Shown here in pieces: positions 1 through 64,000 of a DNA stretch of 64,000 bases. The DNA comes from a virus (lineage: Duplodnaviria > Caudoviricetes): the IMG/VR virus record IMGVR_UViG_3300032321_001056, positions 1 through 64,000 of that record. One strand, given 5' to 3'. Position numbers and translations under genes: made by a program. The first letter of the stretch is position 1. Every line of letters starts with the position of its first letter. Under the pieces are notes generated by a model that worked only from the letters and a program-made list of their open reading frames with translations, did not search any database and was not told the origin of the DNA.

Positions 1-279
1 CTATTAAAAATATAGTTAATTAGTGAAAAAAAGACAAAAAAAACACCCAAAAATAAGCTTAAAATAAGCCTATAAATGGGTGTTTTCCTTATGTACTATG
101 TGATATATCAGCTATATATTATTGATACATCTATGATATGCCTATGATATGAACTCTAACTATATAGAATATATTAGAGATATATTAGAGCTCGCTACGC
201 TCACTACCTAATGATTTTTAGACTATTTCTCTATGTAATCTAATAACAGTTTTTGACCTATTTCTTCTATCAATTCAAA

Positions 280-729
280 TTAGTTATTATTATCTTTATA
301 TCTAAATGGAATCACATTATCTGGTATTTCTTCAGAACCTGTAAGGTTTGGTTTCCAGTCTGCTGTACTATGACTATGAGGATATCCTGCAGGCATATCT
401 AATCCTGAATGCATATCTATAGGCATATTAAAACCCGTAGGATATTCTTCCTTATCTTCTTTCTTTAATCTATTACCATAAGCTGGATGATTATCTAATA
501 TCTCATCAATATCATCAGCCCGCCTTTTAAAATACTCTTTCATATACCCTAGGGATATGAGAGACATTTCAATTTCAGCTAATCTATTGATATCATCAGT
601 CTCTGGCTTTAGTCTTTCCATAAAGTCTAGGATATTCTCTACCCCAATCTTTAAAGCAAAGACTTCCATCCAAGAACCCCAATATTCATTTGGTTCATTA
701 TCGTCATGGAAATTGTTTTTGTTAGTCAT
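280..729 (-). CDS. hypothetical protein
   Basis: Last ORF of the tightly packed co-oriented minus-strand cluster; no recognisable motif. Confidence 0.7.
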   Translation of the reverse strand: MTNKNNFHDDNEPNEYWGSWMEVFALKIGVENILDFMERLKPETDDINRLAEIEMSLISLGYMKEYFKRRADDIDEILDNHPAYGNRLKKEDKEEYPTGFNMPIDMHSGLDMPAGYPHSHSTADWKPNLTGSEEIPDNVIPFRYKDNNN

Positions 730-928
730 TATTCTGATTCCTCTCTAATCTGATCTTAAGGTTTAAATATCTCATTGTTTTTCTATTTGCCATTTCATCA
801 AGGAAGGTAAGCATCCCTGCGTTTTGCTTATAATCCTTAGATAGCTCCCCCATTTTGTTCTCAATTTCCTCAATTTCTAAAATTAGGTAATCAATTTCAT
901 TCTGGATTTCATCTACCTGGTTAGTCAT
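722..928 (-). CDS. hypothetical coiled-coil protein
   Basis: 68 aa with heptad-like pattern; overlaps the next gene. Confidence 0.7.
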   Translation of the reverse strand: MTNQVDEIQNEIDYLILEIEEIENKMGELSKDYKQNAGMLTFLDEMANRKTMRYLNLKIRLERNQNND

Positions 929-1035
929 TATTTTTCGTCACCTTCCCGCTTTTTCCCATATATATAAAGAGCTATTCCAATGCCAAAGGATAGGCTATAT
1001 ACAATAGTCCAACCTACCATTAATGTTTGATACAT
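928..1035 (-). CDS. small membrane peptide (35 aa, not in ORF track)
   Basis: Hand translation MYQTLMVGWTIVYSLSFGIGIALYIYGKKREGDEK; TAATG coupling to the next gene. Confidence 0.55.
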   Translation of the reverse strand: MYQTLMVGWTIVYSLSFGIGIALYIYGKKREGDEK

Positions 1036-1162
1036 TATCTATTCCAATACCTTTCTTCTTTATCCTGAGTGCCATAACCTGGGTGATTATCAACGCTTCG
1101 CTTTGCAATTATATTAACAACCACACCCAGAATTAAAAAGAATCCTATGATTATAGCCATCG

Positions 1163-1327
1163 TTATCCCTCACAATCATGACCAAAAGCCATGTCTTCTT
1201 CACTTAACATTTTGTCACATTCAAAACAGATATCATAAAACAATTTACCTGTTTCTGGGTCTTGTAATACCTTCACTGCATCTATCTTCAAAGGTGTCAT
1301 TCTGTTTTTATTTTCTTGATATTTCAT
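1163..1327 (-). CDS. small putative Zn-binding protein (54 aa, not in ORF track)
   Basis: Hand translation MKYQENKNRMTPLKIDAVKVLQDPETGKLFYDICFECDKMLSEEDMAFGHDCEG; AAGGA RBS; CxxC...HxC. Confidence 0.6.
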   Translation of the reverse strand: MKYQENKNRMTPLKIDAVKVLQDPETGKLFYDICFECDKMLSEEDMAFGHDCEG

Positions 1328-1372
1328 GTTTTTATCCTTAGTATTATTTATGGTTAATATTAGGTCTATTGA

Positions 1373-1960
1373 TTATACTAGAGCTTCCATTATCTTAATA
1401 AAAGAGTTATAGTAATCACCTGCAATAAAGTGATTACTTTCTTCTCTTAATGCATGTCTTACATTAATATTAGTCAAAAAATCTTTCATTACATTTGATT
1501 GTAATTCTTCAAGTTTTGGACAAAGCTCTTCTTTTATAAACCAGTTACCGTATTCTTCCTTGTATTCAATAAGGTCAAAATTACCGTTCTCATCAAAGTA
1601 TTTTTCCATCACTGTGAATATCTCAGCCAGGTAATCAAAATTAGCATCATGGACTTTTTGTGCTATACCTAACATCAAAATGCTTTTTACATCTATTTTC
1701 CAATCAGGATTAGACTGGGCAACAACATCAATAATTTCACTGTTAGTAACTGGTCTATCTTCAAGTTCATAATCATAATAAGCAGGATCAATAATGTGAC
1801 CTACTGCACATCTACTACCAGCTTCATTAAAATATGCACAACTTCCTATTTCCTCTTCTAATTCATCTGTCCATTCGCTTTGGTACATTCTATAAGCAGG
1901 CTTACCTTGTGCAATTAGCTTTTCTTTAATCTTTAAAAGGATATCTTTATCTGTTACCAT
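1373..1960 (-). CDS. hypothetical protein, CAVG-motif family (paralog of 5546..5938)
   Basis: CAY...RCAVGHII...QKVHD aligns by eye with CFY...MCAVGCLI...QNIHD. Confidence 0.75.
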   Translation of the reverse strand: MVTDKDILLKIKEKLIAQGKPAYRMYQSEWTDELEEEIGSCAYFNEAGSRCAVGHIIDPAYYDYELEDRPVTNSEIIDVVAQSNPDWKIDVKSILMLGIAQKVHDANFDYLAEIFTVMEKYFDENGNFDLIEYKEEYGNWFIKEELCPKLEELQSNVMKDFLTNINVRHALREESNHFIAGDYYNSFIKIMEALV

Positions 1961-1965
1961 TTTAA

Positions 1966-2289
1966 TTATACCTCTGCTTTCTCTTTAACTAGGATACTGA
2001 TAGCGTGATTCTTTCTTAAATAATCCTCTACCTCAGATAGATTAAATTGACTCTCATGAATACCGCAAACATGACCGTTATTATATCGGCTAAGGATAGT
2101 GCTGCAGTGAACATGGGCACATACTTTTGTATTTAACTTATCCCTGTCAATGTTCATTTCAGCAAGAAAAGAATTAACCCTATTTAGTTGTCTTTCTCTT
2201 CTTTTCTTATTATACTCAGCAACAAGCTGAGGATCACCTTTTGCTTTTTCATACTCGCCATTTGCTCTTTTTTTCTTTGGATTAGTCAT
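1966..2289 (-). CDS. hypothetical Zn-finger protein
   Basis: CAHVHCSTILSRYNNGHVCGIH motif; basic N-terminal helix. Confidence 0.7.
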   Translation of the reverse strand: MTNPKKKRANGEYEKAKGDPQLVAEYNKKRRERQLNRVNSFLAEMNIDRDKLNTKVCAHVHCSTILSRYNNGHVCGIHESQFNLSEVEDYLRKNHAISILVKEKAEV

Positions 2290-2403
2290 TTCTCCATACC
2301 CCTTTTCCTTTTTGTGTTTTTCTAATTTTATAATTAATTACAGTGATAAAAGCAATGCCCATACTGTTAATGATAATAAGTAAATTATAAATTCCCATTT
2401 CAT

Positions 2404-2640
2404 TTACCTTCCTTCCATATCTTCTGGAAGTGGTGGTAATATGTAATAAGATTGCTCATCTTTAAAACCAAAGAAAGCACCAGGTCCATTGCCTTCTTCA
2501 TCTTGTGAAGAATAAATAAAAGAACCATCATCTAAAACAATAGAGACTCCAAAGTGAGGACTATTCTCCCAACCTTCTCTTTCTCTAAGGTCATCGCTTA
2601 ATCTTACAACTCCGACTATCTTTCTGCCTATTAGATTCAT
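2404..2640 (-). CDS. hypothetical protein
   Basis: Packed ORF; ATGA overlap with the next gene. Confidence 0.75.
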   Translation of the reverse strand: MNLIGRKIVGVVRLSDDLREREGWENSPHFGVSIVLDDGSFIYSSQDEEGNGPGAFFGFKDEQSYYILPPLPEDMEGR

Positions 2641-2864
2641 TTTACATTCTCCTTAATTTCTGCTTGATAATATTGATGTATCATTTTCCAGTATTTCTTT
2701 AATTCAGCATCTGTAGCTTCAGATGTATCTATACCATTAGATACTGTGTATTGGTAATTCAAAAGGATTATTGCATAATCATCATCACAACCAAGTGCAT
2801 CTTTGACCATACCTCTCCAATATGGATTAAATTCACTCCATTTGATATCATTTTCACTCATCAC
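2637..2864 (-). CDS. hypothetical protein
   Basis: Packed ORF; 4-nt overlaps on both sides. Confidence 0.75.
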   Translation of the reverse strand: MMSENDIKWSEFNPYWRGMVKDALGCDDDYAIILLNYQYTVSNGIDTSEATDAELKKYWKMIHQYYQAEIKENVK

Positions 2865-3481
2865 ACTACCGCTTCTTTCATAATATAATGAGGCTCATTA
2901 TCACAATCAGCCAAGCCAATTTCTTCATTCATAATTCTAGTCAATACATCAATGGCTGTAAGATAGTCAATAGAACTGAAATCAATTGCAAGTTCATCTT
3001 CCCACCAGGAAATTCCTTCTTCATTGGCATTATCCATTGAACCATGTTCTTCTAATTCCAGATCATACCTTTCAGGCTCATTTTCCATTAGCCATTTCCA
3101 GATGCATTTGCCATCACCAAAATAAAGATTCCTGCCTTCTTCATGTGTAAAGTCTAAAAATTCATTTGATGCATTTTCAAATTGTGCAACTTGTCTACTA
3201 TGATCATCTATTGCTAACCAACTAGGTGCTTTCCAATTATTTGCTAATGCTGTAGCAAATCCTGCAATACAACCCATTGATGTACAATTGAAAATATCTG
3301 TACCTTCTTCAACAAGATTAACCCTAACTGCTGGATACTTGCTTGCTAATTCATCTTTTTCAAATACATATTTCTCATGATGTTCATAATTAAGTTTCCC
3401 AATAAAAGCGGACATATTAAATTTCTTTTGTCCGTCAAACTTAATGGCATCAATTAGTTTTTGCATATTTTCCTTGTTCAC
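2861..3481 (-). CDS. hypothetical protein (CxxxGCIAG motif)
   Basis: 206-aa acidic ORF with AGGAG RBS; contains CTSMGCIAGFA. Confidence 0.8.
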   Translation of the reverse strand: MNKENMQKLIDAIKFDGQKKFNMSAFIGKLNYEHHEKYVFEKDELASKYPAVRVNLVEEGTDIFNCTSMGCIAGFATALANNWKAPSWLAIDDHSRQVAQFENASNEFLDFTHEEGRNLYFGDGKCIWKWLMENEPERYDLELEEHGSMDNANEEGISWWEDELAIDFSSIDYLTAIDVLTRIMNEEIGLADCDNEPHYIMKEAVV

Positions 3482-3624
3482 TTCAGCTCCTTATAGTTTC
3501 CGTTTGTTGTTTCTTTTAGGTTTGTATAAATAATAACTTGACCTTCATTATCTTCATCAAAAGAACAATTAGGCAAAAGCTTTTCTATTTTTGACCGTAA
3601 TTGATTTCCATCTATTTTATTCAT
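3478..3624 (-). CDS. hypothetical protein (48 aa, not in ORF track)
   Basis: Hand translation MNKIDGNQLRSKIEKLLPNCSFDEDNEGQVIIYTNLKETTNGNYKELK; fills the gap with overlaps at both ends. Confidence 0.6.
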   Translation of the reverse strand: MNKIDGNQLRSKIEKLLPNCSFDEDNEGQVIIYTNLKETTNGNYKELK

Positions 3625-3859
3625 TTGTAACCCATCCATCATATTCGTTGATTGTATCTACAATTTGATCATATATTCTTGCTTGTATATGCTCAGTCAT
3701 ATCGTCAAACTCATTGACTACTTTTGACCAAGCTTCTTCTTTTATTTCTTGATCATATGCGCTTTCAAATAACTCTTTACTCCACCATGCAATACAAATT
3801 TCTTCATCTGGATCGTTATAATTTGTAAGCATTTTAATTGCATCTTTTACTGTTGTCAT
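3617..3859 (-). CDS. hypothetical protein
   Basis: Packed acidic ORF. Confidence 0.75.
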   Translation of the reverse strand: MTTVKDAIKMLTNYNDPDEEICIAWWSKELFESAYDQEIKEEAWSKVVNEFDDMTEHIQARIYDQIVDTINEYDGWVTNE

Positions 3860-3860
3860 A

Positions 3861-4178
3861 TTAAAATACCAAAGCTTCCTGTACTCTTAAGAAATCAAGA
3901 ACTTTGAGCCAGCCCATATTGTTATTAGCACCCAACTCAAGGAAATCACTTTCTAATTTGTCATTCAATCCAAGATCTGCTAGCTCTTTAATATAAGCAA
4001 CAAATTCTGGTTTGTCTGTTTCAAAATGTTTTGTTTCATTTGTTAATGGGTTTCTAACATAGACAAACTTTTGATCTACACAAGGCATCAAAAGACTATA
4101 ATTAGCATTGATAGCACCTTGAATTAGGATTTCTTTCTCTGAACGCTTATCTGTTCTTACAATTTTCTTGCTAGCCAT
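3861..4178 (-). CDS. hypothetical protein
   Basis: Packed ORF. Confidence 0.75.
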   Translation of the reverse strand: MASKKIVRTDKRSEKEILIQGAINANYSLLMPCVDQKFVYVRNPLTNETKHFETDKPEFVAYIKELADLGLNDKLESDFLELGANNNMGWLKVLDFLRVQEALVF

Positions 4179-4179
4179 A

Positions 4180-4389
4180 TTAATCTCTTTCCTCTAGTTC
4201 TACTGATATGTCTAAGATTTGACCTACTAAAAGGTCTTTTTGATATTGTGAAATGTCTGGGATTAACTCAAACATTTTCTCTATTGCTTCTTCTTCTAAT
4301 GGTTCAATATCTACTGATTCACTTTCCCAGCGGTTAATTGAAATACTATGGTAAGGGAATACAATTATTGCTGTGTATTCATTCATCAC
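4180..4389 (-). CDS. hypothetical protein
   Basis: Packed acidic ORF. Confidence 0.7.
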   Translation of the reverse strand: MMNEYTAIIVFPYHSISINRWESESVDIEPLEEEAIEKMFELIPDISQYQKDLLVGQILDISVELEERD

Positions 4390-4622
4390 TTTCCTTTTTC
4401 TAATATTGCATATGTTGTTGATAATTGTGCATGAATTAATGCTTCAGTTAATGCTGGGTCAGTAATTGTTGGGATACTTCTTGGATCAAATTCAATACTT
4501 GCCATTAATTCTTTTGCATGATTAGCATGAATAATAGACAAGTCTTTATATTCATAATCTAGTTCTAGCTTTCTTTCCCAAGAAATATTAACATCATTAT
4601 AACTGTATCTAATTCTTGTCAT
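4386..4622 (-). CDS. hypothetical protein
   Basis: Packed ORF. Confidence 0.7.
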   Translation of the reverse strand: MTRIRYSYNDVNISWERKLELDYEYKDLSIIHANHAKELMASIEFDPRSIPTITDPALTEALIHAQLSTTYAILEKGK

Positions 4623-4863
4623 TATTAATACTCAATCTTTCTTGTAGTAGTTGTAACATTCTTGTGTCTTGTTCCATAATCTTATCGTTATCTAATTTGA
4701 TCCACTCACCCGTACCCATATTAAAAACTGGGGTTGGATAAAATACTTCAACATTTTCCATGTATAAATCAAAGTTAATCTTGTCATCTTTATCAAGCCA
4801 TGCTTTTACAATAAAGTGATGTTCTTTTCTATGGATATCTCCATGTCTAATTCCGCTCATCAT
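4609..4863 (-). CDS. hypothetical protein
   Basis: Start moved to MMSGIRHG (AAGGA RBS), which removes a long overlap. Confidence 0.7.
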   Translation of the reverse strand: MMSGIRHGDIHRKEHHFIVKAWLDKDDKINFDLYMENVEVFYPTPVFNMGTGEWIKLDNDKIMEQDTRMLQLLQERLSINNDKN

Positions 4864-5263
4864 ATTCCTTTCTTTGCATCTTGAAAAGAATATTCTTTGC
4901 TTCTTCCATAGCAAGATAGATATCATGAAAAATCATATCTAAATGTTCTCCATCTTGATCATAAAGATCAAACCAAGGATTCATAATCACTTGTGAGCCA
5001 GGTTCGGATTCATTAAATATATCTGATAGATCACTATCATTAGTAATACCATTATCTACTAGCTCGTAGCAATCTCTTATTGTTTCACCGTTGTATTCAA
5101 GTAACATATCCCCATCACAATAGATAGCAATGAATTTATCTTTAAGATCAACATTGCTAACAGTCATTACTAGGTTTGATGTTTGACCTTGACAATAAAA
5201 TTCAGGTGATGATGTATCTTCTGTAAAATCAAACTTTGTTTCAAATGTTGTTATTGCGCTCAT
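4847..5263 (-). CDS. hypothetical acidic protein
   Basis: Packed ORF, strongly D/E-rich. Confidence 0.8.
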   Translation of the reverse strand: MSAITTFETKFDFTEDTSSPEFYCQGQTSNLVMTVSNVDLKDKFIAIYCDGDMLLEYNGETIRDCYELVDNGITNDSDLSDIFNESEPGSQVIMNPWFDLYDQDGEHLDMIFHDIYLAMEEAKNILFKMQRKEYDERN

Positions 5264-5543
5264 CTGTTATCCTTTCAATAGCTTCATGAAATGCAATCAG
5301 TTTTTTCGCAACTGCTTCCACTTCTTTTTCGTTTAGAGTTTCTACAGCTTCGTTAAATGATTCAATCAATCTTTCAGCATCTGAAAGATAGATACCATCA
5401 CCTTGGTATTCAGATATATACTCTTCATATTTGGTATTGAATACTGTTTTATCTTCCATAAACCATTCTTCAGCTTCAACATTATGAAACCAGGTATTAT
5501 TATCTGTATCATAACCTAGGATGTAATTATATATTAACGCCAT
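5241..5543 (-). CDS. hypothetical acidic protein
   Basis: Packed ORF. Confidence 0.75.
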   Translation of the reverse strand: MALIYNYILGYDTDNNTWFHNVEAEEWFMEDKTVFNTKYEEYISEYQGDGIYLSDAERLIESFNEAVETLNEKEVEAVAKKLIAFHEAIERITDERNNNI

Positions 5544-5545
5544 GA

Positions 5546-5938
5546 TTAACCTGCCTGTATATATTCATTGTTTACTCCCCCAAAATAACTTTCAAGAGAT
5601 TCTAATTTTACAGACCATTCATCAGGCTCATACTCATCATGAATATTTTGCAATTCACTAAGTAAACTTACATTATATTCCCAATTAGACATTGAATTTT
5701 CAACTGCTCGTCTAACTTCTGTATCATTTGGCGAACAGTTTTCTAATTTTTCTGAATAGAAATTATCATCTATCAGACAACCAACAGCACACATCAATGT
5801 TTTACCGTTTTCATTTTGCGCACGATAAAAGCATGATAATGTATGAGGATCTAATGATCTTTCTTGTTGATTTAAAAGATGTTGTTTAACATAGTTAAAT
5901 ACATCATAATCTGTTTCTAAATTTATAAGTACCATCAC
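5546..5938 (-). CDS. hypothetical protein, CAVG-motif family (paralog of 1373..1960)
   Basis: CFY...MCAVGCLIDD...LE...QNIHD. Confidence 0.75.
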   Translation of the reverse strand: MMVLINLETDYDVFNYVKQHLLNQQERSLDPHTLSCFYRAQNENGKTLMCAVGCLIDDNFYSEKLENCSPNDTEVRRAVENSMSNWEYNVSLLSELQNIHDEYEPDEWSVKLESLESYFGGVNNEYIQAG

Positions 5939-6249
5939 TTAACCTTTCCGTATTTAATTTTTGTAACAATATCGTTAGCCCATCTCTGAACATCTTGTTG
6001 TGCAGTTTCACCAAGAAAAGCATCTTCCCAAAAATCACCATTTAATTTGTCAGTAATTTCAGCTCTTTGGTATCCACCACTCATGATTTCTTGCTTACCT
6101 AGACCATAGATATATCCTGCATCTGCTTCAAAATAAACGACTTCAATATACCATTTATCAAAAACAGAATTCTCTCGGTATTCAACAACATTTGTTTCAT
6201 ACCAATCGGATACTCTTGGATACATATTTATTTGACTTGGCTTAATCAT
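5935..6249 (-). CDS. hypothetical protein
   Basis: Packed ORF. Confidence 0.75.
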   Translation of the reverse strand: MIKPSQINMYPRVSDWYETNVVEYRENSVFDKWYIEVVYFEADAGYIYGLGKQEIMSGGYQRAEITDKLNGDFWEDAFLGETAQQDVQRWANDIVTKIKYGKVK

Positions 6250-6695
6250 GCGAATACTTCCTTTTCAAATTGTTCTTCTAGTTTCTTCAAACGATATTGC
6301 ATTTGTGTAGCTGTAAGTTTAACTGTTTGATTACGAATTACATTCTTAATCCATTGATTTCTAGTAAGAGTAGAATGGTTTGTATGTAATCCAATATACT
6401 TAACTATCTCTTTTGCTTCTAATGGCTTATCTTTATAAGTATCTTCTTCTTCAACATACTCTGATGTAAGGAATGTATTATACATTTCCTCACACAATTT
6501 CAATCTTGCATACCATTCACTTACATTCTTATAAGTAATTGAACCAAGCGCAACCATACCGCCAGCAAAGATTAAACCTTTAAGACGAGGTTTTACATCT
6601 TTATAGGTATCACCAAACTGCTTGTATTCTGTATACGCTTCGTCAAAATTATCTTTGTACATTGCAATATCTGATATATCGTAATTCAATGGCAT
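6246..6695 (-). CDS. hypothetical protein
   Basis: Start moved to MPLNYD to avoid overlap with 6697..6894. Confidence 0.75.
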   Translation of the reverse strand: MPLNYDISDIAMYKDNFDEAYTEYKQFGDTYKDVKPRLKGLIFAGGMVALGSITYKNVSEWYARLKLCEEMYNTFLTSEYVEEEDTYKDKPLEAKEIVKYIGLHTNHSTLTRNQWIKNVIRNQTVKLTATQMQYRLKKLEEQFEKEVFA

Positions 6696-6696
6696 C

Positions 6697-6894
6697 TTAT
6701 TTGCTCTCTTTCTTATTAGCTGGTTTCTTATGTGGTACTGTCTTATAAACAATTACATTATCAATATGGACATTGCCATAGCTTTTCACAAGCTTTGCTT
6801 GTTGAATTGCTTTTTCCTTAGTTGTGTTCATTGTTCTGATTTGAATTATGTTTTCTTCCTTCATCAGAATTAGTGCAAAGTTTTCTTTGTTCAT
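6697..6894 (-). CDS. hypothetical protein
   Basis: Packed basic ORF. Confidence 0.65.
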   Translation of the reverse strand: MNKENFALILMKEENIIQIRTMNTTKEKAIQQAKLVKSYGNVHIDNVIVYKTVPHKKPANKKESK

Positions 6895-6896
6895 TA

Positions 6897-7262
6897 TTAT
6901 GCCTCAATCATTTGGATCATAGTTAACATTAGGGATTCATTATCTTCATCAGTTAGATCAGTTTGATTACCATATCTATCTTCCTTGATTAAAACAGCTG
7001 GACCAGCGATATAATCAGAAAATAAATTCATATCATAACCATCTTCTTTTAAGCAATCAAGCCAGAATTGCGTTGCAACCATATTTCCATCTTGCGTAAA
7101 CTTTCCGTTCTCATTAACATAAAAAGCTAGTCTGCTTTCTTTACTTACAGTTACACGCTCAACATAACCTCCAACTAGTTTTTGTAATTCTTCAAGCATT
7201 AGCTCTTCTTTTGTATCATTTTTTACAACTCTATTGTCTTCTGTGATTACTACATATCTCAT
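6897..7262 (-). CDS. DUF3846-like protein
   Basis: LEELQKLVGGYVE...YVNENGK...N..AT...DYIAGPAVL matches the DUF3846 pattern as recalled. Confidence 0.7.
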   Translation of the reverse strand: MRYVVITEDNRVVKNDTKEELMLEELQKLVGGYVERVTVSKESRLAFYVNENGKFTQDGNMVATQFWLDCLKEDGYDMNLFSDYIAGPAVLIKEDRYGNQTDLTDEDNESLMLTMIQMIEA

Positions 7263-7297
7263 TTTGTTTTCCTTCCGTTGTTTTATTTATAAATAGA

Positions 7298-7461
7298 AAA
7301 AGTGGTATAAGAAAGAATTAGGCAAGAAATATTAAGTCGGATACCTATGAACCTAAACGACACTTTGACGATTACTAATAAACCTACAAAATTAGTACAT
7401 CGCATATTTCTCTTAGACTGAAAGGGTTAGCCTTAGCCTAATTCTTTCTTATACCACTTTT
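7298..7461. ncRNA. candidate structured non-coding element (26-bp perfect inverted repeat enclosing nested hairpins)
   Basis: aaaagtggtataagaaagaattaggc (7298-7323) is the exact reverse complement of 7436-7461; the interior folds into further stems. Confidence 0.5.
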
Positions 7462-7490
7462 AATTAAGCGTTATATAATACAACACTTAG

Positions 7491-7564
7491 CGTATCCGAT
7501 AGGACTTGAACCTACAACCTAAACATTAGAAGTGTTTTGCTCTATCCAATTGAGCTACGGATAC
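7491..7564 (-). tRNA. tRNA-Arg (anticodon UCU)
   Basis: GTATCCG/CGGATAC acceptor stem; TAGCTCAATTGGATAGAGCA D-arm; AAACA-CTTCTAA-TGTTT anticodon arm; GTAGG-TTCAAGT-CCTAT T-arm; CCA not encoded. Confidence 0.95.
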
Positions 7565-7573
7565 ATAAACATA

Positions 7574-7723
7574 TTGGTTAAACTCGGCTTTTGCATATGT
7601 TAGACAAATAGTTTTTTCCAGGCTTTAACCAAACCTGTTTTTAATACCAGAGTATAATCAGATATGAGGATTATACATACTCTTTCAATGACCAAAAAGA
7701 ACAAGTATTTTCTGGTATTAAAA
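7574..7723. other. two adjacent stem-loop/junction elements upstream of the tRNA
   Basis: 9-bp arms 7574-7582/7624-7632; 13-bp arms 7639-7651/7711-7723 enclosing an 8-bp hairpin (7652-7676) and a bulged hairpin (7677-7708). Confidence 0.45.
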
Positions 7724-7725
7724 CT

Positions 7726-7869
7726 TTATTCCCAGGTTATATAACCTTTTTCATTTATATAAGTTGGGAGACCCATGCTTTTAAGTTGTTCATATGTGAA
7801 CTTAGCTTTTTGATTGCTATTAATATGATCAACATAGCCTTGATTTCTCTCAGCTTCTGACAACTCCAT
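7726..7869 (-). CDS. hypothetical protein (47 aa, not in ORF track)
   Basis: Hand translation MELSEAERNQGYVDHINSNQKAKFTYEQLKSMGLPTYINEKGYITWE; starts 2 nt after the upstream stop. Confidence 0.6.
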   Translation of the reverse strand: MELSEAERNQGYVDHINSNQKAKFTYEQLKSMGLPTYINEKGYITWE

Positions 7870-7871
7870 AT

Positions 7872-8345
7872 CTATTCCCATGATATAACTCCTGATTTCA
7901 TAATCATTTCTTTACCATTAAATGAATATTGGTAATGACTTCCATCTTCACCTTGCCAATTTACATAACCGCCTGCTTTTACATATGGGGCAATTGCTTG
8001 TAAAAACAAATCTTCACTACCAGTTTTATTGTCATACCAAAGACTAATTAGATTACCATCTTCATCTAATTTGATATCTTCAAAACCAAGCTCAAAAAGA
8101 ATATCTTGCATAGTTTTGCATTTTTCTGGATAATTAGCATCTAGCCAACTAAACCATTTAGCTGGATGATAAGTCATTCCTTCAGGTCTTGGGTTGTCTG
8201 CGGATATACCATTACCACCGCCCCAACTACCACCTATTTTTAGGTCATCTCTATCATTAAGTTTGCACATTGCTTCATAGCAATATTCAAAATCATCTTT
8301 TGATACAAAGATATCTGCTTCGGTTATTCTTGTGTAGTATCCCAT
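7872..8345 (-). CDS. hypothetical phage protein
   Basis: AGGAG RBS; MGYYT start; W-x-G-E-D motif near the C-terminus. Confidence 0.8.
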   Translation of the reverse strand: MGYYTRITEADIFVSKDDFEYCYEAMCKLNDRDDLKIGGSWGGGNGISADNPRPEGMTYHPAKWFSWLDANYPEKCKTMQDILFELGFEDIKLDEDGNLISLWYDNKTGSEDLFLQAIAPYVKAGGYVNWQGEDGSHYQYSFNGKEMIMKSGVISWE

Positions 8346-8360
8346 TGGATACTCCTTTCT

Positions 8361-8897
8361 TTAGTTACTTATTTTCCAGTTTAATAACTTACCTTTTGAA
8401 TTGTCCATAATATATTTTGCAACACTCAAGTTACAATCTAATTCTAATAGACCATTCAAATCTGTACCACAAACATTTTTAGTTACTGTTTGCCAAGCAC
8501 TATTGATTTGTAGCAATCCTCTATCAATTGAACCATTCTTATTTAATGTCCAAATTACTTTTCCATTTGCATCAAATTTAGCATTTATAGCTTTAGGATT
8601 ACAACCACTTTCTCTCCATGCAATATAAGAAAATACTTGCACTGGCAATCCATACTCTTTAAATTTAGAATGGAATTGAGGGCAGCGTTTATTCTTATCT
8701 GCAGGAATTCTATGGTCTAACCATTCAGGTCTATCAATAGCCATTGGCTTAGTATTTAACTCAGCTACATCAATAACTACTGAATATGAATTTGTGTTAA
8801 CAACATTCATATCACCACTAGAAGCGTAAGCAATTGTGCCTACTACTGCTATATACATACTTATAATTACACTTATTAAAGAACTTTTTGTCTTCAT
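8361..8897 (-). CDS. lytic transglycosylase (SLT/lysozyme-like) with N-terminal signal/anchor
   Basis: IAWRESGCNPKAIN...NGSIDRGLLQINSAW (catalytic E-S and GLxQ motifs); hydrophobic N-terminus; GGAGG RBS. Confidence 0.85.
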   Translation of the reverse strand: MKTKSSLISVIISMYIAVVGTIAYASSGDMNVVNTNSYSVVIDVAELNTKPMAIDRPEWLDHRIPADKNKRCPQFHSKFKEYGLPVQVFSYIAWRESGCNPKAINAKFDANGKVIWTLNKNGSIDRGLLQINSAWQTVTKNVCGTDLNGLLELDCNLSVAKYIMDNSKGKLLNWKISN

Positions 8898-9001
8898 TTT
8901 GCCTCCATAGTTTAGGTTTTGCGATTAGTTCGCATTAGCATAGCTTTAGATGCAAAACGAGGGCAATCTACAAATTTGCTCGCTCGCTTTACAGATTTTT
9001 T

Positions 9002-9031
9002 ATCTTATAATCAACCTCCAGGTTGTGTCAA
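9002..9031 (-). promoter_or_regulatory. sigma-A/70-like promoter with palindromic spacer
   Basis: TTGACA (9026-9031)-N18-TAAGAT (9002-9007); spacer contains CAACC-tgga-GGTTG. Confidence 0.55.
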
Positions 9032-9034
9032 TCT

Positions 9035-9376
9035 TTATTGACCGAGTGTTCTTTTGAATTCTTCAAATGCTTTCTTAGTAAATGAAGGACTCAAAGGAAG
9101 AATTTCTTTAAGGCTTTCTCTATTTTCATTATAATATCCTGCATATGCAGAAAAAACCTCTTCAACTTCTTTTTCTAGAGAGGTTGCCATACAAGTTAAT
9201 AGCATTTCAAAATGCACTAAAAATCCAAACAATATGCCTGGAATAAAAGATTCATCATCAAGTTCATCATCATAAGTTGACAATAAGCCTTGCATATCAG
9301 CAATCCCTTTGTGTGCAAATGCTGTAAACAATTGCATTGTATAATCTGTGTATAAGTACTCATCATTATTATTCAT
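9035..9376 (-). CDS. hypothetical acidic protein
   Basis: Packed ORF. Confidence 0.75.
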   Translation of the reverse strand: MNNNDEYLYTDYTMQLFTAFAHKGIADMQGLLSTYDDELDDESFIPGILFGFLVHFEMLLTCMATSLEKEVEEVFSAYAGYYNENRESLKEILPLSPSFTKKAFEEFKRTLGQ

Positions 9377-9424
9377 TATTCAACACCTTTCAAAATATTA
9401 CATCTTTCAATTGTATCAAAAACT

Positions 9425-9766
9425 TTACAATTCGTCAAGCTCTTCGTCTACAAGCTTAGCATTTAGTTCAACAATATCAGCAGGGACTTCACCTCTTTTG
9501 ATCAAGTCATTATGATATCCAATGTTTTTTTCTATCTCCCTAGATGTAGATGAATTAGGATTGTAAAAATATTCACGAACATGACCAACTGTTTTTTCAC
9601 CAACAGTATATTCAAAAATTCTAGCAAACCAATTAGATGGTTTGAATCCGTGTTGTCTTTCACATATCCTATTAGCGATAGATACTGCTGACATTACATT
9701 ATCAACATCATCTACCCTAATAGGTATCCTAAACTCAACAATATAGTAGTTATCAAATTTAGGCAT
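9425..9766 (-). CDS. hypothetical protein
   Basis: Start moved to MPKFDNYY (TAATG-coupled to the upstream peptide). Confidence 0.75.
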   Translation of the reverse strand: MPKFDNYYIVEFRIPIRVDDVDNVMSAVSIANRICERQHGFKPSNWFARIFEYTVGEKTVGHVREYFYNPNSSTSREIEKNIGYHNDLIKRGEVPADIVELNAKLVDEELDEL

Positions 9767-9879
9767 TATCTTAGCTTTGATCCCATTAAAACCACTGTAA
9801 TTGCAATCATAATAAAAGCAATAGATGGAAATAAAACTAAAAAGAATAATGCCCACATACCATAAATCCAATATTTCAT
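9766..9879 (-). CDS. small membrane peptide (37 aa, not in ORF track)
   Basis: GGAG RBS; MKYWIYGMWALFFLVLFPSIAFIMIAITVVLMGSKLR; stop overlaps the next ATG. Confidence 0.6.
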   Translation of the reverse strand: MKYWIYGMWALFFLVLFPSIAFIMIAITVVLMGSKLR

Positions 9880-9886
9880 ATAACTC

Positions 9887-11536
9887 CTATAGTTTGTTAA
9901 TTGTTAAAAGCTCTGGATCATCAATTGAAAAACTAATTCCCATTGATTTGCCATCGCTTGATGGAAGTAATTGACCAGACATTTCACTTGAAAAAACAGA
10001 TACATTCTGGTCTTCATTTGTAACAAAGAATTTCTTCTTGCCAATCTGCATGATCAAACCACCAATTTCTGTTTCATAAATCTGATAGTTCAAACCACCA
10101 AATTCACCAAGGTCTTCAATATTAACCCAGAAACCAGCTTCGTTCACATTCAAAATGTTGTTCTCATATGAATCAACAATCAATCTACCGATACGATTGT
10201 CTGCCAGGTTTCTGAATTCTCTGAACATACTATCAGTAATTCCAGTTGAATAGTGATCGTACTCATGAATAATCGTAGCTACAATTTCATAGATATTAGA
10301 ATTAGTAGCATGACTATGTTCAATAACAATTTGACGCTCGCTAATGTCTTTACCAACATTAAAGGTATAACCAAGTGCATCGTTTGATTTTGACTTGAAC
10401 ACACCCAATGGCTTATTCATTTTCAAAAGCCCTGGCTCATACGATCCAGCAATTTTCAAAGCTTTAATAAGTTTAGGAAATTTACTGATATCAAGATCAA
10501 TATCATAAGTAAATTCTTCAGTTATAAGTTCACCAGCTAAATCAACTTTTGCTTCCTTTAGAAGACTATAGAAACCTTCAGATAAACACTTAACTGGGTT
10601 ACTGCCTCTGTTCTTAATAAAGGAATCAATTCCTGGAATTAATGATTCAGTAGGGCTAAGCAATACTGCGTTATCGCCATAGATTTTATTGAATACAATA
10701 TTCCATTCACGGCAAGGACTAACATAATGGTATGTTGATTCTGAGATAACATCAAATTCCCAAACTCTATTTTGTTTATCAATAACAAGTTTGAAAATCT
10801 TCTTGATTTCATCTTCATTGTCAAGCCTTGCAATAACTTTTGCGATTTCGTATGAAACACTATATATGCTTTTGATCTGCCTATCCTCATTCAATACGGC
10901 ATTATTAATCTCATAGTTATACATATTGTTTCGTTCATCGCCTTCGTGAACCATTACTGATTTGCAATAAATACGCAATGGTCCTTCTATTGCTTCAAGC
11001 ATTGAAGATTGGTTTGGTTTGTTACCATAAACAGAAATTACTTTATGATCGTCACAGAAGAAAAAATTATGGTTGTTATAAACTTCCATAATACCTGGGG
11101 ATGCAGTAATATAAACACTGAATTCACCAGGTTTAGCTTTTTCAATTGATTCAACAATCTCTCGCTTCCATTCCCCGCTATCCTTAGCATTAGAAACAGC
11201 CTCACGATAAATTTGAAACTCATCTTCCCAGCTCATAATTCCAGCTTCCAATGTAAATGAAGATGGCTTTACGAATCCATTGCAGTAATCGTAATAGATT
11301 GAGTTGATGCCATTCTCATCAATTGATTTGTACTTTAGAATGTAATCACCTTCACTATCGTTACCAGTAAAGACCCATTCCAAACCCATTCTTAAGGCTG
11401 CAATTGGAGCATACTTAATACCTGAACCAAACTGACCGATTGTTTCTGGGTTATCCCTTTTAGTTGATAGACCAAGCTTTTCCAAGCTTAACCTATTAAC
11501 TGAATCAGTGTAATTTGTTATTTTGATGTAGGACAT
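9887..11536 (-). CDS. GHKL (HATPase_c/Hsp90-like) ATPase, apparently circularly permuted, with C-terminal HExxH motif
   Basis: LGLSTKR...IGQFGSGIKYA; REAVSNAKD; IIHEYDH. Confidence 0.75.
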   Translation of the reverse strand: MSYIKITNYTDSVNRLSLEKLGLSTKRDNPETIGQFGSGIKYAPIAALRMGLEWVFTGNDSEGDYILKYKSIDENGINSIYYDYCNGFVKPSSFTLEAGIMSWEDEFQIYREAVSNAKDSGEWKREIVESIEKAKPGEFSVYITASPGIMEVYNNHNFFFCDDHKVISVYGNKPNQSSMLEAIEGPLRIYCKSVMVHEGDERNNMYNYEINNAVLNEDRQIKSIYSVSYEIAKVIARLDNEDEIKKIFKLVIDKQNRVWEFDVISESTYHYVSPCREWNIVFNKIYGDNAVLLSPTESLIPGIDSFIKNRGSNPVKCLSEGFYSLLKEAKVDLAGELITEEFTYDIDLDISKFPKLIKALKIAGSYEPGLLKMNKPLGVFKSKSNDALGYTFNVGKDISERQIVIEHSHATNSNIYEIVATIIHEYDHYSTGITDSMFREFRNLADNRIGRLIVDSYENNILNVNEAGFWVNIEDLGEFGGLNYQIYETEIGGLIMQIGKKKFFVTNEDQNVSVFSSEMSGQLLPSSDGKSMGISFSIDDPELLTINKL

Positions 11537-11550
11537 TTTTTAACCTCTTT

Positions 11551-12192
11551 CTATTTCAATGATAATGATGTAAGGATACGGCTCTTATTATATTCAGTGT
11601 ATTGGAGAGCATCAAGAACTTCGCTAATTTCTAGAATAGTAAATGAGCGGAGAACTACTTTCTCTTCTTCAATAACAGTTGGTTGGACAATACCTTCTGT
11701 TTGCTTTTTCATATAGCCTTCAATAATATCTTCTACTGATTTAATAAATAGCTTACCAGTATAGCAAGGACTATCATAATTAAAAGATGTAAGTAATTCA
11801 TCAGCCAATGCCACAGCATCAGGTTCATCTAAATGATCTTTTACTTCAGCAGCTATATCACGATAACTAAAGTTTTCAATTACGCTAGTTGTGATTGAAT
11901 CCATGTCTAAATAATCTTCTAAATCAATAGAATTAAGGACATTTTCAACTTCATCATTCCAATCATGATTGCTCAGACCTGATTCAATTACATCTTCAAA
12001 ATCATAACCTGCAATCAATTCTTCAACTGCTTCTCCAGTCATTGTATAGTCTTTGAACATTTCAATTAACTGTTCTGATGGGAATGTCATTGTTGCTACG
12101 ATATCTTTTACTTTTGGCGCTTCCATTTTATTTTCTCCAATCGTTGGGTTTGTATAATTTCCTGGTATTTCTGTTCTCTCTAAAAATTCCAT
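11551..12192 (-). CDS. hypothetical highly acidic protein
   Basis: D/E-rich helical repeats; alternative start MEAPKV at 12126 has a GGAGA RBS. Confidence 0.75.
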   Translation of the reverse strand: MEFLERTEIPGNYTNPTIGENKMEAPKVKDIVATMTFPSEQLIEMFKDYTMTGEAVEELIAGYDFEDVIESGLSNHDWNDEVENVLNSIDLEDYLDMDSITTSVIENFSYRDIAAEVKDHLDEPDAVALADELLTSFNYDSPCYTGKLFIKSVEDIIEGYMKKQTEGIVQPTVIEEEKVVLRSFTILEISEVLDALQYTEYNKSRILTSLSLK

Positions 12193-12587
12193 TACATGTA
12201 CCTTTCAGCTTCCCATTCAACATATCTAAACATTGCTGAACCTTCATTAATCTTTCTTCTTGCACCATCAAACCAATCTAAGAAAACATATTGTGCTGAT
12301 TCAACAATACCGTCTTCATTAATAATTGCTTCAATATGTGATGAAGGACCACCACCACTTAATTCAATTGTTAATAGTCTCTTCATACTTGAGCCAGCTG
12401 CATACTCATAAATTGTTTGATTATCAATTTCTTCATCTTTAACTTGCTTAAGTATTTCCTTATCATCTTCATCATCTTCATCAAGATCATCATCATATAC
12501 CCTAAACATCAGTTCAAGATAATCATCAGCTCTACGATATTCTTCTTCAATACGCTCTTGACATGTTTTTTGTTTTGTATTTGACAT
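12192..12587 (-). CDS. hypothetical phage protein (GGP motif)
   Basis: IELSGGGPSSHIE; acidic. Confidence 0.8.
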   Translation of the reverse strand: MSNTKQKTCQERIEEEYRRADDYLELMFRVYDDDLDEDDEDDKEILKQVKDEEIDNQTIYEYAAGSSMKRLLTIELSGGGPSSHIEAIINEDGIVESAQYVFLDWFDGARRKINEGSAMFRYVEWEAERYM

Positions 12588-13093
12588 TACATCTCCTCTA
12601 TATAGTGAATATAATCTTTATATGTTTCTTTTGTTGGATATTGAATTGTTAGCCTGATAAACTCAAGCAAACATTTAATTTTGTCTTTGAAAGACAAAAA
12701 CTTTTCTATTTCAAGATACTCTTCAAATGTGTCGGCATGTGTTTTATATAAAAACTTATCAACATCATAGCTTGTAAATGGCTTTAGCCAACCATTACTT
12801 CTTCCATCTGTAGAGAACCCCGAATAACCATAAGCAACTGCAATGTTCATTGCTTTATCAAAGAAATAATATTGCACCGCTTCATAAATAGTTTCATTTG
12901 TTTCATCTGAATTCAGAGGGTTAAAATTCAGATGATGCATTTTAATATTAATAGCCAAACGACCATTGTGAATATCTTTATCTCTGTCAATACTAGACCA
13001 GTTATATTGAACCCTTTCTTTTTTATAAAATTCAATATCTCTATTATCTAAGTATACATTTTTCATATAAGACATAATCAGTACCCATCCCAT
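12587..13093 (-). CDS. hypothetical protein
   Basis: Packed ORF; DGRSNGWL motif. Confidence 0.75.
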   Translation of the reverse strand: MGWVLIMSYMKNVYLDNRDIEFYKKERVQYNWSSIDRDKDIHNGRLAINIKMHHLNFNPLNSDETNETIYEAVQYYFFDKAMNIAVAYGYSGFSTDGRSNGWLKPFTSYDVDKFLYKTHADTFEEYLEIEKFLSFKDKIKCLLEFIRLTIQYPTKETYKDYIHYIEEM

Positions 13094-13467
13094 CTATCTT
13101 TTTCATATGTTGTTTCACATTCAGGACATTCAAAATAAACTGTCCCTCTATATTCTTCTTTTAATATTTCACCTGAGAAATCACAAGGTAATTCAGTAAT
13201 TTTATCTGAATGATAGAAACCATTGATTTCACTCATTAACTTCTTAAGGCGAGTTTCAATTGAATACTCACTGATATTGCCATTTCTTTTAAATTCATTA
13301 AACAAAGAAAGTGCATGATCACTAAGCTTGTACAATTCTTTTCTTGTAATTAGTACATATTCTATGTCTGCGCTGCAATCAAAATGTTCTTCAAATTCAT
13401 TGCCCCCAGCAATTTCATATTCATTGCCAGTAACCCCAGGTGGATAATTACTCATAACTTTCTCCAA
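13078..13467 (-). CDS. hypothetical protein with C-terminal Zn ribbon
   Basis: SNYPPGVTGNE start; C...CPEC. Confidence 0.75.
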   Translation of the reverse strand: MEKVMSNYPPGVTGNEYEIAGGNEFEEHFDCSADIEYVLITRKELYKLSDHALSLFNEFKRNGNISEYSIETRLKKLMSEINGFYHSDKITELPCDFSGEILKEEYRGTVYFECPECETTYEKDRWDGY

Positions 13468-13478
13468 TCTTTTGTAAA

Positions 13479-13514
13479 TGGGGTTAGGCTAGTGATCAGC
13501 CTAACCTAACCCCA
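13479..13514 (-). terminator. GC-rich hairpin downstream of whiB (terminator-like)
   Basis: GGTTAGGCT/AGCCTAACC stem; weak U-tract. Confidence 0.45.
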
Positions 13515-13518
13515 AACC

Positions 13519-13839
13519 TTATTTGTTATTCTTTATCTGTGATATTGTTTTGTTTATAACAATGGGGACTATTTCAGAATAGTCAATCACATCATAAACT
13601 TTCTTAATTGAATTTCTTTCACGAGAAGAAAAGCCTCCCCAAACACCATGCTCTATATTTTCATTTAAAGCATAAGATAAGCATTCGGGTTGAACTTTGC
13701 AATCACCACAAAATTCTCTTGCTTTACTGATTTTCTTTGTGCTGTATCTTCCATTTTCAGTTTCAAAAAAGAAAATGTCTATTGGATGCTTTTTGCATTT
13801 AGCAAAATCTCTCCACTCTTCTCGTCTAGTTTTAGCCAT
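13519..13839 (-). CDS. whiB: WhiB-family Fe-S transcription factor
   Basis: W...AKC...FF...C..C.V..EC..YAL....GVWGG.S.RER. Confidence 0.95.
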   Translation of the reverse strand: MAKTRREEWRDFAKCKKHPIDIFFFETENGRYSTKKISKAREFCGDCKVQPECLSYALNENIEHGVWGGFSSRERNSIKKVYDVIDYSEIVPIVINKTISQIKNNK

Positions 13840-13842
13840 GAA

Positions 13843-14211
13843 TTACTCCTTATCTTTATCTTCGTAATAAGGCATGTTTGGATTTTCATGCAACTGATTC
13901 ATGGTACCTTCTTGATATGCTTTATGATACTCATTCATATCAATTTCAGCTAACTCAATAATTGTTGATAAGTGATGTAACAAAGATAGTATAACGCTAA
14001 CGCTTCTATCATCATCCAGTTCACCTTCAACATCGCAAGCAATATTTATTATTGACATTGACAATTGAGCCCTGCTTACTTTATCTTCATAGTTTGTTGT
14101 ACATAACTTATTCAAAACTGATTGCATTATTACAACAAAATCAGTTTCATCACTAAACCCAGTAGGAATTCTATTACTACCAGCATCATCTAAATCATCT
14201 AAATTAAACAT
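13843..14211 (-). CDS. hypothetical protein
   Basis: Start moved to MFNLDD (AAGGAG RBS). Confidence 0.75.
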   Translation of the reverse strand: MFNLDDLDDAGSNRIPTGFSDETDFVVIMQSVLNKLCTTNYEDKVSRAQLSMSIINIACDVEGELDDDRSVSVILSLLHHLSTIIELAEIDMNEYHKAYQEGTMNQLHENPNMPYYEDKDKE

Positions 14212-14218
14212 ATTCTCC

Positions 14219-14824
14219 TTAGTTTGCGTATAGGTCAAAATCAATATCTGTTACTTCATCTGGTACATAATGATGTTCCCATTGATCATGTTGTCTAATT
14301 TCACCATTAGCAAATATCAATTGCCCAGCAAAACACATTCCTGGTTCTTCATAATGAATATAACCATTTAGTGTAGGAAATTGTTTAACAATAGCTTCTG
14401 CTAATTCATCACAACCAGGAGCCCACGCTGTATCATATTCAAAATGAATATTTGCATTACCTGTTAATACAGAAACACCATTCTCAAAATCAACATCACC
14501 ATCTTCTAAATGTGGATAATTAATTTTTGTTTCATAGACAATGCTTGTAGCATGCATACTGTAATCACCCCATTTAGTTCCCCATTTACTATTGCACCAA
14601 TCGTACCAGTTATCATGACCATATTTATCAATCAAATCTACATTACTTTCTTTTGAAGGTGATGTAGTTCCTTCTAATTCTTTTGGCATTGGGATTAAAG
14701 ACTCAAATAGATTGTATTCATTTTCATCTTTATCATCACCATTGTTTTTTACAAAGGCAATGAATTTTTCTACATCATCAATTGGACCAGTTATTCCTAA
14801 CTTATTACTGCAGTGATTTGGCAT
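14219..14824 (-). CDS. DUF1281/YubB ferredoxin-like family protein
   Basis: MPNHCSNKL...NWYDWCNSKWGTKW...YDTAWAP...YEEPGMCFAG. Confidence 0.8.
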   Translation of the reverse strand: MPNHCSNKLGITGPIDDVEKFIAFVKNNGDDKDENEYNLFESLIPMPKELEGTTSPSKESNVDLIDKYGHDNWYDWCNSKWGTKWGDYSMHATSIVYETKINYPHLEDGDVDFENGVSVLTGNANIHFEYDTAWAPGCDELAEAIVKQFPTLNGYIHYEEPGMCFAGQLIFANGEIRQHDQWEHHYVPDEVTDIDFDLYAN

Positions 14825-14825
14825 T

Positions 14826-15509
14826 TTAAAACTCCATTTCTAGTTGATTCGGATTGTATTTTGATATTTCATTTAATGAAAACGGTGGTCTTTCTAAATT
14901 AATTTCATCGCAGAAGTCAAACCATTTCTGATAATTTTCTGCACTCCAGTATTGCAAATTATAAATTGCTATCATGACATCATTATCCTTAAAGCCTGAC
15001 CTAACATCAATATCCATATTCACACTTAGCTCATGATAAACTTCAGAAGCCCAGTCTGGATTATTAATAATATCTACATAGCCAGGACTGATATAATTCC
15101 AAAATTCAATACTGTCAATATTGTCATTATCAATCATAATTTCGTATGTTTGCTCATCAGCAACTGGATAGTCATCTAATTTGTCTAACCATTCCATTGC
15201 TAAATAGAATGAAGATGCGATAACTTTTTTGTCTGTATCATCTTCATAAACACGACAAACTAATCTATCAACATTACCAACAGCCCAATGTGCATAGTTT
15301 TCAATTCTGAAATCTTCAGGGAAAATGCCCATCAATTCTTCAGTAATATACTTAAAGTTTGCTTTTTCTAATGTGTCAGAGTCTCTATTCTGATCAATAT
15401 TAGTAAAGCCCCAAGTATCAAACATATCTTTGCTACCCCAATAACCGAATTCTTCTGGTTTAGTTGTAGCTTGTTTAGCAAATTTTTCTATGTTTTCAAC
15501 ATATGACAT
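14826..15509 (-). CDS. hypothetical phage protein
   Basis: 227-aa acidic ORF; RDSDTLEKANF, HWAVG, DYPVADE. Confidence 0.8.
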   Translation of the reverse strand: MSYVENIEKFAKQATTKPEEFGYWGSKDMFDTWGFTNIDQNRDSDTLEKANFKYITEELMGIFPEDFRIENYAHWAVGNVDRLVCRVYEDDTDKKVIASSFYLAMEWLDKLDDYPVADEQTYEIMIDNDNIDSIEFWNYISPGYVDIINNPDWASEVYHELSVNMDIDVRSGFKDNDVMIAIYNLQYWSAENYQKWFDFCDEINLERPPFSLNEISKYNPNQLEMEF

Positions 15510-15531
15510 ATCATCTCCTATTCAGGTATAT

Positions 15532-15565
15532 CAAAATGGGGCTACTGATTTCTCAGTAGCCCCAT
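15532..15565 (-). terminator. rho-independent terminator
   Basis: ATGGGGCTACTGA-GAAA-TCAGTAGCCCCAT followed by TTT. Confidence 0.8.
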
Positions 15566-15577
15566 ATTTTTTATTAG

Positions 15578-16048
15578 TTATTGTTGTTCTTCGTTATAGC
15601 AACTAATTAATTCTAAAAATGCATCAGCAAGATCACCTCTTGCATTGCCATAATCAAAGACTGCATTTTCTTGATCATCTTTAAAAGAGATTACGCTTCC
15701 AACTTTATTATCAGTTGTTGCATTTACTGTAAGCATAACTCTTCTTTTTTCTGGGTGTTGAGATGGTGCTAAATCACTGTATTCATCTTTTTCTTCACTA
15801 ATTGGTGCCGCCCAACCACAAGTTACAATTGTAAAGAAATTATAACCTTTCATTTTCCAAATGGTGTTGAATGGGTTTAGCATTTCATAAACATCACCAT
15901 TCTCAGTGATTTTATCAAATGTGATTTGATTATCATCATCCAATTTAATTCCAAACATTACTGCCTTACCCATATCATAATCGGTAGGCATTTCTTTTGA
16001 AATTGTTTGTACTACTTGTTCAAACTCTTCTTGAGTTAGTGTTTTCAT
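15578..16048 (-). CDS. hypothetical protein
   Basis: Packed ORF; HPEKRRV motif. Confidence 0.8.
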   Translation of the reverse strand: MKTLTQEEFEQVVQTISKEMPTDYDMGKAVMFGIKLDDDNQITFDKITENGDVYEMLNPFNTIWKMKGYNFFTIVTCGWAAPISEEKDEYSDLAPSQHPEKRRVMLTVNATTDNKVGSVISFKDDQENAVFDYGNARGDLADAFLELISCYNEEQQ

Positions 16049-16049
16049 T

Positions 16050-16385
16050 TCAGTTTCCTTTGCTTGCTTTTTCGGATATTTTTTCTTTTGCTATTTCATC
16101 CCAATTTCTTGGAAGATTCCATTCTACTTTTAATGCTAAAGTTTCTTCTTCTTCAACTTCATCATTATAAGTAATAATAACTTCACCATAAGAACCAAAG
16201 TCATGCTGTTGCCAATGTTTCTTAAAACTCATACCTTTATAATTTGCTACTTCTGGATACATTCTTTTAAGCTGATCAATGTAGGCATCCATTTCTTTAC
16301 TACATTGTTCACGAAAATTATCATCACCAACTTGAGCACAATCTTCATCTCCTGGTGTTGGTCCTAAATATAAATAATCAATCAT
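16050..16385 (-). CDS. hypothetical phage protein
   Basis: LGPTPGDEDCAQVG...HDFGSYGEV. Confidence 0.8.
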   Translation of the reverse strand: MIDYLYLGPTPGDEDCAQVGDDNFREQCSKEMDAYIDQLKRMYPEVANYKGMSFKKHWQQHDFGSYGEVIITYNDEVEEEETLALKVEWNLPRNWDEIAKEKISEKASKGN

Positions 16386-16511
16386 TTTCCTCTACCTCTC
16401 CGATTTCTTCTATTTTCCAATATTCATCAGGCATATCTTTTTGAGTCCAGCCTGTCTTTTCAGTCCAGTAATACTGAGGTTTAGCTATTTGCTTTACCCA
16501 CTGCAATACTT

Positions 16512-16979
16512 TTACTTTTCCCATTTCCCCTCCTTATTTTGCTTTTCCAATATAATTTTTCCTTCTGATTTATAAGCAAGCTCTTCTTTGCCAAAATCAT
16601 AACTCCATGCCCAATCACAACATAAATCATCTTCATATCTTGAAGGATGCAAACCATTTAGGTTTTTAGTTTTGCCTGGGAATAGAGCAAACAATTTAGT
16701 TGTGCAATCATGACAAGAATTGATTTGAACAATATCTGATGCATCTAAGCAATCAAAGAATTCATCATAACCACCCTTTAATTCAAAACTTAAACCACCA
16801 TCTAATTGATTGATTACGCTATAAGCAGTCATAAAGTTAGTATCAACTTCAAACTCTTCAGAATCAATCCAGTAATTTGTTTCGTCATCCCAAACTTTAC
16901 CCCAAAATACTGGCTTTATTTTTTCATTACAACCATCACATTTCAGCCAATCTTTTTTACTTAAAATTACTTTGCTCAT
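16512..16979 (-). CDS. hypothetical Zn-binding protein
   Basis: CDGC...CHDC. Confidence 0.75.
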   Translation of the reverse strand: MSKVILSKKDWLKCDGCNEKIKPVFWGKVWDDETNYWIDSEEFEVDTNFMTAYSVINQLDGGLSFELKGGYDEFFDCLDASDIVQINSCHDCTTKLFALFPGKTKNLNGLHPSRYEDDLCCDWAWSYDFGKEELAYKSEGKIILEKQNKEGKWEK

Positions 16980-17052
16980 ATTTTATCCTTTACTAAGATA
17001 GTGATTATTAATAACATCATTGAAAGAAGAAGGATTAAGTCCATCGTTCTTA

Positions 17053-17448
17053 TTAAATTTCTTGCCAGATTCTTTGATAGTGCATTGTTTCTTCATCATT
17101 CTTTACTAGCCATAAAGAAATAACTTCTTTTCCAAGTTTACTATCATCACTGCCAATATATGGATATGTCAATTGAATTGCATATTTGTATTTAGATATA
17201 AATTTCAAAGTTGATTGATTTTGATCAACATACTTTGTAATATTATAATCTGTTTCAAGATAATCTTTTACTTTGCCAATAAAGACATATTTGAAATACT
17301 TCTTATCAACTAGACGAGGAGTGAACCCATCATTATCTTTATCGTTCTCAATAAGCCAAAGACGCTCAAGATGAATAAAGATTTCGCCCTCTTCTGAATT
17401 TTTAAATTCTTTTAAAATGTTCATTTGAATTTCAACTCCATTTCCCAT
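17053..17448 (-). CDS. hypothetical protein
   Basis: Packed ORF. Confidence 0.7.
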   Translation of the reverse strand: MGNGVEIQMNILKEFKNSEEGEIFIHLERLWLIENDKDNDGFTPRLVDKKYFKYVFIGKVKDYLETDYNITKYVDQNQSTLKFISKYKYAIQLTYPYIGSDDSKLGKEVISLWLVKNDEETMHYQRIWQEI

Positions 17449-17548
17449 ATTTTCCAGCTTGGATTTTCATCAATATCTAATTCCCAATCATAAATTGCTT
17501 CACGCTCATAATTACTAATATCTTTGTAGTTTTCCATAACTACCCCTT

Positions 17549-17779
17549 TCAATCAATTTGTTCTAATAGGTCTGCTCTTACATTTAATGATTTTAACTCT
17601 GTTTTCTTAACCCAGAAATAATTACTTTTATGTAGTAATGCTGGGGTATATATTTTTCTAAATGCTCTCTCTGAAATATCCAATCCAATTTTTTGACACT
17701 TATCAGCTAAGCAATATTCATAGCCTGCTTCAAATCTTTCTTCAATAAATTCTAATTCACAATAAATGCACTTAGCCAT
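17549..17779 (-). CDS. hypothetical Zn-finger protein
   Basis: CIYC...YCLADKC. Confidence 0.75.
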   Translation of the reverse strand: MAKCIYCELEFIEERFEAGYEYCLADKCQKIGLDISERAFRKIYTPALLHKSNYFWVKKTELKSLNVRADLLEQID

Positions 17780-17975
17780 TAATCATTCTTTCTATTTGAC
17801 TTTGTAATTCAAAAACTTTAGTTTGAAGATTATTAATAGTTTTAGTATTTGAGTCAACAATATCCAGAAGAATACTTGTTCGTTCATCAAATTCTTTTGC
17901 TATTTCAATAATGTTTAAACTTTCAATAGCAACTGTACCATTTTCTTTAGTATCAATCATATTCCACTTTGTCAC
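17772..17975 (-). CDS. hypothetical protein
   Basis: Packed ORF, coiled-coil C-terminus. Confidence 0.7.
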   Translation of the reverse strand: MTKWNMIDTKENGTVAIESLNIIEIAKEFDERTSILLDIVDSNTKTINNLQTKVFELQSQIERMING

Positions 17976-18175
17976 TTTGTTTCTTCTTTCACTAGTATTT
18001 TACAAATTTTTAATGCTTTATCTAGATTACGATTACCTTCATTAAGAATTTCACCGTTACGCATAATCCAACGGTAATCTTTTCTTCTAGAAATAGGAAT
18101 ATTCATTGAAATAGTTAGATTTTCTAATTCATTCAATAGTTGATTTATTTGGGTTTTGCCTAGTTCATCTTTCAC
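17972..18175 (-). CDS. hypothetical protein
   Basis: Packed ORF. Confidence 0.7.
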   Translation of the reverse strand: MKDELGKTQINQLLNELENLTISMNIPISRRKDYRWIMRNGEILNEGNRNLDKALKICKILVKEETK

Positions 18176-18675
18176 TTCATCCTCGCTAATTTCTTTACAT
18201 TTGAATTAATACGCTTATCAGTTTCTACTTTTTCAATTTCTGCTTTCTTAACATAAGAAATCAATTGGTCAATGTTTTTCTGATTTGCTTCTTCAATATA
18301 ACCATCAATTAATACATCAATACCCATTGATAAAATATCAATTACTGCTTTTACTTTTTCAATCTTTGATAAACGAATAAACCTACGGTCATCACCAAGG
18401 TTATAATCTACATTTTGTCTTGCTTTACGAATAGCAGTAATCTTAATCAATGCTTTGAGCATAACAATTTCTTCTGCTGTTTCATAAGTTTCACAAACTA
18501 AATCAAATGATGTATGAATTATTTCTTTGGCTTGTGGTTTTCTTCGGCTTAAGGTTGTCAAATCGTTAAGATTTACTTTGATAAATCCTTCACGCTCAAC
18601 CTTAGGCAATGGAATATGATATGCGTCAATGGTATCAATAAGATTACTGATATCGTTTAGATTAATTTTTGTCAT
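18172..18675 (-). CDS. hypothetical protein
   Basis: Packed ORF; internal KINLND/KVNLND repeat. Confidence 0.75.
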   Translation of the reverse strand: MTKINLNDISNLIDTIDAYHIPLPKVEREGFIKVNLNDLTTLSRRKPQAKEIIHTSFDLVCETYETAEEIVMLKALIKITAIRKARQNVDYNLGDDRRFIRLSKIEKVKAVIDILSMGIDVLIDGYIEEANQKNIDQLISYVKKAEIEKVETDKRINSNVKKLARMK

Positions 18676-19118
18676 GAGTTTTCCTTTTCATTATAGTAGT
18701 TGTTATAATATTCTTGTGTATATTCTTCTAAATTAACTTTTTTAGTATCTATTAACCAATTAATATAATTTTGTTTGCGTTCAATATCAAGCAATGACAC
18801 ACCATTTACTTTTGTGTTTTGGATATCAGTTCCAGCAAATCTATCTTTATTTATCGTAATAACTTTTGAACCAGTTGGAAACAATACTTTATCAAATTCA
18901 AATATGATATCGTTTGGATTATTTGGATTGTAATCAATATCAAGAACCTTAAAAGGAATATGACGATTATTTTTTAATAAATTAATTGGATCAACATGAA
19001 CTTCAGTACCAGCATCATAAATACCTATCCAATTAATTATATCTCCAATTTCTAAATTAGAAGCTGGGGTAAGATATTTATAATTACCATCTTTTGTAAT
19101 TTCAGAGTGGGTTTTCAT
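18672..19118 (-). CDS. hypothetical protein
   Basis: Packed ORF. Confidence 0.75.
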   Translation of the reverse strand: MKTHSEITKDGNYKYLTPASNLEIGDIINWIGIYDAGTEVHVDPINLLKNNRHIPFKVLDIDYNPNNPNDIIFEFDKVLFPTGSKVITINKDRFAGTDIQNTKVNGVSLLDIERKQNYINWLIDTKKVNLEEYTQEYYNNYYNEKENS

Positions 19119-19133
19119 TATTTATGCCTTTCG

Positions 19134-19490
19134 TTATTTAATAAGGTTAGCGGGATTGATATAACTTGAACCAACAATTGCCTTAGCGTTATGCTTACGC
19201 TTTGGACCAAATACTCGTTTAGAATAATCTGAGCCATCAGGATAAACTACTTCTACGCCATTTTTTTTGCAATCAATTAGAAATAACAATTGTAATAATT
19301 GATCAACATCAATTTCGTTATCTTTGTCGGTAACGGCAAACATACGGGTATCGTGATTATTAAACTCATACTTAAACTTAACAATAGTCCCATAATTTAG
19401 ATGACCATTTTCTATTTCTAAACCTAATAAACGAGTACGAATATGATTATCGTCAAGATTATCATCAGATTGTAAATTAAGATTTGACAT
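19134..19490 (-). CDS. hypothetical protein (first gene of the small-ORF cluster)
   Basis: AAGGAG RBS; follows the 440-bp intergenic region. Confidence 0.75.
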   Translation of the reverse strand: MSNLNLQSDDNLDDNHIRTRLLGLEIENGHLNYGTIVKFKYEFNNHDTRMFAVTDKDNEIDVDQLLQLLFLIDCKKNGVEVVYPDGSDYSKRVFGPKRKHNAKAIVGSSYINPANLIK

Positions 19491-19929
19491 AATTATCTCC
19501 TTTAGTATTTAGTTATTTATTTAGTTAATCAATTAATTATTTATTTCGGGACAGAAAAAAACCATAACATGAGTTTATCAGTTAATTTTATTGAAACTAC
19601 AGTAAGTGAAAAAGAATTTAAAAATTCTTTTTTTGGTGAGGAGAAACGACAATTGAATGTGCGTTAAAATGTGATCGCTTTGATAAATAGATTATGAAAG
19701 CGTTAGCTGAACAGATCAAAGCTCGCTTATGATATCTAATCCACGATCATGAGATTAGATTTAATGTGAAAACTACTTTTAAAATCGTTAATAGATTACT
19801 AAAGTCAATGGTTTAAAATACCATTAAAATTATTAACACCACCCTAATTTTATCATTATACTACGAAATTGAGTATATATTTTTCCTGGGTCTAGTGTTT
19901 CTAGAATAATTTACATTTTCAAGTGAAAA

Positions 19930-20754
19930 TTACTTTTTATCTACGAATGAAGCATTTCTTTCCAAAAAGCTCATCATAGTTCCCTCATATCTCATACGAC
20001 CTAAGTGAGTCATTTTAATTGCAGGATCAACCCAAACTTTTCCTTCAATATCCTGCCAATATCTACAGAAACCATAGTCTTCAGATAAGAATCTATTAAG
20101 ATGTGGATCAATGTATGAATTGAAGAATGCGTATGTCCAATTTCTTTCTTTATCATTTAGTGAACCAGTATCATCGTTATACTTTAGATGTGGATAGGCT
20201 TCAATTAATTTTGTAAAGACTTCTCTCTTGATAAGCATAAAGCCAGTTCCAGCATCAAAAATTTCAATAGCGCCATTGCTAACACTAAGCGAGTTATTCT
20301 CTTTATCCTTAACTGCGTTAACAACATATCTCAAACTATTACTCATTAGTTCTTCTGTTGGGATTCCAGCTTTTACATTTTGCTCTACGAGTTCCCAATT
20401 AATAGACTTAATTGGATAAGCACCAGTCATAATTTCTTTATCATGCCATAACATCTTAATAACATCTTCAGGTTCCCAGGCAATATCAGCATCAATAAAC
20501 ATCATATGAGTTAATTCATCTTGTGCCATAAACTTAGCGGACATGCTATTTCTAGCTCTATTAATTAAAGAGTCAGTAATTGTTGCTACAGCAAATCTAA
20601 TGTTATGATCTCTAAAATACATTAGAGTTTTAATAAGACTCATCATTGTCGGTTCGCTAATCAACTGATCATAGCAAGGAATAGCAAAAAGGACATTCCA
20701 GCTTCTCAATTGTTCGTTATTAATTTCTATTGATTGTGTTTCAAAAAGTGCCAT
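19930..20754 (-). CDS. GT-A fold glycosyltransferase-like protein
   Basis: SLINRARN...THMMFIDADI (DxD)...GTGFMLIKR...LSEDYGFC...H; start moved to MALFETQ, 6 nt after TATACT. Confidence 0.85.
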   Translation of the reverse strand: MALFETQSIEINNEQLRSWNVLFAIPCYDQLISEPTMMSLIKTLMYFRDHNIRFAVATITDSLINRARNSMSAKFMAQDELTHMMFIDADIAWEPEDVIKMLWHDKEIMTGAYPIKSINWELVEQNVKAGIPTEELMSNSLRYVVNAVKDKENNSLSVSNGAIEIFDAGTGFMLIKREVFTKLIEAYPHLKYNDDTGSLNDKERNWTYAFFNSYIDPHLNRFLSEDYGFCRYWQDIEGKVWVDPAIKMTHLGRMRYEGTMMSFLERNASFVDKK

Positions 20755-20770
20755 GCAAACAGTATACATA

Positions 20771-20806
20771 AAAAAATGGGCTGAGATTGCTCCCAGCCCA
20801 TTTTTT
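20771..20806 (-). terminator. rho-independent terminator (potentially bidirectional)
   Basis: TGGGCTGGGA-GCAA-TCTCAGCCCA flanked by A6 and T6-7. Confidence 0.85.
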
Positions 20807-20830
20807 ATTTATTTTCTTTGTAATTTATAA

Positions 20831-21178
20831 TTACTTAGTTTTTACAGCGCTCTTGACATTCTTAATGTCTTTAGCTTTCACCACTGCCTTTACGGGGGCG
20901 ATTGCGGTCTCTATTTCTGACATATTTGGAACACGGAAAAACAATGTCTGCTTTGTCTTATCAAAATGAATTTGAACATTGAAATTCAACTTCTTAGCTT
21001 GAGCACGAATTCTCTGTTGCATTGAATTGTACTTCTTACCTGGCTGAATACCTTCAATTGAGTAAGGCTTGCCATTCTCATTTGAGAGAATCAATGTGTC
21101 AATAATTGTCTGCAACTCTGCCGATGTGCGACCAGTTCTAGAAATTACTGGGAAATTCATTGCTTCTTTGATTTGCAT
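20831..21178 (-). CDS. hypothetical basic, possibly DNA-binding protein
   Basis: GGAG RBS; K/A/V-rich tail; own terminator. Confidence 0.75.
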   Translation of the reverse strand: MQIKEAMNFPVISRTGRTSAELQTIIDTLILSNENGKPYSIEGIQPGKKYNSMQQRIRAQAKKLNFNVQIHFDKTKQTLFFRVPNMSEIETAIAPVKAVVKAKDIKNVKSAVKTK

Positions 21179-21410
21179 TTTATTCTCCTAATTATGTGTA
21201 TGTGTACTGCCAATTGGCATGTAATAGACATTATCACCAACAAAACGCAAAGATGCAGTTTTCTGCATTTTTTTAATTAAAAATCTTTTTCGTTAATCTT
21301 TTGTGCAGCATTTAACTGAGCTATTAAGATAGCATTTTGAGTAGTTAACTCTGCAATTTTATCTGACAAAATCTTAATGACAAGCTGAACATCAACTTGT
21401 GTTTCATTTT

Positions 21411-23150
21411 TCATATATTCTCCAGCCATTTCTCTCCATCTTGAACTTCAATTTTGGTTTGCGTATATCCTGGGACAAACCCTCCCAAGTCATTATTATA
21501 CATCCTTACAGTACCAAAATCTTCCACATCATCATATTTCTCACTATCTGCATCAAACCCAATTATTTCTATCTCAACTTCTTGTTCTATTGCCATATTT
21601 TCAATTGCGTTAAATACAGAACCAGCCAATGCGTCAGCTAAGTCTTTTGAACCAGCATTAGGGTGATCAATTTTATTGTTAGAGAACAATCTTAACTTTA
21701 AAAGCTCTTCTTCAACTAATATATGATTCCAATAACCTCTAAGTCTTGTATCGTAAATTGATGTCATCAATGTATCATAATCAGTTTTCTTAACTGAGTG
21801 AAAGTCTGCATTAATACCTTGTGATCTTAAACTTTGAATCATTTCAATTGATTGCCAACGGTCAAATGTTACTTTTGCTACATCAAATCTCTTACACAAA
21901 TCAACTATTAATTGCCTTACTGACGCAAAGTTAATTTCTTCTCCTGGCGCTGCTTTCCATGAATGAACTAAGTCAACATTAATAATTGGTAAATGTTCAA
22001 CACCCATTGATGTTGTAATTTCTTTAAAGCCAGCGCAATGAGACATACATAAAGCTGTTCTATCTCTTTTAAATCCAAGGTCAATATGAATATATCTTCT
22101 ATGACCATCTGTATTATTAAACCACTTATGGAATCTACCTTCCTCATCCAATGGGTCATCGGCATACAAAAAAGCTTTTCTAACTTTTTCTTCATCTCTA
22201 AAGTATGCGTCTTCCATTGTTGGAGGTTCACATTCAAATCTTGATGCAGCTTCAATTGGATTTCTAATATATTCTGATTCTAATTGCTCTCTTTTAATTG
22301 TAGGATTAACTTCCCAAGTCGCTGCTTTAATTGACCAAGTTTTTGGTTCCTTTTTTTCTCTAGAATTGAAATATCTTTGCTGAATAAAGTCGCCTTTGTA
22401 ACGAGGGAATGATAGAAGAATTACTTTACCTATTTCTGGGAATCTGGACATAACGGATAATTTACTCATGTTATAAATTGCAGATGCAGATCCTTTTGAT
22501 CTAATCTCACCTTTTAATTCACTGTCTGTTTTAAAAGCTGAAATTTCATCCAAGATTACTGTTAATACTTCATAACCTTCCCAACCTTCAGATTCCGAGT
22601 GACCTGAGAATAATCTTACTGGGCGAGAAAAGAAAAATATTTCTGATACTCTTGGTTCAAACCCAACATTATTAAAAAAAGGAGATGATAGCAAAAGGTT
22701 CTTTAATGGTTCAAAGAACACTCTCTGAGCCTGCTGAGCGTTTACAGCAAGGTTTAGCAAGTCAATATAGACACCATGAGCCTTACCGTAATAGCCCAGG
22801 GGATCTCTTAAACAATGCAATAAGTAAACTGTGTAAGCCATAGATATTCTTGCACAATGGTCTTTCCCTGATCCCTTGCCTAACATGCAAATCACTTCAT
22901 TATCTGTATACTTGTTGTAATATTCCAATCCAGCTTCTTCACCATAAAGTTTTTGTAAAGTAGGTAATTTGAAAATCTGTGTGCTATGCTTTACGATCTC
23001 AAGCTGAATTTCAGATAGAGGCGGTAATCCTAAATAATGTTTGTCTTGAACAAAAGTTTCAATAGAGACAGGTTCTTCCATAAGTTCATCTTGACGGAGT
23101 AACCTATCAAAATCATTAAACTCAAGATTAATGCCGAGGAAATCAGACAT
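21411..23150 (-). CDS. terL: terminase large subunit
   Basis: Walker A-like GKGSGKD; Walker B VILDE; C-terminal RNase H-like IHIDL...TFDRWQS...DHP..GSKDLADA. Confidence 0.9.
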   Translation of the reverse strand: MSDFLGINLEFNDFDRLLRQDELMEEPVSIETFVQDKHYLGLPPLSEIQLEIVKHSTQIFKLPTLQKLYGEEAGLEYYNKYTDNEVICMLGKGSGKDHCARISMAYTVYLLHCLRDPLGYYGKAHGVYIDLLNLAVNAQQAQRVFFEPLKNLLLSSPFFNNVGFEPRVSEIFFFSRPVRLFSGHSESEGWEGYEVLTVILDEISAFKTDSELKGEIRSKGSASAIYNMSKLSVMSRFPEIGKVILLSFPRYKGDFIQQRYFNSREKKEPKTWSIKAATWEVNPTIKREQLESEYIRNPIEAASRFECEPPTMEDAYFRDEEKVRKAFLYADDPLDEEGRFHKWFNNTDGHRRYIHIDLGFKRDRTALCMSHCAGFKEITTSMGVEHLPIINVDLVHSWKAAPGEEINFASVRQLIVDLCKRFDVAKVTFDRWQSIEMIQSLRSQGINADFHSVKKTDYDTLMTSIYDTRLRGYWNHILVEEELLKLRLFSNNKIDHPNAGSKDLADALAGSVFNAIENMAIEQEVEIEIIGFDADSEKYDDVEDFGTVRMYNNDLGGFVPGYTQTKIEVQDGEKWLENI

Positions 23151-23161
23151 ATATTAATTCC

Positions 23162-23245
23162 GCTTTTTTACATAAGGCGATTTGAAAAGATCTCAAATTA
23201 TGAGCTTTTTTACATATGCGATTTTGAAAAGATCTCAAATTATGA
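23162..23245. repeat. tandem 42-bp direct repeat (2 copies) between the terminase genes
   Basis: gcttttttacataaggcgatttgaaaagatctcaaattatga / gcttttttacatatgcgattttgaaaagatctcaaattatga. Confidence 0.9.
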
Positions 23246-23839
23246 TTAATTTTCATCATCATCATGTTCAATTACATCCTCAACAATTTTTGTTGCTTTA
23301 CCGCTCATAATTTCAAATGCAATTTCAAGTTCTTTACGGACTTCATTTGCAATATCTGGGTACTTTGAAATAACATCACGCAAAATCTTTGACAGGATCT
23401 GATTAACATTCTCTGCTTTTTGCATTCTGGCAATGTATTCACCGTCAGTTTGGTTCCCGCCCATCAGTTTATGTAGCTGAGCTTTCTTTGTTGCCAAATC
23501 TCCAGCTAACTTAATAGCTTGAATTCTGGCTGCGACCATCCCATTGTCTGTTGCAATAGTAATGGTTTCCCAGGCTTCCTTGCTTAATTCATCAAATTCA
23601 GTAAGAGCTTTGATCGTATTAAACTGAACTTTTTCAAGGAAAAATGGATCTTCTTCAATTGTTTGATTTAAAATTAGTTTATATTCTTCAATATATTCTT
23701 TTATTTCATTTACAGGAATAGACATAAGAGTTGATATCTCTCTCATTGAATAACCCTTTACATGTAAAAGCCCGACTTGTTCAACATCTTTAATTTTTTC
23801 AATCAAGCTTTTTGTTTTAACTATTTCAATATCTGACAT
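23246..23839 (-). CDS. probable terminase small subunit
   Basis: Directly upstream of terL; N-terminal HTH (GYSMREISTLMSIPVNEIKEY) and helical body. Confidence 0.6.
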   Translation of the reverse strand: MSDIEIVKTKSLIEKIKDVEQVGLLHVKGYSMREISTLMSIPVNEIKEYIEEYKLILNQTIEEDPFFLEKVQFNTIKALTEFDELSKEAWETITIATDNGMVAARIQAIKLAGDLATKKAQLHKLMGGNQTDGEYIARMQKAENVNQILSKILRDVISKYPDIANEVRKELEIAFEIMSGKATKIVEDVIEHDDDEN

Positions 23840-24852
23840 AATCTATCTGCGTATCCTTTTGCAACCTTTTGCCAAGTCATATTTTTGTTTATATACACAG
23901 CTGATGAGTATGTCTTTTCCGACACCTCTTCGTAGTGCTTAGTTACATATAACATTTTATCACACAAATCATCGTAATCTGGCTTCGCCCAGTATCCAGC
24001 ATTTTCATATATACCAGACATCTTGTAATCAGAAAGAGAATAATTTAAAGGAATAGACATTTCTGCAAATTCTTCACATGCTGAAAAGTTAGTACATATT
24101 GTGGGAATACCTTTAGCAATAGCCTGGAATGGAATTAACCCCCATCCTTCTCCACTTGTCGGGTATAGGAGGCAATCTGCTCTATCATATATGGCAGCTA
24201 ATTCTTCAATTGATACTTTATTATCTATTACTTCAATTTGAGGATGATCTAAATTCTTTACTTCGCCAGAAACAATCATGCGAGCATCTGGGGGACCAGA
24301 AGATTTATAAATTAATTTGTAGTTGTCTTTACCAGAAAACAACTTAAGAAAAGCATCCACTGCTACTTGAGAATTCTTTCTTGTTGATGGAGAACCCATG
24401 CTTAAAAATGTAAATTGACTATGCGGTTTTCTTTTAATTGGAAAATAAAGCTGCTCATCAACGCCAAGATTAAAATTATAAACTGGCTTGAACACTCCGC
24501 TGTTAACAAAAACAGCCCGCATAAAATTAGATGTAGTCCATATCTCATCCATCTTATTGCATTGATTCACCCAATCATGCGGCAGCTTGTCAGTCTCCCA
24601 GTAAGAAAAACCTATATTATATTTTCCACTTGTGTTATAGGCTTCTGGTGTTGAATGATTTATTAAAATATCGGCATTAATATTATTTTTGTAAATATAC
24701 CCCATCTGAACATGATCTATCCAGTCTGGTCTTTTTGGCTCATCTTTGACTAACTGAATACCAGATTCGCTTATGCTCTTATATAAACTTGCAGAAGCAT
24801 CACCGTATCCTTCTCCAAACCTGGAGTTGCCGTTATCAGTCCAGACAATCAT
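23821..24852 (-). CDS. GT-B (family 4-like) glycosyltransferase
   Basis: RKNSQVAVDAF...YDRADCLLYPTSGEGWGLIPFQAIAKGIPTIC. Confidence 0.9.
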   Translation of the reverse strand: MIVWTDNGNSRFGEGYGDASASLYKSISESGIQLVKDEPKRPDWIDHVQMGYIYKNNINADILINHSTPEAYNTSGKYNIGFSYWETDKLPHDWVNQCNKMDEIWTTSNFMRAVFVNSGVFKPVYNFNLGVDEQLYFPIKRKPHSQFTFLSMGSPSTRKNSQVAVDAFLKLFSGKDNYKLIYKSSGPPDARMIVSGEVKNLDHPQIEVIDNKVSIEELAAIYDRADCLLYPTSGEGWGLIPFQAIAKGIPTICTNFSACEEFAEMSIPLNYSLSDYKMSGIYENAGYWAKPDYDDLCDKMLYVTKHYEEVSEKTYSSAVYINKNMTWQKVAKGYADRLCQILK

Positions 24853-25607
24853 TAATCCTCTACTTGAAAAGCTATTTTCTTTCCAGAGGCTTCGGATGCT
24901 TCTTTCAACTTAGGGAAGGGAAGACCATGAACTTTTGTATACTCAACTCTATAATTAAACCAGCCCTCTACGGCTCTCCACATTCTATCATCAGTCTTAT
25001 CTGCTAGGTCTTCTAAGTCTTCTGGTGACAACAGGAAACTCAAAACACCAAGCGGCATATACACAACAACATCGTAATTTGAATCTTTATCTTTTGAATA
25101 CTTCTTTAGCAAATTTTGAAATTGCTGCACCATATCTTGTACTGGAGTCCCAGAAAAATGTTCTACATTACCATAGACATTTCTTTCCCTAGGGCAGACA
25201 TCATCAACCCCAACAAAAGCTCCATAGCTTCTGCAAACAAGCGGTCTGAAGCCATAAATAGTGCAACCACCTTTGTAAAATGCACACTTACGATCAGTCT
25301 CCCCGCCAAACTGCCATTTTTCATCGTACATAGCATCTTTTAATGATTGCACAACTGAACCAAACCACTCGTCTGCATACTCTTTGCCTTTATTTTCTAA
25401 ATGCAAATAGAATTGCTGCGTAATGTTAAACGCAATATTGGCGCACTCTGTCATATGAATTGTTAAACCAATTGAACAACAATTTCCAGAACCAAGACAT
25501 TTGTATTTTGTCTTATTCTGGCTTGCCTCAATCATTCTTGCTTGGTTATAAACCATATCAAGCTCTGCGAAAATTCCTAGATCTCCTGCCGATACTTTTC
25601 TTTGCAT
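24852..25607 (-). CDS. YkgJ/FliB-like Cys-cluster (Fe-S/Zn) protein
   Basis: CLGSGNCC...KCAFYKGGCTIYGFRPLVCRSYG...CP. Confidence 0.8.
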   Translation of the reverse strand: MQRKVSAGDLGIFAELDMVYNQARMIEASQNKTKYKCLGSGNCCSIGLTIHMTECANIAFNITQQFYLHLENKGKEYADEWFGSVVQSLKDAMYDEKWQFGGETDRKCAFYKGGCTIYGFRPLVCRSYGAFVGVDDVCPRERNVYGNVEHFSGTPVQDMVQQFQNLLKKYSKDKDSNYDVVVYMPLGVLSFLLSPEDLEDLADKTDDRMWRAVEGWFNYRVEYTKVHGLPFPKLKEASEASGKKIAFQVED

Positions 25608-25900
25608 TATCTACCCATACCTTTCTTTTTTTGCTGCATTGACTTTCTCCTATCACGCTTCATTTGTTCAGCTTTCCTTTGCATTGGCGATTTTGGTTTC
25701 TTAGAAGTAGCGGACAAGTTTCTGCCCTTACCTCTAAATTTTAAAAGGTCGTACTTACTACACCAGTTGTAAAGACCTTGCGGAGTGATTTCAACATTGT
25801 AAGTCTGCTTTAGCAGCTTCACAATGTCAGTTAGATTCATCCGCTTCTTCACATAATGCTCATAGAGCCAGCTTTTGTCTTTATAAGGCTCAAGAGACAT
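25607..25900 (-). CDS. small HTH-type DNA-binding protein
   Basis: YKDKSWLYEHYVKKRMNLTDI...LYNW; basic tail. Confidence 0.65.
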   Translation of the reverse strand: MSLEPYKDKSWLYEHYVKKRMNLTDIVKLLKQTYNVEITPQGLYNWCSKYDLLKFRGKGRNLSATSKKPKSPMQRKAEQMKRDRRKSMQQKKKGMGR

Positions 25901-26453
25901 TAGATACCACCATTAAATAATACCAAAGTCCAATACCAATTGCGTCAACAATGTCATCATCTTTTAGATTTTCTTCTTCCATCTGGAAATAATCAGTAAT
26001 AATATCCCTGACACGATCTTTTCTTTCCTTCTTCTTCTTAGCTTCTGTGTCAAAAACTATTTTATCTGTTTTAGATATATTTTTATACCCGATTCCTCGC
26101 TTCCAAAGAATCGGGTTAATGTCCATAACTTTAAAACAATAACCCTGAACAATTCCCCAGGTGTAGCCAATTATATAAGATATAACCCTGCTTGTTTGAA
26201 AATTTTGTATATAAACTGATTGCTCAATAATAGTTACGCTAGGGTTATGCTTCTTACAAATTTCTTTTAGACCAGCATTAATTTCATTAAATTTTATAGA
26301 AATATCATTTGTTTTTGTAAATTTTATTTTACCGCAGTCAACAAGTTTAAGACCATTATTGAAATCAATAACAGCCCAGCCTAAAGAATGAGATGATGGA
26401 TCTATTGATAAAATTCTTTTATCATGAGAATTAACTATATTTTTAAGATTCAT
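25890..26453 (-). CDS. RuvC-like Holliday junction resolvase
   Basis: ILSIDPSSHSLGWAVI...IIEQ...DDDIVDAIGIG. Confidence 0.85.
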   Translation of the reverse strand: MNLKNIVNSHDKRILSIDPSSHSLGWAVIDFNNGLKLVDCGKIKFTKTNDISIKFNEINAGLKEICKKHNPSVTIIEQSVYIQNFQTSRVISYIIGYTWGIVQGYCFKVMDINPILWKRGIGYKNISKTDKIVFDTEAKKKKERKDRVRDIITDYFQMEEENLKDDDIVDAIGIGLWYYLMVVSNVS

Positions 26454-26761
26454 TATAGGCTATCCCTGACAGAGCCTTCTTCCCAACCCCAACCGACTAG
26501 CCTTTGAACATATCTTTCTCTTTTACATTTTTCACAGATATTTTCTTTATTATACCGTGACAATATAGTTTCACAACTTTTTGTTTTACAAATTCTTTTT
26601 TTATTTATGTTAGCTTTTTTTTCATAATAATTACTTAATAGCTTTGCATTTGTAACAATTCTTCTACATTCTGCTGAACAATAAATACTATTATAAGACT
26701 TAGCCTTAAAAGGTCTACTACAATCTAAATTTTTACATGTCCTTTCGTCATCATTAATCAC
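26453..26761 (-). CDS. double Zn-finger protein
   Basis: GTG start after a GGGGAG RBS; C....C...YCS.EC and C....CETILSRYN...C..C. Confidence 0.75.
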   Translation of the reverse strand: MINDDERTCKNLDCSRPFKAKSYNSIYCSAECRRIVTNAKLLSNYYEKKANINKKRICKTKSCETILSRYNKENICEKCKRERYVQRLVGWGWEEGSVRDSL

Positions 26762-27494
26762 TGTCTCCCCAGCATAAAGCAGCCACATTACAATCTGAAC
26801 AATGCTTAGATGTTCTTTTGTACGGTCTGTCGGGGATATTACCGCTAGTGTAATTCCCATAAATATCTCTGTATTTCTTAAAGAGCTTGTCTATGAAAGC
26901 CTGGTCTTTTTCAATATAAATAGGAAGAATTTCTTGATTGTTCTTGCATTCATAAATAACAAAACCGCCATCTAAATTCAAGCACTCCATATAAATCTGA
27001 GCCTGTCTATAATGCTCATCCTTTGGCTTGTTGTACAGCTTTCTGTAATGGAATCCTTCTGAGCTAATTGATTTTAATTCAATCAATTTTTCCCCATGCC
27101 AGTTAATAATTCCGTCTGCCGTTCCCTCAATCGGGGGCGATGAATAAGTAACAGGGATTTCTTCGGCTACCAAGATACCCATTTCTCTAAAATATCCGTA
27201 CAGCCTGTCATGAACAGCATGACCATTATCAAAAATCCTAAGCGTTTGCGCTCTAAAATCTGGAGTCACGCTAACCCCATCAAACATATAATACCAATAG
27301 CGTGAGCATTGGTTGGTATAGCTTGGGTGGAAACCTTTGACTTTTTTAAACTCTGGCTTATTTCTTTCCGTCAAACTTTCGTCAATAGCTTTATTCAAAC
27401 TATCTACTAACTGAGCGGTAGTAAAGCTCTCCTCTGGAACTTCCACTGCAACTTCTACTGGCTTTGGGTTCCTCAATACTTTTAGTGATTTCAT
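26754..27494 (-). CDS. Cas4-like/PD-(D/E)XK exonuclease
   Basis: HPSYTNQCSR, GHAVH, GTADG, IELKS, QAQIY and C-terminal CSDC...C (1+3 Cys pattern). Confidence 0.85.
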   Translation of the reverse strand: MKSLKVLRNPKPVEVAVEVPEESFTTAQLVDSLNKAIDESLTERNKPEFKKVKGFHPSYTNQCSRYWYYMFDGVSVTPDFRAQTLRIFDNGHAVHDRLYGYFREMGILVAEEIPVTYSSPPIEGTADGIINWHGEKLIELKSISSEGFHYRKLYNKPKDEHYRQAQIYMECLNLDGGFVIYECKNNQEILPIYIEKDQAFIDKLFKKYRDIYGNYTSGNIPDRPYKRTSKHCSDCNVAALCWGDSD

Positions 27495-27811
27495 TACATT
27501 CCGCCTTTCGCAGCGAGTTTAAGTGCATTTATGTTTTCACCTAATGCTTCATACATGGTTTTCCATATATCATTAACAAACTTATCTTGATCATTCATAA
27601 CCGCAGACTTTCTTTTAAAAGCTTGTGATTTAATAATCATCAATGTTCTATACGCCGCTAATATATTAGCATACTTAACAGCCTGCCCGCCTAGATAATG
27701 GTCTGGGTTACGGATAATGTCTTCAACTATCCTTATACATTCTACAAACTCTTCTGCTTTATCGCCCATTTGCTCAGCAAGAATTTCTTTATTAATTATA
27801 ATATCTGGCAC
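27494..27811 (-). CDS. hypothetical protein
   Basis: Packed helical ORF. Confidence 0.75.
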   Translation of the reverse strand: MPDIIINKEILAEQMGDKAEEFVECIRIVEDIIRNPDHYLGGQAVKYANILAAYRTLMIIKSQAFKRKSAVMNDQDKFVNDIWKTMYEALGENINALKLAAKGGM

Positions 27812-27987
27812 TAGATATCCTTTCTTAAATCTTCTGTTTTAACTAAAGCTTGATATGGTGGATAAACTCTAGCAATACCAATAAAACACCATACAAGGTC
27901 AACACCAATAGCAAATTCATCATGATCAAGCCTTATACCAAGACTTTTATGACCAACAAATTTATCACAACAAAATTTAAACTTCAT
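27811..27987 (-). CDS. hypothetical protein (58 aa, not in ORF track)
   Basis: Hand translation MKFKFCCDKFVGHKSLGIRLDHDEFAIGVDLVWCFIGIARVYPPYQALVKTEDLRKDI; fills the gap. Confidence 0.55.
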   Translation of the reverse strand: MKFKFCCDKFVGHKSLGIRLDHDEFAIGVDLVWCFIGIARVYPPYQALVKTEDLRKDI

Positions 27988-28279
27988 AATCGCTTCCTTT
28001 AATTAAATCCTGGAGTACATCCCAGTCAATTATAGCGACTTTTGTTTGGGAATTCTCACCAAACACGACAGAAATACAAGGATATTTGTAATTAGCGTTA
28101 AAAGCATCTTTTCGCATCTTATCCCAAGCTTTCAGGGTTAATGTAAAAGTCTTTTCATTATGCTTGTAATCAACCAAAAATTTGTGGAGAGAGGCATCCC
28201 CTTTCTTAAGACCACGCCCAGAGTTTTTTACAGCCTTAGCTTTGTCACGCTTAATTTCTTCTTTTTCAGTTCTTTTCAC
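27977..28279 (-). CDS. Hjc-like PD-(D/E)XK resolvase/endonuclease
   Basis: NSGRG..KGDA...FLVDYKH. Confidence 0.7.
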   Translation of the reverse strand: MKRTEKEEIKRDKAKAVKNSGRGLKKGDASLHKFLVDYKHNEKTFTLTLKAWDKMRKDAFNANYKYPCISVVFGENSQTKVAIIDWDVLQDLIKGSDYEV

Positions 28280-28545
28280 TAATAAGTTCTTTCAGACGGT
28301 CTCGGTCAGATTTCATTAAAATGTATTGTACACGAAGAATTGCAAGTCTGTTTTCAGTTTCTTCAATTCTTTTCTTCAAATCATTAATTTCTTTAGCGTA
28401 ATCCATTTTCTTTTTAAACATAATAAACCACCTAATCATCTTCAGACTCCTTATCCCCGCACTCAGGGTTCTCTGGAATAGGTTTAGGGCAGAAGCATTT
28501 ATAGGATCTCACACCTATGATAATCATGCAATACTCCAACTTTCT

Positions 28546-29460
28546 TTATTCGTTTATTTGTTTCTGTATTTGCTTGACTTGTTTATCTGTAAGTTCAATA
28601 GCTCCCATGCCGTTCCACTTGCTTTCTTCATAAGCATACCAAGCACCCTTACGCTTAATAATATCCATCTCAATAGCAATATCAATCAATTCTCGCCCTG
28701 TATCAATACGACCTTCCTGGGGGAGTACATAATAGAATCCAGTAGCCCCGATAGTTGGAATTTGTTTTGTTTTTTCAACAGTCCAAGTCGCTCTTTGGGA
28801 TGTAATCATGTTATTCTCCTCACGATCCATCTCGCTCTTTGACATTGACAAGAACAACTTCACAATATTGTGCATGTTGTGATGAACAGTGTTGCCCATC
28901 TTGGCTTTAGTTACCGCAAACATTCCACTTAAGTCAACCGTTTGATGAGCAACAAACAACATAATGTTGCGCTCCTTGTGTAGATAGTTAACTAACTTTT
29001 GCAACAAATATCCTTGTGAGCGTGATTGTAAACCCATTGCCTTACCACCTTCGGGCTTATCATAAAACTCTTCTTTAATAATATTAGACAACGAATCAAA
29101 CAAAAAGATATGTCTTTCCTTATCATCTGTTAGATACCCAATTAGATGTTTCATAATTTCCTCTACAATGGTAGATTGAATAATTACTACATCTTCAATA
29201 TTGATTCCACACTTAGCAGCGTATTCATCATTATAAGATGATTCAGAGTCAATAATCACTGGTCTATAGCCAAGCTTTTGTGCTTCAGCAATAATTCTAA
29301 AACACATTGTTGTCTTGCCTACAGATGGCGTTCCCCAGAATAGATGGGTAGCACCGCTATTCAAACCACCGCCTAGTGCACGATTTAATCCAATACTTGG
29401 TGTCGGAATAACATCATGCACTGGCATTGTGTCACCCTTGCGCTTATCTACAATTAACAT
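28546..29460 (-). CDS. recA: RecA/UvsX-like recombinase
   Basis: TPSIGLNRALGGG...GTPSVGKTT (Walker A); IIDSE; LFDSLS; HQ motif. Confidence 0.9.
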   Translation of the reverse strand: MLIVDKRKGDTMPVHDVIPTPSIGLNRALGGGLNSGATHLFWGTPSVGKTTMCFRIIAEAQKLGYRPVIIDSESSYNDEYAAKCGINIEDVVIIQSTIVEEIMKHLIGYLTDDKERHIFLFDSLSNIIKEEFYDKPEGGKAMGLQSRSQGYLLQKLVNYLHKERNIMLFVAHQTVDLSGMFAVTKAKMGNTVHHNMHNIVKLFLSMSKSEMDREENNMITSQRATWTVEKTKQIPTIGATGFYYVLPQEGRIDTGRELIDIAIEMDIIKRKGAWYAYEESKWNGMGAIELTDKQVKQIQKQINE

Positions 29461-29506
29461 ATTTCTCCTTTTGACTAAAGTAGTTTATCATTTATAGCGG
29501 TTGAAA

Positions 29507-30148
29507 TCAGTTGATTTCTGATTTTCCACGAAACTTATTGCCTTCTAAACTTAAATTTACAAATGGGTTTAGAGAATAAATTTGACAATCATACTTACTT
29601 CCAATCCATCTCTTCATCAGCACTAAGTGATCGTTATAAATATTCCAAGGCGTATCACCAGCTGGATAATCAGAAAATCTATCCATATCATTCAATCTCC
29701 CACAATCAACACCAACAAGAACAATCGCTTTAGCCCCCATATGAGCCGCTAAATGCATTGCGCCATGAATGCTTGATGATCCTATTACAAGGTTCTCTCC
29801 AGGATTATCTCTAGTGTAAGGATCAAATCCAACCCCTGGCTCACCAGCATTAGTGTCAAATAAAACAACATTATTAGGGAGAGTTCCAGACCATTCATCT
29901 CTACTGCCATGTTCTTTTCTTGGCGTAAAAACAAACCTAGAGGAGTCCGACATTTGAAGAGAATCAGAATGATAATGAGAAAATGTAAAATAATTTGCAA
30001 GACCAAAAAGTTTGCCAACAAAATTTGCAGCGATACATATTTGATCATCAAAAAAAGATGGGTCAATGAAATCTAAAGTTCCACCAGAGCCAACAACCCA
30101 AATGATCTCACCTTTATGTATATCTTTAAAACTAGCTAAGTCTCTCAT
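29507..30148 (-). CDS. DUF115/MptE-like (sialyltransferase-type fold) protein
   Basis: IWVVGSGGTL...AMHLAAHMGAKAIVLVGVDC. Confidence 0.65.
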   Translation of the reverse strand: MRDLASFKDIHKGEIIWVVGSGGTLDFIDPSFFDDQICIAANFVGKLFGLANYFTFSHYHSDSLQMSDSSRFVFTPRKEHGSRDEWSGTLPNNVVLFDTNAGEPGVGFDPYTRDNPGENLVIGSSSIHGAMHLAAHMGAKAIVLVGVDCGRLNDMDRFSDYPAGDTPWNIYNDHLVLMKRWIGSKYDCQIYSLNPFVNLSLEGNKFRGKSEIN

Positions 30149-30797
30149 CCCAACTCAAATCCAATCTTCTCTGTAGTGTCCAATGACCAGCATCTGCTGT
30201 TTCATTCCTGGAATCGTATAAATCTCTATTTAAAGGATATGTTATCATATTCAGAAGCTTATAATTATCATTTGATTTGGTTGTTCCTAAAATTTCATGA
30301 TTGATTTCTGCTTCTGAATAAACAACATCAAAACCATTGTGAATGACTCTTCTTTCGTAGTCCCAGTCCTCGTAATAAGCTGGATAAAAACCTTCGCAAA
30401 ATAACCCGACTTTCTTTACCACATCAGATCCAACCCAAGCGCAGCACCAAGGCGGCAACACTACATCTTCAGATACAAGCTGAATATTATTCGTTTTCAC
30501 TGTAGCCAAATAGTTCTCTAAAGCTCCAGGATTAAACCACGCATCTGAATTTAAGAAAATCCAACCATCAGAATACGGAGTTGATTTTATTCCTAAATTC
30601 CAAGAAGTAGCAACTCCTAAATTTGAAGGCATGTACAAAATATAAGTATCTTTAATGAAACCATTAAAAAATGCAGGAATAGTTTCCTGACCATTATTAA
30701 TAATAATCAACTTATCAATTTCATGATCAATAGAATCAACACAGCGTTTTAGTAAATCCATTCTATTTAATACTGGAATAACTATAGTTGTTAGCAC
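30132..30797 (-). CDS. glycosyltransferase family 2
   Basis: TIVIPVLNR...IIINNG...NLGVATSWNLG...FLNSDA...YYEDWDY. Confidence 0.9.
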   Translation of the reverse strand: MLTTIVIPVLNRMDLLKRCVDSIDHEIDKLIIINNGQETIPAFFNGFIKDTYILYMPSNLGVATSWNLGIKSTPYSDGWIFLNSDAWFNPGALENYLATVKTNNIQLVSEDVVLPPWCCAWVGSDVVKKVGLFCEGFYPAYYEDWDYERRVIHNGFDVVYSEAEINHEILGTTKSNDNYKLLNMITYPLNRDLYDSRNETADAGHWTLQRRLDLSWDERLS

Positions 30798-33700
30798 TCT
30801 ACTTTGACCAGGTTCTTTCTCTTTACATAATCATCTACAGTAATAATTTTATCTGCCGCTTCAAGTTTGTACGAATCAAGACGGTTGAGAGTGTCTTTAT
30901 CCTCAACCTTTGATAAACGAATCGCATACCATTCGCCTTCCTTAAGCATTTGCTTTACCTTTTTATAAACTGCAGCAAATATCACGATCTTAAAGAATTG
31001 CTTACCATCCCAACAATAAACGCTAGCCATTTCCTTACCAGATGAGGTGATGAAATTTCTAATGTTAAAAATATAGGCAAGAGTTTTCTCATCAGTTACA
31101 TAGCCAATGCCGTGATCATATAACCATGAGTACTTATGTTCAGCGCCAGCTTTCTTCATCATCATGATATTGAACAATCTTGAATCCTCAGCCTGATACA
31201 CATCACAATAAGCGTGCAATGTTCTATCACCAATCAGTGCATATACATAATCTCTCTGCGCTAGCTCAGTATTACGCTCACCAAACACAGTACAAGAGCC
31301 TGAGTGATCTTCAAACTCCACCCGTAGATAACCCGTAGCCTTCTTTGTAGAGCGCACTACAGCTTTAATGAGAGTAATGCTTGACATTGTTTCATGGAAG
31401 TCAACTGCGTTCTCCACAAACTCATCAATAGCAGTCTTGTGTTGATTAGCCGCAATTGGGAACCCAAGGATTGGCAAATAGTATTTCTCATTATCAAATT
31501 GCGATATATGACCAATTGATTCAAATGCACCAACCTTGTCTAAGTTCTCTCTAAGCGGAGCTTTAACAGCAGACTTAGAACACTTATGGCTAAACTCTTC
31601 AAATGAATTGAATGGTCGCTTCGTTGTAATTTCCTTGATCGCACTAGAACCGCACCCAGTAACATTAGCAAGACCAAATCTAATTCCTTCTTCTTCACCT
31701 GGGAGTGACATAGAGAAGAATTCTTCTGATTTATTAATATCAGGTGCATAGATTTTCAATCCAAGCCTCTGTGCTTCCATCAAGTAAGCGGTGATCTTGT
31801 CAGATGCAGACTCATTGTAAAGAAGCGCCCAGATGAATTCAAGAGGGTAGTTGATTTTCAACCACATTGTCTGATACGACATGAGTGAGTAAGCAACAGC
31901 GTGTGATTTGTTAAACATATACAACGCTGACATTTCAAACTCAGACCAAATCTTTTCAGATTGCGCTGGAGTTAGGTACTTGTTATTTACAAACTTTTCT
32001 TTGTATTTATCAAACCCAGCCGCATCTCGCTTCTTACCAATGATCTTACGCAATGAGTCAGCTTCTGACCAAGTAAAGTCTGCAAGCAGTACAGCCATTT
32101 GCATGAGTTGCTCTTGAAAAATTACAGTACCATAAGTTTCTTCCAAGATTTCCCGTACTACTTCGTCAGGGTACTTAGGCTTAGTGACACCCTTTTTGCA
32201 ATCAATATATTTCTGCCCTTGTGAGAGCAATGCCCCAGGTCTAACTAATGCGTTAGACACAACAAGGTCATTAAAGTTGTCAATACCCATTCTTTCAATG
32301 AGGTTTCTATAAGCAGCCGCATCAGCCTGAAAGATACCAACGGTGTTGATATTATTGAAGTTTTCAAACACTTTTGGGTCATCCAGCTTCAGCGATTGAG
32401 CCCTCACATCTATCCCCAGACGCTCCTGGATCTTTGCTAAGCAATCTTTAATCACAGATACGGTCTTTAGACCCAAAACATCTATTTTAATAAGCCCAAC
32501 GGCTTCGGCATCTTCCATCGCAAAAGCGGTAACAGCCGAACGGTCTCCACCCTGAGAGTCTTTACGGGATTCAACGGGGCAAACATCGGTCAACGGAACG
32601 GAAGAAACCACCATCCCAGCCGCATGGACTCCAGCGGTACGAATCCGATTTTCCAACCTTGATGCCAACGGTACAACATCGGGATATTTCTTGATAAAGA
32701 CCTTGCCCTTCTCGGTGGCTTTAAGCTCATCAATGGTTTCAAAAAACGGTGTAACCGAGTTGATTTCGGCAAAGGGAACTTGTAGCACTCTTGCAACATC
32801 TTTAACCGCACTCTTTGATTTGAAAGTACCATAGATAGAAATTGCCGCTACATTATCCTTACCCCAGCGAGTGGCAAGATAAGTTTTAACCTCATCACGG
32901 CGCTTATCTTCAAAGTCCAAGTCAATGTCGGGATAGTCGTTACGCTCAGGGTTAATAAAGCGAGCGAACAGCAAATTGTATTTGATTGGATCAACTTGCG
33001 TAATGTCCAACAAAAACGCCATGACGCTACCACCAACAGACCCACGACCAGTACCACGACCAATGCCGTTGTTGTCAGCCCACTTAACCAAATCCCATAC
33101 GATTAAAAAGTAATCCGCAAAGCCGAGTTGCTTAATGATGCCCAACTCTTCATCAAGACGCTTTACATAAATTTCATCGGTAATCCCCAGCTCTTGCAAA
33201 CGGAACTTTGTAATCTCAGCCAAGTAATCATCCGAGTTCATGGACTTCATATACTTCGGCAACAGGTTCTTCCGCTTCTCCATCCGAGCCGTACACTTCT
33301 CGGCAACTTCCATCGTATTTTCCAGAATGTCAATTCTGTCGTAGCCAGCATCTTTGAACCAAGAAGCCACCTCATCAGCACCAGCCACATACGGGTTAAT
33401 ATCATCAAACCTAAGATGCCTGTTAGGATACATATTGTTGATTTTTGCCACCATATCAAGGGATGGGTTATGCAAGCAATCAGCATGGTCTTTGGCATGG
33501 CGTTGATCTGCGGCAGATAGGCTTGGGTATTGTGAAAGCATTAGCAAGACCTCTTCACAGCCCTTATCTTTACGACTGGGGAAATGACAATCAGCAGTAG
33601 CTAGTACAGGTCGGTTATAGGTGTCTGCTAATTGGATTAACCCGTCATTTATATGCTTAGGGTTCCAGGATTGAATTTCAAAGTAGAAATCATCTTTAAA

Positions 33701-34192
33701 TATCTTTATAAATCTTTCGGACAACTGAGCTGCTCTGTCCATATCGCCAACATCAATAGCCTTAGAGATAGCACTACCCATACAACCCGATAATGAGATA
33801 ACATCGTTATCAACAAGTTCTTCCAGCAAACTGAAATCTATTCTAGGCTTATAGTAGAAATTACTTCCCCAAGCCTTTTGATTCATCTTAAATAGCTTCT
33901 TAAGACCTTCATTGTTCTTAGCCAACAAAATTAAATGGAAGCGCTCACTCTTATCCTCGCTATCAGATTCAATAGACGGTACAAAATAGGCTTCTACGCC
34001 AAACAATGGCTTTACATTATTAGCCAAGCAAGCATCCTGGAACTTCAGAACCCCGCCCATTGTTCCGTGATCTGTAATAGCAGCAGCTACTTGACCATTG
34101 GTGCTTGTAATTTTTGCTATCTCTTCTGGTGTTGACATTCCATCTAGCAGTGAGTATTCAGAATGACAATGTAAGTGAACGAAATCCGTCAC
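30791..34192 (-). CDS. dnaE: DNA polymerase III alpha subunit (DnaE-type, PHP + Pol3 core)
   Basis: HLHCHSEYSLLDG, AITDHG, GRGSVGGS, YPDIDLD, HAAG, KIDVLGL, FNKSHAVAY. Confidence 0.97.
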   Translation of the reverse strand: MTDFVHLHCHSEYSLLDGMSTPEEIAKITSTNGQVAAAITDHGTMGGVLKFQDACLANNVKPLFGVEAYFVPSIESDSEDKSERFHLILLAKNNEGLKKLFKMNQKAWGSNFYYKPRIDFSLLEELVDNDVISLSGCMGSAISKAIDVGDMDRAAQLSERFIKIFKDDFYFEIQSWNPKHINDGLIQLADTYNRPVLATADCHFPSRKDKGCEEVLLMLSQYPSLSAADQRHAKDHADCLHNPSLDMVAKINNMYPNRHLRFDDINPYVAGADEVASWFKDAGYDRIDILENTMEVAEKCTARMEKRKNLLPKYMKSMNSDDYLAEITKFRLQELGITDEIYVKRLDEELGIIKQLGFADYFLIVWDLVKWADNNGIGRGTGRGSVGGSVMAFLLDITQVDPIKYNLLFARFINPERNDYPDIDLDFEDKRRDEVKTYLATRWGKDNVAAISIYGTFKSKSAVKDVARVLQVPFAEINSVTPFFETIDELKATEKGKVFIKKYPDVVPLASRLENRIRTAGVHAAGMVVSSVPLTDVCPVESRKDSQGGDRSAVTAFAMEDAEAVGLIKIDVLGLKTVSVIKDCLAKIQERLGIDVRAQSLKLDDPKVFENFNNINTVGIFQADAAAYRNLIERMGIDNFNDLVVSNALVRPGALLSQGQKYIDCKKGVTKPKYPDEVVREILEETYGTVIFQEQLMQMAVLLADFTWSEADSLRKIIGKKRDAAGFDKYKEKFVNNKYLTPAQSEKIWSEFEMSALYMFNKSHAVAYSLMSYQTMWLKINYPLEFIWALLYNESASDKITAYLMEAQRLGLKIYAPDINKSEEFFSMSLPGEEEGIRFGLANVTGCGSSAIKEITTKRPFNSFEEFSHKCSKSAVKAPLRENLDKVGAFESIGHISQFDNEKYYLPILGFPIAANQHKTAIDEFVENAVDFHETMSSITLIKAVVRSTKKATGYLRVEFEDHSGSCTVFGERNTELAQRDYVYALIGDRTLHAYCDVYQAEDSRLFNIMMMKKAGAEHKYSWLYDHGIGYVTDEKTLAYIFNIRNFITSSGKEMASVYCWDGKQFFKIVIFAAVYKKVKQMLKEGEWYAIRLSKVEDKDTLNRLDSYKLEAADKIITVDDYVKRKNLVKVEC

Positions 34193-34737
34193 AAATTCTC
34201 CAAATCAATTTCAAACAACGATTCAATCGTGTCCATCTTGTTCCAATAATCTTGATTGTACCACGCCGCACGAAGATAACACTTGATTCCGTGTTCTTGT
34301 AATATTTCTATTTCGTGTGGATTATCTTCCACTACAAATAGTGGATCAATATGTTTGATGATATCAATCTTTTTCCCAAATTCAGAAAATCTTGGTCTAG
34401 ATGTATTTATTCTCCACTTATCAAGCCAAGGCACTGTCTCTTCAACAGCGGCTGGTTGTCTTCTAGCAGTTACTATGTTTACATCAATACCTAGACTAAA
34501 CCAATGGTTCACTTGAAAGAATGCGTCTTCAAAAGGTTTCATGTTCTTCCAAAACAAATTGTTCTGAAATATTTTCATGGCTTCCTCATCTTTTGTATTT
34601 GTTGTGAACCATGATGAGTAGTCACATTGGTCAATACTGACACCGTGATTATAAAATAAATGATCAGCTACCGCTGTATCTATGTCAGCAATTACACCGT
34701 CTAAATCTAGAACGATTGATGTATCTACGAATTCCAT
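34189..34737 (-). CDS. HAD-superfamily 5'(3')-deoxyribonucleotidase-like
   Basis: LDLDGVIAD, IVTARR, VVEDNP; start moved to MEFVDTS (GGAGA RBS) because the track start overlaps a terminator. Confidence 0.85.
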   Translation of the reverse strand: MEFVDTSIVLDLDGVIADIDTAVADHLFYNHGVSIDQCDYSSWFTTNTKDEEAMKIFQNNLFWKNMKPFEDAFFQVNHWFSLGIDVNIVTARRQPAAVEETVPWLDKWRINTSRPRFSEFGKKIDIIKHIDPLFVVEDNPHEIEILQEHGIKCYLRAAWYNQDYWNKMDTIESLFEIDLENL

Positions 34738-34766
34738 TTTTCTCCAATTATATATTTTTGAGCATG

Positions 34767-34792
34767 AAAAAAGGGAGGGCTTTCGCCCTCCC
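34767..34792 (-). terminator. rho-independent terminator
   Basis: GGGAGGGC-GAAA-GCCCTCCC followed by TTTTT. Confidence 0.9.
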
Positions 34793-34806
34793 CAGTTCAT
34801 TAGTGA

Positions 34807-35448
34807 TTACCAGGAATCTTTCATCTCACCAGTGGTGAGGAACATCTGTTGCTTCTCATATGGAAGCATCATGTACACAGTGTCAAGCTGGTGCATTGGC
34901 AATTCAGTAATTTGCTTTGGTTCTGGTGAAGAATCAAGCGGAATCAATGAATAGTTTGTATCCGATGCAGAAGAGCCTGTTCGTGAATACTTATAGAATC
35001 TGTCGGTAATCGTACCGAATTCTTTTGCGTACTCAATAAGTGTAAGACCAATATGGCGTTGGTTAAATGTCGTGTCAAGAACTCGTGGTTCCCAAACACC
35101 TGGTTCCATTTCCACCGCAATATTAATCAAAAGATGGGGCTTTGGTCTCCAAGCCTTATCAACGGTTGCTTGCTCTGTACCCCAACAACGATAATTGAAC
35201 TTTTCAAATCCCGCAGTAGAAGCGACTCTCCACTTCCAGTTGATTGGTGATGTGATAACTGGAACATTAATTGCTGTCCCGATATTTTCATCGTAGTTTG
35301 TTGAATCTTCTGTCAATTCCTGACGGAAGCGAATGCGGTACGATTGACCAGCTTGAACCGTAAAGAATTTCTTCGGTCCTGCTGACGCACCTGGTTTTGC
35401 TACTGACTTTTCCAAGTCTTTTAGTGATTTTAATGATTGAAATGACAT
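34807..35448 (-). CDS. probable single-stranded DNA-binding protein
   Basis: Position between primase and polymerase; aromatic beta-rich KFFTV...YRIRF; own terminator suggests high expression. Confidence 0.6.
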   Translation of the reverse strand: MSFQSLKSLKDLEKSVAKPGASAGPKKFFTVQAGQSYRIRFRQELTEDSTNYDENIGTAINVPVITSPINWKWRVASTAGFEKFNYRCWGTEQATVDKAWRPKPHLLINIAVEMEPGVWEPRVLDTTFNQRHIGLTLIEYAKEFGTITDRFYKYSRTGSSASDTNYSLIPLDSSPEPKQITELPMHQLDTVYMMLPYEKQQMFLTTGEMKDSW

Positions 35449-35458
35449 GTTTTGTCTC

Positions 35459-36379
35459 CTATATGATTATTTCTTTGTTGTTTATAGCTTCTGCTATTTG
35501 TTCTTTAGTCATCTCCGCAGGGTCTTTAACTCCTTCGGGGATTCTTGCTACCGAGATTTCTTTGCCTCGGCACATCTCTATCATAGCACATCTCATCGCC
35601 ATACCAGCATCATCATTGTCACAAAATAAGATGACTTTATCAAAAAATCTTCTTATCATATTACCTTGATTTTTTGACACCGCAGCCCCAAGAGTTGCTA
35701 CCGCATTTGGATATCCAGCTTGATGTACAAACATACAATCCACGCTACCTTCAACCACAATAACTGAATTGTAGTTTTTAGCATTGTGAATATTGAATAA
35801 AACATCTGCTCGCTTAAAGCCTTTATTGTACAAATATCTAGGTTGCTGGGTTGATTCTATAGCTCTACCAATAAGACCTACCAACTCATAGTTGTGAGAC
35901 CTTACTGGAATAACCACACGATTCTTTTCAATTGAAAACCCAACCTCAAAGTGCCTCATTGTATCAATATCCAAACCACGCTCAATCATCGTTCTTAGCA
36001 AATTAGATTGCGTTTCGTAATCCAGCACTAAATTATCAATTGATAACTCCTGAACATCTTCAACCTGATACTTGTAGCTATTTAACTCTTTATCAAGCTT
36101 ATGGCTATCAAGATCTATGTGCTTACTGTACGACTTACCAGTGATGTTAAAATATAGTTGTCTAAAATTGCCTTTCTTCCCGCATGACGGGTTGAAGCAC
36201 TGCCAAAGACCAGTTCTAACATTGATATACATAGCGGCGCTATGTGTATTCTTGTGGAATGGGCAATAGACATTTAACTCTTCACCATTGGCACTTTGAA
36301 TTGAGACATTATAAGTATTAAATAACGATAATATCTCTTCTTCAATAGAGCTAGCTAAGAAGTTTGAATTTGTAGACAT
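35459..36379 (-). CDS. DNA primase (CHC2 Zn finger + Toprim)
   Basis: CPFH...WQCF..SC; RVVIP; VVEGSVD; FCDNDDAG; DPAE. Confidence 0.93.
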   Translation of the reverse strand: MSTNSNFLASSIEEEILSLFNTYNVSIQSANGEELNVYCPFHKNTHSAAMYINVRTGLWQCFNPSCGKKGNFRQLYFNITGKSYSKHIDLDSHKLDKELNSYKYQVEDVQELSIDNLVLDYETQSNLLRTMIERGLDIDTMRHFEVGFSIEKNRVVIPVRSHNYELVGLIGRAIESTQQPRYLYNKGFKRADVLFNIHNAKNYNSVIVVEGSVDCMFVHQAGYPNAVATLGAAVSKNQGNMIRRFFDKVILFCDNDDAGMAMRCAMIEMCRGKEISVARIPEGVKDPAEMTKEQIAEAINNKEIII

Positions 36380-36542
36380 CTCTACCAGCATCATAGTCGG
36401 TAATCAATTTAGTTTTACCAAAATTTCCATATTTTTTACGAGCTTCGTCTTCCATCCAATCTCTAAGTCTGTATAGAGTTTCAATGTCTTTGACTTCGCC
36501 TTTAACTACAGCTTTCATTAAATGTCCCACTCCTCTACCCAC
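36351..36542 (-). CDS. hypothetical protein
   Basis: Fills the gap between helicase and primase; likely start MKAVVKG. Confidence 0.6.
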   Translation of the reverse strand: MGRGVGHLMKAVVKGEVKDIETLYRLRDWMEDEARKKYGNFGKTKLITDYDAGRDVYKFKLLS

Positions 36543-37732
36543 TTACCAGTTTCTAGATTCCATCTAAGGTAGAAACCGAAGTGCGATGCTCTACGAACTT
36601 TCCTTGATACCACCTGGAATAAATCAGATGACAGCTCTCTATGGATAGCAAGAACAAGGTCGGCATCATATGCCAACTGCTTACTCCATGCAACTTCCTC
36701 TAGTTCTGGCGGTCTCTCTGAGTGACCATCAGCCATTGTCACTGCGGCAACATCTATGATAGGGATACCATTCTTTACCGCAATACGCTTAAATGCCTTA
36801 GAAAGGTTCTTAGCCTTTTCTGTTTCATTCTTAGCACCGCTTGAATCATCAAACAAGCTGTGGTAATCAAGAATAACCATGTCGGGGTGGTACTGATCAA
36901 TCTTTGCCTGCACCATGTTTTGGTCTGCTGTTTCAAGTCCTTCGGATGTAACAAGATGAATAGCATGCTTGCCTTCAAAAGTAGCCTGTGCCCACTTCTC
37001 GTAGCCATCAACGATCCCTGGGTTGGCTTTGATCAAGTCTGTATTAGTAAAATGACCTTCGCCATTATTTAACAATGTGTCTAGTCTTTGACCTTCTTGT
37101 TGTTTATTCATTTCCAAAGAAATAATTAATGGTCTATAACCAGCTTTCCATGCATTAACAGCAAATAATCTTGCAATGAATGATTTGCCAACGCCAGTCC
37201 AGCCGAGTAGAACAATAAAGTCACCCGATTGCCAACCGCCAAACACCTTATCAATAACATCAATACCGCTAGGGATGCCAGCAATTGCTTTAGGATTAAG
37301 AGACCTGGCTTTCAAGTCCCTAACTCTGTCTTTCCATTCTCCAGCGAGATCGGTATCTTTTAAGTTTGATGAAAACTTATAAAGCTTTGAAGTTTCTTCC
37401 ATCAAAAACGATAGAGCTTCTTTGGGACCAGACTCATTAATGAGACCATGCGCTTTAGCAACAATACCTCTAGTCTGATAAGACAAAGATTCCTTCTTAG
37501 CTTCATCAATATAGTAGGCAAGCGGTTCAGGTGTTGAGATAAACTCAAAATCTTGATGATGTTGCTTTACTGTTTCTTTTGATGGAACTTTGCTATGAGT
37601 TTCGTAGTGAGAAACTATGAAATTCCAAACATCTCTATACTCCAAAAACACATTCTCAACACCGCTGTTTACGGCACTTACATAGTCTTGGGTATCAACA
37701 ATAGAATTTAGAAGTCTTACTTCGTAATTCAC
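36518..37732 (-). CDS. DnaB-like replicative helicase
   Basis: GWTGVGKS, SLEM, VILDY, WSKQLAYDADLVL, KVRR. Confidence 0.93.
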   Translation of the reverse strand: MNYEVRLLNSIVDTQDYVSAVNSGVENVFLEYRDVWNFIVSHYETHSKVPSKETVKQHHQDFEFISTPEPLAYYIDEAKKESLSYQTRGIVAKAHGLINESGPKEALSFLMEETSKLYKFSSNLKDTDLAGEWKDRVRDLKARSLNPKAIAGIPSGIDVIDKVFGGWQSGDFIVLLGWTGVGKSFIARLFAVNAWKAGYRPLIISLEMNKQQEGQRLDTLLNNGEGHFTNTDLIKANPGIVDGYEKWAQATFEGKHAIHLVTSEGLETADQNMVQAKIDQYHPDMVILDYHSLFDDSSGAKNETEKAKNLSKAFKRIAVKNGIPIIDVAAVTMADGHSERPPELEEVAWSKQLAYDADLVLAIHRELSSDLFQVVSRKVRRASHFGFYLRWNLETGKWVEEWDI

Positions 37733-38034
37733 TCTATCTCCATTCTCTTTTTGGTTTCTTCCACTATGGATTTAAATTTGTCAGTTGATTTCTTATCAAT
37801 CTGAGCTTTCTCTACAAACGCTCTTGATTCTATTGCAAAATCAAAAACCAAGAATGGTCCTGGTCTGCTTTTTATAAAGTTCTCCAGCCCAAGCTTGAGG
37901 TCATCTGTTTTATAAAAGCTAACGAGAGAGTCAGCTACAGCCTCTTGCCTTGGTGAGTCTGGGATAAATAACTTATTCTGCTTTACGCAGAAGCTTTTGA
38001 AGTATTCTATCAGTTCTGTTCCAGTTGCTATCAT
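37729..38034 (-). CDS. hypothetical protein (possible helicase loader)
   Basis: Start moved to MIATGTEL; directly upstream of the helicase. Confidence 0.65.
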   Translation of the reverse strand: MIATGTELIEYFKSFCVKQNKLFIPDSPRQEAVADSLVSFYKTDDLKLGLENFIKSRPGPFLVFDFAIESRAFVEKAQIDKKSTDKFKSIVEETKKRMEIE

Positions 38035-38263
38035 TTTCTTTTTTAGCTTTCTTCCAAGTTGCCAACAGTATATCAAATTCGGAGTAACCACCATTAACGC
38101 CATATATAATTTCTTCACCCCATGCATTAATCAGACATTCTTTTCTGACCTCGCATGATTGGCAAATATTTTTTGCATATTGAACATCCTCATTTTTATA
38201 TGAGAACCAATAAATGCTGTTTTTATCTTCAGCGCAAAGGGCTTTTGTTCTCCAATTTACCAA
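37973..38263 (-). CDS. whiB: WhiB-like protein (second copy, divergent)
   Basis: W...ALC...WF...AKNICQSCEVRKECL...GVNGG. Confidence 0.85.
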   Translation of the reverse strand: MVNWRTKALCAEDKNSIYWFSYKNEDVQYAKNICQSCEVRKECLINAWGEEIIYGVNGGYSEFDILLATWKKAKKENDSNWNRTDRILQKLLRKAE

Positions 38264-38473
38264 TTACTTCTCTGCGTCAAGCTCTTGGAGCTTCGCTTCA
38301 ATTTGTGAGTCAATTGAATCCCACAACTTGCCCCAAGACTTTTCATCATCAATACTGGATGCAATTACTCTTGCACCAGCATCAAGACGAAGTGATTCAT
38401 AGTTACCCAAGTTCTTTGTGATACCAACTGAAGCCCACAATTCAACCTGATTTTCATTTAATGGAGTTGTCAT
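38264..38473 (-). CDS. hypothetical phage protein
   Basis: TKNLGNYESLRLD motif. Confidence 0.75.
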   Translation of the reverse strand: MTTPLNENQVELWASVGITKNLGNYESLRLDAGARVIASSIDDEKSWGKLWDSIDSQIEAKLQELDAEK

Positions 38474-38474
38474 A

Positions 38475-38915
38475 TTACCTTTTTCCTATCTTTATTTTTT
38501 CGGATATTCTAATTACTTTTGCTTGTACATTTATATTCTTGTCTGCAATAGGTCTTCCTGGCGTTCTGCTATTAAAAAAGGATACCATATCATAAACATC
38601 TTGTCTTTCATAGTAGCGCCAGTTTTTATAACTTTCACAAGTTTCACTGAATTTTTTTCCACTAGGGATAAGACCTCTTTTTTCATACTTTCTGATTGTA
38701 TCAGATCGTTTTTCAACTATTTTAGCAATCTCCCCAATTGTATAAATTCTATGCATGATTAGCTCTGCATTTTCATATGGCAAAACCAATTCCTGCTTAG
38801 TTGTTAGATCAGTTACATAGACTTTATTTAAGTTCCTTGTTATTTTTTTTACTTTTACTATGGTATCAGAGTATTTGTAAAATTTATTTAGAACTATTTT
38901 CGTCTGCAAACTCAT
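38475..38915 (-). CDS. MerR-family HTH DNA-binding protein
   Basis: YTIGEIAKIVEKRSDTIRKYEKRGLI...WRYY. Confidence 0.85.
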   Translation of the reverse strand: MSLQTKIVLNKFYKYSDTIVKVKKITRNLNKVYVTDLTTKQELVLPYENAELIMHRIYTIGEIAKIVEKRSDTIRKYEKRGLIPSGKKFSETCESYKNWRYYERQDVYDMVSFFNSRTPGRPIADKNINVQAKVIRISEKIKIGKR

Positions 38916-39111
38916 AACGCTCCTCTATTGTTTTGAAACCTAATGATCTCAAAATTTTATTAAGCTTTCTAACCTCTATATCCCTGCTATCTGCACAATG
39001 AATGCATGTGATATCAACCCAGTTCTTACGCATTGCATAGTACTGAGAGCCAATCATTTTCTTACCACCGCAAAAAGTACATCTAAAGTCTTTTATTTTA
39101 TAAATTAACAT
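38884..39111 (-). CDS. Zn-ribbon protein
   Basis: CTFCGG...CIHC. Confidence 0.75.
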   Translation of the reverse strand: MLIYKIKDFRCTFCGGKKMIGSQYYAMRKNWVDITCIHCADSRDIEVRKLNKILRSLGFKTIEERYEFADENSSK

Positions 39112-40277
39112 CAGTCTAACCAGCAGTTATACTCCGCTGTTACCATTCCTTTCTCTGGGTGAACAAAGTACAATGATTGTGACGGTCTACCAACTGCGGC
39201 TAGCACCTCAGCCGCATATGTGTTTACAGACTCAGGACTGCCAGAGATTCTTAACTGGACAGTATTGAATGTCATCTTAGTTGGTGTATGGAAATGACCA
39301 ATGTAGATATCGTCAAAGTCCTCACTTAGTGCTCCGATCTTCCAGCCATACGCTTTCTTTTGGAAAGAATAGAATGAAGACAAACTACCGAATTGATCGC
39401 CATGACAGAGCATTGCTTTGTAATTACCAATCTTGTCAATTGCGTACCAATGACGCTCTCCACGACCATCAGGAATCTTGAATTCAATTCGCTTTTCATT
39501 CTCAAACATTAATTGAGCAATGCGATAAAGCATTCTATCACCGTTGGTCTCAGGGTCGTGATCTCTTCTCGCTCTACCGCCAATAGAGCCATGATTACCA
39601 ATCACACCAACAAATGTAACTTTTTCAAAGTTTTCAAGCATGATGTTAATAAAGTTCTTAAGAATTCTTGGACCATCAACTGTAATCTGTCTATACAGAC
39701 CACCATCAACTAGGAATGACTGACCTGGGAAGATCAACTCACCTTCAATAATGTCACCCAAAGCCCAAATTCTAAGCTCACGAACTGGGTGGTCTTGTCT
39801 TTGGATTTCAGTAAGATTAATAATCTTCTCAGCAAATTTATAGATTCTTTCTTCACATACTTGTGAATTATAATCAGGAGTAATTTTGGCAAGTTGCCAG
39901 TCAGCAATGACAGCAACAGCTACCTCTTCTCCGCTTTTCTTTTTGCTAAGGACTGGTTTTGGCACTGGCTTATACTTATTATCAGCCATGTCATCTCTTA
40001 CGGCTTGATAAACTGCATTAGCTAAATCATCACTTTTAGTTTTTAGTTTGTTATATTCTTGTTGAAGTCTCATAAATGAAACTCTCAACTCTGGGTCTGA
40101 GACTGGCTGTTCACCAGTAACTGGATCTTTTGGCATTTCAAATAAACCTTTCTGTCGTCTATACTTGCAGATTCCAGTGCTGTCTATTGACTTACGACAG
40201 TCTTTGTCTGCATATTTGTGATTTGCTGTATTTGGTTCAAACTCTTGGTCGCAACCTTTTGCTTCGCATATTTTCAT
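39111..40277 (-). CDS. calcineurin-like metallophosphoesterase with N-terminal Zn finger/coiled coil
   Basis: IADWQ, LGDIIEG, GNHG, HGD, GHFH. Confidence 0.88.
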   Translation of the reverse strand: MKICEAKGCDQEFEPNTANHKYADKDCRKSIDSTGICKYRRQKGLFEMPKDPVTGEQPVSDPELRVSFMRLQQEYNKLKTKSDDLANAVYQAVRDDMADNKYKPVPKPVLSKKKSGEEVAVAVIADWQLAKITPDYNSQVCEERIYKFAEKIINLTEIQRQDHPVRELRIWALGDIIEGELIFPGQSFLVDGGLYRQITVDGPRILKNFINIMLENFEKVTFVGVIGNHGSIGGRARRDHDPETNGDRMLYRIAQLMFENEKRIEFKIPDGRGERHWYAIDKIGNYKAMLCHGDQFGSLSSFYSFQKKAYGWKIGALSEDFDDIYIGHFHTPTKMTFNTVQLRISGSPESVNTYAAEVLAAVGRPSQSLYFVHPEKGMVTAEYNCWLD

Positions 40278-40328
40278 AAGGTTAATTATACACGAAAAAA
40301 ACCTTTTTTTTGAGAAAAGCGGTTTTTC

Positions 40329-40733
40329 TTAAAGTTTGTTTTTCTTGTTTTCTCTTGTTACTTTATTGCGTTCTTTCATATTTGCACGCATTTTGTCACG
40401 ATGTTGTTGAGTAGGTTTTTTACCTTCTCTATGCACAGCACTGTGCTCTGGGACTGTGCAGAGGTAGAAATTTTCTACACGATTATCAACTTTAATTTCA
40501 TTGATATGGTGAACTGTTTCCCAAGGCTCCAGAAGTCTGCCTAAATAGTCTTCCATGACCAATCTATGCTCATAAACATAACCTTTAATATTGCTAGGGT
40601 GTTCTTGTTTTAATACCCTGACATAACCTTTATCGTCAATGTATTTTCCACCGCCATAGTTAGGATTGTGCTCTCCACTAACTGATCTTATTGACCACTC
40701 AATATCTTTTCTTTGAGAGGCTAGTGAACTCAA
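40329..40733 (-). CDS. HNH endonuclease (free-standing)
   Basis: YVYEHRLVME..LGR.L...ETVHHINEIKVDNRVENF. Confidence 0.9.
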   Translation of the reverse strand: MSSLASQRKDIEWSIRSVSGEHNPNYGGGKYIDDKGYVRVLKQEHPSNIKGYVYEHRLVMEDYLGRLLEPWETVHHINEIKVDNRVENFYLCTVPEHSAVHREGKKPTQQHRDKMRANMKERNKVTRENKKNKL

Positions 40734-40735
40734 GT

Positions 40736-41413
40736 TTAGAGACCGCCGCCAATATCTTCAACATACAACTGGCATTTAGATGTGGAGTTAGCAACTACTG
40801 AAATTACTGGGGCATTAGTATCATCAGAACCACCAAACTCCCTAGAGACAGCTGCTGAGAAAGACTGCTGAGAAAGACCGCCACCTGTGTTTAGAACAAA
40901 AGAATACACGCCAGCGCCAATGACATTATGGGATGCATAATTCTTAAAGGTAAGTTGCGAAGCAAGAATCCCCGCATTTGATGAAACATTGTAATAGCTG
41001 TATGCAGGAATTGTAAAATCCCACTGTATTAGCGCAGCAGTGTTTTCGTAGTAGTTACCGCCTTGCACTTGTTGGTATATCTTAAGTGAAACCATTGAGT
41101 CTTCAGCGCCTTGACCGCCTACAATGAAGCCAGGGAAGGAGCAAACAACTCTTACATACCTAGCCTGATCTGCGTTAACTCTTCTATCGGTACCGCCAGC
41201 TGGGTTTGTTAGTGCAATTATTGATTGATTAAGAGCTACAGTATTCGCAATCAATGTTCCGCTAGTTGCTTCAATAAGTTGAATTAAACCGTTAGGTTTG
41301 TTATCGTTAGCATCTCTAACTTGTTCAACATTTAAAGACATCTGAGCAAGACGCTCTGAAGTAAGAGGAGTCCCATCTGACCAAGATACAAATGTGTAAT
41401 TTTCGTAAGCCAT
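40736..41413 (-). CDS. probable minor tail/structural protein
   Basis: WSDGTPLTSERLAQM N-terminus; beta-rich C-terminus; tail-gene context. Confidence 0.6.
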   Translation of the reverse strand: MAYENYTFVSWSDGTPLTSERLAQMSLNVEQVRDANDNKPNGLIQLIEATSGTLIANTVALNQSIIALTNPAGGTDRRVNADQARYVRVVCSFPGFIVGGQGAEDSMVSLKIYQQVQGGNYYENTAALIQWDFTIPAYSYYNVSSNAGILASQLTFKNYASHNVIGAGVYSFVLNTGGGLSQQSFSAAVSREFGGSDDTNAPVISVVANSTSKCQLYVEDIGGGL

Positions 41414-41427
41414 TTATCTATTATATC

Positions 41428-42024
41428 CTATTTTAACCTATCTGGGTAGCTGTACCAGTTGACCACTGCGTACCGCACTCCCTCTGTTACTTCTTTTATA
41501 TTATGATTATAAGCATAAGAGGAGGGGAAGAACAACACATCTCCAGCTTTTGGTTTATGCAGAACATTGAACCCAGGAAATTCAATTTCACCGCCTTGAA
41601 AATCTTCATTAAGGTAGACAATGACTGAAACAGTTCTGTCAAATGTAGGACCATCGTCTTTATGGTTTTTAAAGAACGAACCTTTTTCGTATCTCATAAC
41701 GATCCAGTCATAAACCGATATCAAATCTTCTAAACCGTTCATTCCTCTATACGATTTTAATAACTTACCTATTTCATTATCAAGTATAGTTTTTAACTTA
41801 ACAGAATAATCATCTTTATGACAATTTTTTGAATCAAATAATCCAAAAACATCAGTTTTTCTAATTTCCTCATTAACATCAGGAGAATAACCATCTTGAT
41901 TGAGATTTTTTTTAACTATTGAACCTGCCGTAAATAGTTCACTCAAATCGTTTTTAACAATTGATAAACATTCAGCATGCTTATTAAACTTAAACAATTG
42001 TATTCCATGAGCAAGTTTTTTCAT
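41428..42024 (-). CDS. 2OG-Fe(II) oxygenase (prolyl-4-hydroxylase-like)
   Basis: HKD...RTVSVIVYLNEDFQGGEIEF...HNIKEVTEGVRYAVVNW (HxD...H...R). Confidence 0.92.
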   Translation of the reverse strand: MKKLAHGIQLFKFNKHAECLSIVKNDLSELFTAGSIVKKNLNQDGYSPDVNEEIRKTDVFGLFDSKNCHKDDYSVKLKTILDNEIGKLLKSYRGMNGLEDLISVYDWIVMRYEKGSFFKNHKDDGPTFDRTVSVIVYLNEDFQGGEIEFPGFNVLHKPKAGDVLFFPSSYAYNHNIKEVTEGVRYAVVNWYSYPDRLK

Positions 42025-42028
42025 AAAT

Positions 42029-42253
42029 TTACCATTTACTTAATGGGCACCGAGCATTTTTTAATTTAACTTTTAGAGGCATAAAACAACCACACTCTTT
42101 GCATTGTTTTGTTAATTTAATAAGACTATCGCACTCATTGCACATATTAAGTCTTGACTGCGCTTCATCTTCACTAGTGTAGCTTCCTCTATCAACCAAC
42201 CCTAGAGGTGTAGCAGAAAGCTTCTTTCTATATTCTTGCCAAGGACTAGTCAT
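42029..42253 (-). CDS. small Cys-rich protein
   Basis: CNEC...CKECGCFM..K..L..A.CPL.KW. Confidence 0.8.
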   Translation of the reverse strand: MTSPWQEYRKKLSATPLGLVDRGSYTSEDEAQSRLNMCNECDSLIKLTKQCKECGCFMPLKVKLKNARCPLSKW

Positions 42254-42255
42254 GA

Positions 42256-42477
42256 TTAATCAAAAGGGGGTACAAAATCAATACCGTTATATACAAAACC
42301 AGAGTATACACGATTCTTTTGCTCATTAGTAAGTTTTACGACTTTTGGATCAGATGACCAAGCTGCCGTATATAACTCCAATGATTTTTGAATTGGATAA
42401 ATTACAGCAACTTCATTATCAACAACAAATGCAAAGAATTCAAATTCCTCTGGATTACTTGATGGATTTATAGGCAT
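42256..42477 (-). CDS. hypothetical protein
   Basis: Start moved to MPINPSS, 6 nt after TATACT; FAFVVDNEVAV. Confidence 0.7.
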   Translation of the reverse strand: MPINPSSNPEEFEFFAFVVDNEVAVIYPIQKSLELYTAAWSSDPKVVKLTNEQKNRVYSGFVYNGIDFVPPFD

Positions 42478-42494
42478 GTTTTTAGTATAACAGA

Positions 42495-43895
42495 TTATTT
42501 GAACGATGGTGGACCAAAGAATGTTGGTGGACCAAAGAAAGATGGTGGACCAAAGAAAGATGGAGGTACTGCACCGCAACCAGGACCAGTACAGTCAGAT
42601 ATCATTGTGTCAACACAAGTTCCATCACATGTGCAACCAGCATCGCATGTACGATGTTCCCAAATCTGGAAGCACCCACCACCACCACAATCTGCGGCTA
42701 CTGCATATTGACTTCCAATTGTGCATGTGCTGCATGTAGGGCTTACAACGGTTGTTGTGGTAGTTGGCACAGCATCTTCACTGCACAATGCCCCAGATGC
42801 TCCTTCTCGGCATTCTCCTGGATTATTACAATCATACACAGACCCAATATCCCCAGGTAGACAATACCTAGTCACCGCAGGTGTGCCTACAACAGTAGTT
42901 GTAGGAGGAGTAGATCCACATTCAGCAATACAATACGGAACCCCATCTACGATTGCATAAAGAACACCATCGCTCATTGCAAACTGAAATATTTCAGTAC
43001 CACTAGGAAAAACAATTCCATCCGCACTAATTTCTAATGCAGATTCAATATTATTACTTACTCTATTTCTAAGAGAATACGAGGTATATATACCATTATA
43101 GTTAACTTCTGATGTATAAGATCCATCATAAGAAGCACTAATAAAAACAGCTCCAGATGGATAACCGCCAATACCAGTTCCTGGACCATAGCCTGGACCA
43201 ATGACCATTTCTCCATCGTATCCACCACCGCTAGATAGATCATCTCCATCAACTTCCCAGCCAGCAATTTTTCCACCAGTGGCATAGATATCACCTGTAA
43301 CACTAAAGTTTAAAGTTTCTGGAAACCAATATATACCATTTGTATTTGAACCGACTTTGAAAGTTCCATCGCTATACCAATAATTTTGATCATTAATATA
43401 AACACTATCTGCTATCAAAGTACCTCTGATTGATGTGTTGGCAAAATAAGCATCGCCGTTACTTGATATAACCCACCCAGTAGTTCCAGGGTCTGTTATA
43501 CCTTTTGTGTTGGCATTATAAACACCATTCCAGTTGCCACTTGATATAATGTTATTAACAAGAACAAAATTCCCTGATAGTTTATCTGAGGTGATTGTCC
43601 CAGCGGATATGTTTTCAGCTCTAACTTGATTAGGCAGCAATCTCACCCCAGCAGTAGTTAATACATCTTCTTTTACAATTCTAGCGACAACCTCTTTAAA
43701 CTTTCCATAGTTATTAGCTTGCGGACCATCTTTCCTAGCCTGTGTCCCCAAAAAGTCTGTTGTAAAATCGTAAAGAGAATATTTTGATACATCAATAAGC
43801 GCAGAGGAGATCCCGTCATGGTTATGACCACCATTAAAAAATACAATACTACTTTCAGATACCCCTGCCGATAGCGGCGTTTTGCGCAATACCAT
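42495..43895 (-). CDS. tail fibre-like protein with Cys-rich C-terminus and GPPxFF repeats
   Basis: Start moved to MVLRKTP (TAATG coupling); fibre-like ITSDKLS/GKIAGW segments; about 19 Cys in the C-terminal ~140 aa. Confidence 0.7.
   Translation of the reverse strand: MVLRKTPLSAGVSESSIVFFNGGHNHDGISSALIDVSKYSLYDFTTDFLGTQARKDGPQANNYGKFKEVVARIVKEDVLTTAGVRLLPNQVRAENISAGTITSDKLSGNFVLVNNIISSGNWNGVYNANTKGITDPGTTGWVISSNGDAYFANTSIRGTLIADSVYINDQNYWYSDGTFKVGSNTNGIYWFPETLNFSVTGDIYATGGKIAGWEVDGDDLSSGGGYDGEMVIGPGYGPGTGIGGYPSGAVFISASYDGSYTSEVNYNGIYTSYSLRNRVSNNIESALEISADGIVFPSGTEIFQFAMSDGVLYAIVDGVPYCIAECGSTPPTTTVVGTPAVTRYCLPGDIGSVYDCNNPGECREGASGALCSEDAVPTTTTTVVSPTCSTCTIGSQYAVAADCGGGGCFQIWEHRTCDAGCTCDGTCVDTMISDCTGPGCGAVPPSFFGPPSFFGPPTFFGPPSFK
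42505..42566 (-). repeat. 18-bp tandem coding repeat (GPP[S/T]FF, ~3.5 copies)
   Basis: gatggtggaccaaagaa[a/t] units at 42505, 42523, 42541 and a partial copy at 42559. Confidence 0.9.
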
Positions 43896-46800
43896 TAAAT
43901 AACCTTCCTTATAACCATACTCTGACTTGGCTGTGACCCATAACCTATTTCTGTACTTATCACCCAATAATCACCATTAATTATATCAAAAGAATCCATT
44001 GAAGATATCCGAATTCGGTCCCCTAATTGAATTGTTGGTGTTGGGGTTATAGTAAGATTTAAAACTGGCACTGGATCGCTCATTTTAGATATTAAAAAAT
44101 CAGCAATAGTCTTAGCATGTGCCAAATTTGTTATAAATTCATTCTCAATAACAATTTCTTTCAAACCATAAAGGCGAATATTGTCACTTAATGTGTTAGT
44201 TTGCTCCCTAATGTCATTATTAGTCTGCTGGACAACAATTGGTATTCCAGCAATTGCAGTTACAGACTGTTCATTGTTTAACTCATCAGTCCCCTTTAGC
44301 CAGACTTCTGATGCGTCTGGGGCATACTGAGATGCAGCAACAATTAGATTAGCTTTATACGCATTTGGTTCAAATTTAATAATCTCTACAAGAGCTGGTC
44401 TCTTATTAAAGATTCCAGAAATAAGAGGATTTTGCACTTGATAGGCTGGAGCGGAGTTGTATGTTATCGTATACTGCTGAACTTCTCTAACCAGTGTGTT
44501 AGCAGTGTGAGCAGCAGCTATTGTATTAAAATATGCCCTAGTAAGGGTGTCTAAAGAGTTAGCAGACTTACTCTCGTATCTAATTATTTCATCATCTAAT
44601 TTGACATAACCGCTTTTTGGGAAGTATGGCTTATCAGTTGTCACCATTGGAATTGATGCCGCATTAGACGCAATATTTGCATTTAACTTTCCAACAGCCA
44701 GAGTAGTTCCATCCTCTACAGACCACAGCCCTTGAAGAGCATTATTTTTTGTTGAAACACCAGTTAATTTAACTGTTACCTTGTTAGCTTGCAATTGGAC
44801 ATTATAAGACGCATCAATGATATTTGTATCGTCAGAAAATGTTTTTTGGACACTGGCATGTTGAGCGATTGTGGGCTCAAAGAACCTGTAGTAGTGCTCA
44901 TACCTAGCCTTACCATACTCATCTATATACAGCCGACCAAGATCAGCAAGACTAATTGTATCAATTAATGATTGTATGGTGGTTTCGTTACCATAAATAA
45001 AAGGCATAACAAAAACTGGCTGCATTTGAGTTTCAATATAATGTTTTTTAATTTCTTCGTCAGTCAACATTTTTTTAAATATTGCAAACTCATCAATATA
45101 GAATGATCTAAATGATGCAGGCGGAGTTTCCACAGCAAACTCTTCAAGAGTTTCTGGGGTAAATAGTGCACCTCTCCCGCCTATTGTAAGATCCTTGCCA
45201 GTGTACGGAAGCAGTGTTCCAGTTGTTGTCACTGTATTGGCTAAAGCTCCGTTGATATAATACTTTAAAGTATTGGATTTATAAGTGACACCAATATGAG
45301 TGAATACTGAACTTGACAATGCTGTATTTGATGTGACTGTTGCTGTCCCAGTGCTTGTTTTAAACTTAAACCCATTAGAAGAAGATGTATTAAAAAACTC
45401 AAAACCAGATGTTGAAGTAGCATTTGACCAGTTACTTATGTATTCGCCAGTGCCAGCAAAAGATCCGTTATGGAATTTTGCATAAACTTCAATACTAAAT
45501 TCATTAGTGTAAGAACTGCTAGAGGAGTCAAAGATATCATAAGAGATGTGGTAGGGAACTCTTATATAGGAATTACTTGCGAGCAAGACACTTTTATTCC
45601 CTGGGTCAGACACAACACCGCTCGCTTGCCCAGTTAAAGCAGAGCCAACATACCTGCCATCATTACGATTTGCAACTCTTTCAACAAAATTTCCGCCCGT
45701 ATTTACGCTCCAAGAGCCGCTTGCAAAGTCTAGGTATGTTACATCGCTCTTGCTTCCAATATAATCAAAGCTTGGCATTGTAACACACTCATGTGCCCAC
45801 ACCCAGTCCGCTTCTGCCCCCTCAAATTCTTTTTTCAAGGCGATACCAAAATCGTCAGTTTTATGAAAGAATTCTATTCTGATTTCGTATAGCCTACCCG
45901 CTGTGAGATCCATCTCTTCAGTTTGGAAAGTTGTAGCAACATTGCTCCCTGGATCAACCTCATACCATGAATTTATTTCTGTCATATTTTTATTGAAAAT
46001 CATTCTGACACCGCAGTTTTTAACTTCAAGATTCAATCTGTGGATGCCGCTGCTTGAAGGGATATAATACCCATCAAACACACCATTATAGTAATCAGTT
46101 ATAGTTGAACCGTTAGAAGCTACAAAAGAATCATTTTGATAATTCAAAGCAACTGGCTCTGCTTCACCACCAGGCTGGGTGGAGATAACATTGGATGTAG
46201 AAGTAAAAGAAGGAGATACATATGTAATAATATCTAAAGATATTTCCTCAGCGGAAAGCGCTCTGTCGTTTGCGTCAAGCTTAATGTCTTTAATCGTGTT
46301 CTGCTGCTTCTCTGGGAGAGCAACGAACCTGGCTCTCAAGGAAGGAGAGGGTATCCTTGTGGTACTTGCTCTATCCACTGTATCTTCATCAAACCCAAAG
46401 TGCAAGATTGCATCGTCTTTCTTATATGTCTTTGAAGGTTTTGAGAAATAGTCAATATCTTTTTTTGGGAAATTAGTTCTCAACAAGAGATTATCAACAG
46501 CTTCTGCAATCGTGCTTTCTTGCATAAAATAACCGTTTGTAATCATTTTTTCATTTGTAAATTTATTCCAGTTAGTCAAGCTGGCATTGACAGACATATC
46601 GCTAGAAGATGACTGCCACTCGTCAACATAAAATATTCCACACGGCACATACTCGTATGGATCAAATTGAACAGTCTCACCAATGGTGTGATCTGAGGCT
46701 TCTGTGTCTCCAAAGCCTCTTTCAACAACAGTGAGGGTGTTGTATGAATCTTTATAACACAGGACTCTCTCCTGTGTTGTTGTCCCAGGATTTATGGTCA

Positions 46801-47929
46801 CAATAAAGTTATTGTCACCGCCCCCCTGAGGCATGTTCTCCGTTGTGTCAACTGTTATTGTTGACGAAGATGATATAATGTTTGCAGTCAAAACTGAGTT
46901 AATTAGTATTTCATTTGTTTTTTGTATCTGCCAACCTGTGTAAACATGCGCCCGTAAGTCTTTTTTCATATACTTTCCATATGTTGAAGAAGAACTAAAC
47001 AAGCTAAAATCTTTTCCGTTATTATCAAGTTTTAATGAGCAAGTTGAAGAACCACCACCTGCTATCGGGAGGCTTGTCTCATGGACATCTCTTACCTTAG
47101 CAACATTAAAATCCATTACATAGTCTGTAACATCTGTCTGGTAAATAGGGGCTACCTCATTCACCCTTGCACGATCAAGGGGATTCTTGGTAGTATAGAC
47201 AGTTAATACTACTTTGTTTATATTGTTGCTATTTAAGTAATGAGTATTATAATAAGAGTTGTCTGGTATTTCAGAATCAACATTAAATACCAATGTAGCT
47301 GTATTCTCATAGGCTTGAATGTTATAAGATTTAATTTGACCGCTATACTCTGCTGTAATAACTTTAAGCATATTTACAGGTCTTCCTACGAAATTATATT
47401 CAATAATCACTGGGCTGGAAAATTCATAACCATTTCTTGTTGCATGAGTATTACTGGTGCTTTTAACCCCAGAAATAAACCCAAATTCATAATTATCATC
47501 TTTTGATGATGGGAGAGCATGCCATTGACCATTGGCAGTAATAGTTTTGCCAAACTTATCTTTTGCATCACAAACAGCCCATGTAAATGACTGGCGTTCT
47601 ATCCCATTAATTGATTCATTTGGAGTAAAATAATAATCAGACCTGTTTCTTTTATTAAACTCTACCTCTTTGGTAGAGAGGGTGCGGTATGTTGGTGTTA
47701 TTCTGTTAGTCCTTAACAGCATCCCAGAAACTTCTAGGTTAATAGCATTTGTCGTTGCAGCTGTAAATGATGATGTGGAAGATGCAATTTCCGCATTATT
47801 ATATTTACCAACATGCCGACTATCTAGCCAATCAATTAAAATCAAAGGCTTAATTGTTTGAGATATGGCAGTAGTACTTTGAACAAAAGTATTTGATATC
47901 TGCTTACCATATAGACCGTACTGAAGCAT
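43895..47929 (-). CDS. large minor tail/receptor-binding protein with PA14 and LamG-like domains
   Basis: PA14-like FDGYYIPSSSG...LTAGRLYEIRIEF; LamG-like FSIEVY...HIGVTY...YYING...IDEFAIFKKMLTDEEIKKHY. Confidence 0.8.
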   Translation of the reverse strand: MLQYGLYGKQISNTFVQSTTAISQTIKPLILIDWLDSRHVGKYNNAEIASSTSSFTAATTNAINLEVSGMLLRTNRITPTYRTLSTKEVEFNKRNRSDYYFTPNESINGIERQSFTWAVCDAKDKFGKTITANGQWHALPSSKDDNYEFGFISGVKSTSNTHATRNGYEFSSPVIIEYNFVGRPVNMLKVITAEYSGQIKSYNIQAYENTATLVFNVDSEIPDNSYYNTHYLNSNNINKVVLTVYTTKNPLDRARVNEVAPIYQTDVTDYVMDFNVAKVRDVHETSLPIAGGGSSTCSLKLDNNGKDFSLFSSSSTYGKYMKKDLRAHVYTGWQIQKTNEILINSVLTANIISSSSTITVDTTENMPQGGGDNNFIVTINPGTTTQERVLCYKDSYNTLTVVERGFGDTEASDHTIGETVQFDPYEYVPCGIFYVDEWQSSSSDMSVNASLTNWNKFTNEKMITNGYFMQESTIAEAVDNLLLRTNFPKKDIDYFSKPSKTYKKDDAILHFGFDEDTVDRASTTRIPSPSLRARFVALPEKQQNTIKDIKLDANDRALSAEEISLDIITYVSPSFTSTSNVISTQPGGEAEPVALNYQNDSFVASNGSTITDYYNGVFDGYYIPSSSGIHRLNLEVKNCGVRMIFNKNMTEINSWYEVDPGSNVATTFQTEEMDLTAGRLYEIRIEFFHKTDDFGIALKKEFEGAEADWVWAHECVTMPSFDYIGSKSDVTYLDFASGSWSVNTGGNFVERVANRNDGRYVGSALTGQASGVVSDPGNKSVLLASNSYIRVPYHISYDIFDSSSSSYTNEFSIEVYAKFHNGSFAGTGEYISNWSNATSTSGFEFFNTSSSNGFKFKTSTGTATVTSNTALSSSVFTHIGVTYKSNTLKYYINGALANTVTTTGTLLPYTGKDLTIGGRGALFTPETLEEFAVETPPASFRSFYIDEFAIFKKMLTDEEIKKHYIETQMQPVFVMPFIYGNETTIQSLIDTISLADLGRLYIDEYGKARYEHYYRFFEPTIAQHASVQKTFSDDTNIIDASYNVQLQANKVTVKLTGVSTKNNALQGLWSVEDGTTLAVGKLNANIASNAASIPMVTTDKPYFPKSGYVKLDDEIIRYESKSANSLDTLTRAYFNTIAAAHTANTLVREVQQYTITYNSAPAYQVQNPLISGIFNKRPALVEIIKFEPNAYKANLIVAASQYAPDASEVWLKGTDELNNEQSVTAIAGIPIVVQQTNNDIREQTNTLSDNIRLYGLKEIVIENEFITNLAHAKTIADFLISKMSDPVPVLNLTITPTPTIQLGDRIRISSMDSFDIINGDYWVISTEIGYGSQPSQSMVIRKVI

Positions 47930-48988
47930 TTACACCTCTTCCAGCGTTATAGAGCAGTCCCAGAAATAAACATCATTAGACAAATCCCTTCTAATCAATG
48001 ACTCATTATAATCTTTCACCAATACATTATAACTTGTTTCTGTTGGTGGTGTAGCGCCAGACTCATCTAAATTAACTATTTTTAATGTATGATGGCTTGG
48101 GTCTGCCGCTATCGTCTTAATATAATCACGAGCTTCTTTTTGATCCGCCGTATACTCTAGTGAATTAGGGAGCCATGACCATGAGAGACTGAATGTTCTT
48201 CTACCCGCCCTGCTTGTTGATTTATAACGCCTTGTCTTTCTGTTGTTCCAATTAACATTTTGAGTAAAGATTGGCTCAAGACCAGATTCAAATATCCTAT
48301 TGTGATTTGTAATTGCCTTTCCATCAATAAGCATAAATGTTCTAATTACGGATGAATCAACAACCCCATTAACAGCAAACTTAATTGCCTCAGCAGTCAT
48401 ATTTCCCATCTCAACAAGATTAATTCTAATCGTTGCAAGAGTTATTCTACCAGCAACGGTTAATTGCAATGATGATGACAATGCAGAAATTGCTTGAGAA
48501 ATCTTAATGCCAGCACTGCTTAGCGATACAGACGCAGATGTAGCAACAGCCGCTGCTGCTATCTTGATAGATGAAACAGTGGTGCTAGCAGATGATGACA
48601 GTGTTGATGAGGAATTTGCAATTTTCACAACTGTTTGAGACAAAGATGCTGAAGAGCTAGGAGAAGCTTCAGAGTGCGCAAACTTCATCATGGATACAGT
48701 CATTGTTGTATTTGCAGAAACATCCACAAGAGCATCTTGTCTCTCTGTTGCAACAATAGCGGTAACTGATAAACCAGACAAGGCAACAACAGCTTGAGAA
48801 ATCTTATACGAAGTTGCTGTTACATCTGAATTAGATGAAAGAGAGACTGTCGCTGCTGACAACTTGTAGGAATCAACCACCAAGTTTGCAGATGAAGTTA
48901 AAATTACTACTACATCATTTGCATCTGCTGAGTAGAAATCAATACCACTATTCAGGGGCTCCGAGAAGCTAAACCAACTAGCAGTCAT
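47930..48988 (-). CDS. minor tail protein: Ser/Ala-rich repeats plus a distal-tail-like domain
   Basis: Low-complexity S/A region; C-terminal ~130 aa paralogous to 48989..49384. Confidence 0.75.
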   Translation of the reverse strand: MTASWFSFSEPLNSGIDFYSADANDVVVILTSSANLVVDSYKLSAATVSLSSNSDVTATSYKISQAVVALSGLSVTAIVATERQDALVDVSANTTMTVSMMKFAHSEASPSSSASLSQTVVKIANSSSTLSSSASTTVSSIKIAAAAVATSASVSLSSAGIKISQAISALSSSLQLTVAGRITLATIRINLVEMGNMTAEAIKFAVNGVVDSSVIRTFMLIDGKAITNHNRIFESGLEPIFTQNVNWNNRKTRRYKSTSRAGRRTFSLSWSWLPNSLEYTADQKEARDYIKTIAADPSHHTLKIVNLDESGATPPTETSYNVLVKDYNESLIRRDLSNDVYFWDCSITLEEV

Positions 48989-49384
48989 TTAGACCTCCAC
49001 CAAAGAAATCTCAACATCGTAATACGAACACTTTGTTGGCATATGTCTTCTTATCAGTTTTTCTGAATATGAATCAATAAAGCATTCATATTCTGTATAC
49101 CCCTCACCTGGGGCTAGTTCTATCCCGACTGTTACGCTCGCTCTCGTGTTGACTAAATTGCTTAAATAGCTCTGTCCAACCCGACCATCTGCAGTTACAC
49201 TCTGTACACTTGGAAGGTACTTCCAGCTTATTGAAAACTTCTGTTTATTCTTAGAATAGTATCTTCTTCTATGACCGCTAGCCAAATCAATATCGTTAGC
49301 AGCAATTTCCTCATCAACTTTCAATGTTCTTCCGTGCTCTGTAATCTCAACACCGTCAATTGTCAGCAGCTTGTATAGGTCCAT
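48989..49384 (-). CDS. probable distal tail protein
   Basis: Immediately follows the TMP; FSISWKYLP...CSYYDVEISLVEV. Confidence 0.7.
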   Translation of the reverse strand: MDLYKLLTIDGVEITEHGRTLKVDEEIAANDIDLASGHRRRYYSKNKQKFSISWKYLPSVQSVTADGRVGQSYLSNLVNTRASVTVGIELAPGEGYTEYECFIDSYSEKLIRRHMPTKCSYYDVEISLVEV

Positions 49385-52300
49385 TATTGACCCCTATTCA
49401 AACCATTGTATGTTGAAATTACACGATTTTCAAGACCAGCCGCTTTTTGATTTTTTGGCAAAATCTTTGTATTGTAATCTTTCATCATTGAGTTAAACCA
49501 TTCTGGCTCTCCGATAAAGTTGTCAACATATATGTTTACATTCTGTGTTGATGTTGTCATTCCACCAGCCATGTTTCCACTGTATGATGCCTGTGGTACT
49601 GAGAATCCTGCGCTTGGAACATTAAACTTCATTTGATTCATCGCTTCAAGATGAGCCAAGCCGTACTTCTTTACAGCAGCAGCATTAAGAACATATTCTC
49701 CGCCATGAAGAATAGAAGGTACTTCTCCGCCTTCTTTAAAGTTAAGATAACCACCTTTCTTAAAGCGTGGAGGTTCAAAATTACCTTTTTCAAATTCTTT
49801 CCAAATATATCGTGAAGATCTAGACGGTAAAAAACTGCTTATTTTTTCTTTTATTTTTGACATAAAAGTATAAATATCTTTAGTTCTGTTAAACAAATTA
49901 AATCTTTGCTCGCCTATTGGTAAATTTATTTCTGGGTTTTCTAGAAGATTCCACTCCTGCCCTCTCTTTATGCCAAAAACTTTTCCTATTTGTCTTAAAA
50001 GCGGGGAGTCGCCCCAAGCTCCTTGGTCAGTAAGATTATTATAAAGTTGTTGACCTACCTTTCTTTGAATTTCTGCATGATTAAACAATTCCCAAGATTG
50101 CGGTATTATTCTTGGATCGCTATCAATCACTGGAGAACTGGGAGATTGGAATATATTCTTAAAAATATTTATAATTCCTTCTGTTAATTCCTCTTCATCT
50201 GGAATACCGCTCGTTTTTCTAAGACCGAGCATTTTATTAATATATTCATTCCATTTAAATACATCCGCTTCTTCGTCTAAAATTTTTGGCATGTCTCCAG
50301 ACAATTGCAAGCGAGCTTTAACTAAAAGTCTTTGTATTGTTTCATCTAAAGAATTACTATCTCTAAATGAACGGGCTCCAGATATCATATCTAATTCATC
50401 AAACAAATCTATTATTTCCCTATCTATACCTTTCTTTCCAACAATACTTTCTACTGATGGTAATAGATCCCTAGTAGGGTTAGAAATTATTGAACTAGGA
50501 TTTCCAGATTGCAAAACTTTCTTTCCATAATTTTTCAATGCGCCTGGGATTGAATACAGGAATCCATCAGCTTTCAATTCAAATTGTGATGCTCCTTGTT
50601 TAATTTTATTCCATGTCATTTTGGTTCCAATTTCTAAAGCATTCGGGAGCAAAGAGGCATCCATGCCAAGAAGACCAAGCCTATTCATGGCTATATCGCC
50701 CACACCCTTCAACGCTGGTCCGAACATTCTTTTAGCTATTGGAGTAAATGGCTTTGCAACAGCACCAACAATCTTGTCACCGTAAATTGTAGAAATAACA
50801 TTTGCAGCATCTCCAAAACCATACTTTTTGTTATTAGCTATTTGACCAAACCCACCAGTTTTTCCACCAGGAATGTTTAGACCAGTAGCCTGGTTAAGAC
50901 CACGAATCCAGTTCACTCCTTCTTTCTCTGTCCTAAGAACTCTATTGTCCAAATTCTTCATTGGATTAAAGCTATATCTCTTATCCAGCAATGCCATTGG
51001 TGATTCAACAACACTTGCACCTATGTTGTAAGCTGAATCTCCAAGTTTGACAAATGACTGGATCGTGTCTGTAGCCATATTAAGAACACCCTTGCCAATC
51101 CCGCCAACTTTACCCCAGAAACCTTTCTTCTTCTTAGGAAGCATTGGACCAATAAAACCGCCTTGCTCAAAGCGTGGAACTTTAGGACCACCGAAGCGAG
51201 TAACCGATCTACGAACAGCTGAGTCAACATAAGCAAGGGCTTCTTTTTGGGTCAATGTGCTTGGGATTTTTATTTCAGACAATACTTTAAGTGGATTTTT
51301 TGAAACAAATGAATTTGGATCAACATCATCAAAAATATCTGATGATTTTGGCATTCCCTTTGGTCCTCTTACGACATAAACACTTCCACCTGGGGCAGGA
51401 GCTGGATAAGTTCCTTTAACTTTCCCCCACCCAGCTCTTGCACTTGCATTGTCAGTTCCAGTGTATTTCCAACTACCTTCAGTCATACCTGGTTGCATTG
51501 TTGCTTTCTTCAAGAAAGCAAGCGGATCTTTATTCCCAATTGCCGCATCAGCAAAAGGTTTTATTTCAGTTAACCCTTGTGTTGGTGAACTATGAAGGAA
51601 TATTTCTTCACGCTTAATATAATTACGAAGTCTTGCAATATTACTTCTTACTTTATTAAATACACCCGTGATACCACTGTTTTCACGGTACTGTGCGAGG
51701 GCAGTTGCCAATTCTTCTTTTGTTGATGTGATTGGCAATTCTGCCAAAATTTTCTGCCAAGGAGACATTCTGGCTTCTGTCCACATAACATTGGGGTCCA
51801 TTTCAATACCACCTTTTGATCTTGTGATATAGAAAGAAGATGAACTTGGGTCTGACAATTGGCTAACCCCTCCTTCACCAACTCCATACCCTTGCCTTTC
51901 TGCAAAACCTTTTGCATATTTAGCTACATCGTCTACAGTGCCCTGTAGCCAAGAATATGTTTTTCCAGGTAATTGATCACTAGGTCCAGTCCTTAAAGCC
52001 CCCTCAACTGCGTTAATTGATGAAAGACCAGATCTACCAGCATGGATACCAATTTTTTTCGCAAATGGATTAAATTTAATTAATTTATTAAAAATTGAAG
52101 TTAGCGGTCCAGCTTTATAGAAGTCGCTGCCGCTATATGGGAATAAACTAGATGGAGGTACTGGATTCATTGGTGTCATAGGTCTACCACTAGGCGAAAT
52201 ATACGGCGGTTTTTTATTTAATCTTACATACTCTTCATAAAACTCTTTGTTTTTATTTTCTCTTACAGCTCTAATTGCAATATTATCCGATCTAAAAATA

Positions 52301-55300
52301 TTTTTAAACCACCCTTCAACTGGAGCTTCATAATTTCTTAATGTATTACCTAAAGAATCTAACCCACCTTGCTTCCAGCTTCCTCCAAACGCTTTTAAGT
52401 AATCTCCAGCAACAGGGCTTATTTTACTTATTCCTTTTCCTAGAGAAGAAAGGGCTTTTGATTTTGTATATGAAACACCAGCTTTGATAAGACCTGGAAT
52501 TTCTGCGGCATCCATACCAGCGAGACCAAGCCTGTTCATAGCTACATCGCCCATACCTCTCAGAGCAGGCGTGCCATATTTTGCAAGAGCAGGCATTATA
52601 AATCTTTCACCTATGGCACCTGCACCTGCCCCCAAGCCATACATCGCTCCTTGCAGTAACATATTCTTTCCAATATCAAGCGGCTGGAAGCCTTTCTTCT
52701 TGTCAAACGCTTGTTCAACTAATGAACCAATTCCTCCGCCAGCTGCAGAGCCAGCCATACCAGCAGCGACCATTGCAGCGGGACCGCCTGGAGTTGCAAG
52801 TATAGCCGCAAGAGTTCCTCCAGCAATTGCAAATGAATTCTTTGGTCTTAATATTTCTTTACCTATATTGAAAGCACCCTTGCCAACACCAGCGACCTTA
52901 CCCCAGAAACTCTTATTCTTCTTTGGAAGCATTGGACCAATAAAACCGCCTTGCTCAAATTTCTTTACTTTTGGTAGTTGTTTTTTAGTTTTATTTAATT
53001 TTGATTGCATTTGCAACCATGCAGTCCACTGAGGATCTGTTCCGCCAGCAATTGGCGGATTTCCCATACGCCATTGAGCATCCATTCTTGTAACAATAGT
53101 AGGAGCTGCTAGATTGTAACCCATGTTGCTGCGCCAGGCGTTAATATCCGCTGGCAATAAGTACCCCTCCCCTTTGTAAGCTGCATCATAACTCATAATT
53201 GAATTGAGCATTTGTGAACTACTGTTACCACCATACTTATTTTTTAAAGAACTTACATATTCATGAGGGTGATCAAACCCTCCAATATGACCGAACTCAT
53301 GCATAAATACTTCCTTATGAAGTGAAGGATCACCCCACATTAAATTTTTACTTCCAGTATTATAAGCCATTGATGCTGTATTTATTTTTCCATCTTTATT
53401 AAAAACTCCACCAGGTAAATGTATACCTGCACTAGTCTGCCCAGCCCACCATTTATTGGGCTGATAAGCAGTGTTTACATCAAGAAGCATTTGATTTCTT
53501 CTATTTAATTTTGATTTCTCTAATAATGGACCAGCAAATTCAAAAGGAATACCTAAATATGTTGACATTGTAGCCATTGCATCGGATATACCTTGGTGCA
53601 TGGTGAGCATCCTTCTATGATCTGTTGAAAATCCATCAGCCTCTTCGTTATGACGATTTGCGGCTATTCTATAAGCAGCATCACCGTCATTTCTTAATAA
53701 ATCATCATCATTCCAATAAAGTGGATTTACATATATTTTCTTTAGCCCTCTGATTATCAAAGCATTATTTGGCTTATAATTAACCATTCCACGAGCAATT
53801 TCTTGCTGAGTGTTTATAGCATCATTAACATATGCCAATTGAGGAGGCATATTGCCTACAAATTGAGGTTCAGGCAGATGAGAGTAATAACTATTACCGC
53901 CTATTGATTCTTCATGGTCTTTACGAAGCTGATCAATATATATATCAAGAGCTTCAGGAAAATCACCGCCCATTTTTTTCTTGTAATCTTTAATTTGAGT
54001 CTTCCAAGGTTCTTTATTGACATCAAACGCTGGTTTCTTTTCAAAAGTTGTTTGATTTTGATTACCACCCTTACCTTTCTTGCCAAAAAACCAAGACAAA
54101 GGATTCAAATTCTTGAGCTTTGGCAAGCCAAAGCTCTTGAGCCTTGGTAAGCCAAAGCCAGGCTTCAAAAAACCGCCAAGTTTGAATTGTGGAATCATTC
54201 CGCCGAGGTATTTTTTAACACCACTATCTGATCTTGTCCACCTGTTCTTTCCATCCCATACTATGGAAACATCTTCACCTTTCTTTCCGCCCAGTGGGAT
54301 TCTATCTGTTGGGTAGTAGCCAAGAATATGGCGATACCGAACAGGAAAGCCAAATGAGCCTACTGGTTCACCTATGTGGTCTTTCCATGTGGTCATTTGC
54401 GGTTGTCTATCTGCTCCGCCTCCTTCATGATGAATCCAAGGCGGATCTGGTTGATTTGTATAACCAGCCCAAGGAGCATCTGGTTCATAACTTCCATCTT
54501 GTGGGTATCGTTTTTCAGGCGGAATAATTGGAGTTATTCTTCCACGCCTTCTTGAATTTGGGTCTTGTTCTTTAGGAATTTGCCTTCTTGAAGATGGATT
54601 GCCTTTTACCCTAATTTGATCTTCATAACGATCTGGACTTACATGACCTCTAGACCAAATCCAAGGATCACCAGCTTTTCTCAAAAAACCACCATTTGCA
54701 AAACCTAGAGCCTTATCAAATTTTTTCAATTCATTAAGAGGCTGGAAAAATACCCTATTTTTTCTTACACCTTCATACCCATCCAGGAACTTAGGTTGTC
54801 TATAGTATTCATATTGGCTATCTGGAATTCCCTTAAAGGCAACCATTTCAGCAATCTTTACTTGATCTTGCCAAGATGGAGTTGCATTTGGATTATTAAA
54901 GTTTCCTACATCAACACCAGTTTGCTTCTTATAAGCATTGCTATAAATCTGCCATGTTTTTCTTGCAATATTTAATGGACCAACAAATACTCCACGACTT
55001 GTTTTTGTTGTTGCACCGAGCGCATTCATCCAATCAGGACCAGATTCAGATCTAGCTATTGCAGCCCAGTCAAGCATGTGCATTGTTGTTCCAGTTGCTT
55101 TACCAGACCTGATGTTTACATTTGGAACGGTATAAGATTGACCACTATTATTAGTAAATGTTCTAAGGCTACTGTCATCACTTGGATTAATTGGCTCAGA
55201 ATCTTTTGGTCTTCTTCTTACTGCACCGCCACGAGCAAATCCAGGCGCTGTCATATATCCACCGTTTGCAAAACCTGGAGCTGTCATATAACCGCCATTT

Positions 55301-58300
55301 GCAAACCCAGGAGCAGTCATGTATCCGCCAGAAGCAAATCCCCTCCAAGCACCGCCGTTCTTTAGTGAGTTAATTCTTTCAAGGTTTCCTTTTCCAAACT
55401 TCTCCACAGCTTTGTGGTTGATAATGTATTCACCACCGTGAAGTAACGCAGGAATTCCTTGTGACGCTGGCGCTTCTAAGAAGCCACCACGACCATATTG
55501 ACCAATAGACCCACCGTTGTACATTTTTGGCAGAAGCGGTCCGCTACCAGCACCACCGCTAAGGTCTACTGTTGACCCTGGAAGATTAATTCCTGCCATT
55601 ATCTTTATTGCCCAGCCTTGTTCAAAAGGAGTCAAGCCAGATGTAGGGAGAATGGCTTTGATTCCAACCACACCTCTTAATATATTGCTTGCAATTAAGC
55701 TAACAATTCTTGCAGCAGATGCAGCCATAGCAGTTCTTTGCGCAGGACTGGCAAATCCAGTTTGCATAAGACCAGTAGCTGTTTTTGTCCACTCATCAAT
55801 TGTTGATTGTGGTATTGATGCAATTTCTGGGGCACCGCCAATACCTTGCAAAGCGGAACTTGCTTTTGCCGCTTGAGTTACAATTTGATCAACTAATGGT
55901 TTAATTTCCGCTAGAAGATTACTAAAGCTAGCCAAAATTTTAGGGAATGCAATATCTCTATTTAATTCACCTTTCAGCTTTTCAAACGCATCATTTCCAG
56001 CTTTTTGCCAAATATCAGCAATGTTATTCTTATTACCTTTTTCTGAAAGTGAAGATGTAATTTTTGCAATAGCGTCAACTGCTGGTTGCACATATGTTGT
56101 AGCAAATGTAGGATTGAAAGCTGCCTTAAACCCTTCCTCGCTCCCAATAGCCATCATTCTTACAGCACCAAGAACTGTTGAAGGGCTAGCTACTTTATTA
56201 TCTACTCCAAATTTCTTAGATGCTTCTCTAATCAAATCATCCATATTGGCACTAAACATCTTGATAGATGGATCACGAACTCCAGCGATAATGGCTGGAA
56301 GCTCACCAATGTTTTTAGCAAAAACTTTGGCTAGATCAGACGAAGAAACATTTGCTTGATCCCCAACTTTTTTTAGGGCAGCAGCAAATTCTTCTTGTGT
56401 TGCAAAACTCTTATTCTTTACATCTTCAATAAACCGATCAAATGAATCAAGGACTTCCTGGAATTGTTTCTCGGCAAGATCTTTTTGATTTGAAATTGCT
56501 TGCTTAGCTAAATCTCTTTGTTCTGACTGGAGCTGAGATAGCCTGTCGGTATCAAGATCTTGAATTTCTTGGTTAGAATTTCTTTGAGCCAATACCTCTT
56601 CTCTGTCAAGCTTTCTAACATCAAACGCACGACCCTCGTAAACCGCCAGTCTTCTCTCTACCAAGTAGTTTCCACGATCAGTCTCTCTCTGATCAATCAT
56701 CTCTCTACGCTTTGTTTCGTAGTCTTTCTTAGCCGTTAATCTTGCTTCAGCATCAGCAAGAGCATCAATACCAGCAATTTGGTCATCATAAGCTTTCAAC
56801 TGCTGATCTTTTTGCTTTTCTAATGCATCAGTATATTGTTGAATAATATTGTCAAATTTAGCATCAACATTTGAATAAAAGTAACCTTTCAAAGTATCTT
56901 TTATTTCTTTCATCTTATCTTTTATACCATTAGCGATCTGACTTCCAAGTGATTCTCCGCCTGATGAGGCAGCATCAGCTGATTGTTTTACATTATATGC
57001 TAATGCATCTTTATAGCCCTTTGGATCTTTAAGAGCTTGTGTCAATGGTACATTTATACCTTTACCAATTAATTCAAAATACTTTTTAGAAGCAATGTCA
57101 AGTTGACCAACCATAACTGTATCAAATATTGATTTAATTTTAGGTAATAGATCACCGATACCTTTATCTACATTTGCAGCAAAATCTGATTGAACTTTGT
57201 CAGATTCAGCACTACCACTTGAGCCAGCAGTAGTTTTTTTATTATCAAACTTTCCAGATCTTAGGGCATCCCTTTGCTCTGTTAAGGACATTCCTTTTGT
57301 AGTGTAATTTTGTCCACCAGGACCATTACGAACATATTTAGATACTGGTGTATCAATTCCATATGTTTGACTTTTAACAACAGCAGCTAAAACATTATTA
57401 AGAATTCCATTTGCCATATCTTTCCCAGCGGCTACTGAAAGCTGAATTAGAGCAACAAACATTTGACCAAATATGTTTAATATACCCTTTGCTATTTCAC
57501 CAAATACTGGTGTTAATGTAATAGATACATTTATGATTCCATCTACTAATTGTTTAAATATATTGATAACATCATAATAGAAGGACCACATTATTGCTTT
57601 AATTTTTTTCATTCCAGATTCAGTGTCACCGCTAGCAAAATTTTTGATAGCAGAACCAAGAAGAATAAACTTGTTAATTATTCTAACAAGCTGAGGCGCT
57701 ATTGTATTTTTCATAAATGCAGCGCCAGTTGTCTTAGCCCAGTTCCGAATGGCTTCTGCGGCTTTCTTTATAAATCCAGTTATTGAGTAGAATAATGCAG
57801 CGTTCTTCTCCCCCTCTGTTGCAAATTGTCCAAGAACTTTGTTTCCACCTGTGAATTGATTAATTACATCTCTAATCGGAGCAAACAATGCTGCAACAGC
57901 TTCTTTAATAGCAGCAAAAGCATCTTTTAGATTTTGCATTGATGAATCTAAACGACCAGATGCTGATTTCCATGCTCCAAAGAATCCAACAAGAATCGCT
58001 ATAACTGGAAGAGCTATGAGCACTGCAGTGCCAACTAGTGCTATTGTACTAGCTAACTTCGTAAACATATTCATCATCTTTTCACCAGCTTTAACTATTC
58101 CGCCATCAAATAGTCCACCAGCAGCAGCGACTGTTTTACGAACTAAACCAGCTGGTGATTTACCTTGTTCTGACCTCAATGTATTCATTGCAGAAATTGC
58201 TTTTTTAGCACCAGAAATTCCATAATCCCCAGATGTAGCAAGATTCTTTATTGCGTTGAAAGCTTTCTTTGCTGGACCAACTAGCGCAGATAGACCGCCA

Positions 58301-61300
58301 GATAATGCAAATAGCCAAACTTTAAATGTTGTTTTTCCTAAAATAGATTGCAATCTTGAGAAATTACCAATCAATTTTCCACTAAGAACTCTATTAGCTT
58401 TTTCAAGTTCAATTTGTGAAACTCTTCCAAACTGGCTTACCTTTTCTATACTCTTCAATACTCCCTTATCATCAAATCTTGCAAAGATTCCTTTAGCTGT
58501 CATTCTTTTTGCAAGACCTGGGAATGTTGAAATACCTTCAGCTGTTGAATCTTGAGTTAGTGCATCTGCAAACTTTCTATTATTAAAGAACTTTCCAAGT
58601 AACCCTTTTCTTCCTGTTTTTGGACTATTAAAACCCAAAGCGCCAGCAGTAGGTGGTGGTAGAAGATTTGTAGCACTTACTGTCTCTGCTGCTGTTACAA
58701 GCGCTGCGGCTGCCTGTTCTCCACCAGCAGCTATTGAAGCAGCTGCTTCTTTTGCGGGGAGTGTTACTTCATCAAAATTTGGAATCATATCTTGCAAGTT
58801 TGCATCAAAGATATTTTCCGAGAAAATGTTTGGACCTTTAAATAAGTGTCCGATCTTATCAATATTTAGAACTTTTCCAGCACCGCCAGTTGCTGATGGT
58901 GTTGCAGGAGTTGGTATTACTGGTGTTGTAGGAGTTGGAATTCTTGGAGGCGGTGCTGTTGGCGCTGTACCTCCAGTTGTTCCAGTTGGTATGATTGAAG
59001 ATGGTGCTGTCGGTGCAACAGTAGAAGCAAGTTGCGCAAGCTGGTATTCAGCAACAACATACTTATCCCTTGCAAAAGCAAGATCTTGTAATTGCTTATT
59101 GAGCTTAGCTAAATTCTTTTCTGGTCCCTTTCTCATCGCTGGTGATGTAAATGTATTAAGGAGTTTTTGTTCCCCAGCAATCATCCCTTGAAGTCTTTCA
59201 ATTTCTTTTTCAAAATGTGTGACCGTTAATTTCTTAATTTTTGCGGAAGCACCAGAAGCTTTAGCGTCAATACCTAATTGCCTTGCTAATTCTCGCTGAG
59301 CGGATTCCATCATCTTTTCTGCTTGCCTCTTTGTTGCTGGCAATTCTATTCCAGTATTCTTAAAACTCTTAACGGTTGCAGGGGTTGGAGATATAGTAGG
59401 CGATGTGGTTGTTGGCAATTGAGCTGCAGCAACAGGGGTAACTGGAGCTTGTACAACTGGCAGCATCCCAGACAATCTATTTGCAAGTTGATTTCTCAAA
59501 TCTTCAGCGGCTTGTTTCATACCAATAGGATCAGACTTAGCCAAGCTCATATCAACTTTCTTAGCAATCTTATTCATTACTTTTTTAGGTGCCTGAACTA
59601 TGTCATCAATGCCAGAAAAAGCATTATTAACAATTTGCTCTACTTTCTTTTCAACAACAGCCTTTGCACCTTTAGGAGCATTTTTTGCGGCTCTGGTTCT
59701 TGCAGCAAGTGGTCTCCACCAATCATTGATACCTCTTCTACTAACTTTTGTTGCATCTTGATCAAAAGAACCGCCAAGACCAACAAATCCACCAGACATT
59801 GATTGATACACAAGATTTTGTAATGCACCAGTTATCCCCCGACTCGTTCCAAAATTCTCACCTTCCTTAAGTTTTATTAAACTAGAGCCAAACAGTAGTT
59901 CTTGAAGCCCCATTTTTTCTCCGTCAAGACCTTGAGTTTTTTTGCGCAATCTTTCAAAGAAAGCTTTAAGACTTGCTGGAGTGCCGCCCTTAAGACCATC
60001 ACGACCAGCGGTACCACCTTTAAATGTCTTTGTTACATCATTAACGACATTATTTACTGACAAGTTTATCATTGACTCAATTTGATCCTGAGTCATTCCT
60101 GGAATGTTCATTGTTGCTGTCAAGAAATTTCTCAGAACATTAGGTAAATGTTTATGTTTTGTTTTAGTTGAAGCCAATCTTCTCATAACTTCAGAAATAT
60201 GTTTAACTTCAGTTTGAGATGTTGAAACAACAGTCAATAATTGTTCTTCCAAGCTATCTGCAAATCTCATAATGATATCGCTTCCAGTAAACTGAGTGTA
60301 GTCAAATGCGGCACTTAAGCTCTTAGGGAAGCGGAATAAACTCTTAACACGACCAAAAACTCCTGGAGTTTTTGCACTTGCAGCAATTGCTTCAGTTTCA
60401 GATGCTGATCTCTTGAAAATTTGTTTTATCCCAACGGTTGACAAGAATCTTTGCCCACTTCTTGGGTTAAGTATTCTTTTTGCGTTCAACTGCTGGAATC
60501 TTGGGTCATTAAAGAAACGAGAACCACTATATTTAAATGTATCTAATGGTAAATTATCTCCAACTGCCTTTTTTTGAGTAGGGATAAAATTCCACATTGG
60601 GTTTACAGGTGCAGCTCTTCTAATTGGAGCAACTGCCTGATTAAATTTTTCCCCAAAGAATCGTGAGCCTTTATATTTTGTCCAAGGAAGATTTATACCT
60701 CTTGTTGCATCTTCAATATCACCTTCAAGTTTTTGCACTGGGGCGTACATTTCCTTTAGACGCTGTTTCAAATTCAATATTGATGTTTGCCTACTGGCTC
60801 TTCTCTTCATTTTACTATCTTTTGAGCTTAATAATTCAGCATTCAACATTTCTCTTTCAGAGGCAATAAATTCTTCATGAGGTGTGAGCTGAGGCATTAC
60901 TCTTGGCTTAGGGAGCTTTGCTGTTTCAGCGTCAATCAATCTTTGTATAGCGGCAGGTGATTCATCTAAATTCTGACGCAATCTTCTTAATGAAGCGGTT
61001 TTCTGAGCATTTAAGATATCAATTTCATCTTGAAATGCAATTTTTATTTCTTCCAACTTGGCTAAACCAGCTTTTTCAAGTTTTGCTTTGCCAGTTTTTG
61101 TTATTTTCATTTCTTCAGTAATTATATCTTTAGCATTCTTTAATTCTAAATCTCTTAATCTGACTTGCTCAGCAATAAGATCATCTATCTCGGCTACGCT
61201 ATTTCTAGACACTTCTTGAGCTGCTAATAACTCAGTTTCATTTATAGCAAGACTCATATCAACACCATTAGGTGAAATCATAGTTTTATTTCTAGATAAA

Positions 61301-63999
61301 GCTTTTGCTTTTTGTTTTTTTAATGCATCAATTCTTTGTCTTATTGGTGCAGCAACATTTGTTTCAGAAAAATTTGTAGCTGTAGCTTCAGCTACTCTTT
61401 CTGCAATAATGTATCTTTCTTGCAGAAACAATAATTCATCAAGATTTCTAACAGCAGATGTCCTAGCTCTTCCTGTTGAAGTAGCTATTTTTTTCTTTAA
61501 AGATTCAATTTCATCTCTTACCTTTATTTCTTCTACTGTTTGACTTCCGATTAATCTTTCATCCCATGTAAGACCTTTTTTAACAGCCTTTTCAGCCCCC
61601 TTTGCTGGCAGACTGCCTACTTCAGCAGCGGCTCTATCTGCAGCTTGAAGCGCAAGAGTTTGATCATTCTGTTTTCCTAAAATAGGATTTTTTACCAATT
61701 TAACAACTGCTTGACCAGATTTATTTACATCTTCTTCAAAACGAGAAACTTTAGCACGGACATCTCTCATTGCTCTTCTTAAATCATCACCAAATGAAGA
61801 TATAGGACCAGCTTCATGAGCAATAATATCTATTTGATCAGCAATTTCTGGCAGTAATTTATGAATATCAGCAAGGGAATTAACAACTACAGTCTCAGAG
61901 CCCCTTACAACACCTTTAGTAACTCTTTGAATTGCGACAAAATGATCTTCAACTGCAGCTGCAAGATCTGCTTGTAAAACTTCTTTACCAGAAATAAAAT
62001 CAGTTATAATGCGACCAGAAGCGCCCATCGGTGTTCCACCAAAAGCATTTATTTCCATTTCATTAGCCGCTGCAAGTGCTACATTTCGCATATTATCAAT
62101 TTGATCTTGAATTGATTTAGCAACATTGTCAACTAAAGGAGCAAGCTCTGCCTGCCCTGCTGTACCGAAACTTCTTGCATTACGAATTACAGCTGAATTA
62201 ATAAGTCTATCATCAATACCTGTTTCTTTAACAGAAACAGTGAATAAACCTTGTTTAGTTTTGTCAAAAATTTGTTTTTTAACTTTATCAAGAGTTTTTT
62301 GACTTACACCAAATACGCCATTACCAGATAATGCTTCTGCAAGTATTGGCTCCATTTCTTTTCCAGCTTCTTCATACCATTGTTTTATTTGTGCCAAAGA
62401 TAGCTCTACAGTGTTGCTAATTGATGATACTGCCTTTTCTACTGGATTTTCTGCTGGTCTAAATAATGAGAGAATACTTCTTCTTCTATCGGAAGCTTTT
62501 CTTGCACCAAATGGCAACGCTGAACCTACAGTGTTAGGTATCTGTATATTCCTAACATCTGCTTGAGCAAATCTTGGATCATTAAAGAAACGGCTCTTCC
62601 CTGTTGGGAACATTGAAGCCCAAGCAGCTTTCGCTTCTGCCATCGGAGACTTTACTGATCCTGGTGCATTTGGTATTGCTAAATTTCTGACATCGGCTTG
62701 AGCAAATTGTGGAGTAAAGAATCTACTGACACCTGGTGGATAAGTAGTAACTGTTGGTGGTCTTAACCTAGCCTTTCTTGCCTCATTTGCAGCAATAGCT
62801 GCTGCGCTTTCTTCTGCAGTTAGATTGTCAGCGATAGCGCCGCCAGCTCCTCTTGGTGCTCTAGGAGCTTTTGGCGCACTGCCTGGACCTCCAGAGAATC
62901 CGCCAAATGGAATATTATTTTCAAAATAGTTTGGACCCGCAAACAAGTTTGGTCCTTGAAATTTATGCATTACTGTTGCAAACTTCATTGCAATATCATC
63001 AGCAAGATTTGCTGTTCCTTTTGATACTCCCTCTTCAGAAGCATTAGCTACTCCAGCAACCATTTGGGCAGTCCCTTGAGCCTGTATGACTTTTAGATCA
63101 TTCATCAATTGATTTGTTTGCGGGACATAAGGCTGAAGCCTCTTCATGTTTACAGCCTTATCTGATCCGTAAATACCTCCACCTGTGATTGCTTCTTTTG
63201 CTGGGAGAGAAATTCCACTAAAGTCATAGGCTTCTTTTAGTTCCTTAGCACCTCTCTTTGATTTAATTAAGAACCCATCCATGTATTGAACAACTCTTTG
63301 TTGCCCACGCAATAAATTTGGATTCATGATCAAGTCTTGAAGACTTGCAAATTGTAATGTTGTCCCATTTATAATTCTTGATAATTTAACAAACAAACCA
63401 ATCGTACTTCCAAAAGCAGTTTTTAGTGTTGTAAACACCATTCTTAATGGTCCAGATAAAGCAACAACTCCAAGAAGAGCGCTAACTAATTTTGCAATAA
63501 ATGGATTGGTTTGCAAAAAAGTTGCAAGCTTTTCAAGAACTGGAAGAAGACCTTTTAAGAAAATGTCAACAACTGGGACAACTGCTCTGCCCAATGACAG
63601 CAATGATTCTTTTGCTCTGCGGTATCTAACTTCTGGTGTGTCTTGAGATAGTTTCAATTCAGCTTCAAATTGAGTACCAGCTAATTTGTTAACATCAAAA
63701 GCTTGAGCCATTAAAGCTTTACCAACTTCAGTACTCATTCCAGAAATAAAATCTGAATTTTTTGACTTATTTTTTTCCAGTAATGCTTGCGCTTTCAGTT
63801 GTCCTTTTTGAACAGCAAGAGCTTGTGCTGTTAACACATCCTTACCGTCTTTCTGAATAGCCATTCTATGGAGCGTGCTTAGGTCTTCAAACTTTTTAAT
63901 TGTTATTTCTTTTTGACCTATAGCACGCAATTCTGCGTTAACAGAATTTTGCAATTGTTTAGCTACGGTATTCTCCATAGTCCCAGTAGTATCCAATTG
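49384..63999 (-). CDS. giant tape measure protein (5'-truncated, >4,870 aa) with C-terminal enzymatic cargo array
   Basis: Frame is open to the window edge (CAA precedes the TTG called as start); amphipathic helical TMP segments; hydrophobic stretches; position just before the tail genes; two LHGGEY modules. Confidence 0.9.
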   Translation of the reverse strand, partial: QLDTTGTMENTVAKQLQNSVNAELRAIGQKEITIKKFEDLSTLHRMAIQKDGKDVLTAQALAVQKGQLKAQALLEKNKSKNSDFISGMSTEVGKALMAQAFDVNKLAGTQFEAELKLSQDTPEVRYRRAKESLLSLGRAVVPVVDIFLKGLLPVLEKLATFLQTNPFIAKLVSALLGVVALSGPLRMVFTTLKTAFGSTIGLFVKLSRIINGTTLQFASLQDLIMNPNLLRGQQRVVQYMDGFLIKSKRGAKELKEAYDFSGISLPAKEAITGGGIYGSDKAVNMKRLQPYVPQTNQLMNDLKVIQAQGTAQMVAGVANASEEGVSKGTANLADDIAMKFATVMHKFQGPNLFAGPNYFENNIPFGGFSGGPGSAPKAPRAPRGAGGAIADNLTAEESAAAIAANEARKARLRPPTVTTYPPGVSRFFTPQFAQADVRNLAIPNAPGSVKSPMAEAKAAWASMFPTGKSRFFNDPRFAQADVRNIQIPNTVGSALPFGARKASDRRRSILSLFRPAENPVEKAVSSISNTVELSLAQIKQWYEEAGKEMEPILAEALSGNGVFGVSQKTLDKVKKQIFDKTKQGLFTVSVKETGIDDRLINSAVIRNARSFGTAGQAELAPLVDNVAKSIQDQIDNMRNVALAAANEMEINAFGGTPMGASGRIITDFISGKEVLQADLAAAVEDHFVAIQRVTKGVVRGSETVVVNSLADIHKLLPEIADQIDIIAHEAGPISSFGDDLRRAMRDVRAKVSRFEEDVNKSGQAVVKLVKNPILGKQNDQTLALQAADRAAAEVGSLPAKGAEKAVKKGLTWDERLIGSQTVEEIKVRDEIESLKKKIATSTGRARTSAVRNLDELLFLQERYIIAERVAEATATNFSETNVAAPIRQRIDALKKQKAKALSRNKTMISPNGVDMSLAINETELLAAQEVSRNSVAEIDDLIAEQVRLRDLELKNAKDIITEEMKITKTGKAKLEKAGLAKLEEIKIAFQDEIDILNAQKTASLRRLRQNLDESPAAIQRLIDAETAKLPKPRVMPQLTPHEEFIASEREMLNAELLSSKDSKMKRRASRQTSILNLKQRLKEMYAPVQKLEGDIEDATRGINLPWTKYKGSRFFGEKFNQAVAPIRRAAPVNPMWNFIPTQKKAVGDNLPLDTFKYSGSRFFNDPRFQQLNAKRILNPRSGQRFLSTVGIKQIFKRSASETEAIAASAKTPGVFGRVKSLFRFPKSLSAAFDYTQFTGSDIIMRFADSLEEQLLTVVSTSQTEVKHISEVMRRLASTKTKHKHLPNVLRNFLTATMNIPGMTQDQIESMINLSVNNVVNDVTKTFKGGTAGRDGLKGGTPASLKAFFERLRKKTQGLDGEKMGLQELLFGSSLIKLKEGENFGTSRGITGALQNLVYQSMSGGFVGLGGSFDQDATKVSRRGINDWWRPLAARTRAAKNAPKGAKAVVEKKVEQIVNNAFSGIDDIVQAPKKVMNKIAKKVDMSLAKSDPIGMKQAAEDLRNQLANRLSGMLPVVQAPVTPVAAAQLPTTTSPTISPTPATVKSFKNTGIELPATKRQAEKMMESAQRELARQLGIDAKASGASAKIKKLTVTHFEKEIERLQGMIAGEQKLLNTFTSPAMRKGPEKNLAKLNKQLQDLAFARDKYVVAEYQLAQLASTVAPTAPSSIIPTGTTGGTAPTAPPPRIPTPTTPVIPTPATPSATGGAGKVLNIDKIGHLFKGPNIFSENIFDANLQDMIPNFDEVTLPAKEAAASIAAGGEQAAAALVTAAETVSATNLLPPPTAGALGFNSPKTGRKGLLGKFFNNRKFADALTQDSTAEGISTFPGLAKRMTAKGIFARFDDKGVLKSIEKVSQFGRVSQIELEKANRVLSGKLIGNFSRLQSILGKTTFKVWLFALSGGLSALVGPAKKAFNAIKNLATSGDYGISGAKKAISAMNTLRSEQGKSPAGLVRKTVAAAGGLFDGGIVKAGEKMMNMFTKLASTIALVGTAVLIALPVIAILVGFFGAWKSASGRLDSSMQNLKDAFAAIKEAVAALFAPIRDVINQFTGGNKVLGQFATEGEKNAALFYSITGFIKKAAEAIRNWAKTTGAAFMKNTIAPQLVRIINKFILLGSAIKNFASGDTESGMKKIKAIMWSFYYDVINIFKQLVDGIINVSITLTPVFGEIAKGILNIFGQMFVALIQLSVAAGKDMANGILNNVLAAVVKSQTYGIDTPVSKYVRNGPGGQNYTTKGMSLTEQRDALRSGKFDNKKTTAGSSGSAESDKVQSDFAANVDKGIGDLLPKIKSIFDTVMVGQLDIASKKYFELIGKGINVPLTQALKDPKGYKDALAYNVKQSADAASSGGESLGSQIANGIKDKMKEIKDTLKGYFYSNVDAKFDNIIQQYTDALEKQKDQQLKAYDDQIAGIDALADAEARLTAKKDYETKRREMIDQRETDRGNYLVERRLAVYEGRAFDVRKLDREEVLAQRNSNQEIQDLDTDRLSQLQSEQRDLAKQAISNQKDLAEKQFQEVLDSFDRFIEDVKNKSFATQEEFAAALKKVGDQANVSSSDLAKVFAKNIGELPAIIAGVRDPSIKMFSANMDDLIREASKKFGVDNKVASPSTVLGAVRMMAIGSEEGFKAAFNPTFATTYVQPAVDAIAKITSSLSEKGNKNNIADIWQKAGNDAFEKLKGELNRDIAFPKILASFSNLLAEIKPLVDQIVTQAAKASSALQGIGGAPEIASIPQSTIDEWTKTATGLMQTGFASPAQRTAMAASAARIVSLIASNILRGVVGIKAILPTSGLTPFEQGWAIKIMAGINLPGSTVDLSGGAGSGPLLPKMYNGGSIGQYGRGGFLEAPASQGIPALLHGGEYIINHKAVEKFGKGNLERINSLKNGGAWRGFASGGYMTAPGFANGGYMTAPGFANGGYMTAPGFARGGAVRRRPKDSEPINPSDDSSLRTFTNNSGQSYTVPNVNIRSGKATGTTMHMLDWAAIARSESGPDWMNALGATTKTSRGVFVGPLNIARKTWQIYSNAYKKQTGVDVGNFNNPNATPSWQDQVKIAEMVAFKGIPDSQYEYYRQPKFLDGYEGVRKNRVFFQPLNELKKFDKALGFANGGFLRKAGDPWIWSRGHVSPDRYEDQIRVKGNPSSRRQIPKEQDPNSRRRGRITPIIPPEKRYPQDGSYEPDAPWAGYTNQPDPPWIHHEGGGADRQPQMTTWKDHIGEPVGSFGFPVRYRHILGYYPTDRIPLGGKKGEDVSIVWDGKNRWTRSDSGVKKYLGGMIPQFKLGGFLKPGFGLPRLKSFGLPKLKNLNPLSWFFGKKGKGGNQNQTTFEKKPAFDVNKEPWKTQIKDYKKKMGGDFPEALDIYIDQLRKDHEESIGGNSYYSHLPEPQFVGNMPPQLAYVNDAINTQQEIARGMVNYKPNNALIIRGLKKIYVNPLYWNDDDLLRNDGDAAYRIAANRHNEEADGFSTDHRRMLTMHQGISDAMATMSTYLGIPFEFAGPLLEKSKLNRRNQMLLDVNTAYQPNKWWAGQTSAGIHLPGGVFNKDGKINTASMAYNTGSKNLMWGDPSLHKEVFMHEFGHIGGFDHPHEYVSSLKNKYGGNSSSQMLNSIMSYDAAYKGEGYLLPADINAWRSNMGYNLAAPTIVTRMDAQWRMGNPPIAGGTDPQWTAWLQMQSKLNKTKKQLPKVKKFEQGGFIGPMLPKKNKSFWGKVAGVGKGAFNIGKEILRPKNSFAIAGGTLAAILATPGGPAAMVAAGMAGSAAGGGIGSLVEQAFDKKKGFQPLDIGKNMLLQGAMYGLGAGAGAIGERFIMPALAKYGTPALRGMGDVAMNRLGLAGMDAAEIPGLIKAGVSYTKSKALSSLGKGISKISPVAGDYLKAFGGSWKQGGLDSLGNTLRNYEAPVEGWFKNIFRSDNIAIRAVRENKNKEFYEEYVRLNKKPPYISPSGRPMTPMNPVPPSSLFPYSGSDFYKAGPLTSIFNKLIKFNPFAKKIGIHAGRSGLSSINAVEGALRTGPSDQLPGKTYSWLQGTVDDVAKYAKGFAERQGYGVGEGGVSQLSDPSSSSFYITRSKGGIEMDPNVMWTEARMSPWQKILAELPITSTKEELATALAQYRENSGITGVFNKVRSNIARLRNYIKREEIFLHSSPTQGLTEIKPFADAAIGNKDPLAFLKKATMQPGMTEGSWKYTGTDNASARAGWGKVKGTYPAPAPGGSVYVVRGPKGMPKSSDIFDDVDPNSFVSKNPLKVLSEIKIPSTLTQKEALAYVDSAVRRSVTRFGGPKVPRFEQGGFIGPMLPKKKKGFWGKVGGIGKGVLNMATDTIQSFVKLGDSAYNIGASVVESPMALLDKRYSFNPMKNLDNRVLRTEKEGVNWIRGLNQATGLNIPGGKTGGFGQIANNKKYGFGDAANVISTIYGDKIVGAVAKPFTPIAKRMFGPALKGVGDIAMNRLGLLGMDASLLPNALEIGTKMTWNKIKQGASQFELKADGFLYSIPGALKNYGKKVLQSGNPSSIISNPTRDLLPSVESIVGKKGIDREIIDLFDELDMISGARSFRDSNSLDETIQRLLVKARLQLSGDMPKILDEEADVFKWNEYINKMLGLRKTSGIPDEEELTEGIINIFKNIFQSPSSPVIDSDPRIIPQSWELFNHAEIQRKVGQQLYNNLTDQGAWGDSPLLRQIGKVFGIKRGQEWNLLENPEINLPIGEQRFNLFNRTKDIYTFMSKIKEKISSFLPSRSSRYIWKEFEKGNFEPPRFKKGGYLNFKEGGEVPSILHGGEYVLNAAAVKKYGLAHLEAMNQMKFNVPSAGFSVPQASYSGNMAGGMTTSTQNVNIYVDNFIGEPEWFNSMMKDYNTKILPKNQKAAGLENRVISTYNGLNRGQ
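51137..51171. repeat. perfect 35-bp direct repeat, copy 2 (copy 1 at 52925..52959)
   Basis: ggaagcattggaccaataaaaccgccttgctcaaa; encodes FEQGGFIGPMLP. Confidence 0.95.
52925..52959. repeat. perfect 35-bp direct repeat, copy 1
   Basis: Identical to 51137..51171; spacing 1,788 bp (596 codons, in frame). Confidence 0.95.
54111..54158 (-). repeat. 24-bp tandem coding repeat x2 (FGLP[R/K]LK[S/N])
   Basis: tcttgagctttggcaagccaaagc / tcttgagccttggtaagccaaagc. Confidence 0.85.
55235..55339 (-). repeat. 33-bp tandem coding repeat x3 (FA[S/N]GGYMTAPG)
   Basis: Units start at 55235, 55268, 55301 and 55334 (partial); they differ mostly at third codon positions. Confidence 0.95.
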
Positions 64000-64000
64000 T

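Follow-up and report, generated by a model that had tools for sequence, protein, structure and literature searches.

Exchangeable cassettes near the tip end of a giant phage tape measure protein: a candidate polymorphic enzyme carrier

Can a phage tail bring ready-made enzymes to its host on the tape measure protein (TMP) itself? This question is raised by the window, the 64,000-nucleotide stretch of a phage contig analysed here, in which positions 49384-55527 (minus strand) code for the last ~2,050 residues of a TMP. The gene is a single open frame on the minus strand with its stop at 49384-49386 and its start at contig position 65460, beyond the window. Counted from its first Met, the protein encoded on the whole contig has 5,358 residues, and its window portion (P0001, whose numbering is used below) has 4,871. 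Its identity as a TMP, as originally predicted, was confirmed: residues 247-468 of the full-length protein match PF10145 (42.4 bits, cut-off 33.2), the gene is flanked by chaperone-position genes and tail-tip genes, and both LHGGEY modules match the C-terminal parts of tape-measure PHROG families (phrog_3547, 2.6e-7; phrog_3336, 4.4e-7). The phage is an uncultured siphophage, and its host is probably a freshwater actinobacterium, as suggested by two WhiB matches above the cut-off in its genome.

The frame could also be proposed to be artefactual (a chimeric assembly, several genes read through as one, or a pseudogene in decay), as the contig is a 78.5-kb metagenome assembly, judged 69% complete, with internal repeats that could misguide assemblers. 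We give this explanation almost no credence. The frame is uninterrupted for 16 kb, purifying selection was found in every block comparable with the relatives P0002 and P0003, and the D2-D3 stretch (residues 3880-4276) is 100% identical in P0054, a different record. The TMP gene is not an assembly artefact, since the same layout, with intact TMPs of 3,000-6,400 aa, recurs in over 20 relatives whose assemblies in three archives (ENA, JGI, and Logan) are independent.

The features of the region are collected in Table 1. Both LHGGEY modules and all of the predicted linkers were located. The LHGGEY copies are 1,911 residues apart, and between the two C-modules lie five cassettes delimited by [FY]xxGG joints. 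The linkers are FASGG (2888), FANGG (2899, 2910, 3100), FARGG (2921), YLGG (3264), FKLGG (3272), FEQGG (3681, 4277), FKKGG (4746), and FKEGG (4754). This enrichment exceeds chance, as the last 2,072 residues hold 11 [FY]xxGG motifs versus 2.3 +/- 1.4 in shuffles, and in 24 relatives the motif density per 1,000 aa is 5.5 for the cargo versus 0.38 for the body. Cassettes D and E begin with copies of a 104-nt direct repeat (85% identical, 1,788 bp apart), and a perfect 35-bp repeat inside it flanks cassette D.

Table 1. Features of the TMP gene and the adjoining tail-tip genes, with positions in the window and residues in P0001.
Feature	Position	Strand	Remarks
TMP gene	49384-64000	-	last 4,871 of 5,358 codons inside window
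First TMP C-terminal module	55339-55527	-	residues 2825-2887, LHGGEY at 2853
Tandem GGYMTAPGFAN repeats	55225-55338	-	residues 2888-2925, encoded by 3 x 33 nt
Cassette A, Rpf-like transglycosylase domain	54703-55224	-	residues 2926-3099; then FANGG joint 54688-54702
Cassette B, Pro/Arg/Trp-rich block	54187-54687	-	residues 3105-3271; then FKLGG joint 54172-54186
Cassette C, serralysin-type metzincin	52960-54171	-	residues 3277-3680; then FEQGG joint 52945-52959
Direct repeat copy 1	52856-52959		cassette D start; perfect 35-bp run 52925-52959
Cassette D part 1 (D1), Gly/Ala-rich module	52324-52944	-	glycine-zipper-like hydrophobic stretch 3723-3761
Cassette D part 2 (D2), probable diverged ART-like domain	51670-52323	-	residues 3893-4110
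Cassette D part 3 (D3), ART-fold	51172-51669	-	residues 4111-4276; then FEQGG joint 51157-51171
Direct repeat copy 2	51068-51171		cassette E start; perfect 35-bp run 51137-51171
Cassette E part 1 (E1), paralogue of D1 start	50560-51156	-	residues 4282-4480
Cassette E part 2 (E2), helical domain	49765-50559	-	residues 4481-4745
Second TMP C-terminal module and terminal 71 residues	49387-49764	-	module 4746-4800, LHGGEY at 4764
Tail-tip genes 3' of TMP	43895-49384	-	same order in all relatives fetched
Conserved 131-aa gene	48989-49384	-	tail-tip gene downstream of TMP
352-aa gene, distal-tail-protein position	47930-48988	-	tail-tip gene downstream of TMP
1,344-aa tip protein	43895-47929	-	PA14 and Laminin_G_3 domains

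The original prediction that cassettes are exchanged at the linkers agrees with what was found in 24 metagenomic relatives. The frame (C-module, cargo, C-module, plug) is constant, the cargo differs from relative to relative, and at least 20 further cargo module types occur, always with the same framing modules. Homology breaks at residues 3686, 4282/4283, and 4744, all of which adjoin joints. These sequence comparisons indicate that related phages swap whole cassettes at short glycine joints. Additionally, the dS from P0002 varies 10-fold among blocks (0.15 to 1.43), which points to block-wise exchange. Such exchange within a constant frame would make the TMP a polymorphic carrier. The dN/dS of the cargo relative to P0002/P0003 is 0.12-0.51 (A, B, C, D1, D2, and D3; E1 and E2 are not comparable). 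The second C-module and the terminal 71-residue segment, likely a tip plug, are 94-98% identical in close relatives with a dN/dS of 0.045-0.058; by this measure the plug is the most conserved part of the TMP.

Cassette A alone scores 14.7 bits against PF06737. Its homologue in P0017 (41% identity, E 1e-36) scores 33.3 bits, above the cut-off of 27, and the Rpf-like muramidase that had been proposed is therefore upheld. Cassette B occurs only in P0002 and P0003 among the relatives (dN/dS 0.12-0.32); family profile searches gave no match for it, and the searches of B and E2 gave no assignable function. The proposal of a metzincin protease for cassette C also stands. Its zinc motif HEFGHIGGFDH (53269-53301; HExxHxxGxxH) and Met-turn SIMSY (53188-53202) are invariant in the cassette C of the relatives, and the best PDB profile match is serralysin protease C (E 0.029), with an alignment that spans both motifs.

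It had been suggested that this protease releases the cargo. The suggestion is weakened, since 16 of the 24 relatives have the joints and a cargo without HExxH, an observation that also bears on a second explanation, in which the ORF is a polyprotein cleaved at its joints as the tail assembles, like lambda gpH and T5 pb2. In that case all or part of the cassette set would not leave through the tail but would be lost, or located at another place in the virion or in the infected cell. Maturation cleavage of TMPs is established (PMC10038345), processing by zincin-like peptidases has been proposed for polyvalent proteins (PMC5512222), and the T5 cut after Arg1127 in FVPR/AEGG resembles the joints VPR/FEQGG and PPR/FKKGG. 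However, T5 pb2 scores no higher than shuffles with a profile of 79 C-modules, which makes the likeness of the cleavage sites anecdotal, and its cut fragment remains in the tail tip (PMC10038345). The conservation of the terminal plug also implies that the cargo must at least traverse the tail lumen during assembly. We therefore regard the polyprotein as improbable.

Two Arr-like ADP-ribosyltransferases (ARTs) had been proposed in cassette D. The second, D3, is supported by its predicted fold: the top Foldseek match of the model is Arr (PDB 2hw2, 9iaf, and 9iba), and ~40 of the best 50 VIA matches are ART chains. It has residues of the His-Tyr-Glu triad type (His4136, Ser4138, Tyr4208, and Glu4242). 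In the D3 family, whose 28 members include stand-alone phage proteins, the His is present in 28/28, Ser/Thr at +2 in 28/28, the Tyr in 26/28, and the Glu in 24/28. Sequence and profile searches of the cargo found no known ART, and searches at the sequence level (Pfam, PDB profile) did not match D3 to Arr. D3 and Arr share a small size and the His/Tyr/acidic triad pattern. The acidic residue of the Arr triad is Asp; D3 has Glu there and is embedded in a virion protein. The first proposed domain, D2, is a probable diverged ART-like domain: His3986, Tyr4057, Asp4068-x-Asn4070, and Glu4087 are invariant in five sequences, and hhalign gave a weak match to D3 (E 0.006, 6% probability) with the His/Tyr/Glu motifs aligned, a link that profile-to-sequence search did not find.

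Of the two pre-toxin-like segments that had been predicted, only D1 has the glycine-zipper-like hydrophobic stretch; its copy in one relative matches PF21724 (DUF6861; E 6e-6). E1 shares with D1 the first ~35 residues and one motif and is without the hydrophobic stretch. E2 has the conserved motifs LFDELD and DPRIIPxSxE, and its structure prediction gave only a low-confidence model (pLDDT 51).

TMPs typically contain Rpf-like and metallopeptidase parts (PMC10770324; T5 pb2, PMC10038345), so some of the cargo may be mere entry machinery. Taken further, all of the modules could serve in breaching the wall and forming the channel for the DNA, following the pattern of T5 pb2 and the mycobacteriophage TMPs, with none meant for the cytoplasm and the ART-fold domains being structural, active on envelope substrates or inactive relics. 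The commonest modules (E2 in 14 of the 24 relatives, D1-like in 12, and A in 10) are not recognisable cytoplasmic enzymes, and the ART modules are in the minority (D2 in 6 and D3 in 4). Against this, the triad preserved across the D3 family argues for catalysis with NAD+, a cytoplasmic cofactor, a glycine zipper joined to an enzyme domain is a known translocation design (PMC10240207), and P23-45 shows that an enzyme fused to a TMP can work inside the host (PMC10770324). We consider a role in entry alone possible, though rather unlikely.

A swappable chain of enzymes near the tip end suggests that the host probably receives ready-made enzymes from the tail, and we think it fairly probable that the tip-proximal third of the TMP is a polymorphic enzyme carrier whose cargo is delivered ahead of or with the DNA. 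The delivery and release steps that follow are inferred. The protein comprises, in order, a ruler body of ~3,300 aa, a C-module, the cargo array, and a second C-module with the conserved 71-residue end. [quoted passage not shown] The conserved end would likewise plug the tip, so the cargo would lie directly behind it in the tail lumen and, from this position, would be first out when the tip opens. The lumen has no room for three copies of folded 20-45 kDa domains, and passage would require an unfolded cargo. The cell wall would then be the target of the transglycosylase and perhaps also of the metzincin. The glycine zipper may enter the membrane and aid the passage of the ART domain to the cytoplasm, where it would modify a host target with NAD+ before or during DNA entry. 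In Tde1, membrane translocation needs a glycine zipper upstream of the toxin domain, and this zipper has TMP homologues (PMC10240207). The joints may double as cleavage sites.

The original view that nothing comparable has been described was too strong. P23-45 gp96, T5 pb2, mycobacteriophage TMPs, and the polyvalent proteins are all precedents for this design. Piuri and Hatfull are said to have described in 2006 that mycobacteriophage TM4 gp17 is a TMP with embedded Rpf-like or peptidase motifs, and the mycobacteriophage TMPs share with this one an Rpf-like muralytic motif within the TMP and an actinobacterial host, which is the probable host type here. Douge gp16 (PDB 8zdo) has two copies of a GG...xGE[FY][IV] module (966-1011 and 1407-1458), which match the module here weakly (E 0.013), and the tip is plugged by its 42 C-terminal residues (PMC13033339). 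However, these TMPs have 1,100-1,700 aa and one or two small motifs, and they are not known to have an ART, a metzincin array or a 30-type cargo pool. T5 pb2 (Linares et al. 2023, PMC10038345), cleaved in assembly, has a hydrophobic stretch followed by a C-terminal piece reported to be muralytic, and the HGTE within its reported peptidase motif parallels HGGE here. It differs in having one such piece of 92 aa, and the comparisons did not support its homology to the modules here.

Iyer et al. (2017, PMC5512222) describe polyvalent proteins, large polypeptides encoded by phages and conjugative elements in which ART, zincin-like peptidase, and transglycosylase domains are linked to many uncharacterised ones. 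These proteins presumably travel in with the DNA and undergo processing by peptidases of their own. Their described carriers are head or transfer components (MuF, portal, DarB, relaxase, and N4 RNA polymerase), and TMPs are absent from that text, whereas here a TMP is the carrier and its joints follow a fixed motif. By description, D1 can be likened to the GxxxG-rich hydrophobic segment upstream of the toxic domain in the T6SS effector Tde1 (Ali et al. 2023, PMC10240207). The CIS effectors Sle1/Sle2 (Nagakubo et al. 2026, PMC13277306) are TMP-related with exchangeable functional domains. Tde1 and Sle1/Sle2 belong to bacterial secretion or contractile systems, not to phage virions. P23-45 gp96, a Thermus phage TMP of 5,002 aa with a fused virion RNA polymerase (Chaban et al. 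2024, PMC10770324), is by description also a giant TMP with a host-active enzyme, a metallopeptidase, and membrane segments. It differs in carrying a single N-terminal enzyme and not an array, in being without a repeated C-module or glycine joints, in having no reported swapping among relatives, and in its cargo (RNA polymerase versus transglycosylase, metzincin, and ART here). Nevertheless, P23-45 gp96 establishes the TMP as a possible delivery vehicle (PMC10770324).

The tape measure protein (TMP) discussed here is encoded on the minus strand, which carries all long ORFs of the window, within a single 78,507-bp virus contig with a completeness of 69% (CheckV). The reading frame, with its stop at 49384-49386, continues uninterrupted as far as contig position 65463 and the product has 5,358 residues, the last 4,871 of which lie in the window; residue numbers refer to this part (P0001) unless they are given as full-length. 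PhageMin_Tail (PF10145) is matched near the N-terminus (full-length residues 247-468; 42.4 bits, cut-off 33.2). Upstream of the gene are two overlapping small ORFs, in the chaperone position, and a 198-aa ORF, which have no family match of their own, and downstream are genes for proteins of 131, 352 and 1,344 aa, the largest of which contains PA14 and Laminin_G_3. The order of the tail genes around the TMP gene is the same in seven loci from relatives (L001-L007) and recurs in all relatives fetched. The protein is therefore identified as a TMP from the PF10145 match and its position among the tail genes. In most of the fetched relatives the start of the 131-aa gene overlaps or abuts the TMP stop.

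The contig also codes for DNA polymerase, helicase and terminase. WhiB serves as a marker of actinobacterial phages (PMC10202952, PMC10914622). The two WhiB genes (see the table) and the Rpf-like block of the TMP point to a host that is probably an actinobacterium, and probably a freshwater one. The ruler body, the part of the TMP before the cargo, contains two segments with Kyte-Doolittle values of up to 2.87 that are distinct from the glycine zipper of the cargo. Such hydrophobic segments are the usual candidates for the membrane-channel part of a TMP.

Coordinates of features in the window (nucleotides, with P0001 residues in brackets) and of zincin motifs in the cargo of relatives (residues)
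Feature	Position	Strand	Remarks
131-aa gene	48989-49384	-	Directly after the TMP gene, here and in every fetched relative; only match phrog_1194 (function unknown), E 1.4e-4
WhiB-family gene	13609-13815	-	68.2 bits, above the Pfam cut-off
WhiB-family gene	38078-38254	-	47.7 bits, above the Pfam cut-off
tRNA-Arg	7490-7564	-	Single; anticodon TCT
Glycosyltransferase gene	23821-24852	-	phrog_2170, E 3e-38; adjoins the terminase region
Ruler-body hydrophobic segment	57955-58077 (1975-2015)	-	Strongly hydrophobic
Ruler-body hydrophobic segment	63421-63605 (132-193)	-	Strongly hydrophobic
Zincin motifs, P0023	3889 and 4475		Unrelated cargo stretches
Zincin motif, P0024	2868		Unrelated cargo stretch
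Zincin motif, P0019	5156		Unrelated cargo stretch
Zincin motif, P0011	4195		Unrelated cargo stretch

The cargo consists of five cassettes (A-E) between two TMP C-terminal modules (C-modules). The motifs named in the original prediction are present: LHGGEY occurs at residues 2853 and 4764 and every linker listed was found. The last 2,072 residues contain 11 copies of the linker or joint, [FY]xxGG, as compared with 2.3 +/- 1.4 in shuffles, and over 24 relatives its density in the cargo part is 14 times that in the body. Both LHGGEY regions have matches at the C-terminal end of TMP families in PHROGs, and for residues 4746-4871 the matched parts are close to the profile ends. The extra internal copy of the C-terminal module is an unusual feature of the present TMP. 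A profile made from the two copies finds two to three copies in the giant relatives P0002-P0024 and only one, terminal, in P0025-P0051. The joints look like the first half of the C-module, P-[KR]-F-x-x-G-G-[FY]. Splitting the cargo at each [FY]xxGG fails in some relatives that have long joint-free stretches, and the joint is thus frequent and not obligatory.

Domains of the PF06737 type (Rpf-type transglycosylase) have a catalytic Glu in a CESGG-type motif. Cassette A (2926-3099) matches PF06737 weakly (14.7 bits against a cut-off of 27) and reads ARSESGPDW, in which the Glu is present, the match to the CESGG-type motif being one of motif reading and not of structural alignment. The homologue of cassette A in the relative P0017 (41% identical, E 1e-36) passes PF06737 with 33.3 bits against 27. 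The Rpf-like muramidase that had been proposed is supported through this homologue, cassette A itself being below the threshold. Cassette B is present in the two closest relatives only and has no match anywhere, with Pfam, PHROGs and NCBIfam all empty.

Metzincins are characterized by an extended zinc motif, HExxHxxGxxH, and a Met-turn further downstream (SxMSY in serralysins). In cassette C the extended zinc motif is HEFGHIGGFDH (3567-3577), invariant in the relatives P0002, P0003 and P0004, and the Met-turn is NSIMSYD (3599-3605), invariant in the relatives and aligned to SIMSY of protease C. The best PDB profile matches are to this serralysin-family protease, with both motifs aligned at an E of only 0.029; a single-sequence PDB search gave no match and Reprolysin_2 to _5 scored 15-16 bits, below their curated cut-offs of 22-27. 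The invariant motifs and the profile alignment to protease C support the metzincin assignment of the original prediction.

Cassette D is composed of a Gly/Ala-rich segment (D1), a probable ADP-ribosyltransferase (ART)-like domain (D2) and a predicted ART-fold domain (D3), and neither it nor cassette E of the present phage has a match in Pfam, PHROGs or NCBIfam. D1 is 34% Gly+Ala with a hydrophobic glycine-zipper-like stretch at 3723-3761, and the D1 copy of a relative touches DUF6861. An AlphaFold model of D3 (pLDDT 70.8, pTM 0.71) was compared with the PDB by Foldseek, and the rifampin ADP-ribosyltransferase Arr was found as matches 1, 2 and 5 (E 0.012, probability 0.90). The individual scores are modest and the predicted ART fold draws its weight from the dominance of one superfamily in the list. 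Within the D3 family of 28 members the His and the Ser/Thr at +2 are invariant (28/28 each), and the Tyr and Glu are found in 26/28 and 24/28, respectively. These His, Tyr and Glu residues sit on core strands of the predicted model (31-38, 106-113 and 137-144) and would map onto the ART active site. From the predicted fold and the conserved residues, we interpret D3 as a His-Tyr-Glu-type ART with putative NAD+ activity. There is no match of D3 to the Arr family (PF12120) in Pfam at E up to 1, and D3 has no match in the PDB by sequence search or with an 8- or 28-sequence profile.

D2 shows His...Tyr...Glu in the order and spacing of D3, and hhalign aligns the two domains with the motifs in register (E 0.006, probability 6%). 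PDB sequence and profile searches gave no match for D2, the ESM Atlas gave no usable one, and a profile-to-sequence search gave no D2-D3 link, both profiles merely brushing module X13 of the relative P0005. Two Arr-like ARTs had been predicted in this cassette: D3 is upheld by its predicted fold and triad, and for D2 the hhalign comparison is the one test that links it to D3. D2 is a probable but unproven second ART. In P0005, module X13 (5373-5480) follows a D1-like segment; it scores E 0.028 with the D2 profile and 0.6 with the D3 profile and may represent a third ART-like module of more distant relationship.

A search of 1.84 billion representative proteins for relatives of D3 gave 10 matches, half of which are stand-alone proteins (246-305 aa), and a profile search raised the stand-alone relatives to 33, all unnamed. 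No relative of the ART block was found in IMG/VR. The stand-alone phage family (P0057-P0096; for example L009:462-1325, from a locus with a stand-alone ART gene) has at least 33 unnamed proteins of 180-340 aa, which are laid out as a basic N-terminus (MAxRKPK), a Gly/Ala-rich segment and a D3-type ART domain. Most of the contigs are too short to show neighboring genes; several of the genes are on ~39-kb contigs and one (L009:462-1325) is directly upstream of a large terminase gene (L009:1343-3304). The first 68 residues of this terminase have a weak small-terminase match (phrog_4102, E 3e-4), and it may represent a fusion of the small and large subunits. Together, the stand-alone proteins would constitute a family of phage ARTs that is so far uncharacterised.

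The first ~35 residues of cassette D, together with one of its motifs, recur at the start of cassette E, and at the DNA level this repeat covers 104 nt with 85% identity and a perfect 35-bp core, the copies being 1,788 bp apart. A second pre-toxin-like segment had been proposed here, and this is not sustained as no hydrophobic stretch is found at the start of cassette E; what it shares with D is these ~35 residues and the motif. The helical domain that follows (E2) gave a poor structure prediction (pLDDT 51, pTM 0.25) and matched unnamed viral clusters only in the ESM Atlas.

By a word-index search 52 giant TMPs with lengths of 2,700-6,400 aa were retrieved, all of them from metagenomes, and no relative was found among INPHARED phages by protein or by DNA. 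The ruler body of P0002-P0016 aligns over 59-100% of its length (>89% in all except the shorter P0013), and their cargo blocks are present or absent in varying combinations. The modules were counted by a greedy census, bin-graph clustering having collapsed to one component owing to internal repeats. The census gave the same frame of C-module, repeats, cargo, C-module and end in every one of 24 relatives, and added at least 20 cargo stretches (105-1,209 aa) that are non-homologous. The points where homology breaks off (residues 3686, 4282/4283 and 4744) coincide with joints. P0002 and P0003 pass from D3 straight to the last C-module where the present phage has cassette E, and P0004 passes from the repeats straight to cassette C. 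The exchange of cassettes at the linkers that had been proposed is supported among relatives, in that the cargo differs and the breaks are at joints.

The substitution rates also differ along the protein. Against the closest relative, P0002 (L003), dS within 49384-55527 is 0.15 for D1, 0.32 for A, 1.17 for D2 and 1.43 for the first C-module, a variation of 10-fold between neighboring blocks. The dN/dS is 0.12-0.51 in the cargo blocks compared (P0002/P0003; A, B, C and D1-D3), 0.35 in the body and ~0.05 in the 71-residue end. The dN/dS values of the cargo and the uneven dS therefore indicate that the cassettes are functional and have separate histories. Of the 24 relatives, 8 have zincin motifs in their cargo, and the sequence contexts of these motifs are of four unrelated kinds. 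One relative, P0023, has a sortase family match on record and a sortase-like Cys motif within its cargo.

TMPs are trimers that fill the tail lumen, plug the tip with their last residues and leave first (Douge, PMC13033339; T5, PMC10038345). The T5 TMP, pb2, undergoes cleavage during assembly and the resulting piece, with a motif reported to be muralytic, remains in the tip (PMC10038345). In P23-45 an RNA polymerase fused to the TMP works in the host (PMC10770324), and in Tde1 a glycine zipper before the toxin domain, one that has TMP homologues, drives membrane translocation (PMC10240207). From known TMP ejection, the cargo of the present TMP would be transferred into the cell with the DNA. 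As it lies directly behind the 71-residue end, the most conserved part, it should be the first material to arrive at the envelope. There the transglycosylase would open the cell wall, the glycine zipper would take the ART domain(s) across the membrane, and the ART would use NAD+ to modify a host molecule.

The T5 site FVPR/AEGG (cut at the slash) resembles the VPR/FEQGG joint of the present TMP, a possible cleavage site. BLASTP finds no homology between the C-module and pb2, and a 79-copy C-module profile scores pb2 no higher than 999 shuffles; since the profile does not recognise pb2, the T5 comparison is an analogy only. Release of the cargo by its own protease was raised as a possibility in the original prediction. 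A general role of the metzincin in cutting the joints is argued against because most relatives have joints and no zincin motif.

Phage proteins that are packaged in the head and delivered include T4 Alt, MuF fusions and the N4 RNA polymerase. Delivery of the cargo, if it occurs, would make the tail lumen a second route for pre-made enzymes into the host beside these proteins, with plug-in cassettes that are exchanged by phages, and this would account for TMPs that are far longer than the tail length needs. It would also give a rule for finding early-acting phage enzymes in metagenomes, namely to search between repeated TMP C-modules, where most modules belong to no known family. A much broader reading can be formulated in which long-tailed phages generally use their TMPs as a modular platform for the injection of effectors. 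It would have the repeated C-module and the [FY]xxGG joints serve as both recombination and processing sites, a glycine zipper with its enzyme cassette cross the membrane unaided, and the Arr-like ART modify a host target (for example RNA polymerase, nucleic acid or a defence component) seconds after adsorption, ahead of any phage gene expression. We consider it rather unlikely that all of these hold together. If they did, the ~30 cargo types in one lineage would represent a source, for the most part unexplored, of enzymes for early host takeover and anti-defence.

Full-text literature searches that combined TMPs with ARTs, with polymorphic toxins or with polyvalent proteins gave no account of a cassette array like the present one. 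Embedded muralytic motifs in actinophage TMPs are already known, as are T5 pb2, the P23-45 TMP-polymerase fusion, TMP-like effectors and polyvalent proteins. The TMP-like effectors of contractile injection systems have exchangeable domains (PMC13277306). Polyvalent proteins were described by Iyer et al. (2017, PMC5512222), in a paper that contains no mention of tape measure proteins, as phage polypeptides that combine unrelated enzymatic domains, often with a zincin-like peptidase. The present TMP resembles them in that a transglycosylase, a metzincin and a predicted ART fold are found in one ORF, and its relatives in that zincin motifs recur in the cargo of a third of those in the census.

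Follow-up and report, generated by a model that had tools for sequence, protein, structure and literature searches.

Two putative Arr-like ADP-ribosyltransferase domains in the predicted tape measure protein of an uncultured tailed phage

Background

What could two tandem domains resembling the resistance enzyme Arr be doing near the end of a phage tape measure protein (TMP)? Host takeover by virion-delivered ADP-ribosyltransferases (ARTs), of which T4 Alt is an example, is a classic strategy, and to our knowledge, the known cases are all head-packaged and come from recognisable families. Most head-packaged phage ARTs belong to the R-S-E or other clades that Pfam recognises. For the locus described here, the first-pass annotation had quoted motifs of two Arr-like ART domains inside a TMP, and all of these motifs lie where it had placed them, in a single minus-strand open reading frame (ORF).

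Identity of the giant reading frame

The window, i.e., the whole stretch of 64,000 nucleotides that was analysed, covers positions 1 to 64,000 of a virus record of 78,507 bp. On its minus strand, one frame without stops runs from 63999 to a stop at 49384; the start ATG is located beyond the window, at position 65460 of the record, and the full-length protein has 5,358 aa. Residue numbers are counted here from the window edge, and adding 487 converts them to full-length TMP numbering.

In the full protein, residues 247-468 matched PF10145 (PhageMin_Tail) with 41 bits against a cut-off of 33.2, and a PHROGs search with the protein returned zero matches. Upstream of the ORF are a major-tail-like protein (phrog_476/885) and then a small ORF, and downstream of it are ORFs of 131, 352 and 1,344 aa, the longest of which has a minor tail match (phrog_10359). 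Major-tail-like and chaperone-like genes flank the ORF on one side and minor tail genes on the other, and the same downstream gene order was observed on a related fragment (L096). From the PF10145 match and this synteny, we identify the giant ORF as a TMP, as had been claimed in the first-pass annotation.

Table 1. Features of the TMP and its ART cassette (window coordinates; residues counted from the window edge)
Feature	Residues	Position	Strand	Remark
TMP ORF, window portion		49384..64000	-	4,871/5,358 aa; predicted from stop-free frame, PF10145 and gene order
ART cassette	3681-4276	51172..52959	-	order: FEQGGFIGPMLPKK linker, Gly/Ala-rich hydrophobic scaffold, domain 1, domain 2
Upstream copy of 104-nt direct repeat (family D1; linker FEQGGFIGPMLPKK...)		52856..52959	-	85% identity to downstream copy
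Gly/Ala-rich hydrophobic stretch	3721-3761	52717..52839	-	many small-xxx-small repeats, read from sequence
Domain 1	3979-4106	51682..52065	-	predicted Arr-like ART fold with C-terminal helix
Domain 1 IGIHAG	His3986	52042-52044	-	candidate triad
Domain 1 KTYSW	Tyr4015	51955-51957	-	candidate triad
Domain 1 EMDPN	Asp4068	51796-51798	-	candidate triad
Domain 1 PWQKILAEL	Glu4087	51739-51741	-	conserved
Domain 2	4128-4270	51190..51618	-	predicted Arr-like ART fold with C-terminal helix
Domain 2 IFLHSS	His4136	51592-51594	-	strand 1 His
Domain 2 LAFL	Phe4162	51514-51516	-	aromatic residue at Tyr position
Domain 2 acidic loop DDVDPN	Asp4224/4225/4227-Pro-Asn	51313-51330	-	Asp4227 at 51319-51321
Domain 2 PLKVLSEI	Glu4242	51274-51276	-	last-strand Glu
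Next cassette	4277 to ~4740	49780..51171	-	scaffold shared with ART cassette, cargo domain differs
Downstream copy of 104-nt direct repeat (family D1)		51068..51171	-	opens next cassette

Predicted structures of the two domains

AlphaFold2 models of the two domains reached pLDDT values of 72 and 76 (72.2 for domain 2), with confident cores, and both show the compact ART fold seen in 2HW2. In Foldseek searches against 350,542 PDB chains, Arr was the best structural match for both models. The top three matches of domain 2 were Arr-2 (9iba), Arr (2hw2) and 9iaf, with probabilities of 0.97-0.99 and E values from 1.6e-3 to 5.4e-3, and domain 1 had Arr on top with E = 1.3e-2 and a probability of 0.89, each non-Arr match staying at or below 0.04. 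Searches independent of Foldseek gave a similar picture: of the 50 best chains that VIA-align returned for domain 2, at least 45 are ARTs, as judged by entry titles, and Arr was at rank 1 for domain 1. Sequences of the domain 2 family were part of the alignment behind the domain 1 model, which makes the two fold results partly dependent on each other. The fold that had been proposed for both domains is borne out, with Arr as the closest solved structure; structure predictions, on which the first-pass annotation had let its proposal stand or fall, were run and favour the ART reading.

Sequence and profile comparisons

Pairwise BLASTP between domain 1 and domain 2 was not significant (E = 0.5). 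When domain 1 was compared with the domain 2 family using hhalign, the probability was 86 with E = 4.6e-6, and the score of 37.1 was far higher than that of the best of 40 column shuffles (15.7). For the domain 2 family against an alignment of 34 Arr sequences, the probability was 56.8 and E = 1.1e-4, with a score of 31.3 versus 19.4 for the best shuffle and 16.5 for the reversed alignment; a relaxed run put the His of the family in register with that of Arr, and likewise the C-terminal helices. A member of the family, P0031, scored 18.6 bits with a local Arr HMM, compared to a maximum of 8.9 in 900 shuffles, and its KDPEN pairs with EDDPN of Arr. The resemblance of both domains to Arr exceeds chance.

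With the local Arr HMM, domain 1 scored 5.0 bits and domain 2 scored 1.9 bits, and neither reaches membership of Arr-ms (PF12120), for which the gathering score is 25 bits. At E <= 10, Pfam hmmscan returned only noise (DNA_gyraseB_C, 0.018) and no Arr-ms for either domain or for the tandem, a six-frame search of the whole virus record with PF12120 at E <= 10 gave zero matches, and a Pfam scan of 45 relatives found no ART family, even at E <= 10. Neither the R-S-E ARTs (PF01375, PF03496, PF01129) nor ART-PolyVal (PF18760) were matched in Pfam at E <= 10; the R-S-E motifs are missing, since the residue on strand 1 is His, not Arg, and E-x-E is absent.

Among PDB sequences, phmmer and the family profile found nothing relevant, and tblastn and megablast searches of INPHARED phages with the domains, the region, P0012 and P0026 gave no match. 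The tandem retrieved no homologue of near its own length, and the family profile retrieved no longer homologue, the latter being weak evidence. No locus was confirmed when metagenome and viral contigs were scanned using the tandem, or when metagenome contigs were scanned using a four-sequence alignment, and in the ESM Atlas, domain 2 had no usable match and domain 1 only an LPD38 lead below threshold. Two proteins from a representative search, P0007 and P0009, were rejected as spurious matches to repetitive proteins. The domains are 'Arr-like' at the level of fold and motifs only.

Candidate catalytic residues

Residues were equated with those of Arr by aligning sequences and profiles. For MsArr, the catalytic H-Y-D motif, including Tyr49 and Asp84, has been documented (bioRxiv 10.1101/2025.02.20.639278). 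Asp84 belongs to the E-D-D-P-N loop that comes after the Y-I-Y-I-V strand, and among the 34 Arr sequences, the H-G-T (H19 of MsArr), Tyr49 and residues G86, E89, D91, P92 and N93 are invariant. Both domains keep the His on strand 1 but not the G-T, with H-A-G in domain 1 and H-S-S in domain 2 in place of the canonical H-G-[ST]. The position of the stacking Tyr49 is occupied by Tyr4015 in domain 1 and Phe4162 in domain 2, in a part of the alignment that is of low confidence. As in Arr, a Y-I-x-I/V strand is followed by a G-x-h-E-x-D-P-N loop, the last strand reads P-L-[KR]-[IV]-[VL]-x-E, and the minimal ART fold of ~110-140 aa has a C-terminal helix at its end (PF12120; 2HW2, 9IAF, 9IBA). The H-Y-[EDQ] ARTs are defined by a split beta-sheet core with His (not Arg) on strand 1, an aromatic residue on strand 2 and an acidic residue or Gln near strand 5. 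The domains agree with this, as their structural matches are dominated by ARTs (by titles) and His, Tyr/Phe, Asp and Glu are conserved.

Domain 1 retains His, Tyr and the E-x-D-P-N loop at Arr-like spacing, and Y-I-x4-G-x2-E-x-D-P-N is spaced identically to Arr in an ungapped HMM alignment (Asp at Tyr +11). Of the H/Y/D triad that had been assigned to this domain, His and Asp are supported by this ungapped alignment to the Arr-family HMM. It also contains AKYA and SFYITRS, the latter with the conserved Ser4055-x-Tyr4057.

In domain 2, the suspected change from Tyr to Phe is present in the sequence: LAFL puts Phe4162 at the position that aligns, with low confidence, to the Tyr that is invariant in Arr. 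Further motifs of this domain are GSVYVVRG and Ser4206-x-Tyr4208. The Asp residues of its acidic loop are found at Tyr +16, +17 and +19, and D-D-V-D-P-N is kept in two relatives (P0003 and P0004); which Asp is catalytic is uncertain because the loop, compared with that of Arr, has 8 additional residues. Asp4221, the spacing of which is nearer to that of Arr, was considered as the catalytic equivalent and rejected, being Ser in P0003 and P0004.

Cassette architecture of the C-terminal part

Toward its C-terminal end, the TMP has several cargo cassettes bounded by repeats, one of which houses the ART domains (Table 1). A 104-nt direct repeat brackets the ART cassette, with its two copies 1,788 nt apart and in frame. 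The next cassette, for which there is neither a Pfam nor a PHROG match, begins with another copy of the ~200-aa scaffold (BLASTP E = 1e-19). In related TMPs, the cargo after domain 1 is exchanged. By likeness to Tde1 and the glycine zippers of TMPs (PMC10240207), the Gly/Ala-rich stretch is a candidate glycine-zipper membrane segment. Polyvalent proteins combine several unrelated effector domains in one virion-delivered polypeptide and have characteristic PolyVal/LPD domains; the TMP has a multi-cassette layout, Pfam detected no PolyVal or LPD domain in it, and the LPD38 lead (language model, score 0.76) is sub-threshold.

Relatives of the domains

The relatives of the domains are unannotated small phage proteins encoded in tandem arrays immediately upstream of the terminase (TerL) and portal genes, a neighbourhood that Iyer et al. 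took as a sign of packaged ARTs (PMC9503650). Like the TMP domains, these stand-alone proteins have a similar Gly/Ala-rich stretch ahead of their ART-like domain. Overall identity in the family is only 20-35%; all 45 members share the His, and nearly all have S-x-Y and the last-strand Glu. This Glu, which the first-pass annotation had not mentioned, is the best-conserved acidic residue of the family, and the matching position in Arr is Glu in 29/34 sequences. D-P-N is missing in roughly half of the stand-alone relatives.

Proposed function and its alternatives

We put the probability at slightly over one half that residues 3979-4270 comprise two paralogous domains of ~110-130 aa from a divergent branch of the H-Y-[EDQ] ARTs that had not been annotated before and has Arr as its nearest characterised relative, and that they serve as putative TMP-delivered, host-directed effectors. 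According to this model, the phage probably brings NAD-using, host-modifying enzymes, of putative activity and delivery, into the cell together with its DNA. Upon infection, the TMP would be ejected through the tail and enter the host envelope, where the Gly/Ala-rich hydrophobic scaffold might insert into or cross the cytoplasmic membrane. The ART domains would then arrive in the cytoplasm, the sole compartment that holds NAD+, before or along with the DNA, and might transfer ADP-ribose from NAD+ onto a host macromolecule, as packaged T4 Alt does; transcription, translation or defence proteins, or nucleic acid, are candidate targets. Any processing of the TMP is likewise something that we infer.

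An alternative hypothesis, which we regard as rather unlikely, is that these are pseudoenzymes with an ART fold, which would serve the TMP as structural elements, as spacers or as binding modules (e.g., for a host factor or a nucleotide) and would not transfer ADP-ribose. Both copies depart from H-G-[ST], domain 2 has Phe for Tyr, no ART HMM recognises either domain, and the inactive ART folds PARP13 and AvrPphF ORF2 are among the structural neighbours. However, the invariant His, the near-invariant S-x-Y and Glu and the frequent D-P-N have persisted despite 20-35% identity, and such conservation in an otherwise divergent family points to selection on an active site. Furthermore, Phe would still be able to stack on nicotinamide, and in other ARTs, the Gly after His touches the ligand via its backbone.

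Somewhat less probable still is that the domains are active NAD+-using enzymes with a non-protein target, either ADP-ribosylating DNA or RNA, as do DarT, Tpt1 and pierisin, or breaking down NAD+ or a defence signal derived from ADP-ribose by hydrolysis or phosphorolysis. Such breakdown of NAD+ is known from MbcT and RES toxins, but depletion of NAD+ would damage the phage's own replication, and searches of the 78.5-kb virus record for an ADP-ribose-processing partner (Macro, ARH, NADAR) were all negative.

ADP-ribosylation of a small molecule as by Arr, whether a rifamycin-like antibiotic or another metabolite, appears very unlikely, even though no solved structure came closer to either domain than Arr did. 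The domains do not match the Arr-ms HMM, and the Arr segment between the Tyr and the Y-I-Y-I-V strand, which presumably helps to shape the rifampicin site, cannot be aligned to them with confidence. With only a few TMP copies per particle, catalytic action on a host macromolecule would also be a better fit than detoxification in bulk. Some phages do carry genuine Arr-family genes (PMC9503650); rifamycin is, however, an unlikely substrate of the domains described here. Finally, it is scarcely credible that the domains are not ART homologues and that their short motifs converged by chance on an alpha/beta arrangement that is common, as two structure-search methods applied to two models placed Arr or other ARTs on top, the match lists are almost purely ARTs (by titles), the profile scores exceed all shuffles, and the bridging member P0031 matches the Arr HMM.

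Comparison with known systems

Unlike Arr, a free cytoplasmic resistance enzyme, the putative effector domains are arranged in tandem and embedded in a virion TMP. As predicted ARTs carried by a virion protein, they resemble T4 Alt, the MuF-VIP2 ART fusions of actinobacteriophages and the ART domains of phage polyvalent proteins (PMC5512222, PMC7302621, PMC9503650), in which the ART is part of a virion protein or fused to one and is known, or at least predicted, to accompany the DNA into the host; packaged T4 Alt and MuF-ART fusions are precedents for virion-delivered ARTs (PMC5512222, PMC7302621). That group consists of multi-domain effector polypeptides with genes beside those for terminase and portal, but its members are head-packaged (by a capsid-targeting sequence, MuF or polyvalent proteins), whereas here the carrier is the tail TMP and the ART is Arr-like (H-Y-D/E). 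Tape measure proteins are nowhere mentioned in the polyvalent-protein paper (Iyer et al. 2017).

For a TMP as carrier, a precedent is phage P23-45, whose similarly giant TMP (5,002 aa versus 5,358 aa here) is fused to a virion RNA polymerase that acts inside the host (PMC10770324). The polymerase of P23-45 is N-terminal and experimentally proven, whereas the cytoplasmically acting enzyme is putative here, being a predicted ART-like cargo in C-terminal, repeat-delimited cassettes. By layout, the cassette can also be likened to the T6SS effector Tde1, whose translocation depends on a glycine zipper, and to TMP-related CIS effectors of the Sle1 type (PMC10240207, PMC13277306). These systems have a Gly-rich membrane-active segment before a swappable enzymatic cargo, and TMP-like modular carriers whose functional domains can be exchanged. 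Unlike this phage TMP, Tde1 and Sle1 belong to bacterial secretion or contractile injection systems.

Three aspects are distinct here: the carrier is a TMP, the C-terminal part of which consists of repeat-bounded, exchangeable cassettes; the putative enzyme is a divergent relative of Arr that every family model missed; and the domain family also occurs in polymorphic, terminase-adjacent tandem gene arrays of other uncultured phages. If active, the domains would provide a testable case of tail-mediated effector injection, an evolutionary context for Arr and a set of compact ART domains with targets to find.

A broader proposal, which we offer tentatively and consider doubtful, is that the domains and their stand-alone relatives form a phage-specific sister family of Arr, i.e., polymorphic virion-delivered effectors that ADP-ribosylate a host macromolecule and may be either tail-borne in the TMP or encoded in the terminase-adjacent arrays. 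If this were true, the origin or destination of Arr, the only known small-molecule ART, would be revealed, and the Arr resistance enzymes and the phage effectors would represent two uses of one ancient minimal ART scaffold. Among the relatives, one (P0045) carries Gln in place of the last-strand Glu.

Predicted fold of the two domains

Domains 1 and 2 lie next to each other in the tape measure protein (TMP), encoded on the minus strand. The AF2 model of domain 2 (173 aa, from a 45-sequence alignment) reached a pLDDT of 72.2 and a pTM of 0.68, with low confidence in two places only, an N-terminal lead-in and a single insertion. When searched with Foldseek against 350,542 PDB chains, it ranked Arr-2 (9iba; E = 1.6e-3, probability 0.99), MsArr (2hw2; E = 3.5e-3, probability 0.97) and 9iaf at the top, with PARP15, tankyrases, PARP4 and CNFy lower in the list. 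The domain 1 model (169 aa; pLDDT 75.7, pTM 0.69), for which the 29-sequence input alignment included the domain 2 family, exceeded a probability of 0.2 only with MsArr 2hw2 and 9iaf (E = 1.3e-2 and 1.4e-2, probability 0.89). The Z and TM values of the structure matches were modest, and the case for the fold is built on the agreement of match lists from two methods and two models, which are not fully independent, as the underlying alignments overlap. We estimate a probability of about 0.9 that both domains adopt the ADP-ribosyltransferase (ART) fold. As far as fold and motifs are concerned, the first-pass annotation, which had proposed two Arr-like ART domains inside the TMP, is supported; Arr structures were the top Foldseek matches for both models.

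Probable relationship to Arr

Neither domain matched an ART family in Pfam, even at E <= 10, or any PDB sequence (phmmer and family profile), and a search of the whole record with PF12120 (Arr-ms) gave no match; judged by sequence, neither domain belongs to Pfam Arr-ms. The similarity of domain 1 to domain 2 was not significant in BLASTP (E = 0.5). When 1.84 billion cluster representatives were searched exhaustively with phmmer, only ten proteins matched: the TMP itself (P0002), three TMP relatives, four small stand-alone matches to domain 2, and two repetitive proteins that were dismissed as spurious.

Profiles were compared by local hhalign of trimmed domain alignments. The Arr alignment comprised 34 real genes (arr-3, a Priestia arr gene and 32 genomic loci); arr-3 was located on a plasmid via a 31-residue motif, and its identity was confirmed by the record annotation. 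The domain 1 group aligned with the domain 2 family at a probability of 86% (E = 4.6e-6; score 37.1, where 40 column shuffles reached at most 15.7). For the domain 2 family and Arr the probability was 57% (E = 1.1e-4; score 31.3, shuffle maximum 19.4, reversed 16.5), and for the domain 1 group and Arr it was 4% (E = 0.011; score 20.7, reversed 14.4). When the alignment was relaxed, the domain 2 family and Arr matched at the His residue, at the strand GS-V-Y-V-V (opposite Y-I-Y-I-V in Arr), at the last strand and at the C-terminal helix. The Arr HMM scored 18.6 bits against the family member P0031 (maximum of 900 shuffled sequences, 8.9 bits), placing P-K-G-S-F-T-K-D-P-E-N opposite P-T-G-P-F-E-D-D-P-N; on domain 1 of the TMP its alignment over SSSFYITRSKGGIEMDPNVM was ungapped but scored only 4-5 bits. 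A specific affinity of the two domains to Arr is likely. Since fold, motif order and several signature residues are common with Arr, the most fitting description of the domains is a divergent, Arr-like branch within the H-Y-[EDQ] ARTs.

Candidate catalytic-site residues

The motifs read earlier in domain 1 (IGIHAG, KTYSW, AKYA, SFYITRS, EMDPN and PWQKILAEL) and in domain 2 (IFLHSS, LAFL, GSVYVVRG, DDVDPN and PLKVLSEI) were all recovered where the first-pass annotation had placed them. MsArr has an H-Y-D catalytic motif that includes Tyr49 and Asp84 (bioRxiv 10.1101/2025.02.20.639278). In Arr-3 numbering, H22, G23, T24, Y52, G86, E89, D91, P92 and N93 were invariant in our 34 Arr sequences, and last-strand position 118 was Glu in 29 of them. 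The equivalences that follow rest on sequence and profile alignments, and the acids named are candidates for the NAD site.

Domain 1 keeps His3986 and Tyr4015, and counting from Tyr4057, Gly (+6), Glu (+9), Asp4068 (+11), Pro (+12) and Asn (+13) recur at the Arr spacings; this agrees with the claim that the domain retains H/Y/D. In domain 2, His4136 is kept, D-D-V-D-P-N is present (and conserved in the related TMPs P0003 and P0004), and Phe4162 stands at the aromatic position. This agrees with the proposed replacement of Tyr by Phe; in both domains the alignment to Arr around the aromatic residue has low confidence. The exact equivalent of Asp84 is uncertain, because 8 more residues separate D-D-V-D-P-N from the strand than in Arr. 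Asp4221 is better spaced but was rejected, since P0003 and P0004, the nearest relatives, have Ser there. D-P-[NED] occurs in about half of the stand-alone family members.

In addition to the H-Y-D triad first proposed, the best-conserved acidic residue of the family is the last-strand Glu (Glu4087 and Glu4242), invariant in the 29-sequence alignment and nearly so in the 45-sequence one; P0045 has Gln at this position, and P0042 and P0057, two relatives not included in these alignments, have other residues. Where Arr has an invariant Gly after the His, the domain 1 group has Ala or Val, and members of the domain 2 family have Ser, Gly or Ala.

Cassette architecture of the tape measure protein

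The 78,507-bp IMG/VR virus record, of which the window is bases 1-64000, is classed as linear, with an estimated completeness of about 69%. The window has a G + C content of 28-43%, and almost all of its genes are on the minus strand. Residues are numbered here from the window edge, the window part (P0001) being the last 4,871 aa of the TMP. PF10145 (PhageMin_Tail) matched residues 247-468 of the full-length protein (41 bits against a 33.2-bit cut-off). The TMP gene is preceded by a small ORF and, before that, by a major-tail-like gene whose product has an Ig domain (phrog_2175/476/885); downstream are ORFs of 131, 352 and 1,344 aa. By sequence and gene context, the carrier of both ART-like domains is a tape measure protein, and the 1,344-aa product is probably a receptor-binding tail protein. 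In the head-gene region, a 280-aa protein (L002:11577-12419, minus strand; record 71577-72419) matched endolysin PHROGs and the muralytic part of the TMP PHROG phrog_16823; it is encoded by a lysin-like gene in an unusual location.

Coordinates of the tape measure gene, its cassettes and related loci
Feature	Position	Strand	Remarks
TMP ORF	record, ATG at 65460 to end at 49384	minus	uninterrupted frame, 5,358 aa
LHGGEY motif copies	window 55330-55497 and 49597-49764	minus	residues 2834-2889 and 4745-4800
Two consecutive TMP cassettes with common scaffold	window 52123-52959 and 49780-51171	minus	linker, Gly-rich part, ...GDVAMNRLGLxGMDA...
1,344-aa protein downstream of TMP	window 43895-47929	minus	PA14 and Laminin_G_3 (lectin-like); minor-tail and tail-fibre PHROG matches
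Loci of the stand-alone family	L003, L004:7755-8699, L005:7680-8507, L006, L007:944-3760, L009:1424-4806, L010:5374-6207, L011:7773-8627		
Still more Arr-like central variant	L009:2312-3103, L007:2978-3760, L006:1568-2437		motifs KIGVHHS, YSYFW, VGYVTK...RPDTN, QKIVGTVKA

Two copies of the C-terminal LHGGEY motif of the TMP, 37.5% identical across 56 aa (E = 4e-9), enclose domains 1 and 2; because of this duplication, some 1,900 aa of cassettes appear to have been inserted between an older C-terminus and a newer one. The block holding both domains (596 aa, residues 3681-4276) is flanked by a 104-nt direct repeat (85% identity between copies, in-frame spacing 1,788 nt). It starts with the linker FEQGGFIGPMLPKK, followed by a scaffold of about 200 aa, one stretch of which is hydrophobic and rich in Gly and Ala. 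This scaffold is shared with the start of the next block (BLASTP E = 1e-19), where the cargo is different; that cargo, of about 250 aa, had no recognisable family. Upstream of the ART cassette, an HEFGH zinc-protease-like motif was observed in the TMP (window 53287-53301, minus strand), in a region lacking any Pfam or PHROG family match.

P0003 (4,704 aa) is 71% identical to the window TMP over the tandem. In P0003 and P0004 the two domains lead directly into the TMP C-terminus, while in P0005 and the TMP fragment L096 an unrelated domain of about 450 aa comes after domain 1; the genes downstream of L096 encode 131 and 352 aa, as in the window. These comparisons indicate that related TMPs exchange cargo. 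Shortly before its C-terminal end, the L096 fragment also carries a Pro-rich repeat run (KPDFSIMPIP / PDFSIPTPVPEKPDFS; L096:2700-3100, plus strand) absent from the window TMP.

Stand-alone relatives near terminase-sized ORFs

A profile of the small proteins collected 60 unannotated proteins without Pfam domains and ten viral loci, and no family member was found among INPHARED phage records. In BFVD, uncharacterised phage proteins of the same fold were matched (best A0A1B0XUA0, E = 4e-10). The stand-alone relatives (195-400 aa) share an N-terminal end (MAPRKP..., GGWLGG, AAQNPLVAQN) and a basic C-terminal end (PKKK); between these lie a hydrophobic stretch rich in Gly and Ala and a central domain that can be swapped. 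The central domain is mostly of the domain 2 type (hHGSP..GL..I.P, F or Y, Y-A/T, GS[VI]Y[VI], KVV[SA]EI) and nearer to domain 1 in P0052, P0059 and P0062. Some members have an unrelated one, such as that of P0049 with a ParB-like DGHHR motif, and in P0061 and P0068 it is neither an Arr-like ART variant nor ParB-like.

A locus has either a single such gene or a tandem set of two to four paralogues. In L004, L005, L007, L009, L010 and L011, an ORF of about 650-660 aa comes immediately downstream of the family genes, and after it a portal-sized ORF. The large terminase subunit and portal were confirmed by PHROG only in L004 and assigned by ORF size and position in the other loci.

Proposed delivery and possible function

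A rifamycin resistance function is unlikely, as the domains are built into a virion protein. The known analogues are phage ARTs that travel in the particle and are injected, namely T4 Alt, MuF-VIP2 fusions, ART domains of polyvalent proteins and terminase- or portal-adjacent ART genes (PMC5512222, PMC7302621, PMC9503650); the polyvalent-protein paper makes no mention of tape measure proteins. The TMP of P23-45 is fused to a virion RNA polymerase that transcribes pre-early genes (PMC10770324), and thus a TMP can bring a cytoplasmic enzyme into the host. We consider the chances evenly balanced that the domains act as a complete effector, that is, a virion-delivered ART with putative activity. 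No Macro, ARH or NADAR gene was found in the record, incomplete as it is, which agrees with the earlier claim that no immunity gene follows; a reversal partner is likewise not evident. What is new would be a virion-delivered phage ART, of putative activity, that is tail-borne, Arr-like and unseen by current family models.

Glycine zippers of TMP C-terminal regions and of the T6SS effector Tde1 have been linked to membrane translocation (PMC10240207). The Gly/Ala-rich scaffold precedes the ART domains both in the TMP and in the stand-alone proteins, and by analogy fits a role in membrane translocation.
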